A DNA stretch of 63,966 nt, taken from Hyphochytrium catenoides. Taxonomy: Eukaryota > Protista > Hyphochytriomycota. Location of the stretch: the NCBI GenBank assembly GCA_900088475.1, contig FLMG01000725.1:11030-74995 (forward strand), in the 5' to 3' direction. Below the pieces are notes generated by a model that had not been told where the DNA came from, made no database searches, and saw only the letters and a program-made list of their open reading frames with translations. The translations under genes were made by a program, and so were the position numbers. Below, piece by piece: positions 1-63,966 of the stretch; positions within the stretch are counted from its first letter, which is position 1; each line of letters opens with the position of its first letter.

Positions 1-779
1 TCCAATGTGTGAAGTAGTTACGTAGAAGTAGTTCTACTGTGAATCCTGCATTGGAACCAGACTCTGTCACTCCTACCATCTCGGACAGGCAGGCTAATAA
101 GCACCGGAGATATTGTAACACGGCATATCTATCACTTTTGGCTGTGATCCCAGTCTGTGGAAAGCTGTGTAATAAATTATCTTCGTGTCTCGACAAAGTC
201 ATCTTCTTTTTACTATAAAAAACCACGTAAAACAGTAGACGTTTTATCTTTCTTATCACCATTTCCTATTTCCTCTCAAAAGAGTTAAAATTGATCTTAA
301 GTCACCCAAAAGAAGCAAAAAAACAGTCTTTTGGATTCCTAGGTCTTCGTCCTCTCTCCTTCTACTACTCCGGAGTAATAAATACCAAATAAACTACTCT
401 GGAGTAGTTATTCCTTTGGAAATAAAGAGTGGGAAAGGTGTCTCTCTGGCCTTTATACTTTGCTACAAAGGGAAATTTGTGAACTAGTAAACCGTGAATT
501 GGTTTATCAATAAATTTTGGTAGGGTTATATGTAGGGTTATATCCCGCTCTGGCTCTTTCTTCCTATTTCCGTCTCTTTCCTCTCTTCTTCTCTTTCTTC
601 TTCTCTCCGTCTCTCTACCTGACCTCACCGTGAGGTTCCATGGACTGTATGGAGAAAGGGCTGCTGATCTGTCTCTCTGCTGTCTCACTCGAATGCATTC
701 AGTTCTTCATGCGTTGGAAAAGAGACGGCGTCGGAAGCTCTGTCCGGGCTTCGTGCTCCTCCTCCAGCACCTGTCGTCC

Positions 780-1550
780 TCTTTCATAGCGGACTCTTCT
801 TGTTGAAGCTTCCCTGTCTCTCTCCCTCTATCGTTCTCTCTCTTCCTCTCTCTCTTCTTCTCTGTTCTCTCTCTCTCTTCTTCTCTCTCTCTCCCTCCTT
901 CTCTCTCTCGTTCTCTCTCTCTCTCTCTTCTTCTCTTCTCTTCTCTCTCACTCTCTCCCTCTCTCTTCCATTCTTGCTCACTTTCCCTTTCTTTATATAA
1001 CCTCCATCCGACCCCTCTTTCTTGCTAACCTTTCTTCCACTCTCTCCTCTCTTTACTCCCCTCTCCGATCACCTCTTCTGCTCTCCCGACCTCCATCTGC
1101 TGTCTCTCTCCGTCACTCTTTCAATGGTTATAATCCTTTCGTTATCCCGCTCTTCAATTACCTTGCCTCTTCACTTCACATTCTTGGCTCTGCTCACCTT
1201 CCTCTTCATAGGGCGGCTATTCTCTTGCTCCACCACAAAGCTCTCTCTCTTCTCTTCTCTCTCCCTCTCCCCGTTTCTCTCCCCGTCTCTTTCTCTCTCT
1301 CTTCGATCGGGTTGCCTTACCTCGCAATCGCTATCCACTTAAAAAATAGTACGGCACGTTCCACGTCCGACACTCTCCGGTACTCGTTGGCTCAAGATCT
1401 TCTCTCTTTGTCCCTCTTTCGTTCTCTCTCCCCTTCCCCGAGCTTTCTTCTCACTTAAAGTTCGCTTTCTCCTCTTTCTTCTCTCTCCTTCTCTCTCTCT
1501 CTCTCTCTCCTCTCTCTGTCTCTCTTTTTTGTCTCTCTCGTTTCTGCCCA
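780..1550. repeat. (CT)n-rich low-complexity polypyrimidine tract
   Basis: Long imperfect CT/CTT runs on the + strand. The S/L- and R/E-rich ORFs here are artefacts of the repeat. Confidence 0.9.
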
Positions 1551-1753
1551 ATGAGGTACCGAAAAACTACCCTGCGTTGTTCTTCACCACCTATCTTCTC
1601 TCTTGCCATGTCTTCCTTGCCGGGACAACTCTCTTTTCTGTCCTCCACTTGCTGCAGTAACAGGTCATTTCACTTCTTCTTCAATCCGACGACGCAAGCG
1701 CGGCGCACGGCACAGCGCCGCAGTGCTTTCTTCTGCTCCATTCCAGCGGCAGA

Positions 1754-3637
1754 ATGAGTCAAAACGCTCGCAGCCGCCGCTTTGCGGAACATTACTGTCC
1801 ACTTTCATCATCAGGAGGGAGCCTCTTCTTCTCCTCTTCGTCTGGCCGCCGTCTTGTTTCTCCTGGCTCTTTGTGCATCGTGTGGCTTCTCTGTAATGCG
1901 CTGATGGGCAGTTGGATGGTGCGCTTTGCAACGGCCGTGGATGAGGCTGTTCCTTCTTCTTATGGACAACCAAAGTTCTACGCTTTTGCTGCTGCTGATG
2001 GGGGTGCTGTCGTCACCAGTAACATGGACTTCTCGCGGTCCCTTTCAGGGGTCTCGGAGAAGAGAGAAGGAGGAAAGGAGCACCCCAAGCTTGTCCCACA
2101 TTCTATTCATCGGTTGCTTGCAATCGCTTTAGGTCCAAAACCTGCAACACCAGCCGGGAGTTCACATCAGGTGTCTGCTGCAGGAGCCAGGGCTGGGCAG
2201 AATCCTCCATCGGCAGCGGTAGCAGCGGCGAGAGCAGCGCAGCATCCTGTGCATGGTAACCCTTCTCGTTATAAAAGAACAGCGATCGACGGCGAGCTGA
2301 CAGCAGCTGACACCAACCATCCGGGACAGCAGCGTCCACCGCCCCCAAAAGAGCAAGGTTTTGCTCCTGTGGCTCGTCCTGGCGAGGGCCTACCGCCACA
2401 ACAAGCAGCAAGAGGAACAGCGGTTGAACAGAGCGCTCCAGGCATCCCACCAGGTGGCGGCGGACGGTCCGGAAAAGCCCAGCCACGTAACCGGCCGAAT
2501 CCCGCCGGTTCTCTTAGGAAAAGGGTGGAAGACTATATAGAACGTGCACCGTTCAGAAGAGGAGGGATTGTTAAGGGCGAAACCCTGAAGACAGTGGACT
2601 TTGAGCTTCTGCGACGTCTTATGAAGGATTGGAAAGAATATTTTTCAGAAGGAGGCAAACCTATACCGATGAGGAAGGACGGCGATACTACATTCTCGAA
2701 GCAACTTAAAGCTGATTTTCGTGACGTTCTTAGATTAGTCAAAGACGGAGCGGAATTTACAAGAGACAAAATCGTTCGCTTGGTGCGTAATCCAGAGTCT
2801 CGCAGCGGGCCCAACCCTGTCGAAGACTACATCTCATATATGAAGGCCCAGATCCAACAGCTGTCAGACTTCCCACGCACGCAGTCCATGCTCAATCGCA
2901 AGTTCTTTGGTGAAGTTCTACCGCGACTGCTAAAAAGCATTGGCATGAAAGTCAAGGAAGAGGGGGGGATACCGCCCGAAGATCGACCAAATCTCGAGAA
3001 GGTGAAGGCTATGATTGATGAGGCATTCGTAGACACTCCTGCTGCTGGTCGACCAGGAACATCACCAGCAGCACCTCCTCAGGTTAGGGGAGAAGAACAA
3101 GGGCCGGCACGTATGGCCGCTGCACAGCAGCAACCGGCTGCTCAGCGGCAGCAACAGCCGCCAGCCGTAGGAGAGAATAACGCTCCTTCTGTTCCTGAGG
3201 CAGCCAATGGACCCGCCAGGAACCGCCAGGAGGAACAACCATCCCCAGTGAACCCAAGACCACCAGTAGAGGGCGGAGGAAATGGCGACACTACTCGTCC
3301 GTTATTGCCCGTTGATGCTCCCAAACCTCGTCTTCCCGAGGCAGAGATTAGAATTCTCATTCGTGAGAGTGTGTTTCATCTCGCAGGGCGCGGCTTATCA
3401 AAGCCTAGGAGGGTTATTGAAAGAATCTTGTCATCGCTAAACATAGGGCCCCAGGCGAAGCTAGTGGACGCTCTCACAGAGCTTATTAACCCTGAAGCCT
3501 CGCGCGGCGATCGCAAGGAAATCGTAAAGGCTATCAATGCAAAGCTGGACAAAATCTACGCAGAGCGTCAGACAAGAAAAGAACAACTAAATCAAGCAAA
3601 GCGGGCTAGTTCACCGGGTCCGTGGTTGTTGACATAA
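1754..3637 (+). CDS. Orphan 627-aa Pro/Ala/Gln-rich protein with a hydrophobic N-terminal segment, possibly secreted
   Basis: 1.9-kb uninterrupted ORF from ATG. It has a hydrophobic stretch (SLCIVWLLCNALMGSWMV), an RYKR dibasic site, and two charged helical-looking blocks separated by P/Q/A linkers. No family recognised. Confidence 0.75.
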   Translation: MSQNARSRRFAEHYCPLSSSGGSLFFSSSSGRRLVSPGSLCIVWLLCNALMGSWMVRFATAVDEAVPSSYGQPKFYAFAAADGGAVVTSNMDFSRSLSGVSEKREGGKEHPKLVPHSIHRLLAIALGPKPATPAGSSHQVSAAGARAGQNPPSAAVAAARAAQHPVHGNPSRYKRTAIDGELTAADTNHPGQQRPPPPKEQGFAPVARPGEGLPPQQAARGTAVEQSAPGIPPGGGGRSGKAQPRNRPNPAGSLRKRVEDYIERAPFRRGGIVKGETLKTVDFELLRRLMKDWKEYFSEGGKPIPMRKDGDTTFSKQLKADFRDVLRLVKDGAEFTRDKIVRLVRNPESRSGPNPVEDYISYMKAQIQQLSDFPRTQSMLNRKFFGEVLPRLLKSIGMKVKEEGGIPPEDRPNLEKVKAMIDEAFVDTPAAGRPGTSPAAPPQVRGEEQGPARMAAAQQQPAAQRQQQPPAVGENNAPSVPEAANGPARNRQEEQPSPVNPRPPVEGGGNGDTTRPLLPVDAPKPRLPEAEIRILIRESVFHLAGRGLSKPRRVIERILSSLNIGPQAKLVDALTELINPEASRGDRKEIVKAINAKLDKIYAERQTRKEQLNQAKRASSPGPWLLT

Positions 3638-4269
3638 GGATGATTGAAGCAGATAGGAAATGGGAGACATCGATAGGAGAAGGCTCACCATCGAGAGCTC
3701 TTCTCCTTATCGTAGGATTACCTTTTTGTCTCCCGCGCAGTGCAGAGACCTCATGTCCAACTTCACTTACCTCTGTCACGGGTCTACCGCATCGTGTCCT
3801 CTCCCCTCTCCTCCTCTTCCTTTTTTCTCACCATCTGCAGTCTCTTCTCTTCCTCTCGTTCCCTGTCTTGAGTAAGATTTCGTCTGAACTCATCTGTGCT
3901 TTATTTCTTGCTGATAGAGCCACGGCAGTTGCTCTTCTTGCTGTCATGGTCTGTCTTGGTATAGTGCATACATCTCTGCTCAATCTGTCTTGCCTTTATA
4001 TATGAATCTAATTCAATAGTAATGGTTGTGAGAAAAGCTACTAGGAAAAAACAATGGGGAAGAGGAGAAAGAGAGAAACGAAGAAGCCGAACGGGAAGGA
4101 AGTGGACGAGAGCAAAGAAGTTAAGGAAGAATGGAAAAGAGAAAGAAGAGAGAAAGAGGCAGACGATAAACTTATTAGCTGGTGGAAGGACACTCCTCCT
4201 TCCCGGTTTGGCTGCTGGGTGTCGATTTCTCTCTCGGTATTGACCTGCCGCTCTTGCTAATCGCTAACG

Positions 4270-4333
4270 ATTGTCTCTCTCTCTCTCTTTTCTACGACTG
4301 TCCTTTTCCCAAACCCGCTCTTTTTATTCGTGA

Positions 4334-4405
<72 letters not shown>

Positions 4406-4850
4406 GTTTAAGGCACGTCCTCCTCCTCTTTCTTCTACCCCATCCCATCCAACCTCTCTTTCTCTCCTTTCCTCTCTCCGTCTCTTCGTGTCTTTCTCTC
4501 TCTCTCGCCTCCCTCTGTCTCACAGATTGACGCAAACATGCTTAACGAGATCGTGGTTGCTGTGGTGGAGACGATCGCTCTTTTTCTCTGAGGAGAAGAA
4601 GATATCTTTCATATGAACGCTTTTAACCTCGCTTATTGGCCAGCAATGGCAAGTCAACCGTCTTCTCTCTCGTGCGTGCCGTCTTCTTCGCTGTCTCTGT
4701 ATAATGTGTCTCTCTTCCGAATCCCTCTAAGCCATCGATCGCTATCTCATCACTCCTCCTTTCTCTCATTTTTCTCTCCCTGACTCTCTTTTCGAGGTCC
4801 GACCTCCTCTGTATTTTTCTCTCTCTCTGTCTCTCCCTCTCTCTCTGTCT

Positions 4851-4883
<33 letters not shown>

Positions 4884-5050
4884 CTCTCTCTCTTTCTTTC
4901 TCTCTCTCTTTCTCCTCTCTCTTTCTCTCTCTCTTCTCACAGCCCGACGGGTTGATCCTTCTCTTCCCTAATATCTGTCTTCTCTTCTTTTCTCTTCTGC
5001 TATACTCTCTTGTCCCCCTTTCTCTCTGTTGACATTTCTCCCCTCTTCGC
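4270..5050. repeat. (CT)n microsatellite-rich tract
   Basis: Near-perfect CT runs at about 4335-4400 and 4820-4940. Confidence 0.9.
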
Positions 5051-8000
5051 CTCCATATATCTATCCCTTCAGCGTCTCCTTCCTGCGGAGCCTGTCACAG
5101 AATTCCTAGTCTTGTTCCTCCATCAATCATCACAGCGTAGAAAAGGGCATCTCTGCGGGCTATCCCAAGCAATAATCTATTACTTTCTCTTCTATTCTTC
5201 TTCCAGGGCTGTCACTGTCTGCCTGGCATAGTGGCTGGTAGAGCTCGCATGGATTGGAAGGAGGCAAGCTTTTGATAGAGGAGGAGAAGATAAGGCTAAT
5301 CCAATGAGGAGCATGGCAGAGAATGGCTAAGAATCTGGTCGCGCGTGTGGATGTCCTTTCACGCATCCGTCGGTTCTTCTCTATTTACCTATCTTCTGGC
5401 GGCAGAGGAGAAGAGAAATCTCCTGCTTGCTCATCGAAGACGTGAGACTATCAAAATGCTCAAAGATTAGAAAATGATAAATTTGAGGGCGGGAAAGAGG
5501 AAGTGGCGTGAGACAAGGAGCTAGAGTCAGCAAAAAGACAACAAGCGAGATGAGGAGGTAAGGGGATGGCGAGGTGTGACCTGTGACAGAGAAGACGAAG
5601 AGAGAATTTTCTCGTTGCATTTCAAGCTCGGGCGAAGTTTTTGTTGCCTCACCCGTTGTCTTCCTTCTCTCTTTGACCGGAGACAACTGAAGCATGAGCC
5701 GGCGTGGCAGAAGAGTGCCTGAACGTGTCTGGCGGGACAACTGAGCTGAGGAGGCAAGAGACAGGATTTCTTGTCCTCTTAGCTGCGTCAGCAGTTTTTA
5801 CTCGTCCAGCAGTCGTCTGCATCTTATTCTTTCTTCCCTTATCTTCTTCTTCTTCTTGTCCATAAACGTCTCATTTGTCTCTTCTGAGCCCTTTCTCCCT
5901 ACGTCCTTCTCCACTGACTTCGTTGCAGGCCCGGCCCTCTCCTTCTGCCCTCTTCTACCTTCTCCTCGTCTTACACCTCTAGCATCTCTAGGTATTTGAG
6001 CAGCGACAACGCCTCCTCCTGAACAACATTTCCTAGAGAAGGCAACAAGCGCAGAGAATGTTGTTCACGGGTGAAAGAAGTGAACAAGGCGCAGAAGAGA
6101 GGACAAATAGACTAAAGATAGGCAAAAAGGAGGAAGTGGGATAAGTCAAACGATGGCGATGGGTGATTCTTCCTTCTCCATCTTGCTTCCTTCACTCTGC
6201 AGCAAATGTATGAGGAGAAGAGAGGAGATGCTTGTCAGGGAAAAGGCAAAGGCGAGAGAGAGAGAGAGAGAGACCTAGAGATAAACAGAGTGAAGAAGGG
6301 GAAGACAGATAGAGAATGCGCTTCTTAGTGATCTTGTCTAACTGTTGAGAAGAGTGAGGCCCTTAAGCCTGCGATGATAAAGTAGTTGGTGGCGGCGCTG
6401 TTTTGCGTCAATTCCTTCTTCGCTGGCAACAAGGAAGAAGAAAGATGGCTACAGGCACAAAGATGGCTAAGTTGAACAGAGACATTGCAAAGGGACAAGA
6501 TTTATTTCTTGGCCTGACAACTCTCTTCTCTTTTCTCTTTTTCGCTTTGAGTTTACTTATATCTTTCCTTGCCTCTCTGTCGCCGACAGCTAATGAAGAT
6601 GATGCCCTTCTTCCTCACATTCTTGGGGACAGAAGGGAACAGACAATGGCATTTCTATTAGATGAGGTGCGCAGAGGGGAGCGCGAGCTGAAGAGGCAGC
6701 AGGAGAGAAGAAGAAGGAGAAGGGGCACTGCTGTCATCATCGCATCTGTGCTGCAATGACTGTGTCTTGGACTGGGCGCAGATGAAAGAATATGAACGAG
6801 AGAGAGAGCAGAGACGGCAGGCAATCCGTCGGCAAGTGCTACGCCTTCCTTTCTGTCCTTTTCCACCTCCTGCTGGTTTAGACTTCCCTCTGCTGCCTGT
6901 CTCCTTTCTGCCTCTCGTTGTGCTCTAGAGAAGGTGTCAAAGGTGTTGTCAGGGGGAGAGGGAAGAGCATGGCGTCCAGTCAGCCTATCACCAACGGCAA
7001 AGATGTGAGAAGAGAGGCTGCATAGTGACCTGACTCCTAAAGGTACTGGACAGCGTCTTTCGGGGCGAAAGAAGAGAGCTGTTCCTCATCATCCTTCACT
7101 GTTCTTCTTGCTCTAGAATAGTAGTCGGGAAGCAGTGCTTGGTGAGGATCTTCTGTCGCAGAAGCTATATACAACGGCTTACTCCTTTGAGAAAACCGCG
7201 ACAACGTTGTTCATTTTTTACCTTTGTGCTGGGGCAGGGAGTGAGATCAAGGGAGAGAGGTTTGGCTTCAAGCCTGCGGCAAAGTTTGTCTATTAGTCCT
7301 ACTGAATGATAGACAAATTAGAGTGAAGGCGAGCGAGGGGATTGAGCAAGCCCAGACTTCGTAGCTCTTGGCCCTTCTTCTTCTTCTTCTTTCATTAGGT
7401 TTTCTTCTTCTCCTTCTTCTTAGTTACTTCTGAGCAGGAAGAAGCCAAATGAGACGAAATAAGAGGAAGAAAATGAGCAGCAACTACGAGTGTTGGCCCC
7501 TTCACCCTCCGCTCTCCTATCATCATCAACGCCGCGGAAGAAATTTGTCATAGGTCTTTGATGTCTATTATTCAGCGACGAATAGTGCTCTTAGGACTGA
7601 CTGACGCCGCTTAGAAGGTTCAGCTAGAATGTCACTGGAAGCACTAGTTAGTCGTAGGACCTTGCTCGGCTTTGCGCTGCTAGTAGCAGGTAGAAGCGTT
7701 ATTAGTCATGGAGAAAGCAAGCCTTATTCTCACAGCAAGCAGAGGATGGTAGCTACTCCTTTGGCCAAGCGTAGACCGTTCGGGTTTGGATCTTTCTTCA
7801 GAAGCTACGACGGGGGGCATCTTTGAAGTCTTGATCGTAGGATAGAAAGAATAGCTACTGCTTCGACCTGAAGCTTGTCCTTGGTGGCTCTTCTTAATGA
7901 TTTTCTATCTATCTTCTCAGGAGCAAAGAAGTAAGCAGAAGAGTTCTCTAGTCGCCGCACCACTCGATCACTTCATTGTCTTCGTCGTCAAAAGAAGAAT

Positions 8001-8772
8001 ATGATATGAAAGAAGAACAAGCAGTTTCTGGATCTATTGATAGGGGAAGGACTAGCTTCAGTTCACCTTCGGGTCCAAGATCAGGCCAGACGACAAACTA
8101 AGACAATGAAGAAGTGATCGATGATGAGAAGCTTGTCAAAACCGTCAATCAAGGTGGTGGTACTCTCAATTGATGACTGTCGTCTAGGAGAGATGATATA
8201 GTGCCAGGGATGACGGGCCTCGCCTGCGGCGAGAGCCAACAAGCTGCTGCCTGCCATCCTCGTCATTCTCCTGGCTAAACAGCCCATCATAATCCTTCTA
8301 TGCCATCAAGCATCATCCCTGCTCTTTCTGATGCACTAGAAGATAGAAGATCTTCGGACTCAGAACCTGGAGCATCTTGATAACAGCCGCCGCTGCTCCC
8401 AGGGTATTACTGAAAGGATGGTGGATAAACTAAACTCATGAACTACAGACATAGATAATCAATCGCGGGGTCCGCTCCTGGGGGATTACTGAAAGGCATG
8501 TGCCCACACACCAACATAGAAACGGTCTTCTGTTTCCCTTGAATCTTCTTCACTGTGTTTTTCTTATTAGAAGTCTCTTTGCCCTGGTCTCAATCATCCC
8601 CACCAGTGAGCACAATCTTCATATTCTGTGAGCACAATCTTCAATCTTCAACATCAAGAAGACGGGCGCCGCTCGCTGGTCTCGGGCGGTGTGAGACCAT
8701 GACGAAGAGCGTCCACAGAAGCCAACAGCTTTTGATGGCCAATAATCTTCTCCTTCTGACCAAGCGACAGGA

Positions 8773-9772
8773 ATGGAGCTCGACCACCCGGGCACCGCCG
8801 TAAGTAGTGCAGGAGTCTTGTTCTTCTTCTCCTCATCATCCGTCGTAACGCCAGAGAAAGAGCTCGACGACTTTATTATCTCAGCTGCAGCGGCGGCTGC
8901 ACTACCTCTACCTCTAGACTCCAATACCACGTCGACAACAGGAGGAGGTGAAACTTCTTCTTCGTCGTCGTCGTCGTCGTTACCTTCTTCAGCCAAAAGG
9001 AAGGCGAAGAGGCTTACGAGTCACGAGGACTACCGAGCTGATAATAGTAATAGTACCAAACAGCGAAAGAGAGGAGAGGAAGAAGAACCGGAGTCCAAAA
9101 AGGTACTATGGAGCTGGAGACAGCGCATTAACGAGCTGAAGAAAAAGGTAGAAGTGGAAGAGCGTCGGCATGACGCTCTAAAGAAACGGCTGATGGCGCG
9201 CTCAACCCCTTGCGCCAACCTACTATGTGAAGATCTCTATTTGGGTGGAGCACAGAGCATTCGAGGTGTAGGGAAGTTCCGGGAACAATTGCTGCATGGG
9301 CAGGGAGAGCTGCTTCGAAATCGAAGGGTTCAGGAGTTCACCCTCTGTTTCCATTCGGCTTGCACTCTTGTACACGATCCATTGCCAGATAAGTGTGGAG
9401 AGATGCCTCATGAGCTAGTGCGGGACCCTATGGTCCTTCGAGGACAGGACGCGCTAAATGATCTCTGGTAAGTCTAATCTCATTCTTTTCTTTGGTCCTC
9501 TGCTGAGAGGGCTCAAGATGCGTTGCTACGTATGTAGGGCCCGTTATTCCTCAACGTATGAACGCTTTATATGGAAAGACCTTAAAGTTAAGGCGCTTGA
9601 TCTCCGTGGCGACCGGATAGCTACCGTGTCAATCTTTGAGGCGATTCCTCGAGCTGACCAGCCAAACAAAAGCAGCCCAGGAACTGTGCTACGATTCTCC
9701 TGCGTGAAAAACTATATCTTCTCTCTCGAAAACCGCATCTTGTTTGCCACATGCAAGTTCACTGAGCTTTAG
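8773..9772 (+). CDS. bZIP-like coiled-coil plus putative SnoaL/NTF2-like domain protein, paralogue A (2 exons, about 309 aa)
   Basis: Exons 8773-9467 and 9538-9772. Intron 9468-9537 (GTAAGT...GTAG) splits a TG|G Trp codon and joins two ORFs in frame: RGQDALNDLW-ARYSSTYERFIWKDLKVKALDLRGDRI. Zipper RINELKKKVEVEERRHDALKKRL. Confidence 0.8.
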
Positions 9773-10305
9773 TGGTCAAGAAGAGTCGTGACCGCGGCGG
9801 TGATGATCGTTCTAATCTGAAAACCCAAACACTTCTTCTCCGCTGCTGAGCGAAAAAAAGTTAGTTCTAGTCAGTACCTCCTCTTCTGTAAGCTCAAAGT
9901 TCCAAACAATATGACTCGGACGCTTCTGGCGGACTGAGGGGGGCATTGGGACAGTTATTTATTACTCCTGGATGATGGCCAGTCACTAACAACTGGTGTT
10001 CAAGATCTCTAACCCCTGTAAACGGTGATTCTTGGTCTTCCAAACTATTATATAATATTTATATCTCTCGGCACGCCTTGTGCTTTTGAACTCTTCCCTG
10101 TTCTACCTCTGTAGCCTCACGCTCTGAGCTCACAAGCGGGACTTATCGCGGCCCCCAGGACCCTTGATTCGTGCTCACCTTTATAACCTATAATAAGTAT
10201 TGACGCTTATCAGGGTTCGTTAGAATTCAGGGTTGCGCTGCCAGATCGATGGCATCTTATATTTCAGCGATAGACTAGAAAAAGTTCAATAGGGCGTAGA
10301 GCTTC

Positions 10306-11700
10306 TTGGACAGCAGCAGTGCCCATCTCTCAGAATTTTTAGATGCCCCATCACCAACGACGTCTCCGTCTTCCTCATTCATCTCCCCTCGCATCTCCTG
10401 CTTTGTCCATAGAAGGCCATCAAAGAGACGTCTTTCTCATATGAAGATTGCAGGAGATGCAGGAGGGGGGGGGCGGCCGAAAGAAGGAGGAGGTAGGAGA
10501 GGAACAACAGACATCAACCCTGTCATCGCTGCAATAGATGGGGGCCCGGGAGTCCTTCCCAATAAACGCGGAAGAGGGGGAAAACACTCTCATTACACTC
10601 AGAGAAGCAACAAGAGCAATAGCAGCAGGTAAGATAATAGAGTGATGAGGAACATAGGAGGCGGGAAAGAAAGAGACAGGCACGGCAGCTCCGGTGGTAC
10701 GGTTGCGCCAGAGGAAGAGATGAATCATCATCAGAGCGGAAAGCGCTGAAGAAAGTGTCACCGGGATCTATCTGAACCACAATTACCATCGGAGCCTCAT
10801 TTTCATGAAGAGCAAGAGTAGGAGAATCGCTCCAGAACCTGCATCGCTTGCCAACCACCGGTGGAATCTACAAACTATTCATCTCACCGTCCTGTTGTCT
10901 TCAGTAGCAGATATGATGGAAGCGGCTTCCAATTGCTCCTTTTCTACTCTCCCACACGACAGCATCTGGTGGGTAGGTGAATGAGAAGCGTCATATCGCT
11001 TGTACTCCTATCTTTTGGAGCTACTACTACCTTGAAACCAAACACCTAGACTATTCACTTGCCACGACGCTAATAAGAGAGAAACCCTCCAGCAACAGCT
11101 CCAGGAAGCTGACCCAAGGACTGCAATCTAGGTCTACAGAGGCTGAGGCAGTTTATGGAAAACCATCTCGGCAAGACGTTCAGTGGAGGCCCGAGTTCCG
11201 TCTGTAGTCTAAACGGTGCCTTGCCTATAATGGCCGATTTGCCCTTGTTAGGCGCCCGCTCTGTCTTATCTAATGCTTTAAAAAGCAGCCAAAGACCGAA
11301 AGTTCGTCCCCTAACAAATGACGGCTGGGTGGTATGCCACAGTAAACTTTATCATACAACTTTCTTTTTCATTCCCCCTTGATACGGCTACCTACCATCA
11401 CCTCTGACCGTGCGGAATTTTCATCCCACTTCAAACTCCGCATTGTTATAGCAAGCGGTCATCATTCAGAAAGTGAGGTTGTGACCGGATTTTCCCCTGC
11501 CACTCTTAAATGTTTACCGTCGTGGCCGCTGAGCATCTCCAAGCAGCAGAGGAAGGCGTTACACTAGAGGCGTGCCAAGGCTCTGGTTGGAAGTTGGTTA
11601 GGTTCCAAGGAACGGGAATTTATACAGGGATATCCGAAGCAGATTGGCGAAATATTGGGAGAGGACTTCTGCCCATAATTTTGTCAAGCATCGGCAGACA
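10306..11700 (+). pseudogene. Decayed fourth paralogue of the bZIP-SnoaL-like family
   Basis: Fragments in the expected order across frameshifts and stops: KRETLQQQLQEADPR (about 11065-11120; cf. RKQSLERQLKIAEAR), P*QMTAG-TG|gtatgc (same Trp-codon donor), AEFSSHF (11412), GAC CGG ATT = DRI (11483, 1 nt short of the paralogue A spacing), KLVRFQGTGIY (about 11590). The 5' boundary is uncertain. Confidence 0.55.
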
Positions 11701-14382
11701 GGATAAGCGGAAGACTCGCCGCGAGCCGCGCAGTTAGCAAGAGATTGGAGCAATGACGAGCTTTCGGTGGAGGACCAAGAGTCAAACAATCATTATGGAT
11801 AAATAACACATACTGCACCCTTCTCGTCGCAGTCCAGAATGAGGTCAACAATTTACTGCTGACCAGAAAGGTGGGTAGGTGATATGCTCTCCCGACGGAA
11901 ATGTACCGACTAGCAGCGTGTCATTGGCAATAATACCCGCAATGCAACTGCCGCCGTGATTGAGTATCAAAGAAGTCCTCCCCGTGCTCTTGATAGAGTT
12001 AAAGCCAGGATTGAAGTCACAATTGATCAAACACCTGGCGGGTTGTTGCCAGGAAAAAGCAAAATCGAGAAGAACAGCTTTCCAGGGGAAGGTCTGTCAC
12101 AGCGGTTCCCTAGGTATCCTTGTCTCTTCGTGCATGGAAGCTAGTTAGCTGACAAGACAGCTCGCTACTAACCAGTCCTTTGTCTATTATTATAGCCCAC
12201 TGGCGCTCCTTACATTTGATCTAGGAGAGTAACGTTGAGGAGACTGACTTCTTCTTGGCTGTCACCCCCCCACCCCATCATCAGTAAAGGCTCCACCAGA
12301 CAGCTGCATTGGTCACCTAGTGGCTACGTGGTGATGAAAGCCAAAGCTTCCAGGTTGATAGAAGCTGACGGCATGAAATAATATCAGTTCCCAAAAAATG
12401 GCAGACACAGTCGTTTTCCATCGTCTATGAAAGCAGAGCTCTTCGCAATTGTGGGCCGAGCGCTGTGTGTGGCTGGTATTATTCAAGCTTGTTGGGCAGA
12501 GACAACCCTGCGTGAATCCTCTTCACCGTCTAACAAATATGCGCATCACAGCGGGCCAACTTCCCGCCTCACCATTGATTACTTTCTTACCTTTATAACA
12601 TCTATAGAACCCCACTCTCTCGCAACTAGTAGCAAGCTTTTTTTGTCAAGGGGTCAATAATAATGTTCATGTTTCAAAAGGCAGGGGCATCTTCTTGCCA
12701 TAACTCAGACGGCGGACAAACAGTCGGATCGTCCGTCCACGGAGCTCCAAGTCAGGATACCTACCTACTACCTCGAGCCTCTTCTCGATGAAGGAACGCG
12801 ATCGTTCGCTACTATCTGCTTGCTGTTGTCTCCTCCTTGCTGAAAAACACCTGTTCATTGTTGCGTGAGGGCATATCTGCCTCCATCATCAGCGCTGAAG
12901 TATGTCCTAGATCGGTCCGTTTGCAGATTCAGAAGAGGCAGCAACGGCTGATAAAGGCAGCAGTCTGCGCTGTCTTGCTCTGCAGCTGGCTGTCGTCTGT
13001 CACATTCTGGCTGCTGCGGGGCCGTACAAATAGAACTACAAGGGCACATTCCTGACGACCACGCCAGATACAACACTCCTCCCTCCTCCAGCAGCAGGCA
13101 GGAGAGGGTCGTGCTTTGTCGTGCTGTTCTTCTTCATTCCCTTGTAAACTGCTGCTAATAGGAACGCAGAAATTCACCACCTGCGGACTATGCTCACACA
13201 TCAGCGGACGTGAGTCAACGAAGCTGTGAACACTATATTGATTATATGTATGGGGAAGCATGACGGTCACCAAGTTCGCTATCGTTTCTATGAGTAGAGA
13301 GATCCTTCACAATGGAGGAGTTCCTAGGCACTTTTCATCTCTTTGGGTTTGTGGGTTTGGGGGACAGGGAAGAGAGACAAACACATCACCCATCGCCCAC
13401 AAACACTCCTTGCGGCACTACAGTAATAGTCTATTTTTATAGCCTTTTTATAAAGACAATCACCCAATAATAAAACTAGCTTTCCTGCACAACCCAATAC
13501 ATTCATTCATGACCGGGTGGTGCCGAACTCTATAAGGCTTAGAACCTAGGAATCAGCCAAGACGGGGGAAAAAATGATGGTGAGGGTCAAGTCGATGTTT
13601 CTAATAAGGCCTTCTTCGTAAATAAATAGGAGTAGGTTCTAAATAAGACTGAAACATTAGGTCAACGTAAAGGTGCAGCTGTTATTCTTAGGACTTACAA
13701 AGAGCAGGCTCAGTTATTCTAACGATAAACGCAGTAGGAGCTTTTACCTGTAAACTGGTTGTCGCAGAATGGGTGTTGCACTGTTTGTGGCAGGACGTGA
13801 AGGTGGAAGTAAGGCTATGTACAGTAGGCCTTCCTATAATAAGGCTGGCTTTATGAGTTATTTAGTTCTTATTGCCCTGTGATCTTCCCCCGTTTTTTAG
13901 TTCCATCTTTACTCACAAAGGGCAATGTTTCTTTCCTATAGGTAGAGCCTACGAAAGAGCGAGGGTTATTGCAGGAATGAAATCATTGAAATCTTTCAAG
14001 AACATAAACAGAACATGCAACACCCTTCAAAACGCAGACGCCCTGCTTTCAACAGTTTTTTTTATTGCGGAACCCTGCTGCAAGAACTCTGACGAACTGC
14101 TGGAGCTCAGAAGAGAACAAGAGCTTCACAAGCCAATCTTCTTCGTGGTGGATCATCACCCTTCTTCTTCCTTCGTGCAGCGGCCCTGAGATATGCAGCC
14201 CTGTCGCAGTTGGCAAGCTGTCAAGGAAGCAGTCAGACGGAGACGCTAGCTACTCTTGCCGCAGGAGCACTGGATCGCAACTGCTGCATTGGCTTTTTGC
14301 GCAGGAGGATGCCTTCATCATCATCGGGCCGTACCAGTTTCTCTTGATAATATAGCCCTTCAAAATAACCTAGGAAAGAAGG

Positions 14383-15433
14383 ATGATGGACATCTGTCTT
14401 TTGGAGACGGTACAACCACCACCATCATCATCATGCCTCCGGGTACCTCTTACCAGCAGGGATGGCCCTGGTCCTAACAGTCGAAAGTCAGCCAGGATCC
14501 GAATCGACGCTACTGATGTCGACCCCAAGGAGAGAAAAGAGGACGAAGAGAAGAAGAGTACCAGCACTAAAAGCGGAGGAAAGAAACGGCTACGCCGGAA
14601 TAGATCAGCCCGTTACAAGGCTCTTGAAAAGCAAATTCGAGTGGCTGAGGAGTACCAGCGATCCTTACTACGGCGACTAGAACGAAACTCTTGCCCTTCT
14701 TTCGGCGCCGAGCCTCGGCTTGGAATGTCCACGGATATCACCTCAATAAGGAGGTTCCGAGAACAATGCGTAGACACCATGGTGCGTGCAGCAAACATTG
14801 AAGCATTCGATAGTACCTGCCTGCCGATGTTCCATGACACGTGCACGGTGGTCCATGATGTCATGCCTAGCAGGTCGTCTCTGTGTCCTCCATACGATGA
14901 GCAAGCGCTTGGGGCTGGCTTCTCGAAGGGGCCTATGGCGATGAAGCAAGCCTGGTATGATAGCTTCCAACTAGTTATGACGCGTGGCAGTGGTTCCATT
15001 GCCTAACACTTTCTGCTTTCCAGGATGACCTACACCTCCACCTTTCTATGGTTCCAGTTCAATGTTATCAAGTTGGTGAGCTTCGATCCTAGAGGTGACC
15101 GCATGCTGTGTGTTGGCACTCTGCAAGGCCTTACAGCCGGGGGAACGGGGGCAGCCTCTGGCCTTTTGCCCTCCGATGAGGGCTCTGCGCAGCAGGTATT
15201 CAACGGCTTGGAGCTAAGCACGCTCTTCATATGAGAAACAGACGAGAGCTAGCTTCAAGATACTAACAGTCACTTTTTATTCGTGGTCAACAAAGGCCGA
15301 GGAACAGAGTCATGGGAAGCTGATTGAAGTGCGGGAAGCTTTATTATACGTCTTTTCTCCCCAGAATAGGATCACCTTCACTCGGGCGATCTTCAACTAT
15401 GAAGATAAGACTTGCATGGGTCTATTGATGTGA
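14383..15433 (+). CDS. bZIP-like coiled-coil plus putative SnoaL/NTF2-like domain protein, paralogue B (3 exons, about 293 aa)
   Basis: Exons 14383-14954, 15024-15195 and 15296-15433. Intron 14955-15023 (GTATGA..CTAAC..CAG) lies in the Trp codon; intron 15196-15295 is GTATTC..CTAAC..AAG. The product contains GPMAMKQAW-MTYTSTF, FDPRGDRM and YVFSPQNRITF, which matches YIFSLENRILF of paralogue A. Confidence 0.8.
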
Positions 15434-17782
15434 CAGGATAAGCTGTCTCGGCCACCACTAGTGGGAAATGAACAACAAATGGCCTTTCGACGGCTTTCCT
15501 CCTTGAGGACGTTGTAATGAACGGGCGCTCGAAGCTAGGAGCGAAAGTTCAAAGTAGTACCGAGATGATGTGACCCAAGAGAACGACGCAATAGATTTGG
15601 CAGAGTACTATAGTAGATAAGTTCTGCCAAGGTTGGGTTTATCTATCCGGGCAATCAGGAAGTGACTAACCGTAGCTAGTAAATGGACCGCCTACCTTCA
15701 AGTGAGCCTCTGCAATTGTATATAAAGCAACAGTGAGTCTTCCTTAGACTCTGAAAATGTTCTAAGGGTCAATATTCAATACTTGTACATGTCTTTGAAC
15801 TCCTTCATGAAGTCCATGGATAATTTGAAAGGAAGTGACTAATGGATCCTGGTTGCGGTTCATTACTTAGCGCCACCATGAAAATCCGGCCGCTAAGTTC
15901 AGCATACTACTTCCATTATTGACAAGGATGGAGCTAATAGAATTTTTAAGAGATTAGGGGCATGATGGTAGCGATTGCTAATATGCTAACTGTCTGCTAC
16001 TGAAAGTCACTAGGAAACCAGGACTGGATTATAACAGTCTTTGAAGACTAGACGACTATCCTCTCTGAGGAACATCGGTCTATTCTCTGAAAGATAACCT
16101 GGTGAATGATGGTTGAGCAAATAGGGCCAAGGGTCGGTAGACCAAATGGGAACGTCCAACAGGGGGGAAGAGGTATGCAAATAGCATGAAGAATGAAAAG
16201 CCTTAGGACAGCGTAAGATGAAGGTTCAGTGGATGCTATGTATTTGATGGCCCTTCTACAGTCATCAGTTTATATAGAGAGATCCTCAAGAAGCGTGATA
16301 GCATTTTCTTCACCGTCCTTCTCTGTCTGTAGGGCTGTCTGACGGGGAGCGAGCGGCGAGCGTTCCGCTTCGTAGACCACAATAAAGTCTCACATAACTT
16401 CATCTTCCTGTTGTTCGGGTACTCTCCTAAGCGTGAAAATGGCTTCCGGCGACGGCTGTCGGCAGGGCCGTAGATAGTCCTCCATCAAGGCAAAGCAAAC
16501 TAACATCTGTAAACTCAGAAGTGAGGAGACCGAGTGAGATAGAAAAAAGACCCACCAATTATTTGAATGAAGAATGACAATCGCCTTTCTTCTTTGTATC
16601 ATTCAGCTCCACTCAGACCAGGCGGGAAGCCTCCTCTTCCTCTTTTCTGGGTCCGACCCTCATCTCATGCAAGATATAGCATCCAACAAGGGGTTCGAGA
16701 GTGAAGAAGGAAGAAGGTAAACGGGTTGGGCAGAGCTCTAACGGAGGAAGCAGCAGGTCAGCCTTGCTGATATTGCCTAGCATCATTATTTTTAATAACA
16801 ATATTTGGCATGACTGATCTTGCTGGGAAAGGCCAGTCTCAAGAAGCAAACTAAGAATGGCGGATGTGATGAGGGGATCGACCAGTAGTAGGAGGAGATG
16901 CGGCATTCAAATGGCTGCTGATGGTGCCGATGAGAACACAGGCCACGATATCCTAGTGGAAGAGCTTCGTACGTACCGCCACCAGCACCATATAACAACA
17001 TTGCCTTTAGCGTTCATTGTCACAACGGTCTTACCTTGCAGCCCTGCTTGTCGATACTAGTGTCCTGCCTCTTTGTGGTCCGACTTGGTACTATTATCCT
17101 CAGCTTTGAGCTGCCAGCAAGCTGTTGCACACTCTCATGGTTGCCTGATAATAATAAGTGCACCGTTGTTGACCTTGAGCGTCGAACAAAAGAGGCCGTT
17201 TCACCCTTTCCATCTAACGGGTGAAAGCTTCAGGCTGCAACAATTCTTGCAAAGATTCGCAAGATTCCATTCGTTCTTCATATTATCAAACTTGTACGGT
17301 TCCTGAAAGATACAAGTTGCAACTATCACCCTCAGCCTTGGATCCACGCGCCATCACAGAGAAAATGCCCCTTCAGTGCGTCCTCCTCTTCTTCAGCCTC
17401 TTCTTCTGCAGTCCAGGCAGGTCATGGCCTTCATCGATCCATCTGAGGCGTCTCTTCTGATGCAGCAGCAAGAGAAGAAGAATCTGCTGCTTATTACCTT
17501 GTTGTGCCTCAGTCCAGCAGCAGCAGCGGCCGGTCCCCGCTGTCGTCCCTCATCCACATCAGAAAGCAAGGCAGCACCACCACGACGACAGGCGTCGTAT
17601 TGAAGAAAGACCTACCAAGAACACTGGTGGGAGGTAGCGATGGCTCTAACTGATTAGCTCTACAGAGGAGAAGGGGGCGAATGTCATTATTGTCGGGGGG
17701 GGGGAGCGTCTTCCACGAGTATTCTGGAGGCTAATCATTAGCAGCACAACCACTACCAACAGCACAGCTAGTGCTGCCGGAC

Positions 17783-19219
17783 ATGGAGCAGCACGAGGAT
17801 AGCTTACAGCAGCTGTTGGCTGGCGCAGCAGGAGAAGGGAGCTATTTTTCCTCTTCGCCGCCTTCTTCGCCGCTGTCCTCCATAGTACATGCCCTCACCC
17901 AGGAGGAGGTAACCGGAACAGAAGATGCCATTACTTTGCTCACCGGCAGTCCCTCTTGGAGGCGAATAGATACTTCACCCTTCATCGCCAACATATACTT
18001 AGGGATCGCGCCAGCTGAAGTAGCTCAAACATTAGAGACTGGACGAGAAGGGAGAAAGTGGTGGCAAGAGGAACAAATTGAGCGGAGCATAAATGTAAAG
18101 GAAGGAAAAGCTTTAGATTACGATGGTGGTTCCCTGGTGAATACATTGCATTCTGGACACCGCGTAGTTTCTTCTTCTGATATCCCAAGAAGACAAACTC
18201 ACTCCTCCTCCGCGCCTGCCTCACGCATAGAAACATTCAGGTAAGGAGACTGATGACAGACCGTGAGGGAGGTGCGATAAATGTAAGGGTTAGCTAAGGT
18301 TGGCTCTTCGTCCTCCTTTGAAACACATCTCCTCATTAGGGAGCAGAATGCCGCAGCCTGTCGGCGGTATCGGCAAAAGCAACAAGCGAGAAAACAGAGT
18401 CTGGAACGGCAGCTCAAGATAGCAGAGGCGCGACACTATCAGCTAAAGAAACAACTGGAGGAGCAAGCTTTCGGAAGCTCCAGAAGGCTCTTGGCCCCTA
18501 GATCACAGGCTCAAGCTATTTGTAGTCATCGCAGGAAGATCATTATGGAGAGCCTTGCCGTTGCCTATGTTGGCAATGTCAGGTTCGCCAATATACTGCA
18601 TGAAGACTGCCTTCTAATAGAGCCAACGCATGAGGTGGCCGGCTCATCAAGCATTATAAGCCAATGGTTCGTATGCATCCTTGCCGCCTAGCTTCCGCTG
18701 AGAACTAAAAGCTGAAGCGCTCCTCTGCCGCGTTGAATCTTCAGGGAAGAGTCCAAAAGCAAGTTGACGGATCAAAGTTTTCGAGACGTACACCTCTGTG
18801 CCCTAGATCCCAGGGGTGACCGCTTTCGGGTCGATTGGGTGCACGAAGGATATGTAGCCGGTGATCTATGTCTCTCCGACGGCTACTGGCAGAAAGCTCT
18901 TTCCATCAACAATCCAACGGTGATCATGCCATTAGATGGCTCTTCATCGAATGTCTCATCACAAGGCGGATCGCGGCCAATGCCTGGAAAAGCCCACAAT
19001 CAGCATAGTCAAGAAATACCTGCCATAGATAACATCCAAGAGGTGCGATGGGCTGTAGAAGTATCGATAAGGTCATACTATACGTTCGGAACAGACAATC
19101 GTGTGACGGTGCTAGTCCGAGGCACTTCTTGTCATCCCGTCGTCCGCGTTGAGCTTCCCAATGGAAAGCAGCAGCGGCTTGTTATTGAAAATTCAGCTGT
19201 TGCTGCGCTCATAGCCTAG
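17783..19219 (+). CDS. bZIP transcription factor plus putative SnoaL/NTF2-like domain, paralogue C (3 exons, about 419 aa)
   Basis: Exons 17783-18240, 18340-18666 and 18745-19219. Splicing produces a canonical N-x7-R basic region and zipper: FREQNAAACRRYRQKQQARKQSLERQLKIAEARHYQLKKQLE. Intron 18667-18744 lies in the Trp codon. LDPRGDRF and YTFGTDNRV motifs are present. Confidence 0.85.
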
Positions 19220-19749
19220 TGGGTGACGACGTCGGGATCTCAAGCATCGGCAACCGAGGCAATACATTACCTAAGAGAGTGTCCATTGATTTATGCATAC
19301 CTCCTCGTTTGCAATGGGCACACCGCGGCCGCCTCTTGTTGCAGCAGCCTCAACACTGCAGGTCTCTTTCCTCCTAAGCTATCGATTGGTTGCTGCTGTG
19401 ATGACTACCGCGCCTCTACAATGAAGATGTCAGTGCTATTGAGTTAAATTGAGACTATTCTTTGCTCCTCAGTCGCCAGCATCCTACCCGTGATTGACCA
19501 GTCCCACCATCATCAATCGTTAAGGTACCTCTTATCATCAGTAGACGGCGATGACAAGAATGTCATCACTGTCTTCTCTCTATAGCTGCTGGACCTGCCC
19601 TAAGATGACTACTGGACGAAACATAACCATCATCGCACACATTTTCTTCCTTCTCTATCGTATGACATCAGGCATGTGTGTCCAATGCCTTCTGTGGGGT
19701 TGACAGCGGGCAGTTCTGCTATTAATCTTACGTTCCATGTGGGGTGGGG

Positions 19750-20080
19750 GGAAATAAGGCTCTTACCCACAGACTTGAATGATAGAAGAAGACTATGCCT
19801 GTGAACTATGATGTTCTGCTTGGGATGATTAACCGCGTACGGGAGTCTGTGCTTGCAAGGTTATGCTATGAGCAGCTACCAATGCTCTTCTACGCCTTTA
19901 TGAGCTGAAAATGCGTGAGATAGAAGGGCATTTCAAGTGGGAGGGCAGGAAGCCATTATTTGGAGCGAGTGCCGAGCCACGACAGCATGCAAGTGGGCAA
20001 GCGTCAGGGTGCACCAACGCGGCTACCGTGAGTCCCTGTGCGCTTCAAAGCTCTGCAGACTCGCATCTAGTTGAGAAGTG
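19750..20080 (+). pseudogene. Possible fifth, highly decayed and apparently intronless fragment of the same family
   Basis: NKALTHRLE**...DVLLGMINRVRESVL...LPML, then after a frameshift GQEAIIW...KWASVRVHQRGYR. These loosely parallel HDALKKRL, RLGM..IRRFREQ, LPMF, GQDALNDLW and W..LKV...RGDR. Confidence 0.3.
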
Positions 20081-21255
20081 ATGCTACTGGGTCATCTCCA
20101 AGCCTCATACTAGAAATACAGTCCTGATGATTCATCAACGGGCAACTTCGTAGTGGTTACTTCTTCTCGTACACCTAATTAGTTGCTACCAATACATTAT
20201 TGGGATGTGAACGTAATGGTAAGTCATGCAAAGGAGATGAAAGAGCGATGATATGGAGGACGGAAGTAACCCGTGAATGAAGACAAAGCTAAGGAGGTCT
20301 TCGGTGGGACTGATTAATAGGACTGGACGGAGGTAGGAGAGTTAGAAGATTACGCCTTGCCATTCTGTGCAGCTACAAGCATGAAGCTACGCTAACTAAG
20401 CAGAGAGAGCAGGAAAGAGCAGGAAAGAGCTATCGACGCCTCTAAAGGAGAGAAGACGAAGGAGGAGTGCAGCCAAGATTAGTCGGAGACCGGGAAACCC
20501 CGAAGCAGCTAGGGAGAGACGGATCCGCAACGTGGAGTGAAGAACATAGGGAGAAAGAACCCGCAGCTTTGACGAGACCAAAAGCTGGGATATCATGGCA
20601 TGCAGGACAACAGGTAGAGCACCTTTTGCCCCAGTAAATCATTCCCTGATGAGTCAGGCGGTCAGACATCCTGTGCGGAGGGTAAGGAAAAGAAGAAGTA
20701 CCGTCATTAGAGTTAGAGAAAGATGGGTCACCAGCATTTCTTATAAACAGGAAAAGCCGTTACATCCAGCCCAAACCCGTGGGATTATTCTGTCCTATCA
20801 TTGACCCACAGAGAGAGTCCGTTACATTGAACTGTTTGTTGGTTGTGCTGGGAGGAGCCACTGGGACCGGAAGCTCTCTATGGTTAGTGATGAGTGATAG
20901 AAGGGAACTTCCCTTGCAAACCGAGGAAAGACGAGTGGCACTTGAAGTTCACAAAGTAAATGGAAGAATAGGAAGAAGGGATTGAAGAGAAAAGCACTGC
21001 TGCGGGGCGGTGAAGAGAAACAAGGACGCCAGTCTCCAAACAGCAGCCACCCCATACAAATAGGATTGGTCTCCCGATGGTCTCACTTGACTGCTCAGCT
21101 TGTCATGAGTCTTGACAAATATCCTTCTTTTTCGTTGGCTACCGCCATACAGAGTACGAGTCATCATTGGCCCCGTTGGCTGGCACTTTAGAGGCAGATC
21201 GCATGCTTGGCTTGCTCCCCTCATTTACTCAAAGATCACGCTTCCCTGATGCGCC

Positions 21256-23400
21256 ATGGTGGTGGATCCTGCATACACCGTCAAGCTATCACAATCGTTA
21301 GTCGAAGTCCTCCAAGAGAGTACTTTGACCATCGATGATGCGACCAGGAAAAACCTTTTGCTTACATCTGCTGAGATAAGGTCCGCTCTTTCTAAGTCTT
21401 CTACGGAGCTCTCATCAACAACAGATGAAAAGAAATCGGCAGACTCTCCAGGAGGTCAACTCCTGCCACCCGAGGCTGATGCCGGCAGCGTTGGAAGAGC
21501 TAAGCAGAAGCAGCGAAGGCAAAAGATACTCATGATGGTGGCTCAACGTCCGTTTCTCGAGCTCACGCGGGAACAGAGTAGCCTCAGCGTCATGGAATGG
21601 CTGACTGGGAGAAGGTTCTATGAGCGATATTGGAAGTATAAGTCATGGATGAAGATGTTCTCTTTAGCAGGGTTTATAATGATGGTCATTGTAGTCCCCA
21701 TCTACACTGCAGGGTCACTGACTGAACAACAAAGATTGATAATGTTAATCCTTTGTATCCCGGCGACGCTCTTCGGTCTCACGCATGCGGCGGCGCTATC
21801 AATTGGCTGGGTACTTCGCCAGGCACTATTCAAGTTTGAAGCCGTCTATTTACTGGTGGAGACCTTCTTGTTTTTCGTATCGCTGTCAGGACTCTACTGC
21901 TTCACGGTGTCAGCAATATGCTTTGCCGCCATAGGCTTCCTGAGCACGTTGTCAGGAGTTGTTGTCTATGATAGCATTCCCGTGAGCATCAGGCAAAGGC
22001 TGATTGGCTCATTGATAGTCTGGTGCCTTATGTGTTTGCTCGTGATAGCTCTGATTCTGCTTCACGTGTCTGACTCCATGTGTTATCATCGATTGGACTT
22101 CAAATACGGCCTCATCGAGGACGGCGATCCTCGACAGACAAAGCTTGGTATAGGCCTCTTAGGTTTCTGCGCCAACCGCGGCTTCACAATGCTGTCCTTA
22201 ATGGTGCGAACCACCTATTTGGCCTTTATACATCCTAGCGATTGTGTCCTTATCCGGACCCGAATCCGCATCTTAGAATTGCCGGTAGATGATCGCGCTG
22301 TGCTCTCTGAGGCCAAGGATGACTCTGTTTCTGCAGAAAACCAGCAGAGTAGAGTTTCCATGTTATGCGAATCGCTGGCTGCAAACCTTCGGCAGAAGAC
22401 TGTCCTGGATGAACTCAGCAAAAGCTACCTATTGCGAACCAGGGTCATCATTGAGCAACGTCTTTCCTCATCTTCAGCTATGATTCGAGTCAAGAGCAGG
22501 GGTTCAAGCTATAGGATGAATCAGAGAAGTCTCGTCATAATGGGAGTTCGACCGTATGTAGAACTGACCAGACAACAGAGCAGCCTGACAGTCATGGAAT
22601 GGCTCCTTGGGAGACGCTTCTACCGTGGATGGTGGACGCTAATGAGGTTCATTGCGCCACTTACTCTTGCTTCGTTTTTCCTGATCGTCATCTTGGTGCC
22701 AGTCTGCATGATGCTGCCAACTGCGGACATGAAGGTTGGAATCCTTCTTCCCATAGGTTGCCTTCCCGGGCTTTTGCTTGGACACTTGGGATCTGCGTCA
22801 CTAGCCAAGTGGTGCTTGCTCAAAAAAACTCTGAGCACATTTGAAGCGCGTCTTTTCTTGGTAGAAAGTGCGCTATTTGCCATCTCTTTGTCTGTCGTCC
22901 TGGATTTCTCCCCTACAGGTTATGCCACCTCATCGATCATATTTGGGTTACTTTGCGGCGTCCCATACTACGACAGCAGTCCTACGCGAGTTCGGCGGCG
23001 AGTGAGAAGCATCCTTGGTTCCTATTGCGTGAGCTTCACTTTGATCCTCATAATCATACATTTCCGGCTCTCCCCAAACATTCGTGCTTACCGCTGGGAT
23101 CCTATGCGTGGGTTCATGGTTCAGGCAAGCCTACAGCCACACAACAGGAACGACAAGACAGCTCTGAGCCTCTCGGTCATTGACTTCTGTCTCAATAGAG
23201 GCATCACCGCATTAACTCTGGTAGCGCGCGCGACGTACCTTGCGTTCCGATATCCAGCTGATTGCGTCTTCCTAACTAACCGACTTCGGATCGTGGAGGA
23301 GACATCTGCATCCCGCCATCAGTCTTTGAAATCCTGGTGGTCTACTAGTACCTCAAAAGACGCAAGGGCTAAGAACAGTAAAGAGATTATGGACCCTTAG
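21256..23400 (+). CDS. Multi-pass membrane protein made of two tandem homologous halves of about 6 TM each (714 aa)
   Basis: Intronless ORF with an obvious internal duplication: RPFLELTREQSSLSVMEWLTGRRFY vs RPYVELTRQQSSLTVMEWLLGRRFY, and FCANRGFTMLSLMVRTTYLAFIHPSDCVLI vs FCLNRGITALTLVARATYLAFRYPADCVFL. Confidence 0.85.
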   Translation: MVVDPAYTVKLSQSLVEVLQESTLTIDDATRKNLLLTSAEIRSALSKSSTELSSTTDEKKSADSPGGQLLPPEADAGSVGRAKQKQRRQKILMMVAQRPFLELTREQSSLSVMEWLTGRRFYERYWKYKSWMKMFSLAGFIMMVIVVPIYTAGSLTEQQRLIMLILCIPATLFGLTHAAALSIGWVLRQALFKFEAVYLLVETFLFFVSLSGLYCFTVSAICFAAIGFLSTLSGVVVYDSIPVSIRQRLIGSLIVWCLMCLLVIALILLHVSDSMCYHRLDFKYGLIEDGDPRQTKLGIGLLGFCANRGFTMLSLMVRTTYLAFIHPSDCVLIRTRIRILELPVDDRAVLSEAKDDSVSAENQQSRVSMLCESLAANLRQKTVLDELSKSYLLRTRVIIEQRLSSSSAMIRVKSRGSSYRMNQRSLVIMGVRPYVELTRQQSSLTVMEWLLGRRFYRGWWTLMRFIAPLTLASFFLIVILVPVCMMLPTADMKVGILLPIGCLPGLLLGHLGSASLAKWCLLKKTLSTFEARLFLVESALFAISLSVVLDFSPTGYATSSIIFGLLCGVPYYDSSPTRVRRRVRSILGSYCVSFTLILIIIHFRLSPNIRAYRWDPMRGFMVQASLQPHNRNDKTALSLSVIDFCLNRGITALTLVARATYLAFRYPADCVFLTNRLRIVEETSASRHQSLKSWWSTSTSKDARAKNSKEIMDP

Positions 23401-24906
23401 GCACACCTGCTATGGTTCAGTGAGCGGCCTTAACCAGAGGAATGGTGGTGCTGAGCTATTGAGACAAACAACCATACTGCTAAGCGTTATATGGGCGTAC
23501 AGCACGGATTAAGTTAAGACGCACTATATGTAAATATCGCTGTCCTCTACCATGACCCTAGCATGTTATTAATGGTCGTCTCTGACTGTTGAAGTGAGGC
23601 TAAGAGACCCTTCTAAAGGCAACAAGCGTGTCATACATGAAGCCCAAGCGGCCCAACTGGACCGAGGCAAGCCGAGCTCTGCTAAAAACGTTGGTTCAGA
23701 CCTCACCACGCGTTGTCTGGTTTTAAGTGGAAGGCAGGGCTGAATAGACATCGATCATAAGAAGTCTCTTTGGATGCCAAGTTAAGAAGAAAAAGTGAAG
23801 AGTAATGTAAGCACCAGATCGTCCTCGCCAATACACATCGCGTCGGCGTTATCTAATTTTTTTCCAGGCAGGGCAGCATCGCCTTTCGGAGCAAGCGCCC
23901 AATAAGAAGACGATTCAGTTGGTTGATGAAAAGCCCTGCAGAAATCCGTTACTTTTGCAGTTTAAAATATCTTTGAATGCCGCCAGCACTGGCGGAATGC
24001 ATGGCCAGTCCAGACCATCACCAGGCTAGAAGAAAGGCTATTCTTACGAGCAACTCAAGCAAATCCACAGTTTCGAAAAAGAGAAAGACTGCTCTATTGT
24101 GACTGATCTTTGTGCGTCGCTGCCGTCACAGGTGACCACCACCTACCACTAATGGATCTACCACTAACGGATGTGAGACCTGCCTACCCTATCGACGACC
24201 ACAGACTCGTCAAGGAGCATCATGATGGTGCCATACGCTACCCAGACGCATTCGCCAGACTAACAAGAAAGTAGCAAGGCAAAGCGCAATGCAGTAGTAG
24301 CTGGCACTGCAGTAACAGGTGAACGGTAGGCGGGCCGCTGACGGTGCTTTAAAATGGTTGAGTTTGTCCGTCTCTCCTTCTGCCCGCAAAGTTTGACCAC
24401 ACCTACAACTGACGCATGTCAGTCCTGCGCTCATTCACGCTTTATAAACGGCGATAGTCTGGGGGCACCCTACCTACTGGCCGCTGTCTTAGTGTGAAGA
24501 AGCATCATCATGGTGTTAACTTACCCTGGACGGGTGTAACAGATGTAATAGGTGAACTAATGGGGCCAAGCGCAGCGCAGTAGCTGCCGCTCTAGTGCAT
24601 AAGTGATATGCGGACTGCTGACAAGGTGCTGGCAGATTTCTTTTGACGCCAACATGCTTTCTATTTATAACCTTAACAACGTGCATCCACTATAAACATC
24701 TCTAACAATAAGGCATTCCACCTGTCAGAAGGATGACACCAGATATGGTGCGCGAAAGTCAGATCACGCACCTAATAAGTTAGCCACAACAGTTAGGAAG
24801 TAGAGAAGGCAAAAGACGGATCCGCAAACAAACGGCCATGAACCCAGATCTCTGTCATTCATCAAGAAGATCGTGAGAATACCCTCGAGAAAGCTTCATG
24901 AGAGTC

Positions 24907-25632
24907 CTACTCTGCGTACTTATATGAGCCCTCTTTCTCCAGCGCTCTTTGGTATGCAGGTCGGTTTTGGATCTCTTGCACGAACTTGTGCAGGCACGGC
25001 CATCGCCCTGGATTCTCTTTGAGGCCAGCTCTTTCCATGGAGACTTCAATAGGAAAGCTCATCTGGATATCTGCAGCTGTGAAGTCTTCGCCACAGAACC
25101 ACCTGGTCTCCGCTAGCTCTGCCTCCATAAAGTCGAGATTCCTTTCCAGATTGGGGTTGATGAGAAGTTCAGACACCCGATGGGTTATCATTGAGGCAAC
25201 GGGACGGAATATAAACGGCATCTTGGCGCTTTGAATCTTGGTGATAACCAGCTTCAGAAGCAACGGAGGCATTGCAGATCCCTCAGCAAAGTGCAGCCAA
25301 TAGGTGAAGCGTAGTCTTTCGGCAGTCCCTGGCCGCGGGTGAGTAAGGCTTTCTGTGGTACTACCTTCTGCCCCTTCATTGGCGGCGTTATAGTACTTGT
25401 CTAGTAGATATTCAATGATGGCACCGGATTCCGCGATGGTCAGGTTTCCATCTACGATCACTGGAGACTTTCCCAGAGGATGAATTTGTCTCAGAGCTTC
25501 CGGGGCCAGCATCGTTGCTGGGTCCCTTTCATAGATGATAAGTTCATAAGGTAGCCCAAGCTCTTCGAGAAGCCAGATAACTCGATGGGAGCGTGAGTCG
25601 CGAAGGTGATGCAGGGTAAGTGTCGCTGTCAT
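24907..25632 (-). CDS. Glutathione S-transferase, GTT1-like/bacterial type
   Basis: Motifs LHHLRDSRSHRVIWLLEEL, HPLGKSPVI, AESGAIIEYL, YWLHFAEGSAMPPL, FTAADIQMSFP and RPAYQRALE. Intronless. Confidence 0.95.
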   Translation of the reverse strand: MTATLTLHHLRDSRSHRVIWLLEELGLPYELIIYERDPATMLAPEALRQIHPLGKSPVIVDGNLTIAESGAIIEYLLDKYYNAANEGAEGSTTESLTHPRPGTAERLRFTYWLHFAEGSAMPPLLLKLVITKIQSAKMPFIFRPVASMITHRVSELLINPNLERNLDFMEAELAETRWFCGEDFTAADIQMSFPIEVSMERAGLKENPGRWPCLHKFVQEIQNRPAYQRALEKEGSYKYAE

Positions 25633-25809
25633 CTTCTCCTTCTTCCTCTTCTCCTCTTAATTTTTAAAGCTTCGCTTTTGAGTTATCCTACCTTATTATG
25701 TGACGAAGCGAGTATGTTGAGTTTTGAAAGGTTAAGAGAAAGCTCTGTCTTCCTGTCCGGAGAGTAGACTACGAATTGGTTTCTGATCTTCTTGCCATCC
25801 GTCATGGAA

Positions 25810-25860
25810 GCAACTTATCGCCCTACGAATAGTAGATGCTAGTATAGGGCGATAAGTTGC
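25810..25860. repeat. Perfect 16-bp inverted repeat with 19-nt spacer
   Basis: GCAACTTATCGCCCTA (25810-25825) and TAGGGCGATAAGTTGC (25845-25860). Confidence 0.9.
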
Positions 25861-28800
25861 AAACCGGCGTATGCAGTGTAATCATTTTACTACGTTTACC
25901 TTCGCGGTGCAAACACAATCACTTTGCAGACACAGCAGGGAGTGTGACATTCTAGTGATGAGGACTTTGGCTATGAGGCTTCTTCCTAATAATAACCAAT
26001 TCTAGGGAAGAGGCGCCTAGAATGTTGTACGAGTACCGGTATATAAAGAACGGCCTTATGTACCGTGTGCGCCATGATGGAGAGACCATCACTCCGTTCC
26101 TGCTGCGCTAGGATCCGTCATGGCCAAAATGATCTGAGTGATCTTCCCTCTCTCTTCTCTCGTAGTACAAGTATGGCCTTGGTACAAGTACATACATCTC
26201 GTCGTCAGCGAATACTAGGAAATACAAAGGCTTTAGCAGCGCTGCGTTCTCTAATAATTGGCCTATGATGACGTCCTCCACGCCAAGGGTTGAATCCTGG
26301 CACTATTGGCAACAGCTATCAATCGAGGAAGTACCAGATAATAGTCGGCTACTCTTCTTGGTCAACACCATCAAGACTCTGCACGGTAGACAACAGAAGA
26401 GAAGGGGAAAAGGGGAACCGGGCGAGGTGAGGGAAGAGATCAGAGACAGCTTGAAAGGAGAAGACGACGGACCAAAGGAGTCGGTCTGAGTTCCCCTCCT
26501 GCTTCTTCTTGCTTCCCTCTCTAAACATGTTGTTGGTGCCTCTCTTCCTCCTCCTCCTACTCTTCTACCAACAGCAACTCTGCAGGGGTAGTTAGTATGA
26601 AGATTGGGGTGGGGTGCCTGTCGTCGTCATCGCTGCATCTTTCTGTCGCTTCTCCTCCTCCCCTATTAACCGTGTAGAAGATGTGGAGTTGTTGGAGTTC
26701 TGGGCGATGGCATTACGCTATTCTCCACATCGGTGATAGTAGTAGAGGGCTTGATCGTCATATGAATAGAGCAAAGCCCTTACAGACTGAAATTAGCGGA
26801 GACGGAGAGAGGAGAGAGAGACCGGGGGGAAGAAAGAGGAGAAGAGCAAGAGAGGAGAATGAAAATGGCAGAGAAGCATTTGAAGATCGCCCGTTTCTTT
26901 TCTAAGTTCCACAGAACAGACCGGCAATCACAAGCCACAACGCCTCCTAGCCTCCTCTCTCTTCCCAAGACAAAGAACACCGGAACATATTCTCCACAGC
27001 ACCCTGCAACCCATCCATGGCCGTGACGGTGGTTGTAAGAAGGTTGCTAAGAGGCGAGAGTAGGCTTTAATTTTGAAACGTCACGTGGTGGAAAGAACAA
27101 CCATCCTTCATCCTTGTCATAGCAAGCAGCATAGGCCCAAGCAGTTAGCCTGTGAGAACGGAGTTTGTCTTTGTAAACAGGAAGAAATGGGCGGTCGAGA
27201 TGGAATGACACCAAAGTCGAGCCTTCGTTGATCCCAGTACATTGTGGCACATAGACTTACATAAGCCAGTCCAAGCAGAGGCCATAGTTAGTTGATGACG
27301 GACCTAAAGAGGGTAGAAGAAAGCAATCAATAACCAGCTAACAGATGTCGGTAGTCCTCCCGACAGCTGTGACTAGTATATTGCTTTGACCGACGGATGA
27401 CTGCATTGACCGCTGACACTGGAAGACAAACAAGGCAGACAATGTAGTGCCCAGCCAGCATCAGCCCAAATAGAAAACCAAAAAACAAGCCTTGTCTTGC
27501 TGAAGCCTACGCTCCGAAGGGTGCCTAGATACCGGCAGCGCTGAGAAGGAGTCAGCAGCCCGACGGCGAATAATCTGCATATGCACCGCCGCCATGTTAG
27601 TTTTTAGCTCTTTTTTTATCCTTCGAAGCCCTGGTGAGATCTCGTGATTGACGTGTTTTCTTGAGTCAGCCGGTACGAGAGATCTGTAGTACGATACGTT
27701 AAGCACTGGACGAGGCTTCCATCAACGTAGAGCTCGCTTAGAGCTCGTTTGCTATGGCACACTCCAGCCCTGTATACATTTTTCACTACGGATATTATGC
27801 CGCAGCTCTTTCAGGAGAGCGGCTAATGTCATCAGAAAATCGACAACAGAGAAGTTTCGCTCAGCAAAGATATGAGTTCTTGCATGCCCCCCGGGGTCGC
27901 GCGAAAGAGGGAACAGCAGCCCAGCCTGAAGTGGTGGATAATAAGAAACCCACAGCGATAGTCACTAGGTGTTTTTCCTCTTGATGACAATAATGGCAAG
28001 ATCATCGCGGCCTCAATTTTGATTTTCACTCCAAGGCAAAAGTGTTCACTATGCTGAAGGTAACGCCCGTCAATGAGCGTTACCCCTAAGAAGCAAAACT
28101 CATAGGATCATCGAGCTAGTGTCTTCACCATGTCCCATCTCGCGCCATATTAACATTCATCAGAGGCGGGTGCAAGAAGAAGAAGCACCAATAAAAGAAG
28201 GAGCTGGCTCTTAGTACCTCTCCACCGCTCTCAGTCAATGTAGAAGCACAACGTGGCAAGGATGAGGCCAAGCCTACCACCCCAAACTGAGCCCCTGGTT
28301 TTTCTTAAGGTACCGACGAAGCAGCCAGCAGGGTGTCCCGCTCATCGTAACTCAGAGGCTGCTGGGATCATGGCGTATAGTACGTAGAGACCTATTATAG
28401 GGGCTGAGCATACAGTAGTGATGTTGATGAAGAGGGAAGAAGAAGAAGTGCCAGCCAGTTCATGAACAGGAAACATTCTGCTTTGACTCCTTACATATAA
28501 TAATGTGTTAGTTGAAAGACCTTGGGCGGCTCGTGGCACTTGATACATACTGATTTTGGGCCCACTAGTCAAGAGATTCCAAGGACGAGGAAGACAACGA
28601 TCAACAGATCACAATGACCAACTTGACCAACGTGACCAAAAGCCAGCGGTAGGCCACGGCAGAAGGGCTTACTTTCTTGCCATCATAGTGTTATTATGGT
28701 ATGACACTAAGCATCCGTTCAAGCATAAAAGGCCTTAGTTATATTAAGGGCGGGTTATGTGTGGGAGGAGACACACACTATGATGATGGATGATGGTTTA

Positions 28801-28999
28801 GGGACAGCAAGATGGCCACACTCACAAGGGTTCAGGATGAAGGATCATGAGAAGATCATAAGCACGAATAATTATGCGCACAAGAACTTCAGAACAAGGG
28901 CCATAAGAAGAAAGATCGCCCTATTCTTCTTCTGTCAGGCTGACAAGAGGCCCAAATGGTGTTAGCAGAAGAAACCCTATCTTCCTACCAGCCTTCTTC

Positions 29000-30415
29000 A
29001 TGCTGCTGCTGCCTCGACCTAAACAGCGTGATAACTCCTCCGAGATCTTCGTCGCCGCGCGGCAGACAGAAGAGCGCAAGCAGCCAAACCTCAAGCACAT
29101 AAGCAAGCAGGCACGCCATCCAAGTGACTATCAACCGACAAGCATCATCGTGACCATTGTAGTGCTTTTCCTGAGAAAGGTCATCATTAGTAAGAAGACA
29201 GTGATGAACCCCAGCAATCACCACCTTCCCAGCACAAATAGAGGCACTGGTCGTTGGGCCAGCAGCAATGTCGATTTCGTGACCATGCTCCGAATCGGCG
29301 TGATGTACCTGAAGCTAATAAGCTTCTCACTTTTCCATCTCGTGGTGGTCGCGTTCCGTACGCTTACAGGAACAAAGCTGCACCGCTCCTGGACATTTCG
29401 CGCCGAGTACTCTGTGGGCATCTTCCGTTACTTATCTCACGTACAGGACGTTCCGGTGCTGCGATACTTCGGCGACCGCATGGTGGCAGCCGCAAGCATT
29501 GGCTGCACTGGAAGTTACGAGGCTGTTTCTACAGAGTTCGAAGGGACTGTTGTTGAAGGAGTGTGGATTTCTGGAGATGGGGCCAATGGCCAACTAGGAC
29601 AAGGTGGAGCAGAATCATCGTCCATGGCGTCTCGAACGATCCTTTACTTCCATGGTGGAGGCTACGCCTTCGGGAATTGTCTCATGTACCTCGAGCCTCA
29701 TTTAAAGCTCATCAGTCTCTTTGCTAAGCGGGGTATCAATGCAAGGGTCTTCTCTGCGAAGTATCCCCTCGCCCCAGAGAATCTCTATCCAAGCCAGTTG
29801 GAGGCGGCGCTAGCCACGTATAAATGGATGCTCTACAACCAGCATGTCCCGGCCAAAGAGATTGTGATCGCCGGAGAATCTGCGGGAGGGAACCTCGTCA
29901 TGGCTCTCCTTGTAAAACTACGTTCAGAGCCTGCTACCCAGCCTCTTCCTCTTCCCTTTGCCGCGATTCCCATCTCTCCCATGCTGGACCTCACACCAGA
30001 TTCACTCTCCGAAGAACCTCAAAGCGCCAAGGATCTCTGCGGTCCGAACGCGTTTCTAGGCGTTATCCGGCGTTATCTTGGGCCAAAGAGCTCTCCGCAG
30101 CTTCGTGCTTCGCCAACAGTCAGCCCTGTGAAGGCTGACGCTGCCATACTGCAAGCGCTGTTTGGAGCTAATGATAGCAAGGTCAAACTGCTTCTGACCT
30201 ACGGTGGATTGGAGGCGTTAGCTCCTGAAATACTGCGAATGGCAGAGAGAATCATGCAGAGCGCTGAGCCTGATGCCGTCGAGCTGGATTGCGACAAAGA
30301 TATGCCGCATGCCTATCAGATGCTGGGGACTCCTTACTTTGGCCAGGCGGCTGCTGATGGTCTCGAGAGGATTGTCAACTGGTGCTGCGACGAGATCAAC
30401 AAGGCTAAGCAGTGA
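29000..30415 (+). CDS. Alpha/beta hydrolase, HSL/Abhydrolase_3 type (esterase/lipase; steryl-acetyl-hydrolase-like)
   Basis: YFHGGGY oxyanion motif, YPLAPE, GESAGG nucleophile elbow, GGLEAL acid and MPHAY His, with an N-terminal hydrophobic anchor. The true start may be the ATG at 29204 or 29285. Confidence 0.92.
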   Translation: MLLLPRPKQRDNSSEIFVAARQTEERKQPNLKHISKQARHPSDYQPTSIIVTIVVLFLRKVIISKKTVMNPSNHHLPSTNRGTGRWASSNVDFVTMLRIGVMYLKLISFSLFHLVVVAFRTLTGTKLHRSWTFRAEYSVGIFRYLSHVQDVPVLRYFGDRMVAAASIGCTGSYEAVSTEFEGTVVEGVWISGDGANGQLGQGGAESSSMASRTILYFHGGGYAFGNCLMYLEPHLKLISLFAKRGINARVFSAKYPLAPENLYPSQLEAALATYKWMLYNQHVPAKEIVIAGESAGGNLVMALLVKLRSEPATQPLPLPFAAIPISPMLDLTPDSLSEEPQSAKDLCGPNAFLGVIRRYLGPKSSPQLRASPTVSPVKADAAILQALFGANDSKVKLLLTYGGLEALAPEILRMAERIMQSAEPDAVELDCDKDMPHAYQMLGTPYFGQAAADGLERIVNWCCDEINKAKQ

Positions 30416-31949
30416 GCTCACTTCTTTTTTGGTAGTATCGCACTCTAGTATGGCTGTCGTCCGGCCTAATGCATTAGATAAGATAGTGTGAAGTCCGCCG
30501 TGAGTCACTGAGCCGTGTCACGAACGAAGTAGGAGAGAGCTTTCGTGACGATTATGTGCACTTTAACCAAAGCAGAGTGAGGCACTTCTTTGATCTCTCA
30601 TCTACGAAAAAAGGAAAAGGTTGAGGAGCAGCGAGGTGGTAGGAACGTAGGAGAAGGAGGATGCTAGGATATTGAAGTGGAGGGGAAGAGTGCTGCGTCA
30701 TTAGATGCAACTTCACGATAGCAGAGTGAAGGCGTGTAATTTCTCATCAGTCCTAAGGAGGAAAGGATCTGCGGGGGGCAGCCCGTTTGATGGCTCGTTG
30801 GTGACAGCTATGGTAGGATAGTCGAACATTGGAAAATGGCGTCTAAGCGGCGACAAGTTTTTGAGAAGTTATTATAGGGATCCGCTTGTTTGTGTGCACA
30901 AGTAGTTCATACATCTTATCGTCGTCAGTTATCACCTTCAACACTGTCTAAGGCTCTACGGTGATCGTTAATGGCCGGTCGTCACTTCCCCCGCCGCCAA
31001 GCATTAGCTCTTGGCACTATGCGTAACGGCAGGTCTTCTAGGAAGTACCCAGATAGGAGGCTGCTCTTGGTCGACACAGAGAAGCTATTATACCGTGGAA
31101 GAAGACAACAGAACAGAAGTACCGGGCGAGACGGGAGGGAAAGATCATCAGAGGGGCGAAGCAGGAGATAGACAAAGTCAGTGGGGGAAGAAGAAGATCA
31201 TCACAGCAAACACCAGGAGCCTAAAAAAAGGGTAGTAGCAACGGCGGGCTTACTTGAAACAGATAGAGGAAAGAAGTTAAATGCTTGCCAGCAGCACCAG
31301 GACTCAGAGCTCAGCTATTCGGCGACATTGTCGTCGGTGATTTGGAAAGCAAGACAGGAGACGACGGTGCGGCAGGAGCAGCATGGAGAGAGTGCACTCT
31401 CACTTCTTTGTTGAATGCCCGACCGCATCTTCAATTAGATCTGAGGTATCGGTTTAGCAGACAGTCTTCCTATGTTAGAATATTATACTAGCAATATGGT
31501 GCCAAGTTATGAGCTCTTGACTTTTTTTTTGCCTTAGTGGCGAAGCGGTTCCACGCCATAGACAGGTAGTAGATCTCCCTCTTCGCCTTGTTGACCACTG
31601 GTGGGTGGTGTGGGGCCAGTTCAAGCAACAGATATCCTCCCTTTCTCTGTCAGCTATTAGATATTTGTCAGATGCGCCCGACCGTCAGAACTTCCTCCCA
31701 ACAATAGCAACTAGTTTGGAGAGAAGGCAAGTGGTTAACTAAGAGTCCTACGCCCTGAAAGGTAGGGACATTCAAGAGCTTAGAGCCTGGGCTGCTATCT
31801 GACTCTTTTCGTCGTCACAACAGTAGTCTACTATAGGAATTAGTGAAGTCAAACTGTCCGATATACTGAGGCGGTCACTGTTGACCAGCTCTCCGACCAC
31901 GTGCAGCATGACGACGATGAGTGTGGCGGTGAAGACCCTGCTGCTTGTC

Positions 31950-32009
31950 TGTGTCTGGCCCTCTGTCTGTCTCTCTCTGTCTGTCTGTCTGTCTCTCTCT
32001 GCCTGTCTC

Positions 32010-32049
<40 letters not shown>

Positions 32050-32120
32050 NNNNNNNNNNNNNNNNNNNNNNNNNNNNNNNNNNNNNNNNNNNNCTCTCTC
32101 TCTCTCTCTCTCTCTCTCAC
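31950..32120. repeat. (CTGT)n/(CT)n microsatellite spanning assembly gap 32050-32093
   Basis: Directly visible repeats and N run. Confidence 0.9.
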
Positions 32121-32634
32121 TACCCACCTCAAAACTATGGTACTGATATCAAACCGATAACTGAATACTTCTTACATCATATACATTTTACCTCTTAATA
32201 CCCAGAACTCCTCTTGGAGCTCAGGCCGTTATATTGCCTTGTAACGACTGTAAAAAAGGGGATGTGGCACCTGTGGCTCCTCGACCCCAGCAGCATCAGA
32301 AGCCTGCTGGCGATAGATTTGAAGACTTCCACCGCGCAACATCCTCAGCAAAGCTCCTTCTCATGCCTAGGGAAGTGCTACAGGCAGCTAGCGCCCTCTT
32401 TCCTTCCCTATCTGTCATCCCACTGCTGAGCTTCATCAAGGTGTCGGCAACCAACTGGAGGTACCAATGTACCTCGTGGTGCCCCGTGTAATAAGATTAT
32501 ACATCCATCCTCAGGGCATGATGGATAAGATTCATCTCCTCGTGAGGGCGCACCACAACCTCGGGAAGTGAATCTAATTTGAGCGTAGAAGATGGACGAC
32601 GCTTTGCTTCTACGTTCCCTCGCATTATAGAAGG

Positions 32635-34401
32635 ATGGCGTCAGGCAACTCCTCCTGGCACACCCCTATACAACCCTTGCAATCTACTAAGGTTCATGCC
32701 ATCATCGTCTCAACCCCAACAAACTCTTCACCGCAAACAGCAAGCGTCGTCCAAGTTGATAGCACCACTACTGAAAGGCATGCGTCTCAAGGCCAGAGGA
32801 ATAATGATTACCTAGTGGTTCCTTCATCGCCACTTCCAGACATTGATTTGTCTGTTTCAGTGGCGGCCATGCTCTTCGGTAAGGAGTTCAGCCGCAAGCA
32901 GCTGACACTCTTGGTGAAGTACCGAAGGCTTATGTACTCTGTCTTTAACATGGCCGCCATTATGTCCTCCACAGTTCTCTTTGTCCCAGCCTCCGTGGGA
33001 GCAATCCTTGGACCCATATCTACCTTACTGGCGCTACCTTGGCTACTCAATAACATGCTACAAACGCGGTGGGAGATCTGGCGGCTACTCTTCCGGACGT
33101 TTGACTTCTGGTTCCTCATAGTTGTCAACCTCATCAATACAGGCTTGATGATGGTCATGGCCGGTGACCTCAGGGCCACATGCATGGTGTTCAGCTTCAT
33201 AGGTACAATTCCACCGATAGCTTTCGACGCCTATTTGATCGACAGGACAACGCTACAACGTGGCATGATCGGAGGTGTCGTGGGTGCCATTGTTACCGCC
33301 CTAGCTCTTCGTCTTGGCTGGGCGGATGGCATTCGAGACCTTTCATGGAGGATTGGAGACCATCAATTGGAGTCAGTAGATATTGTCGTAAGCTTGAGCT
33401 GTACGTTTGCTGCAGCGTTTCTCAAAATATTGTGGTTTGGTGAGCTGAACCAGCGAGGTGCCAGGAAGCGCGGCGTTGACACCAACAAGGAAAGCATCAT
33501 TATTTGCCAGCTATACTGCTGTGATTTGACCCTGCAACCAACGTTGGTACCAGCACCATATTTTGAGCGAACGAAGGTCTCCCATATAACGACTGTGAGT
33601 TACGTCGTGTCGCTTCAGCTATGCCGAGGAATACCGAGCTTGATTTGTCCGTCGTCTACTCTTTGCTTGGAACCGAAAGGTTGCAATCGACTCTCCCCCT
33701 GCGACCTTATTCGTGTGCTTACCCTCGTTGGGACTGTAGCAGGCTTGGCGTGTGCGTATGTCGCACTATTATGGGGGCGGGGCAAACCTACAATCAGCCC
33801 GCCAGCGATAGCACAGATCCTCGTAGCTGCTTGCAGCCTCCTCTGTACGGCGATGGTTCTGATTCTATCCTTCCTGACGCTGAACAGAGTAATTCTTAAG
33901 TGGCTTCTGAAAACGCTTGACTTCTATTACACGTCTGCGGTGGCAGTAACTGTCTGTCTGGGGCTATGTGACATCATGGATTGGGATCTAAGGTCCGTTG
34001 CCCTAGTATCCCTTTGCTTGTGGATACACTGGGTCCTCTTGCTGGATGGTCTTCTGCCAGAAGCGAGGAATCTGTTACTATTCAGCAAGAAGCTTCAGGG
34101 CGCGCTTGTACTCATCGTGCTTGCTATCGGTAAATTTTGGATAGTCTACAGCATGTACTTCGTGGACTCTGACAATTACCGGAACAGGACTCTGTGGGAA
34201 GGAAGTATCATGGGCAATGGATTCTCCATAAAGACATATCCTACCACCACAACGCAGCTCCTGACACTGATCATGCTGGAGTGCAGAGCTCTTTGGAGAG
34301 TGTGCACCATAAAAGAGGATGCGCTTGTCTTTCTTCAGGGAGCTGTGCAGTTTCACAACTCGATGAGCGCTTTGCCGGCTGCCCATGTCATAGGTATCTA
34401 G
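32635..34401 (+). CDS. Multi-pass membrane protein with two homologous halves, resembling an uncharacterised oomycete-type transmembrane family (588 aa)
   Basis: Intronless. Paired motifs WRLLFRTFDFWFL / KWLLKTLDFYY, GDLRA / WDLRS and IAFDA / WVLLLDG, with about 12 hydrophobic segments. Confidence 0.85.
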   Translation: MASGNSSWHTPIQPLQSTKVHAIIVSTPTNSSPQTASVVQVDSTTTERHASQGQRNNDYLVVPSSPLPDIDLSVSVAAMLFGKEFSRKQLTLLVKYRRLMYSVFNMAAIMSSTVLFVPASVGAILGPISTLLALPWLLNNMLQTRWEIWRLLFRTFDFWFLIVVNLINTGLMMVMAGDLRATCMVFSFIGTIPPIAFDAYLIDRTTLQRGMIGGVVGAIVTALALRLGWADGIRDLSWRIGDHQLESVDIVVSLSCTFAAAFLKILWFGELNQRGARKRGVDTNKESIIICQLYCCDLTLQPTLVPAPYFERTKVSHITTVSYVVSLQLCRGIPSLICPSSTLCLEPKGCNRLSPCDLIRVLTLVGTVAGLACAYVALLWGRGKPTISPPAIAQILVAACSLLCTAMVLILSFLTLNRVILKWLLKTLDFYYTSAVAVTVCLGLCDIMDWDLRSVALVSLCLWIHWVLLLDGLLPEARNLLLFSKKLQGALVLIVLAIGKFWIVYSMYFVDSDNYRNRTLWEGSIMGNGFSIKTYPTTTTQLLTLIMLECRALWRVCTIKEDALVFLQGAVQFHNSMSALPAAHVIGI

Positions 34402-37281
34402 ATAAACTTCTGTTGAAAAATCTTCTCTGATGGAGTCCAATACGGCCTGCCGTTCTCTCAGGTAATCTTTTAACAGGTCTACTCATGTGGAGAAGGCGAT
34501 GGTTTCGAACTTCTTTACCACGGTTTAGTGACTACTTACTGCTAAGCTATACTATCATACAAGTTGAGGCTGGGAGGGCTGGAAGGTATCGATGTTGAGC
34601 ACGTGGATGCCTGTGTTGAGGGCATCACTGCTTCAGCTGCTGGATGTGTGCCCTCTGAGGCTGTGCTGAACCGAGCTAAATGAGGAAGTGATGGGGTAAG
34701 AAGCTCCATCCTGCGGATATTATCACCAAGATCAAGCAAGACACCCAATAATGACTCTTAGAGGTCACACTACTAGTATATGGCTAAGCTTCTTGCGGTG
34801 CCAGTGATGCCGTAGGTCAGATCAAGGACGGCCTCCATTTTTGAGAAGTATGTTAGCTAGCAGGACACCAAGGAACCAGATTATGGCCCCTCGTGGTCAA
34901 AAGTTCATTGGCTCACAGTAGGAAACCGACAAGAACGGACAGGTTCAAGAGCAGGAGATCTACTAAATATCTAAACAACTGATGTGCCTGGATAAGCAAC
35001 CTCATACCTTTCTAGGAGACCTTCTCTCTTGATGCTTATCTTCCACTTTTGCTGTTCGTGCAATATCTAGCGTGGTCATTAGTATCTTCGATTAGTATCA
35101 TCCATATCAATCTTGATTCTATGCCGTCTTCTCCTTTGGGATAAGCACCATTCACGTCAACAAGCACATCAACAAAGGAAGCTGTGTACCACTGAGACTG
35201 TTGTTTTGGATGGCAAGATAGACTTTGGAAGAGACGCAATGGAAAGAGGTGATAAGCCTTTCCAAGCTAATCGGGTTTATAGGAAGAGTATGGCCCACTA
35301 CCTTTAGGAGAGAGAGAGGCCCAGAAAGTTGATTTGCAAGCAAATGTGTCATCAGTTATAGCGAGTCTGAAATCCTCTACCATCCGCAAGGACCAACACC
35401 TTCTCAGTTACATCGCCAGCGGAGGTAGTAACACCCCGACTGTAAGTTCATCCCATGGGCGTGTTACTCCCATGGGAGAGCTTTTGACGTCAGCAGCGGT
35501 ATTAGTACTACCGCTGTATTCTGGACTGGCAGAGCAGGCCAAACTCTGAGACTCATGGTATACTGTCAGGCTCAGCAAACAGCAGGACCTTTGTACCCTT
35601 GATCTGATTAATAGTCTCTGGACGCAGCAGCTCTGCTCCTGGTCTATCCAAATGTAGATGAGTCATAATGAAAACGAACCCTAGAGAAGTAGTTTGTCTT
35701 TCTCTTTGCTGCTTCGTCTTCAGCACCGATACGAGTAGAAACTCTATCAAGTCTACTACTTTCTTCCTTTGCAAGGCCGATCCTTCTAACCGTCAATAGT
35801 TGTCTGCATAATAAATGCTGATACTTATTTAGTACTAGCAATCAACAAGCAGTAGTTCTAAAAGGATTTCCACCACAAAGTGGTTCTACGCACTGCTGAG
35901 GGTGCAAACCTCGAAAGGCCTCGACTTGGTGACTTGGTCAATGAGAAAAGGAAGCAGAGACGGCGGAAGAAAGAAAGAACATGGTTCTTCTTCTTGATGT
36001 CAAAGAACCTACACCATCGACCCTGCAAGCTGCACACACTACCGTTGAACACTTTCTACTAGTAATAAGACCTTCTACAACTGTACATCAAATAACATGC
36101 CCTACAACTCAAACAACTGTTTTTCAGGGAACAAGTTTTTATGTTTTACAAAAAACGCGGCCAAACCAAAGTTTCCGCCTATGATTGGCATGCTGAAGGA
36201 GAGAAAGAAACATCCCAAAGGATTCACACTGCTGAAAGGTTTCCGTCTCTCTCTTGGCAACAGGATCGATAAGAATCAAAGCGCATGGTGCCTCATTGAT
36301 ACCACGATTTCTATAGGGCTTCATCCTTAGTTCTCTGAGTGCGATCATGAAGAGTTTTATTCATACTCATGATGCTGACAACATGGGTTGGACAAGGACG
36401 AGCGTCCAAGTCCAAAAGGCGAGAGAGAGCCAGAAGTACTGAATGCGCGTGACCATAGAGGATAGAGTTCTACATGCCACAGAGCGGAGGAGAGGAGGAA
36501 GAGGTGAGGATAAGCGGGAAGACAAGGACAGAAGAAAGAAAGGAGCGCATCTCGATGGAGGCCAAGAGCGGTAAAAAGATACAAGGAAGTTGAGGAGATG
36601 AGAGAGAGGGAAGGAATGGAAAGCCGCGCCTGAGCTATAACGAGGAAGGAAAAAGATACTAAAACCTGGCGTTCACTGCTGCCTGCTAGTGCATAGATTG
36701 AGATATAGCTTTCTTATTCCGTCATAGACGTCACCAACCAGCTCTTCCTCTCGGCCACAGTCTGCCTTGTTGCTCTTTGCTATTGCATCGATCTTGGAAA
36801 CAGGGCTTATGATCCAAGAAGCCTCAATGAAGGATAATGAGAGTGAACAATAAAAAGGTGGAGCAACGCCGAGCAGCAAACTTCTCGCCCGTAGTATAAG
36901 AAGACAAGGGAGCACTGAGGGCAGGAGCGAGAGTCTCTGATAGCGGTGATGCTCAGTCAGCTTGACCTCTCGAGCGCTGGCCAGTAATACGATCTCTGTG
37001 AATCGTTCCTTTATGACCTCAATCAAATGATTCATTATGGGCCCTCCATTCTCTTGCCCATCTGACACGGTGACCATGTAAGGGATTGCATCGCGCCACA
37101 AGAGACTTTGTCTGATTTCTCCACCTTATAGACAATATATCGGGGATGAGCGACCGATAGAGCGGCGCGATTATCATCTGCTGTCCCTCATCTCCTTCTT
37201 ATAGGTCGCCAAAAACTTCGAGCGTACCGCAGTCGGACAGCCGCCAGCCCAGTAACCGCCGTTTCTACTCATTAGGTTCCA

Positions 37282-39480
37282 ATGCTTACTTCTTCCCCTC
37301 TTACCAGGGCCGTAGCTGTGCTGCTGCAGTCCCTACTAGCGATGACGACTCTAGTTCCGATCTACTCAGCTTCAGCCTTTAGTACCGCCTCAGTGACAGA
37401 TAGTTTCCAAGATGCCGTAAAAGAGGTAGGAGGGATAATCACATCCATTACTAGCAAGTCTGAGTCATCCGATGTCACATTGTTGCCGGCCAATTTCGAG
37501 TCCAGCCTGACACAGATGCTCTTCCCTAGAGGAGTAACCCCTGGTATAGCGGCTCAGCTCTTCAGTGTAGGAGAGTGGATCCTAACAGTACTGAGTGGCA
37601 TTATCTTCTTGCAGTTGTTGAGACTGATGATGGTGGCTCGAATCCTTCACTTGCCGCGGACCTTGCGGCAGACAATCGTCACGGCCCAACGGATTACAGA
37701 GGGAATGGCGGGAGGTATTGGTAGCTTTGCCCGCTTGATCTACGAAATCCTGGCCGATTGCGGTCACAAAGGAGGAGACCGATCTCGCGTCACCGCTGTC
37801 GCCCCACTCGCGGCATATTTGCTGCTAATCGGCGGCATTATCCTCATAAATATCTCTCAGGTTTCTTTGAAGAATGTTCTTCTCACTGTTGAGAAGTCTG
37901 GAACTGTCTCCCTCCCCACGGCTGGCTGGCTGCTAAACGGCTCCCTGGCAGACAGTACCATTGCAGAGAAGCAGAAAACGCTCCTGGTTAGCATTGCAGA
38001 GACTACCGGGGGCGGCTACGCTGTCACAGATGTCCGAAGACTCTGGGCAGCCCTCAATCCTAATGGATATAATGCAGACTTTGGTCTCTATGTGAAGGAC
38101 GGGGTCATTTGCCTGAGGCCAACCAAGGGACTGCCCCCACAAAAGGATGTACAGTTTGAGAGTATCGCGTACTGCGAAGGCTTCACGGCCAGTTGCTCTG
38201 CCCTGCAGGGCATGAAGGTCAAGGTTATGCCTGGAACTGACAGGATCCAATTGATTGGGGCAAATCGTCCTCCGTATATTACCGATGACGAACTCTGGAG
38301 CTCCACGATAACGAACATATCTTTCCCTGGAACAACCAGCGACTTCTTTGCTTGGTACGGTGCGTCCACCGACGGAAACCCGCAAGGCATTGGAATCCGT
38401 GAGGTGCCCGAGACCATCAGTGGACTCGTCGTCTCGTCCTGGACTCTGTCACTATCTGAGGAGGAGATCAAGACGGTTATGGGAGGGAAGAAGATTCTTG
38501 ATAACGTATTGGACCGCTCCGCCGAGAGCATCACCTTGAAGGGGGAAACACTGCTGCCTGGTGGAGGCTTTGCCTACAGGCGGCTGGCTCTGGATGGCGG
38601 TAAGTCGCCAGTCTACGGAATGTGGGCTGGACAATGTGACTTGAAGCTGAGACGAGGGCACATGGCTCCGGACAAGCCAAACAATGAGCTTCCCGTCGTA
38701 AGAAACTGGACTCTGCGGAACAGTGAGCTGCTAGATAAAAATCTTGTGCTCGGCGTCTCTTCATCTCTACCAACAGAAAGTCTGCGAGATTCAGATGGCG
38801 AAGGACGATCTTTGTCCGCCCTCAGGGTCGCTGTGACTGCTGACAGCTCACAGGGAAAGAACCTGGTCGGCTTAAACGGGAAAGTGACGGCTGAAAGAGT
38901 TCTGGCTCGCGGTGTATCCTCCTGGCTCTTCGCGCTCTCTTCGGGTCAACCTGGGCAGGATATTGACACTACGGCCAAGTGGGAGGTCAGGGAGCCTCGA
39001 CTTCTGGCAAATATGCTTTGGGCAACGGTGGGTCTGGGTCTCTACGTTCTCTTGGCTTGCGTGACCTTGGTCTTATGGCTCTATGCACGCTTCGGACGTT
39101 ATGGCGGGAACATGGTAGAGCTGTCTTACGCCCGACAGATGACCGAGAACTGCACCTCCGTGTGGGGGCTTGTTCGAGGTATTGTTCTCCTAGCACCAGC
39201 CTCTCCTCTGCATGACACTACTGAGGGCGAACCAAAGACTGAACTCCGCCAAAGACGGGATGGTGGATGGGAGGAAGAACGTGGGAACAGAGAAGATTGT
39301 GATCGCCCTCCTCTGCGACCTGTACAGGAAGGAATGATGGCTTTGGACAGCGAAAAGGCCGTTCTTCGCGAGGCGAAGGACTGGGATTGTCAGCCTGTGG
39401 TGCTGACCTGTGAAGATAAATATGAATCGCGTCAGGTTGCCGCTATAAAGCTCCAGAGACGATACCCGTTCCAGCACTAG
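37282..39480 (+). CDS. Orphan 732-aa membrane protein: signal-like N-terminus, two TMs, large loop, C-terminal TM
   Basis: 2.2-kb uninterrupted ORF. Hydrophobic segments at about aa 10-30, 93-120, 172-195 and 578-601. Cys residues in the loop (YCEGFTASC, GQCDL). Confidence 0.8.
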   Translation: MLTSSPLTRAVAVLLQSLLAMTTLVPIYSASAFSTASVTDSFQDAVKEVGGIITSITSKSESSDVTLLPANFESSLTQMLFPRGVTPGIAAQLFSVGEWILTVLSGIIFLQLLRLMMVARILHLPRTLRQTIVTAQRITEGMAGGIGSFARLIYEILADCGHKGGDRSRVTAVAPLAAYLLLIGGIILINISQVSLKNVLLTVEKSGTVSLPTAGWLLNGSLADSTIAEKQKTLLVSIAETTGGGYAVTDVRRLWAALNPNGYNADFGLYVKDGVICLRPTKGLPPQKDVQFESIAYCEGFTASCSALQGMKVKVMPGTDRIQLIGANRPPYITDDELWSSTITNISFPGTTSDFFAWYGASTDGNPQGIGIREVPETISGLVVSSWTLSLSEEEIKTVMGGKKILDNVLDRSAESITLKGETLLPGGGFAYRRLALDGGKSPVYGMWAGQCDLKLRRGHMAPDKPNNELPVVRNWTLRNSELLDKNLVLGVSSSLPTESLRDSDGEGRSLSALRVAVTADSSQGKNLVGLNGKVTAERVLARGVSSWLFALSSGQPGQDIDTTAKWEVREPRLLANMLWATVGLGLYVLLACVTLVLWLYARFGRYGGNMVELSYARQMTENCTSVWGLVRGIVLLAPASPLHDTTEGEPKTELRQRRDGGWEEERGNREDCDRPPLRPVQEGMMALDSEKAVLREAKDWDCQPVVLTCEDKYESRQVAAIKLQRRYPFQH

Positions 39481-41955
39481 GATGCAAAGAAACTCTGCAT
39501 GAAGAGCGTGGACAGTATCCTGAGGGCGATAGTAAAAGAAAGGGCAGAAGGGGAGATTGAGACACAAGCAGAGGAGAGATTGGGAGAGCAAGGTAGATCT
39601 ATATATATACAGAGAGAGACAGAGAGAGAGAGTGAAACACTGTGCGACATTTGTCTTCACCACTGTTATCGTCTAATTTGCTTCCTTTCTATAAACTGCT
39701 TTGATGCATCTCTGTACACTACCGCACCACTAAACAATAAGAGAAGAAGAGAAAGCTGGAAGTAAACAACGCAATTGTTACGAAGGGAAGAAGATTAACA
39801 AGGAAGAAGCAAAAGTGTTGAAGACGCCGCCAGCGCCCGGTAGAAGAGAAGAATCTAAATGAGAAACGCTGCTCATGGATCTGTCAAAAGAAGAAAGCAT
39901 CGTCACACAACGACGATGCTAAGACTCTTGTTGCTGAACAGTCACTTGGAGGAAGCTACTATGATGAGTCTATTGCCGTGGGTCCGGCTAGTAAAACGGC
40001 AAGAGAATTGTGACACGATAACCTGAATAAACCTGGCTCTTCGTGAAAGACTACCACCAGCCTCTTCGCTGCTGCTGCGTGTCTTTTATTACCGTTTTGA
40101 TGAGGAGAAGTGACAGGAGGTGATCGAAAAGGCTGCAACGGCGACCAGAAAGAATTCACAGCCTACGACACCGGCGGCAAGGGAAGAAAGGTAGCCCCGT
40201 GAGCAACAGATGATAGGAGGAGGACATGTCTGGACGAAGCGGGGCTTTGGATTTTATGTTATGATTAACCTCATTGAAGGGGTTAGTATTCAGTTCTTGT
40301 TAGTTAGCTTAGTCCTTGTTGTGAGTAGTTAGTCGTAGAGTTAGGACACGACGGCGATTACTGACGGGCCAAAAGCCTCCTCCAGCTTGACCTAGTTAGG
40401 CGGCAAGGAGAGCTCCGAGGTTAGTAATGTCAAGCGCCAGTTTGATTCCCCAGCCAGAGGCCTATTATTCATCTGCATGCTCTGTCACTTCATCCGGGTG
40501 AGCAGAAGGAAAACAAGCGAGCTCATCGACCGGAGGGCAACGGGCCCAGACGACTTTGGCGACTTGCAAGCGTGCAGAAACGTTCATTCGGCAATAGCCT
40601 TCTTCTTTGCTCCCTTCCTCTTCTTCCTGGAGGTCTCATATGATGGCGCCGGTGGACAGAAAAATATTCGGCAGCGTTGACTAGTGGGGTGAAGATAATA
40701 GCAGAAGAAAAAGAAGCAGAATCAAGGCTATCGCCACCATCGACAGCTTTATGTCTCACGAGGAAAGAAGCGCACAAATACTTTACCAAGACTGGAGGAG
40801 CACCGCGGGGGTGCTGTTGAAGACCGTCTTGATGAAGGTCTGAATTAATGGAGCTATGGGCTCTCCTCGCATGTGACAAAAGCCGAGCAGCATAATATGC
40901 CGCTGAACTGCCTGCCAATGAGGGCTCGATCTTCACTGCAGCATTATTGCGATGCCCCTATGTTTGGAAGAGGTAGTGAATGGGATCAGGCTAGCGTCAG
41001 CCAACCGTCCGAGCTTAGTGTTCATCAACAAAATGAGCATCTCGCGAGGGCGTAGTACTCCTATTTGAAAGATATCTCGTCCTCTATAAAAGCAAATAAA
41101 TCCAGAAATGATCGAAATGGGACGGTGGAACATCCAGGGAGGGTATTAGGTTTTCCTGGCGCGGTTGATGGGGCTGGCCTCCTCGGTCACTTTCAGATTT
41201 CCTCGGTCGGCCTCAGCCTCAGCCGCCAGCTCAGAATCTAAACACAGCGGCAACGGATAAAAGAAGCACACCTCACTAGACCTATGCGCTGCTGCAGAAC
41301 AATCTACCGCCCTCTTCTGTGAAAGCAAATAATCCAAAAATGATTGGAATGGCACAGCCACGATGGTACCATCATTGACTTCACCAATCCGTTGCCGCTT
41401 ATTCAAAGAGTCCCTCTGGCCTTTCCCGTCGTGGAGAACAGCTAATTGTAGCTTTTATAAATAAGGAGCCATCACCTGCGAAAAGTCAGTAACTCCCGAT
41501 GCTCCGGCCACGGCAGGGAGGCCTTTGCTGAAGGCATTCGCCCCTACAAGTTGTTAAGGTAGGGACAGGTGGAAGCGGTAGCTGCAGTAGTGGTCAGGGG
41601 TACTCTGCATCGTTTAATCTCGTGAAGGATCTTGTGTCCTTAGCTGTCTGTGCATCCCTAGCCAGAAGGTCCTGAAGGGGCATTAAGAAAACAAGCATGA
41701 TGCATGGAACGTCGTATAGATGTTGGACGATAATCTCCTTCATGTGCGGCTTACAGGTTTGGGTGCGCGTCTATGGTGACCCCAAAATGAAAGTATACTT
41801 ATAAAGAGTGCTGGCTTCTGTCTCTGTTATCTTCTTTTCGCCATCTCCTGAGCATTGGCATCGCGTGATACGGTTTGGAAGCCATTCAAAAGCCTGAGGT
41901 GTCCACAGGAGGGGTGCCAGGATATAGCCTGCAGCAGTTCCTATGCTGTACATAC

Positions 41956-42519
41956 TACAGGCTGATCTGGTGTAAAAGCTGTATATTCCGTCCACAGTAC
42001 GGTCCCTGTGCCGTGTCGAACGCTCCAATACACAGACCATAAGAACAACTCTTCACTATCTTGGATATAGTTTGTCCCCATTTACAATTAAGTGAGTTTT
42101 CGACTGATTCGTAATATATTGCTATTTGCTGTTACAATTCCAAATGCCTAAAAATACCCTACAGTAATAAATGACAGACATGAAATATTCAGACTTTATC
42201 ACCTCTATCTTTCCCAAAAATGCAGATACGGAAATGAAACTCGGCATAGTGGCTAATCTCATTGGGGGAAAGCGATTGACGAGGGCACTTTGTCATAGTT
42301 CATAATTTCAACCTCTCAGGAAGAAAGATTCAAAAGATTCAAAAAGTGAAACTTTCGAGATCACCTGGAAGGAAGCCAAAACAGAACGAAGTGCCTTCGT
42401 GAATCAATAGAGCATACCAAATTAGGGGGCTATGCAAGGTTTCAGCTTGATTGAGTAAGTTTTGACAAAACTATCACAGGTGGAAGGAAAGTACAAAGTT
42501 TACACCAGATCAGCCTGTA
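41956..42519. mobile_element. Non-autonomous TIR DNA transposon (MITE), Tc1/mariner-like
   Basis: Perfect 19-bp TIRs CAGGCTGATCTGGTGTAAA (41958-41976) and TTTACACCAGATCAGCCTG (42499-42517), extending imperfectly to about 38 bp. TA on both flanks. AT-rich non-coding interior; 560 bp. Confidence 0.85.
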
Positions 42520-43112
42520 GCAGTTCCTATGCTGCCTTGTTGACAGGGAGCTCGGTCAGACCCTTGCACTTCCAAAGGCCTCTTAGGATAGCATCGCCAT
42601 TTCTTTAGCCTCAAAAGACTTAGTCTTCCCAAGGGAGTGCTGAGGGAGAAATTCTGTCTCGCCCTCTAGTATGCGTCGTAGCCGTATTGTTGCTAGTAGG
42701 CCAGATCTGGACCATCTTCCTCCTCACGCCTACGTTCTGGTCCAGTCAAGGAGAAGCTGGGAAAGCAGAGGAGGACAACTTCAGCTCCTCGCCCTGCCTG
42801 GTCGAGAAAGCGGCGGAGTGGTTAAGTGTTACAATTGCCAGCAGAGGAAGACTGTTTGTCCGACTCTATCTCATGGGTGGCCTGGGGATATCTTTCACCA
42901 CCACCCAGACATGCAGGCGTCGCTCCGTCAGAACCTGTCTCCCACACGACGACGTCACTGCGTGGGGTAGCGTACGTGGTCCTGAAGGTAACAGTTACCA
43001 TCACTGAGGGCGACAAGAGCAGGACTCTTTCTGTATGAATTGCTCTCGAGTCTAAGGAATTTTGGTCAGTGAAAGGACGAGCATGCCTGGATTAAAAACC
43101 GGCAGTAAATGG

Positions 43113-44330
43113 TTAAGTCGATTGATAAGAGGTAGGCCGAGGATCAAAAACATGCAATGCGCCATTGAACTCATTGTACGATCGAGGTACATCTATATGC
43201 TCTACACATCGTAAAGGCTGCTTCAGCGTTGAACCGATGATGGAAAATAGGGAAGTGCCAGGAGGAGCAACTATAACAATATCGCGCTCGTGGAGGGATA
43301 CTATATTGTCCATCATGCCAAGACCTATTACGTGCCGCCACGGCAGGCGCTTTCGGATAGCAGCAACAGCACCGCCGCCGCCACTGGCGACCACGGCGGC
43401 GAAGCTGCCCCGACCACCGCCACTTAACTTCGGAGTGGCCCTTATCACGCCGGAGAGCGTACTAAAGAAAGTTGCCATTACTCCGATAGTCATTAAGTCG
43501 AGCAGCGCTCGGGCATTTTTAAGAAGGCCAATTGGGATGCAGTTGCAATGGATCTGCTGAGTGAACTAGGGATCAGTATTAACGGCTTGGATGAACATTG
43601 GGTGTGCCTCAATGCTATGTATGACTCCGTCATGGTGAAGAAGAGCTGCATCGGTGCACCCATATTTTTTCACGAGTACTGGGGAACTCATCTCTACCAT
43701 CCAACAGCTAAACGGATGCCCTATCTGACCGAATGTCGAACAGTCTATGTTTCTGCATATAAACATGTCTGCTCTGAGGTGATTCTATTCAACGACAGAT
43801 ATCTGTATCGCGGTCATCGCCTTACCTATTATCGTGACAGGGCTCGAGTCCTGACACTCCCACGCATAATTTGCTTCAGTGACGGGCTATCAGCGCTGGA
43901 CGAGTACATATACGGCCTTCTTGGAACTGTAGTGCCGCGGCGTGCTCTAGTGGTCATTTTGATAGTTCTGAAGGTTGCTCTGAGCGTTCCCCAAGCAGAA
44001 GCCATCCTCAATCATCATGTCCTGGGACCTTTGTCATCAGCTGACCCGCAGCTCGATCAGATATTCCTCGTCTTAGTGCTACATGACGCCATTTAAGTCA
44101 AGGGCACCATCAGTAATAAGCTCTCTCCTGCTCTCACTCGCTTTTAGGCAAGCAATTCCGTTCTGAACGGTGTAGCCGCTGTCTTGCTGGGAAGAGCCAT
44201 TCTTAGTGCGGTAACCCTGGGGGTGGTGTCCTAGATTCTCAGATTGCCTTTTCAGGCTTGGCAATGTGATTGGCAGCGGTGCTGCTGGGAGTGGCCTCTT
44301 GTCACTAATTGCAAGGTTGATGAGTAACAC
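43113..44330 (-). pseudogene. Probable decayed gene of unknown family
   Basis: ORFs 44079-44330, 43566-43766 and 43113-43493 are all in one minus-strand frame with only scattered stops between them. The + ORF 43548-44096 may be its antisense shadow. Confidence 0.3.
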
Positions 44331-44824
44331 ATTCCCTGAAGCCCATTATCCCATAACCCGAATGTCCATGTAAAGACTACTTTGACCAATATCGAAGAAG
44401 AGAGGAGGTTCCTTTCCCTCCTGCCTTGATGAAAGCGGGAAGCATGAGAGTAGGGAGAAAAAGAAAGGTCTTTGCAACTTCCTTTGTCATCCTGTGTTTG
44501 AGCAAACCCTTCACTTCGTTAAATGCGTTCACTTCGTTTAGGGATGACGCTCGTCAAAGATATGCGTAGTAATGATCCACCAGATGATCAGATGGCTGCA
44601 TCATTGTTCGAACAATCCATTGCCTATTATCAGCCATTCTTGCCCCCTAGGACTCTCAACGTAAGGAATTTATCTACCTCTGAGAAGCAAGGCGTGAGTA
44701 GGGTCATCCTCCGACGATACATAGGCGATGCTCTCCTCTTTTTTACCGATTTGGTGCGGGCATTACGTTTAGTTTACGCTGGTACTCTGTTAGACATGAC
44801 CTTTCTTATGCCAAGCATCAGGGG

Positions 44825-45944
44825 CTAGGCTGTTGTCATATCCCTGAACTTCTGTTCTTGGGCGCGAAGGAAGGTTAGGATTGCTGGGTGGCTATTCTCA
44901 ACGTTTTCCAGGTAAGCCAGAATCTCAGGGTATTTCTCATAGATTTTTCTGAGTGATTGCCCAGGGATGGCTCCTCCATAGAGGACAAATCTATGGAACA
45001 TCAAGAGGGACAGGTCCGCGATGGTGAGCTGGGGAAACAGAGAGGACGGGCATAAGATGAGCGGTTTTTGGCCTTGTAAAAGGTGAGAGGCATAGTTAAC
45101 CTTATCCCCGACTGCAAAGCCTGTATCTCCGTTCCTTTTAAGAAGTCTCTGAAGCTTCTTCAGTATTGTTGGAAGTGTTCCGTCTACTACCTCCTGGATC
45201 CTTTGTGCCTGCAGCAGGGTTGAGATAGAAAGGCAAGAAGCAATAGCACGACGAAGAGTCAGCCAGGTCAGTCAGAGATACGAACTAGAGAAAAAGAGAC
45301 ACATATTCCACTCATTCACCTTATGCGCCGGGTCCTCGTCTGGACTAGAGGGTAGCCAAACAGCACGGATCACATCTCCAGAGGCATCAACGTTAAAGTC
45401 AAGTACTTCATCAACCTTAGCAGCCTTCCAGGCGTCATCTTCTGGGTACAAAGCAGCTCTTCGACCAACCCAGCGCAGTATCGCCATAGACTGAGCTAAT
45501 GCTTCATCATTAACTTCTAGTAGAGGGAGCTGGTCATAAGGAACTTTGCCACCTGTAGGAGATGCAGCACCACTTTGGTCACGCAACCGCTTGTCATCAG
45601 CAGGAAAGTGTTAAACATAACGGTAGTTCTCTACTCCAGAAGAGTAGCTGGGATCACTTTTAGCGGTGACAGCAAGAGGTAATGAAAGGAGGTAGTAGAT
45701 ACGGGGCAGGAAGAAGGGAGTGGCAGTTTATCTTACAAGCTTTCATGGACTCGAACTCTGGTCTTGTTAGACCGACAAAGGTATATGGGATATTTCCAAT
45801 GTCGAGAGCCATCCGTATGGGGTCCGCTCTTCCAGCAGGGCCTGTATGGTGATATAGCTTGATCTCCTCATGAGCCCTTGCACGGCTACTTGTCGGCGTG
45901 GTACTGCGGCCGGCCAATTCTTTCTGCACGTTGGTAGAGTCCAT
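44825..45944 (-). CDS. Glutathione S-transferase, sigma-like (4 exons, about 250 aa)
   Basis: Exons 45944-45737, 45552-45320, 45208-45101 and 45028-44825, all GT-AG and in frame. Motifs GRADPIRMAL, PYDQLPLLEV, LAQSMAILRWVG, FAVGDKLTIADL and EKYPEI. Confidence 0.92.
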
Positions 45945-46329
45945 AGTCTTTGATAATAAGAAGAACCGAATGCGACCTTTTCTCGCGCAGGCTTGCCTAT
46001 CCTGCGTTTTCTAATGGAAAAATAGCGACGAATGATAAGATCATCCAATCAAGACAACCAGTACAAGTACAGCTTTTCAAGGAAGGACTGTGCCTGACTC
46101 AGGGATACAAGCCTAGGAACCTGGTCTATCTCGCTATTTTCCGATCTCGCAGATTCAGTTTTGTGTCACTTCAGACCCATTCCCTCCAGCAGATCTTTGG
46201 AGGCGACCAGGGCTCTTCGGGCAGCGAATGCTTGATCCTGATTACTTAGCACTCATCATCGATTGGCGTGGTGTGGTTCTGCAGTCAGCAGTTGGCAGAG
46301 TAGTAGCCTTCTTCGAGGGAAGAGGGAAA

Positions 46330-46520
46330 GAATGGGCCTGTGAGAGACGATACGGCCCCAAAAGGGAGAGAATGGGTGTGTGAGAGACGATACGCCTGTG
46401 AGAGACGATACGGCGCCAAATAAAGGTTGTAGAATGCCGTTTTCGTGACAAAGCCAAAGATAATGGTAGCTTATTAGCATCGCCAGAATGCCGTTCTCGT
46501 GACAAAGCCAAAGAATGACC
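46330..46520. repeat. Two sets of local direct repeats
   Basis: Three copies of TGTGAGAGACGATACG (about 46339-46411) and two copies of AGAATGCCGTTYTCGTGACAAAGCCAAAGA (about 46431 and 46485). Confidence 0.85.
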
Positions 46521-49500
46521 AAAAGTGAAGGCTTTGGCTACAGTTCATCTTAGCAGCATGAACGCAAAAAGGGCTATGATGGTGCGGCCAAAAGAAAGGC
46601 ACCATACATGAAGCTCATGTATGAGAGAGTAGAATGGTAGAAAGAGCAAGCTGACACTGCGTAGAAAGAACAACTGACGATGATGCAATGAAAGGCTTAG
46701 ACGAAGGAAGCGACTAACAAAGCCGCTAGCAAAGATACTACTCCAAAAGCGATCCAGCCCCGGTGGTGGGTGCTGGTCATCAGTAGGAATCGAATATTGG
46801 TGGAAGCACCACAGCAAAAATGGGAGGCTTATCACTGATCTGGCCATATTGCGCAGAAAGGTGTCGGACAGGGCTTACTACTGCTAGTAGGTCCACCACC
46901 AAGCGGAGAGCAGTATGATAACTTGTAATCGAAGAAGTCCTTGAACCTTAATTAACTACATGGGCAGCGACAGGTCAAGGAGAAATTGGTTAAGATCAAT
47001 GATAGGATCATACTCATCTTTGCCAATATCGTGACAAGAAAAACGGTGCGAACATCAGCTGCTGTATGTTCCTCCCAAAGACACCTTTTTCCCGCCACAA
47101 GCCCAAGCACGCCACAATGCTCTGTGGGCAACAACTTAGACATTCCTTATCTGCTTAACGGGCCACCCGCTGGACAACAGTTGATTAGAGCCCTATAAAG
47201 TCTTTGATGTGATGGCAGAGAAGCCTAACACCTGCACGCACCGAAGAAGGTGTGTGTATGGTGCCCTGGGTGAGAACCGTCGACCAAATATTCACCGTGA
47301 TTCCTCTATCTTTGCCAGCTTTGCACTGAACTCGGGGAGAGTAAGAGGCAGAGGAAGGATTAGCTCTCCTGCTAGCACAAGGAGAGGGAGACGTGTGAGT
47401 TTTTCCTCTCTCTCGCCATGGTCTCTCTCCCTCTCTGCCCGTAGGGTAAGTTCTATCACCTTCGATACACCCTGCAGGTCTATGGCAACCATCTGAATGG
47501 AGCTGGACGACGGAGAGAGAGAGAGAAGAGGAGGGAAAGAGGAGAAGGTGGACGGAGACTCCTTCGGTGCCTCACACGAGAGAGAGAAGAGTGGGGCAGA
47601 CCTGACATTTGTCAGGTGCAGCTGGATCTTGACAGTGTCGTCCGCAGACTACTCGATTTTCCATTACCCTCCCTTCGCTATTTTCTTCCTTACTCTGTCT
47701 AAAAGCAGATAAAGCTCATATGCCTTGCTTTTTGAAAGACACTAGCCCTAGGTAGCCTGGGAGTGCGTCAGACACTCTTCCTTCTCTTTCCTGATTTCTC
47801 TCTCCCTTCCCTTTCCTCATAGTTACACTCTCGAAAGTACTCCGTCCGTATGGCGGTAGAGCGTACGTAACGTTGCTACGGCTGCATAGCGTTTTTCTGA
47901 AGAAGATCAGATTTTTCTTTTAGCATCGTTAGCGAAAAAATCTACAGCTGAGTTCCCCAGCTACAAAGGGAGAGTGGGAGGGACGAGATAGATGAGAGGC
48001 ATCAAGACCATGATCATCTTATGAGGTGGGCCCTTTTTACGATCGACCGACCTACTGAGTCTTCTTTTACTTTATCAAGCACCACCTGATAAGACTGCGA
48101 TTGGCGGACCTTTGTTTAAAGAACAAGCAGTAGTGGATGAAGTGAGGCCGACACACTTAGCCTCTTAACGCGCTCTATAGTTACAAGGCAAGGCACAGTA
48201 GTAAGAGGCAGATTAGCGGCTCTTGCTGAGAACAAAAAGAAGAACGGGGTGACGATGGAGAGACGCTGCTGAGGCAGCAGAGCCTTTGCCCCAATGATGC
48301 GAGTAAAGAGACTACTAGGGGAGAGCAAAACCAGCAGGTTTACCAAGAATAGCAAACGTCATTAGGACAGCAGCAGTAGCAATAACAATAAAGGGAAACG
48401 AAGGAAGAGAATCATGCTCGAAGAGAGAATAATACACCAGAAGGAGTTAGAGGAAGGGAAAACGGAAGAATATTCTCTGTACAGACGTTATAATGGCCTC
48501 GGCCTCCCAGTTATCCTGCGATAAATGAGAGTAGATAAAGAGAAGTATCATTCAAGAACTGCTGTTTGGAGAACGAGTAGCTCTGGAAAAGTGCACCACG
48601 ACTACCAGAGAGAGAGAAATGACAGGAGAGAATTAGCAGGACAAAACAGAAATGCTTTCTAAGAAGAAAACAGGGCGATGCGGGCTACTGATATAAGTCT
48701 TTTTTCCGCGCGGTGAACAGTTAGAAAAGGTCCCGCAAGAGACAGATTGGGAGTTTATGGCTATTATGAGAAAAAGTAAGAAGGACGAGGTCACAAGAAA
48801 AGAGAGGTGCAGAGACTTATTTCCTCTTTGACTCTTCTTTCCTTCTTGTTTTGAGAGTTTGACTGAGTTTCTACCCCTGTCCATGACTATAGGAAGGCAG
48901 AAGAAGCAGAAGAAGTGAACCAAGAAGGATAATAGCAGAGGAGGAGAAGGAGAAATAGTACTTTAAAGACTACTCAACATAGAAGAGAATAAGGAAGAAC
49001 GAGAACGGAGAACTTGCGAAGTAACAAGGAACGGAAAAAAAAAAGCGGTAGAAGTCAAGGGCAAAGAAACCTTGGGATCATTTACTCTCTCCAGCCATAA
49101 GAATGGAAGAAGAAGAAGGAGAGGCAGCAAAATCGTCATCACTGTTTGCTAGAAGGGGGAAGGATGGCCCAGCCACTGCGGAGGAGGATTGGCCCTTATT
49201 CCTGAAGCGCATTGTTCTCATGAATAGGCAACGAACTATTGGCGTTTGAGGGCCTCCTCGAGCGACGAATTAAAGACCTATGCTAGTAAGCACCAAGCCA
49301 AAGGTGAAGCACCAAGCAAAACGTAATCACATTATAACTTGACGTGACATGCCGCTGGACCGATCCAGAACGAGGTTCATAGTGCAGTCAGCAGCCCAGA
49401 TGGATTGGTGCCCCGTCGGCTTGGGGACGCTGTGGAGAGACGCGAAGTAGATGATGGATCCTAGCCAAGTCTGGTCAACCGTGAAAGAGGCAATAAGATG

Positions 49501-51899
49501 AGTTGGGAGTAATGAGCACTAGGTAAGTCCAATATAATGGGTGGTCCGTCATTCAAGTGAGAGAGAAGAACAGCTGCAGTAGCAACAAATAGACAAAAAG
49601 AGTGCATGTGCGCACCTACAACGAGCCTCCTCATCAACTGAGAGACAGCAGCAGTCGCTTGAGCTCGGACTTGCTTACCAAGCTTAAGGATGTAGCTTTT
49701 GTGGGCTGTTTAGGACAAATAGAGCTTGGGCATTGCTTAGGTGCAAAGTGCAGAGGCAATGATGTCAGACTCACTGGGACCCAGTGCCAGAGCTGCAGAT
49801 AGCACAGGACGGAGGAGAGGGTCATCCTGCTGAACGTGGCAAGAGCTCCAGCTGAGCACATCCCTAATAGAAGTATGACTTTGGATGATGAAGTACCTGA
49901 CCTGAGCGGGAAGTAAGGCGAAAAGCTGCGCAGGTATGCCGTCAAGGATGGCAGAATTTCTACTAGTGCTTGAACAAGAAGAGGAAGGTGACATGGGAAA
50001 GAAAAGGGAGCTCTCTTCAACTAATGTCCCCTATTACTCCGCAAATGAAAGATCCGACAGCAGGTGGATTTCTTTATTAAAGCTGACAGCTAGAAAGGAA
50101 AAATATACCATAGTAGGCAGGGGAGGGGAAATATGGTATTGACGAGGGTGAGTCTTCCGCTTCGGCTGGGCTGGCTTCAGCTCAGGCAAAGCTTCGCTAA
50201 GGAAAATTTCTAAGGCGATTCTAAGGACTTTTCTTAGATCGAACTTTATGGACTGATTAGGTAGCGAGGAGAGCGAAAGAGGGAGAGGAGGGATAGAACT
50301 AAAGATGAGAGCAGTGCTCAAACAATAGGCAACCGCTGGCCCAGGAGACTCGGACTACCCATCATCGTCGGCTAGTTCCGCCTTCCGGCCGCGGCGCCCC
50401 ATCCAAGGCCTTCTCTTTAATCACTTCGTGGCCCCACCGCTCGCTCCAAGAGATAAAGCGGCGAGGTCAGAGGAGTATATGGTACTCCTACATGGAGTAT
50501 TACACATATGACAGCAAACCAAGAGGAGAGGAAAATAGGAGCACAAGGAGTAGAGGTAAGAAAGACCAGCCTTGGGGCCAGGTAAGGCCGTGGAGTCGCT
50601 TCCACTCTTCGACAAAACATTAGACAGAGCACCACGAGAGGAATTCTTGGAGGAGTAACAGGAGAAAAAATGCGACGAGAAGGATAGACGGGACTTCTCA
50701 CCCATTGTTGCCAGGGACGAAAAGATCTTGTTCGACTTTATGGGCAGCTTTGCAAGCTCCCTTAGCAACGAAAACAAGGGGAATACCTGGGACCGTGATG
50801 CCTCGATAAAAAAGTCAATGTGTGGGCCGCAGTGCCTGCAGACACCGGTGTTCACTTCTCTAACTTAGACAGCTACACAGAGGAGTTAATAGGTCGAACT
50901 GAGCTATTCAGACCCACTCTTGACACTCTTTCGGCTGGGAATGAAGGTGTGCGGGTGATTGGAAAGGTCTACCGAGGAGTCATATATCCGATTTGAGGTT
51001 CGCATAACAGTACAGAGTGATGCCGATCCTCCTTTAACAACGCGTGGATGTAATATAAGGAAATACACTATGGCGGGTCTTGAAGGAGAGTGAGAAGTGC
51101 TTTATCCCTAGTACCGTGGCTGGCCAAGCCTCAGTTTAGACGAGCACCACGCAGAGGAAGAGTTTGCAGGAACGCGTGCAGGTACAGAATGCCTTCTACT
51201 TCAGAGAGAATGATTAACCAAACTATAGAGGGTAAGATGGTGAGGAGTCTGCCGATGGACAGTCACTCTACCTCATAGCGGAACGATGGAAGTCGAAACA
51301 TGCACGAGAGGTTGGATCAACAGGCTACCCTAAAAACATGAAAAGAGGAAGAGAACAGAAAGGGATAAGAAAGAGAAAGAAGTCCTCGTCAGAGCCATCA
51401 TCCGTTGCCTGCTCTACTCACGTCAGGACTACCCCTCTTGAGCGTGGTACTCCCTCTCTAATAGAAGAAGAGCCCACATCTCATGCACTGGCCGATTTGT
51501 ATCCAGCGCGCGTCCCGGTGGTTAGCAGCGGTCAGAGGAGGAAGTACACCACCTATAACAGTGGACCAGGGTCTATCTCCCATGAAATGTCTTTCTGTTG
51601 CTTCATTGCTGCTGACCGATCCAGGCAGCAGTGACCTGGAAGCGTAAATTACTTCGCCAATGGAGAGAGTGTCTTACGGGGAGGAGCCACCACCGAAACT
51701 CCCCGCCTCTCTCCTTCTCTCTCCCGTTCTCTCTCCCCCTTCCCGTCTCACCTTATTTTTAGGTACTATTAGTAGCTTGGACTCCGGCCACTATTCTTCT
51801 ACCGCTACTTTTTTGGTCGGTTTCTCTTTCTTTCTACCGACAAGTTAGCTACCTATTACCGTTTTCCTTGTTAACCACCTTCCTTGCTGATCCTCCATG

Positions 51900-52055
51900 G
51901 CTCTCTCTCNNNNNNNNNNNNNNNNNNNNNNNNNNNNNNNNNNNNNNNNNNNNNNNNNTCCCCCTCTTTTTTTTTGTTCTCTCTCCCTCTCTCTCTCTCG
52001 CCCCCTCTCTTTTGTTCTCTCTCTCTCTCTCTCTCTCTGTGTGTTGTGTGTGTGC
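51900..52055. repeat. (CT)n/(GT)n microsatellite spanning assembly gap 51910-51958
   Basis: Directly visible. Confidence 0.9.
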
Positions 52056-53023
52056 ATCTGAGATGTATGCCTACCCTCAGCGCTTGCGTTACGTTCGTCT
52101 TACTTTGATCCCGCTTCTCTTCTCTTTTTTGATGTTCTCCCTTCGATTTTCTTACCTCTACCACCGGCAGCAGGCGGCCCATCATCTCTACGGACGACAC
52201 GAGTGATGATCACACACAGCGAAGCAGCAGCGCTCGATAAGAAAGCGAAGCCTTGGCTCATCGGCAGGAGGCATGAGAGGGATGCCGGAAGGAGATGAAC
52301 CGCTGAGAGTTGTCCAAGAAGATCATCCCCGAGGCCATTATCATGATGCAAAAAATGGATTGGCCGAAGTTTATCGACCATAGCAGAGAGTTCTCAAGGT
52401 GCTGTGTCCCTGAAATGGACTCACTCTCCTACTGCCTAACAATTGCGAGAGGAGAACTGTTTAAAGGCCAAGTGGAGGACGGAGGAGAGAAAGAAACCGA
52501 GACAGAGGAAAATTCAGAGACAGTGTCGTCCTCTGTTTCAAAACGAGGAAGAATAGAGAAAAGGCTCTATCTACTGAGTAGTGATTAGGCTAAGATCCTG
52601 GCTCTTGATTAGAGGACAGTAAGCAGCGACGCAGCTGATAATAGCAGCCAACAAAGCGCCTTCTCATTGCACTGCCCCACGCCGTTACGTTATCACTGAA
52701 TATCTCACGCGCAGCAGCCTCGGCAAGCAGTAGCGATGATAAGACGACAGCGGAAGAAGGAGTGCAGCACTGCCTGAAGTAGCCTACGCGTGTTGATACG
52801 ATAGAGAACAGCCAAGAGGCGACAGCGATCTCCTGACTGCTGTCACTCCATGAACATGATGGTTGAGTCACTGTTGTTGCTCCATTAGCAGGGATCTAGC
52901 AGTCCGTGGAGATCTAGTAGGGGATAAGCGAAAGAAGAGAGGCGCATTATGTCTCCCAAGAAAGAGAGAGAAAATTTTAATCATTCAACACTGACATCAT
53001 ATAGCCTCTTATCCGGTATCTCT

Positions 53024-54030
53024 TTATAGCAATCGCCCATGAGAAGGGCGGCTTGAAGGACAAGAGAAGAAGGAGAAAGGACTGAACTCTGCGTTAAAGT
53101 CTGACCAGCATCCATCGTAGGGAGAGTCCAGGAACTCGAAACACTTCGTATCATGTGCAGACAGCTGGCTCATCGTGTTCAGCATTACGCTGAACGACGT
53201 GCTAACGTCTGCCTTTACGGATTCAACTCTCATGGCGGCGACCTTGCCCATGGTAGGCTGTAGATATTCGAGAGACACGTCAGGTTGTGGCTTGCGATAG
53301 TCCTCAGGAATGCCTTTTTCAGCTAGAGATGCTCTGGCGTACTCCAGAAGAGAAGTCTTCTCATCGCGACCTACCACATTGAGGAGGAACGCCGCTTCTG
53401 CATGAGCGAGGGACTGCTGGAAGGCCCCGAAGGTCAAGGTTGGATTGCTCCTGATGGATTCTGCCTCACGAGCTCGGCGGAAGTGACCTACTTCTTGGAC
53501 ATCAATACCTCCGTCATCTTTAGCGTAGGCCAGCATATCCTCGACCAAGGTCTTGTTGATATAGTGAGGTTCAGAACCAATTTAGTCGCCATTATGGACT
53601 AATGAAATATCGTGCTCGATGCGGTTGTGCTTGCTACTGTCTGCCAGAGTGAACTTTAAAGCCCAAGAAGGAATCAACCGCGAACTTCGTGGCCGTAACT
53701 AGTTGCTTGGCGAAGCCATTGCTGGGGCGGAATACTCGTTGACTGCCCGAGAGAGCTAGGCAATGCTCCTCCTTCGCCGCTTCTGGGAAGGTATCTGTGA
53801 TTGGCCAGGGCTTTGAGCGCAGGGCAAGGACTTCGCTTGACAGAAGCTGATGTCCCTGGTTCGGCTGAGGCATCTCTAGTGGGGCGAAAGTACTCTCCCA
53901 CCGGCAGCTGCTTTCCGAAACCGGGCTCGGGACTCCCTTCTTGAGAGAAGGCGCGGCTACCTGGCGCGGCGGTAGACGATGAGATAAGGGCACACAGCGC
54001 CATGACCACGAAGCGCGACAGGAAGGTCAT
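53024..54030 (-). pseudogene. Heme-thiolate peroxidase (chloroperoxidase/peroxygenase, Peroxidase_2) pseudogene
   Basis: Signal peptide, then RSPCPALKALANHRYLPRSG (PCP heme ligand motif). Two frameshifts follow, then FTLADSSKHNRIEHDISLVH, an in-frame TAA at 53584-53582, and R..ES...NPTLTFG...AHAEAAFLL. Confidence 0.85.
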
Positions 54031-55160
54031 GGTAGATAGTTTCTGATGCTAAGAAGAGACGTGCTTCTTGTCTGATCCCAGGAGAATAGTAGCGGCGAAG
54101 GTGGCGTAGATCTACCGCACAAGAAATGATAAAGGCAAACGATGATGCCCCCGCTCGATGATGAGGTCAGCGACATGTTCCCTTGTTGAGCGGCGCTTCA
54201 AGAAGCACCTTACGACGACAGACCCCATCGCCTGCCGATCGTAGGTCACAGGTCTTGGCTCCAGGCTGCTTGCACTTACACCGATCCTCCGCCATCAGAT
54301 ATAATGTAGATCTCTAAAGATGGAGTCGGGCTGCAGCATCATAGCAGGTAGGCGTATAGTCTAGACAGGAGAGTATCATAGCTTAGGAAGCAGAGCTCAG
54401 AGCCAGAGTCGTACCTCTTGTCTCTCACATTGCAGGGGATCAGGTGGAGCTCTCACGATTGGCTGACAATCACTTCCTTCTAAGCAAGAGAGAGCTTGGC
54501 TGATGTGCGATCTCCTCTTTATGTTTTGCTATCCCGGTCAGTGCCAATCAAGGCACATCTATCATAAAGGCAGAAAAAGTGACACCGCTCCTTCACGCAG
54601 GTCCTCTGACCCCTCAGGCCCACGTCTACCTAAGATGAAGAGTAGCGGCGACTATGATTGAGACACATAAGTAGTTAACTGCGCTATGATGGCAACAGGT
54701 GGCAGCCGCAGTGAGCAAAAAAGAAGCTCATTAGCGACGAGCAAGAAGGGATCCCACAAACGAATCAAAGAAGCTCAGCGGCTGACGCAGGATCAGTACT
54801 GGCTGTCCGTCTCTGTTCCTCCGTCAGTGGAACTATGCAATGCGTCCACGGAAACAGCCAGAGCCAGGGAGAATGTAACGAGTACGGGGAGATGACGAAA
54901 GGCTTGATGGTTAATGGTTACGGCAGGTTCCTGCACAAGGACGGCTATTATTTGTCTAAGAAAGATGATGAGCCGTGGACAAGATTGGGACAGGTGCAGG
55001 CGAAAGCTCTCTTCACTATAGATTATTTACTAGCCACAAGATGGTGTCGATCGTGGCCTTAAAGATATAGGCCATCGGATCCCTACGTTGCGGCCCCCAG
55101 GTGCCGCACTCCCATATCCATCTTTTTGCCATGGTCAGACTCCAATGAGGTCAGTGGTTC

Positions 55161-58100
55161 CTACGTAGTTGGCCGGGCAGGTGGTACGACAGGCAGCCCT
55201 GAGGTCAGGTTGGTGGTCACCTGCGCCAGCTGAGCGTCTGTCAGCGCAAAATCAAAGAAGAAGAAGGCAGAGAGGTCGAAGGACGCTTCATTTGAAGACT
55301 GGGTCGACTGACCGATGTTCCAGGTCGACAGGCTTCGGTCTCTCAGAGGAGCTGAAGCCGTGACCGTGGCCAGGCTCACACCATTCTTATAGATTCTTGT
55401 CTGCCCGCTGCTGCGGTTGTACCGCGCCGCGAAGGTCGCCCAGTCGTTCTGGACAATGGCTCCGGTGCTGGTCTTACAGTCCGCAATCGTGGTGACTCCA
55501 TTGAAGAGGATGAACTGCAGCGCGCTGGTGCTGCCACTGCGTCTAAATGTCAAATTATCAGGCGATGCGGTAGTGGCCGTGCCAGCATCAAAAATGGTCT
55601 CAGAGGTGCCAACCGTGCTGCCTGTGAAGCGCAATAGCGCCACAATGGTCAGCCCACCGCTGAGAGGCAGCGCTGTGACGTTCAGGTCTCTTGAAGAAGC
55701 AAAGAATCGCTGTCTGGCGGTCCGAGCGAAGGAGATAAATGACCCATTCGGAAAGCCTCCCATGGACCTGAAGCGAGGCGCAGTGCTGACATTTGATGCA
55801 GAGGCAGCGTTGCTCCATTTCAAGACCGCAGAGTCATTACTCTGGCTGAGCTGCGAAGCTTGTAGATACAGGGGCTCAGTAGTGAAAGGAAGGACAGTGA
55901 CACTGCCTGGTGGTGCCGGAAGCACACGAGAGACGTTGATTGGAAGGTTGGCTGTGAGGTTGTGGGAGACTTGGGCCAGCTGGCTGTCGCTAAGGCAAAA
56001 GTCAAACATGTAGAAAGAGGTAATGTCCAACTGAGCCGTGCCAGGCACACCAATGGAAGCCTGTCCTGGTATCCGCCAGATGCTGACCGCTCTGTTGCTG
56101 AGTCCGGTCTCAACGCTGCCGACGCTCTGGCCATTCTTCAGCAGCTCCGCTCGACGCGTTGAGGCTGAGTAGCGGAACCCATAGACAGCCCAGATGCCTT
56201 CTTCTGTGACGCCAGCGGCACTGACAAGGCGGAAGTCCAGTTCTCCCGCAGCACTGTGTGCTTGGAAAGCGAGGTGATCGGAGGTGCCCTGACGGAAGAG
56301 AGTGATAGCGTTCCGGTTGTTATAAACTGAGTTCAAGGATCCCGAGAGTATCCGCTCGTCCTCGTTCGTGGCATTAACGAAGCGCATAAGCACCAGGATC
56401 GTCAGACCGTGACTCTCAGGGTAGATGGTCATCGATCCGGCGAAGAGGAATTGAGGAGGCGTGAAAGATATGTACGGCCTGTCGGACAGTCCGCCGCTTT
56501 TTATGTACCTTGGAGCACTTCCGCCGGCGGAGCCAAAGCTGTTGACCACTTTTCTAACGTTAGAGGAATTCGCAAGGCCCTCGTTAAGGAGTGTGGACGC
56601 CAGCATCATGCAGGGAAACCAAGTGATAGGAAGGGGCGTTGCAGGACCAGCGCCAGCAGCAGAGGTTGGAGCCGTGACGTTTAGACCCAACGAGAGGTTG
56701 GCAGTGATGGCCGCCAGCTGGCTGTTGGAAAGGACAAAGTCAAAGAAATAGAGGGACGCGATGTCCATTGACGCAAATCCTATGGGGATAGTGGTGGCTC
56801 GGCCGATAAAGAAGGCGCCGTACGGTCGCTGCGCGGACCGCGCCCATAATGAGGAAGACAGGCCCACAGATACGCCATTCTTGATGATCTCTAGGACTTC
56901 ACTGGGCCCTCCAAAGCTGCGAAGAGCGAAAACAGCCCATTCATTCTGGATGACAATGCCTGGAAAGCTGGTAACCCGGGCACCTTCATGGGTCGTAAAC
57001 TCCAGAGCTTCGGAGGCAGAATAGCGAGCCAGCTGCAAATGTTCGGCAAAAATCTTCTCGGCGGCGTTCAGCTGAAATATACGTTCACCGGGGCCAGGCG
57101 CCGCTGAGAAGCGGAGCAAGGCTACGACGCTGAACCCAAGGGTGCCAATAGAAAAGATGCGTGAGCTACCCAGTAGACAATGAGAGAGAGAGCGATCGAA
57201 GGAGACATAAGGGCCGTTGAGATACCCGCCACTGCTATAGAAGACGGGAGTTGATGCACTGGAAATGCTGCTCATCCTTTCCCAGGAAACAACAGCACTA
57301 CGGTTCTCTTGATTAGATTGCGCCAAGGCGGACGCGGATAGTTGGACGGCGGAAGAGTAGAACGGTGGTAGGATGGAGACAGTTGCTTCCGTTGAAAAGC
57401 TTAGAGAAGGATCTACCGGTAGACTGGCACTGAGATTGGAAGAGACCGCGAGCAACTGGCTGTTTGACAGCGCAAAGTCATAGACGTAGAAGGCCCCAAG
57501 ATCAAAAGTCCCATGGTTCTGCTGCACCGGGTGCGCTGACCCAAGCCTAAACCAGCCATTGGACACGTCAGTGGGCGCTGTGCGGCGCCCTGAGTATCCC
57601 ACACTGAGACCATCCTTAAGAATCTCGGCCCCTAATGTTACATTTGAATATCTCAGGGCAAAGACACTCCATTGATTGGGAACGATAGCGCCAGGTTCAC
57701 TGATGAGACTAAGAGATCGCGAGTACAGATTATCATAGTCAGAGGCGAGGTGGCTTGAGTTCTCATACCGTCGGAGGGCGATAGTCCAGTTCCACATTCT
57801 ACCAGGGACGCTGGTGCCAACGCTGAATAAATGTTCATCAAAGACAGGCGTACTCGAAGGAAAGCGCACGAGCATGAAGGCCGTGAAGCCGCTCTTGGAG
57901 GCGAGAGAGATATTCACAGTGGCCGCGCTCTCAAGAAACTGCTTATTCTGACTGTTGAAGGAAACGTAGGGGCAATTTCTATGGCCACCATTGGATCGGA
58001 AGAGCGGCTGCTGGGCAGTGACAGGCTGACTGAACTGGCCCCACACGGAGAGTCCAGAGTCATTGCCCTGAGAGGGCAGCAGTGAGGCCAAAGGGCACTG

Positions 58101-59207
58101 CGCAGGATCTGTTAGTGGAGTTTCAGCTGGCGGCGGGGTTGGAGAAGGCGCGGTAAACGCTTGTTCGGCGGGCGGGGTGAGGTACCATCCTCCCGTCTCA
58201 TCTACATCCGCTGGAGGAGGAGCCTGTTGTAAGGCGAGCTCGGGCGTTGGCTGTGGCGATGGCTGTGGAGTTGGCTGAGAAGTTGGCTCAAGTGATGGCT
58301 GCGGAGTTGGCTGTGGAGTTGGAAGCGGAGTTGGCTCAGAAGTTGGCTGCGGAGTTGGCTCTGGCGAGGGCTGCGGAGTGGGCTGCGGAGTTGTGTCAGA
58401 AGTTGGCTGCGGAGCTGGCTGAGAAGTTGGCTGTGGAGTTGGCTGCGGAGTTGGCTGAGGAGCTGGCTCTGATTGACCTGGGGGACTGTTGGATGCTCGG
58501 CAATTTCCGTCTGCTAGCAATGAAGATTGAACATTAACATTGGGGATGAAGGTGTGGGCCCACCGCATTCAGTCAGTCTTTTCTCATCATAAAGAAAGCA
58601 GAGAAACCGGGCGCTTACCGTTTGCTGAGGAGACAGGGACTGTGCGGGTGCAGATCCTATGACTTGCGCCTGTCAAATAGCTTGGTCTTTCGGTGCAGAC
58701 TATCCCGTTTGGATGGGCCTGATGAGCATTGCCGGCACTGTATCGTACTATATCTCTGTACGCAGCCTTCAAGTGGCTAGCAGAGAAGTGTCTTTTTCCA
58801 AAGCGCCACCCTCCACTGCCTATTTATAAAGTGTTAGACAGCGCAATCAAAGTTAAGGAGAGTATCAATCTTCTTTGTCCTGACAGAAGAATGATTTGGT
58901 AGGGCTGACCTGAAGGCTTCCAGCTAACAGCGGCGTTAGCTGTCGGTAAAGGCAGCTGGAAGAGTATGCTCCACCACGGAAGTGAAAGGTGAACCAGACT
59001 TTGTCTGAAGGAAGGTGGACAGTCCTCGTGCTCTGAGGTGCTCAGATTGCACAAAGAAAAAGGCACCAGAGACAAGTGCTGGAAGAAGCAGCAGTTTGCC
59101 AACAAAAGTAACGGAAGAACCAAGTAGAAGAGGCCGCAAGGTCTAATCTTTCCAAGTTTCCGTGTTAAGTGTTGACTGGCTACTTTCGATGGTGGTCTAG
59201 AGCCCAT
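55161..59207 (-). CDS. Large secreted/surface protein: PQPT stalk plus four tandem LamG/ConA-like jelly-roll domains (3 exons, about 1280 aa)
   Basis: Exons 59207-58910, 58819-58619 and 58513/58510-55161 (GT-AG, in frame). Hydrophobic N-terminal segment. Four units of about 230 aa share PxFxSxGG..PYVSF, G(F/L)TxxxLxRF, IVxNxWxxFAxRY, KNGxSVG and FYxFDFxLSxxQLxxVxxNL. Confidence 0.85.
58240..58470 (-). repeat. Coding 12-nt minisatellite (PQPT/SEPT repeats)
   Basis: GGCTG(C/T)GGAGTT-type units on the + strand encode the Pro/Thr/Gln stalk. Confidence 0.9.
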
Positions 59208-60239
59208 CTTCTTGATCTTTCTGACTTTCCAAGTTTATGATGGCTTTCCAACTCTTACCTTCCTTCTTTGGTCTAAAGCTGCGCGTGAGCCAGGAGCCTG
59301 GTTTAGCACTCTTCTCTGGGAAACCTAGATATATACCTTCTCCCCACTGCAACCAAGCTGAGCGTTCATACTTGCGGCGACTGTGAGCTCTTGACGCATA
59401 ACTCTACTGCGTACCAAGAAAGGAGGTCAATGGATCTGTCGCCCGGGAATGAATCCCTACTCTCAAGATCGCCTTCACTCGTCTCACGCAGGCGGAAAAG
59501 CCAAGTAAAGCAAGCAGCCGTCCGTGGCAGGAGCCTCCTGCCGTGGCCTAGGGGAAGACTTCGCTGGCGCTGGAAATGAACTCTCCGACAGGGCTGATGG
59601 GACGTTGCGTCTCCTCCTTTACCGTGTCGTAACCTCAGAGTGCACTCCCCTCATCCGTTACTCGACTGCGACTCTGCTTGTAAGTAGTTATCCGCATTCA
59701 CACCGCCAGGAGGAGTACTTAGAACTATAGGATGAGATCCTCACACCAAAAGCAATCTATAACCCTATCTTCCACAAGTATGTCCACGCCAAGTCGGCAC
59801 TTCCAAGTTGTACCTGCCAAATAGTACTTGGTATACCGGCCATCGAGTGAAAAGATCAGTAGCGGACAGAGACTGGGGGTTTAGGCGTTTATAATAAGAA
59901 GGCCGACCCTTGATCCTACGAGTACTTACAAGTACTTGTAGCTATAACTATCTTCCCAGAGTTCAAAGTACAATAAGAGTCCTTGCTACAGTACTGTACC
60001 TATTAATACTCAATTTAGACTTAATTAATTCCTTCTCTCTCTTGTCTCCGCGTACTTGCCCTTTATTAGTGAGTAACGGTAGTGGTAGTTTAGGTACGGT
60101 CATCTTGTACAAATTTTCTGCACCTTATTATGCGGTCGAAATACTTGTACTTGTACAACGGGACTGGTCACAACGGTCCTTTCCCAGTTATTAGATCCTC
60201 TCTTTGGATCCTCTTTAGACTATTACAGTGTACGTCCTT

Positions 60240-60790
60240 GATTGCTGCCTTTCTGTTGCTCTCTCTCTCTCCTTATTATTGCTCTTTTTCTCATCTCTCC
60301 TGCTCTATCTCTTTCTTATAATTGTCCTTTCTCTCTTTCTGTTTTCTTTCTCCTCCTCTCTCTTTGCCTCTCTCTCTTCTCTCCTTGTCTCTCAGCCTCA
60401 CCTCTCTCTCTCTTTCTGTCTCCTCTCCCGGTCTCTCTCCGNNNNNNNNNNNNNNNNNNNNNNNNNNNNNNNNNNNNNNNNNNNNNNNNNNNNNNNNNNN
60501 NNNNNNNNNNNNNNNNNNNNNNNNNNNNNNNNNNNNNNNNNNNNNNNNNNNNNNNNNNNNNNNNNNNNNNNNNNNTTACTTAGAACTATTGCTCTCTCTC
60601 TCTATTGTCTTTCTCTTATTATTCTTTCTCCTTCTCTCGCTTTGGCTCTCCCTCTCTTCTCCGCCTCTCTCAGTCTGCTTTTTCCTCTCCCTCTCTCTCT
60701 CTGTCTGTCTCCTCTCGCTGCTCTCTTTCTTTCACAAACACACACACCACACCCACACTCTTTCTCGCTGGTTCTGGGTTCTCCCTCTTT
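60240..60790. repeat. (CT)n-rich tract spanning assembly gap 60442-60575
   Basis: Directly visible. Confidence 0.9.
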
Positions 60791-62124
60791 ATAAAACAGC
60801 AACTTGAGCTTCTCTCCAAAGGCTCGACAGTTCTCCCAATGACTCCTCTTGCTTCCTCTCTAGTTCTACGGATACATAACCCCTCTCTTGGAAAAAAATA
60901 AGACGAAAGAAGAGAGAGAAAGAGATCGCAGTCAAAAGCCGGAACCGGTAGAGCTTCTCTGACAGCACTGAGTTTTATAGAGCCAGTCCCCGGTCTAATC
61001 TTTTCAATAACGGATCTCTTGACACTCTTTCTTCCTCTCCAAGATGCTTTCCCCTTGTCTATGCTGCGGTCTGTCAATCTATCTCTTCCTGCGGGACTCC
61101 TCTCGGAGTAACGTATGGCTTACAAGTGTCGCTCGCTCTTTACTCTTGTGCAGCGAAGGCTTCAAGGTCATAGTACGACTTCTGTCAAAAGAAGAGGAAG
61201 ACAAGAAGAGCAAGTCCATGTTCTTTTCTCTCCCTGGGTCATCGCCCACTCGCGGTAGTAGTGTACGGCCGAAAGCGCAAGTCAGCAAAAAGAGACGCTC
61301 GTTCTCTCAATCATTTGGAGAGAAAAAAAGGAGTGCCATTGACCAATCTCTTCACCCTCTGACCTTCAGGTCTCTAAACATTGGACCAATGCTAAACTCT
61401 TTATCTAATGATGGCGCTGACGCCTCCAATAAAGGTGAGGCGCCGGACCCGTAGCGGGAGGATTGCGAAAGGAAAAAAAGGAGAGGCTGACGCGCTAGAC
61501 GGAGTAATAAATGATTCACAGGGAAGACTGAGCATGAGTGAAGAGAGAGAGAGAAGGAGAGGGAGAAAGCCGCAGAGAGAAGAGAGGGCACCGGACAGAG
61601 AGAGAGAAAGAAAGCGAGAAGAGAGAAAGAAAAAGGAGAGCGCAAATAGCCCATAAGAAGAACGAAGTAATAAGAGCAAGAGAAGCAAGCTTAGTTCAAT
61701 GTGGCTTCTCTTCTCCGTCATGCCTAAGATTTACATTTGCAATGCTGAAGTGAGAAAGAAGAATGGGAATGGTCACTTGCGGAATGGGGCAATGGAAGAG
61801 TTCCACTTCCTCTTACGACGTTACGCTAAAAGACAAAAAAAGATGAGAGAAGCTGCTTCTGGTCGCTAGTCCAACAGGAAAATAGTTTCTCGAAGTAGAA
61901 CAGTCCAAACTTCCTCCTCGTGTTCTGGTGGTGGGAGATTCTTCAGCGACAAGATGACGACAATCGAAAGATAAAGAGAAAGGGAGAGGAAGACAACAAG
62001 CAACCAGGTGTAGAGAGAGCTCTTGACATGGAGAAGACCTCGTGGCGGTGGGGGAGGAGGAGGAACAGCAGAGTAGAAAGAGACAGAGAGAGAGAAGGCG
62101 AAAGAGAGTCTGCCGTTATGTTGG

Positions 62125-63027
62125 CTAGAACTTGTACAGTTTGATGTCCTGCTTCGTTGAACACTCCGTCGAAAGTTCAGCATTTGTTGTCCCTGGATTG
62201 CCCACCTTGAGCATGTCATGGTCTATCGGACTGGGACCAAAGAATTCCTTGGCAGGGTTCCAGGCAGATTGAAAGGCGATCGTGACTCCCAAGAGATAGT
62301 TGGTGTCGTCCTTGGAAAGAGAGGTGCAGCTGAGCTTCACATACATGCGCTCATACATTGCCTGCACTCTCTCTCGCTTTATCTCGTCCTTGTCTATAAT
62401 CTTAGCTATGGCCTCGGCGATGCTCTGTCGCAAGGTGAGAGCAGAGACCGCAGTGTTCTCTTGAAAGAGCTTAGCAAGGTTCGGCGCCAAAATCTTCTTG
62501 GCAACATTGAAAGACCACTTAAAGTATAAAACCTGAGGCATCGTGGAGCAGGATCCGTGCTTGTTCCACTCATATTCCCACGAGGAAGACTCTTCAGGCT
62601 TGCTGCTAGTACTTGGCCAGTAGATGGATGCGGTGGACGCAAAGGCAGCGTCGATGACTTCTGCTTCTCTTGTTTTATCATAGGGGTTGGCGTTCTGCTC
62701 AGTGCAGTCATGGGGATACTTCTCCTTCTTCAGGACCATCTCACTTTCACTATAAGAAGGCCACAAGCCGTGAAGCACCAGCAGTTCATTCCAGCGCTTG
62801 TCTTTTCTCACGCAATCTCCCGCCTGGTTTGTCACGTGGCAGTGCATTGGAAACCAATAGAGGGCAAGGCTGTACACAGAGAAAGGCGCGGCGGGTGGGC
62901 AATCCGTCCTTTGCTCTGTTAATAGTCTCGGTCTCTCATGCTGCAATGCTCGCCCATAGCTCGTCTGGTTGGTAAGAATGCAGCAAAGATAGAAGAGAAG
63001 AGAAGAAGAGGAGAAAGCGGAAGACAT
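62125..63027 (-). CDS. Secreted ribonuclease T2
   Basis: ATG at 63027 with a signal peptide. Motifs YSLALYWFPMHC, CAS I LVLHGLWPS and CAS II WEYEWNKHGSC. Intronless. Confidence 0.93.
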   Translation of the reverse strand: MSSAFSSSSLLFYLCCILTNQTSYGRALQHERPRLLTEQRTDCPPAAPFSVYSLALYWFPMHCHVTNQAGDCVRKDKRWNELLVLHGLWPSYSESEMVLKKEKYPHDCTEQNANPYDKTREAEVIDAAFASTASIYWPSTSSKPEESSSWEYEWNKHGSCSTMPQVLYFKWSFNVAKKILAPNLAKLFQENTAVSALTLRQSIAEAIAKIIDKDEIKRERVQAMYERMYVKLSCTSLSKDDTNYLLGVTIAFQSAWNPAKEFFGPSPIDHDMLKVGNPGTTNAELSTECSTKQDIKLYKF

Positions 63028-63721
63028 CTCTCGATGCGCGATCACCACAAGGAGGGTGACACGAAGAAGGACAGTAGAGTCCTAACACTTCTCTTTCTGT
63101 TTTGCTGGGTAGTAGTGTGGCCCGTTCCGGGTACTGTGGCAGCTGACAGTTGATAAGCTCTTCTTGTGATGATGGCTGAGGCTTGAAAGGGACAAGTTTT
63201 GATTGTGGTGGCGCTTCTTCTCCGTCGCTGTTGAACTGAGTACGATGTGGGTCAGAGATAATCTTTCCCCACTCCGTAGCCTCCTCCACTCTTTCTGGCT
63301 CTAATTATCTGGACGTGTCGAAGTAAACTATGGGTCATGGTGTTGCCGTCTTCACAACCTCTGCCGAAAGCGGGAGAGCACTTGACATGGCATGTCATTC
63401 AAGGAATAGCGATGGGCAAGAGAACCAAGGGGGCGGACAAAAGGGGAAGAAGAAGGGGAAGGTAGGGCTTTTGGTGTCCAGATCCAAATCAAAGAGAACC
63501 AAAGGACAAGGTCCGGCGTGCAAGACGTTTGATAGATATTTCCGCATAATAACAAAAAGAGCTCCTGCTGCTGCGTGGTGGTGTAGAAGATACGGGCGGG
63601 TGTTAACAGTGCTGCTTACACAGGAGAAGCCAAAGTCGTCGTCTCCTAGATCAGGAGAAAGAGCAGCCTTCTCTGGTTGACGTGGCCCCAGAGACGAGAC
63701 AGGCTGAGCGGAAAAGATACA

Positions 63722-63940
63722 TGTAATAAGTGGAGTCTCTTCTGGAAGACAAGGAAAAGTCAGACGCCATCCCTTTGAAGAAAAGTTCCAGTCAGATCGC
63801 TTCTAGGCAGACGGGACCTTCTCAACTTTTCTTTTTACTCTTCTCTTTAGTTCTGCTGTTCTCTTCTATTGCTTCTTCTCTCTCTTTTGGGGATTTTTAT
63901 TATTGCTAGCCAGTGTTACAGTGGAACGTAGTGGGCACCA
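63722..63940 (+). mobile_element. Possible 5' LTR (about 200 bp) plus degenerate primer-binding site
   Basis: TGTAA (63722)...TTACA (63920) termini, followed after 1 nt by TGGAACGTAGTGGGCA, which resembles a tRNA-Ser-type PBS (TGGCGTAGTCGGCA). The rest would lie outside the window. Confidence 0.3.
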
Positions 63941-63966
63941 CAGAATCGACTTGTGTATTCCGGTGG

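Follow-up and report, generated by a model that had tools for sequence, protein, structure and literature searches.

Three genes with one architecture

The window, the whole stretch of 63,966 nucleotides of Hyphochytrium catenoides DNA that we analyzed, holds three genes on the forward strand, designated g1, g2, and g3. As the original prediction had proposed, these genes, fragmented as open reading frames, splice to a single architecture with common motifs (Table 1). Each protein begins with low-complexity sequence, continues through a short zipper helix and a flexible linker, and ends in a C-terminal domain of about 150-180 residues. Once spliced, all three reading frames are open through to a stop codon. 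Every intron runs from GT to AG and is 69-100 nt long. One intron is common to the three genes, splits a Trp codon (TG/gt...ag/G), and begins at positions 9468 (g1), 14955 (g2), and 18667 (g3), exactly where it had been placed. The second intron of g2 falls in a variable loop and is absent from g1 and g3. We inferred the joining of the exons from comparative evidence. The first exon of g3 is the least secure stretch in the three models, since its start codon and the intron that follows were deduced from reading frame and GT..AG boundaries only.

Most of the motifs described earlier were recovered, namely the zipper pattern L-x3-[VIL]-x2-[AE]E-x2-[HQ]-x2-L-x3-L and, in the C-terminal domain, [FL]HxxC, D[PL]RGDR, and YxFxxxNR[IV]. 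The exception is the motif given as G..A...W, which has to be corrected to G-x7-W and which in g3 lacks the Ala.

Table 1. Positions of the three gene models and their parts within the window.
Feature	Position	Strand	Description
g1	8773-9467 + 9538-9772	+	309 aa
g1 exon 1	8773..9467	+	Ser-rich N-terminus; zipper helix without basic region, 9097-9195; N-half of C-terminal domain
FHSACTLV, g1 exon 1	9349-9372	+	N-half of C-terminal domain
g1 exon 1, 3' end	9467	+	closes on TG of split Trp codon
g1 intron	9468..9537	+	70 nt, GTAAGT..TAG, within conserved Trp codon
g1 exon 2	9538..9772	+	beta-sheet half of predicted NTF2-like domain; stop codon
LDLRGDR, g1 exon 2	9596-9616	+	
YIFSLENRI, g1 exon 2	9713-9739	+	
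g2	14383-14954 + 15024-15195 + 15296-15433	+	293 aa
g2 exon 1	14383..14954	+	N-terminus; basic stretch and zipper, 14578-14685; linker; helical half of domain
FHDTCTVV, g2 exon 1	14830-14853	+	helical half of domain
g2 intron 1	14955..15023	+	69 nt, GTATGA..CAG, within conserved Trp codon
g2 exon 2	15024..15195	+	first beta-hairpin; variable loop begins
FDPRGDR, g2 exon 2	15082-15102	+	first beta-hairpin
g2 intron 2	15196..15295	+	100 nt, GTATTC..AAG, ACTAAC branch-like site
g2 exon 3	15296..15433	+	last strands; stop codon
YVFSPQNRI, g2 exon 3	15347-15373	+	
g3	17783-18240 + 18340-18666 + 18745-19219	+	419 aa
g3 exon 1	17783..18240	+	long low-complexity N-terminal region
g3 intron 1	18241..18339	+	99 nt, GTAAGG..TAG, immediately 5' of basic region
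g3 exon 2	18340..18666	+	basic region of canonical bZIP type with short zipper, to 18463; helical half of domain
LHEDCLLI, g3 exon 2	18596-18619	+	helical half of domain
g3 intron 2	18667..18744	+	78 nt, GTTCGT..CAG, within conserved Trp codon
g3 exon 3	18745..19219	+	beta-sheet half; 84-residue low-complexity loop; C-terminal tail; stop codon
LDPRGDR, g3 exon 3	18803-18823	+	
YTFGTDNRV, g3 exon 3	19079-19105	+	

Paralogy and outside relatives

Searches by tblastn within the window relate g1 to g2 (E 1.6e-13) and g2 to g3 (E 7.8e-4), and find no fourth copy there. For the spliced C-terminal domains, with the zipper excluded, every pairwise local score exceeded those of all 500 shuffles, with z from 4.8 to 26.5. 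The similarity among the three is beyond chance. Identity among the paralogues is only about 20-30%, with few conserved positions outside structural ones. No DNA-level repeat was found between the copies; the duplication is therefore old. Together with the common Trp-codon intron, the tblastn and shuffle results bear out local duplication of one architecture despite the low identity.

The family proved to be as lineage-restricted as had been claimed. Only two relatives outside the window were found in 1.84e9 protein cluster representatives and 5.8e9 proteins, and none was found in JGI metagenome contigs. These relatives, L001 and L002, are detectable only as exon-sized fragments in raw-read assemblies. 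Both have the Trp-codon intron of g1-g3: their first open reading frame ends at the same Trp, at donors GTGAGT and GTAAGG, respectively. L002 resumes past a 68-nt intron with ALDARGDR ... IFSSDNRV.

The open reading frames of the window have no entry in a 15-billion-protein collection, as might be expected if the models were artefacts, either decaying pseudogenes or chance open reading frames stitched together. However, all three copies and L002 regain frame across GT..AG introns in the same codon and keep their downstream motifs, L001 has its donor at the same position though its contig stops before exon 2, every model reads through to its stop codon, and the copies resemble one another significantly. 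We regard an artefact as exceedingly improbable. The region holds three tandem paralogues of long standing, members of a small eukaryotic gene family that evolves fast.

The zipper and the basic region

The basic region and zipper of g3 can be read directly in the sequence as a canonical N-x7-R-x9-L (N-AAACRRY-R). Counted from the Asn, the first zipper Leu is at +18; L, A, and L occupy the d positions, and L, H, and L the a positions. The zipper spans only about three heptads and has Ala at one d position. The R-x9-L spacing leads, as in bZIP proteins, into heptad repeats of Leu and other hydrophobic residues. In g2, a basic stretch is present without the invariant Asn; Lys occupies that position, and an Asn occurs ten residues further on. 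An AlphaFold2 model of the g2 piece shows residues 3-31 as one continuous helix through basic region and zipper, the arrangement expected of a bZIP, at pLDDT 86-94, followed by a disordered linker. In g1, the sequence where a basic region would be expected is acidic or neutral. The invariant signature N-x7-R/K is thus found in one of the three paralogues, and stretches rich in Arg and Lys lie directly N-terminal to the zipper in g2 and in the family sequences P0001 and P0002.

Exon 2 of g3 aligns in register with positions 11-51 of the Pfam models bZIP_1 and bZIP_2, but at 13.2 bits (E about 0.1) it falls below their thresholds of 27.6 (PF00170) and 22.3 (PF07716); g1 and g2 have no Pfam bZIP match. 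These scans took exon pieces rather than whole spliced proteins. The same region aligns in register with the ATF-4 chain 1ci6_A over E-Q-N-x2-A-x-R-Y-R-Q-K-x2-A, a weak match (E 0.25, 15 bits). The likeness to an ATF4-type bZIP lies in these basic-region residues; in g3, unlike ATF-4, the basic region is non-basic in its N-terminal portion and the zipper runs shorter, and the similarity goes no further. The designation bZIP, originally applied to all three proteins, is partly borne out: g3 has the canonical spacing and ATF-4 register, g2 is basic but lacks the Asn, g1 has lost its basic region, and no member scores above the Pfam threshold.

These sub-threshold and missing Pfam matches, with generic coiled coils ranking first in the PDB profile search of the family, are what one would expect if the proteins were not transcription factors but NTF2-like enzymes or binding proteins tethered by a coiled coil outside the nucleus, the bZIP-like motif of g3 being coincidence. 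We consider this very unlikely, given the exact N-x7-R-x9-L of g3, its ATF-4 DNA-contact pattern in register, and the Arg- and Lys-rich stretches preceding the zipper in g2, P0001, and P0002.

The C-terminal domain

The C-terminal domain was folded as two separate halves rather than as a packed cone, from contiguous translations and five-sequence alignments. The model of the C-terminal half (pLDDT 79) has four strands of 10-14 residues. Among the PDB chains that Foldseek returned for it, the 50 listed best matches are essentially all NTF2-like (probability about 1.0, query TM-score 0.53-0.63, E 8e-3 to 9e-2), and include SnoaL2, AclR, PhzA/B, polyketide-cyclase-like proteins, ketosteroid isomerase, LinA, and limonene epoxide hydrolase. 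The N-terminal half, modeled at low confidence (pLDDT about 60), runs helix-helix-strand-helix (H48-68, H71-74, E84-88, H112-118). About 30 of its 35 listed Foldseek matches are NTF2-like, none of them significant (E >= 1.8); with ketosteroid isomerase, 66 columns align at 1.8 A. The halves, modeled separately, together fit the topology of an alpha+beta cone, in which three N-terminal helices and a short strand are followed by a long, curved antiparallel sheet.

By sequence, PDB profile searches found no NTF2-like chain, and no Pfam NTF2-clan family matched any piece at E limits of 1-10 (g1-g3 and L002 exon-2 pieces) or 0.1 (P0001 and P0002). The SnoaL/NTF2-like fold that had been predicted for the domain is nevertheless supported by the half models and their nearly uniform structural matches. 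The conserved blocks D-x-RGDR and F-x3-NR-[IV] are placed at beta-hairpin turns in the C-half model, which suggests that their residues are structural rather than pocket-lining. Between these two motifs lies a stretch of 31-95 residues that carries a low-complexity insert. In the helical half, a Cys and an Arg are conserved in 5/5 sequences and a His in 4/5.

Comparison with known systems

We found no description of a bZIP fused to an NTF2-like domain in the literature. Nearest to such a fusion come the aureochromes, the bZIP-DUF3425 proteins of fungi, and those bacterial sigma factors to which a SnoaL_2 domain is fused. In aureochromes and other stramenopile bZIP-PAS proteins, the C-terminal domain governs dimerization. 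They share with g1-g3 the order of bZIP, short linker, and compact alpha+beta sensor-type C-terminal domain. That domain, however, is PAS or LOV, whereas in g1-g3 three helices are followed by four consecutive long strands with NTF2-like Foldseek matches; no PAS or LOV Pfam match was found in the g1-g3 pieces, and a flavin-binding motif is absent. Aureochromes are discussed in PMC13737086.

Fungal bZIP-DUF3425 (PF11905) proteins likewise combine a bZIP with an uncharacterized C-terminal domain, and have expanded to multiple copies in some genomes (PMC9223689, PMC13113314). PF11905 matched no piece of g1-g3, L002, P0001, or P0002, at an E limit raised to 1-10 for the g1-g3 and L002 exon-2 pieces and of 0.1 for P0001 and P0002.

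ECF41 and ECF56 sigma factors end in an NTF2-like domain of the SnoaL type that influences promoter recognition in cis (PMC5766207, PMC7730460), and the SnoaL_2 domain fused to sigma-J of M. tuberculosis modulates promoter recognition (PMC5766207). By analogy, ECF41 and ECF56 are the closest precedent for how the cone of g1-g3 may work. They belong to the bacterial sigma-70 family rather than to eukaryotic zipper proteins, they have no sequence relationship to g1-g3, and their fusion is of independent origin.

SnoaL, ketosteroid isomerase, and PhzA/B represent the fold class matched by both halves of the C-terminal domain, and the hairpin motifs of g1-g3 resemble what we take to be typical of those families. 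Those proteins stand alone, as enzymes or as binding proteins some 120-150 residues long, while the cone of g1-g3 is fused to a zipper, has the variable stretch between its hairpin motifs, and shows no detectable sequence-profile membership.

A proposed mechanism

We propose, with a probability of about one half, that g1-g3 encode zipper proteins that carry an NTF2-like cone as an on-board regulatory module. In this reading each protein has four parts: a disordered, Ser-rich N-terminus; one long helix in which a bZIP-type basic region runs on into some three heptads of zipper; a flexible linker, about 15-20 residues long; and the cone. The zipper would serve as the dimerization interface. Through its ATF4-like basic region g3 would bind DNA as a bZIP, g2 would do so through a derived basic region, and g1, without one, would act as a partner that does not bind DNA. 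Since each cone follows a short linker, two cones would be held together, side by side just past the end of the zipper, to serve as the regulatory module. Whether the cones are occupied, paired, or docked to a partner would determine how stable an otherwise weak zipper dimer is and what geometry it takes, and through this its binding to DNA. The logic would parallel that of aureochromes, with bZIP and C-terminal LOV, and of sigma-J-type sigma factors. Signal sensing is possibly the function of the family. The input may be a small molecule in the cone, to which we give well under even odds, or a protein contact.

In the strictest form of the small-molecule proposal, the ligand-gated one-component bZIP regulator of the original prediction, a small, probably hydrophobic or aromatic metabolite inside the cone would switch DNA binding on or off. 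The best structural matches belong to the small-molecule-binding branch (SnoaL2 with polyketides, PhzA/B with their ligands, ketosteroid isomerase with steroids) and not to transport-type NTF2, and the conserved Cys, Arg, and His of the helical half could line a pocket. Xenobiotic-type enzymes (a GST, an Abhydrolase_3 protein, and a Peroxidase_2 fragment) are encoded 5.7 to 34 kb downstream of g3, a circumstantial association. On the other hand, the most strongly conserved blocks are hairpin turns, PDB content is skewed toward enzyme-type cones, paralogues this divergent retain few conserved non-structural positions, and the genomic context points to no ligand. We judge such strict gating unlikely.

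As a rule, NTF2-like domains are obligate dimers or oligomers. This general habit, a zipper of only some three heptads, and the short linker before the cone would also suit a constitutive dimerization or partner-docking module, comparable to NTF2, G3BP, or the CaMKII hub, that strengthens the weak zipper or recruits proteins without signal input. The top matches of the C-terminal half, however, include no transport-type or hub-type NTF2 domain, and we judge this alternative unlikely as well.

Implications

Modular sensor-bZIPs such as aureochromes are prized as direct couplings of signal to transcription in protists and as parts for optogenetics or chemogenetics. Placed on a bZIP, an NTF2-like cone would enlarge the short list of sensor or regulatory modules, and the fusion would be a eukaryotic parallel to bacterial sigma factors with fused SnoaL_2. 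The family also illustrates how split-exon genes of poorly sampled eukaryotes escape protein collections based on open reading frames. More speculatively, and in our view improbably, these could be eukaryotic one-component, small-molecule-gated factors, in which the NTF2/SnoaL cone is a receptor pocket on a bZIP, g3 is the DNA-binding sensor, and g2 and g1 are partners that have diverged and now modulate or counteract it by forming heterodimers. If true, they would work on a receptor principle other than those of nuclear receptors, PAS/LOV-bZIPs, and Zn-cluster factors. If the cone binds a metabolite, the three diverged paralogues would form a compact system for ligand-controlled dimerization.

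Three spliced genes with a common intron position

Fragmented forward-strand ORFs between positions 8773 and 19219 join, as read from the sequence, into three genes, g1, g2, and g3, each encoding a zipper followed by a C-terminal domain. All junctions in the models are GT..AG, the introns are 69-100 nt long, and in each model the frame is open up to the stop codon. The original prediction of three genes with one architecture is thus borne out. Its interval ran to 20080, but nothing related occurs in 19220-20080; its motifs are present in all three genes, except that the block written as G..A...W is G-x7-W, with Ala absent from g3. The intron that it placed inside a Trp codon begins exactly where described, at 9468 (g1), 14955 (g2), and 18667 (g3), with the same codon split TG/G in three of three.

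Two DNA contigs from outside the window, L001 and L002, which encode the relatives P0001 and P0002, have a donor at the same Trp. In L001 it reads AAGTG/GTGAGT. In L002 it reads TGGTG/GTAAGG and is followed by a 68-nt intron and then an exon with ALDARGDR ... IFSSDNRV. On this sequence evidence, the Trp-codon intron is viewed as a family character, found at five of five loci (g1-g3, L001, L002), and its common position is taken as the best available stand-in for RNA evidence on splicing. P0001 and P0002 both stop exactly at this Trp because the intron donor sits there in the corresponding DNA. An ACTAAC branch-site-like motif lies in the second intron of g2 (15196-15295), 40 nt upstream of the acceptor; the remaining introns of the three genes have looser CTRAY-like sites, a pattern that may bear on the lineage of the host.

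Table. Gene models and other coding features in the window.
Feature	Position	Strand	Remarks
g1	8773-9467 + 9538-9772	+	309 aa
g2	14383-14954 + 15024-15195 + 15296-15433	+	293 aa
g3	17783-18240 + 18340-18666 + 18745-19219	+	419 aa
Glutathione S-transferase	24907-25632	-	recognisable domain
Abhydrolase_3/Say1-like hydrolase	29000-30415	+	recognisable domain
Family-2 (heme-thiolate) peroxidase, C-terminal half	53024-53548	-	upstream exon not located
Laminin_G_3 (concanavalin-like) protein	55161-58568	-	intronless ORF, 1135 aa, domain C-terminal
RNase T2	62125-63048	-	recognisable domain
Four ORFs	1754-3637, 21256-23400, 32635-34401, 37282-39480	all +	588-732 aa, zero Pfam matches

The window is eukaryotic, with GC of about 49%, short GT..AG introns, and scattered long ORFs that mostly have no Pfam domains; tRNA and Rfam scans of it gave no matches. 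The glutathione S-transferase, Abhydrolase_3, and peroxidase genes encode detoxification-type enzymes and lie downstream of the g1-g3 cluster, at distances of 5.7 to 34 kb. The Laminin_G_3 ORF carries an in-frame 12/24/36-nt tandem repeat near its N-terminus (58246-58469), in which the 12-nt unit recurs about 18 times. Long microsatellites of (TC)n and TCTG type occur at 817-982, 4334-4402, 4818-4938, and 31948-32048. The first 6 kb shows a strong C/T excess on the forward strand, with a GC skew of -0.33 and an AT skew of -0.36 over positions 1-2000.

An old local duplication

Searching the window by tblastn with the spliced proteins linked g1 to g2 (E 1.6e-13) and g2 to g3 (E 7.8e-4), with no other match below 0.002; neither a fourth copy nor a pseudogene turned up between the genes. 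In a shuffle test of the spliced C-terminal domains of g1, g2, g3, and L002, with the zipper removed, six of six pairwise local alignments scored above all 500 shuffles (z 4.8-26.5). Both results uphold the proposed local duplication. No nucleotide-level repeat was found between the copies, and the duplication is therefore old. No ORF in the 4.6- and 2.35-kb spacers separating the genes matches Pfam. A 20-nt inverted match, 95% complementary, joins 10081-10100, in the spacer downstream of g1, to 18742-18761, the acceptor and first codons of g3 exon 3; a back-of-envelope estimate of the chance expectation for such matches is ~0.01. The spacer site was rejected as a family copy, its minus-strand translation having no further protein similarity to the family.

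Genes g1 and g2 are mutual closest relatives (z 26.5), whereas g3 scores best with L002 (z 15.3), against z about 5 with either g1 or g2. These sequence affinities suggest at least two subfamilies that had separated before the two host organisms did. L002 is a 6.7-kb contig with GC of 53%, against 49% for the window, and so comes from a different organism. For its three other called genes (1506-2258, 3930-4421, and 4648-6036; 163-462 aa), Pfam yielded nothing significant, the one faint hit being zf-RING_15 (E 0.07), and none of them resembles the window. For L001, TC/CT-rich runs resembling the (TC)n microsatellites of the window suggest related hosts.

Relatives in public collections

An exhaustive search of 1.84 billion cluster representatives, using a profile that covers the zipper and the N-half of the C-terminal domain (the part preceding the Trp-codon intron), returned P0001 and P0002 as the only credible relatives (E about 2e-4). 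Both trace to Logan-assembled sequencing runs (SRR28521185 and SRR32051698). A third match, P0003 (3641 residues, IS1595 Zn-ribbon), arises through repeated short stretches and was treated as spurious. When g2 exon 1 and two alignments, A2 (N-half) and A3 (C-half), served as queries in word-indexed searches of 5.8 billion proteins, only P0001, P0002, and P0004, the ORF of L002 exon 2, came up. JGI metagenome contigs, scanned twice, yielded no relatives. Public protein data contain almost no members of the family. Exact look-up of the ten longest window ORFs in a 15-billion-protein collection found none of them, and the genome therefore appears to be absent from that collection.

A bZIP-derived zipper with unequal basic regions

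The Pfam scan of all exon pieces of g1-g3 found nothing above threshold; weak matches to DUF7603, DUF5771, IMUP, and Asd-4 were rejected as driven by low complexity or coiled coil. The short zipper spans about three heptads and has Ala at one d position. In g3, the canonical bZIP signature N-x7-R is followed after exactly nine residues by the first zipper Leu, and the basic region, E-Q-N-x2-A-x-R-Y-R-Q-K-x2-A, is in register with that of ATF-4. It reaches 13 bits against positions 11-51 of Pfam bZIP_1/bZIP_2, below the gathering cut-offs. In g2, P0001, and P0002, Arg/Lys-rich stretches precede the zipper without an Asn at the canonical distance, and g1 is neutral to acidic where a basic region would be expected. 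AlphaFold2 models the g2 piece as a single continuous helix from the basic stretch through the zipper (residues 3-31, pLDDT 86-94), followed by a disordered linker of ~15 residues.

The bZIP label originally given to all three genes is partly supported. Judged by these differing basic regions, the family is bZIP-derived with unequal predicted DNA binding: g3 looks able to bind DNA canonically, g2 is read as having a derived basic region, and g1 is probably unable to bind DNA alone.

An NTF2-like C-terminal domain

The C-terminal domain was folded as two separate halves, each a contiguous exon translation with a 5-row alignment. The C-half, following the Trp-codon intron (g1 exon 2, 77 aa; mean pLDDT 79), forms four long antiparallel strands (E7-20, E26-37, E51-61, and E67-76), with D-x-RGDR and F-x3-NR-[IV] at the two hairpin turns. 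Essentially all of its 50 listed Foldseek matches in the PDB are NTF2-like cones (probability about 1.0, TMq 0.53-0.63, E 8e-3 to 9e-2), including SnoaL2, AclR, PhzA/B, putative polyketide cyclases, ketosteroid isomerase-like proteins, LinA, and limonene epoxide hydrolase; the E-values are modest because the query is half a domain. After the linker, the N-half (g2; pLDDT about 60) has a helix, a short helix, a short strand, a loop, and a helix ending at the Trp. About 30 of its 35 listed Foldseek matches are NTF2-like, each individually insignificant (E at least 1.8); the top one, ketosteroid isomerase, aligns across 66 columns at 1.8 A.

Because two independent halves match the N- and C-terminal parts of one superfamily, the predicted NTF2/SnoaL-like fold is well supported by the models, with a probability we put at about 0.85. 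The exon pieces of the domain show no membership in a Pfam NTF2-clan family, and in sequence-profile searches of the PDB the family alignments retrieved nothing beyond coiled coils or noise. Two other identities considered for this domain, a PAS-like fold and DUF3425, are unsupported. The segment that separates the two conserved hairpin motifs varies in length, with 31 aa at the short end (g1) and 84-95 aa at the long end (g3, L002), and contains a low-complexity insert.

Possible function and comparison with known systems

Since NTF2-like domains normally pair and the zipper is weak, the cones may constitute an on-board regulatory module: the zipper would keep two cones adjacent, immediately past its end, and the cones would influence dimer stability and geometry and, through these, DNA binding. 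With no basic region, g1 might act as a non-DNA-binding partner. Strict ligand gating, with a small molecule as the input to the cone, seems unlikely: the top structural matches belong to the ligand-binding branch of the fold, and the helical half has invariant Arg and Cys and a nearly invariant His, but the blocks with the strongest conservation form structural turns and PDB content is skewed toward enzyme-type cones.

The control logic proposed for g1-g3 is that of the aureochromes (bZIP-LOV) and also that of bacterial ECF41/56 sigma factors, in which recognition of promoters is modulated by a SnoaL_2 domain fused to the protein (PMC5766207). Aureochromes and bZIP-PAS proteins have the same order of parts but a different fold in the C-terminal domain; sigma-J-type factors are alike in the type of fused domain and differ in DNA-binding part and kingdom. 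The nearest described architecture pairing bZIP with an unknown C-terminal domain is that of fungal bZIP-DUF3425 proteins (PMC9223689, PMC13113314); their PF11905 matches no piece of g1-g3, P0001, P0002, or L002. The literature searched yielded no description of a fusion between a bZIP and an NTF2/SnoaL-like domain. We therefore file g1-g3 as modular bZIP proteins with a C-terminal regulatory domain, outside named families except as bZIP-derived and of NTF2-like fold. The combination of zipper and NTF2-like domain is real, rare, and apparently undescribed.
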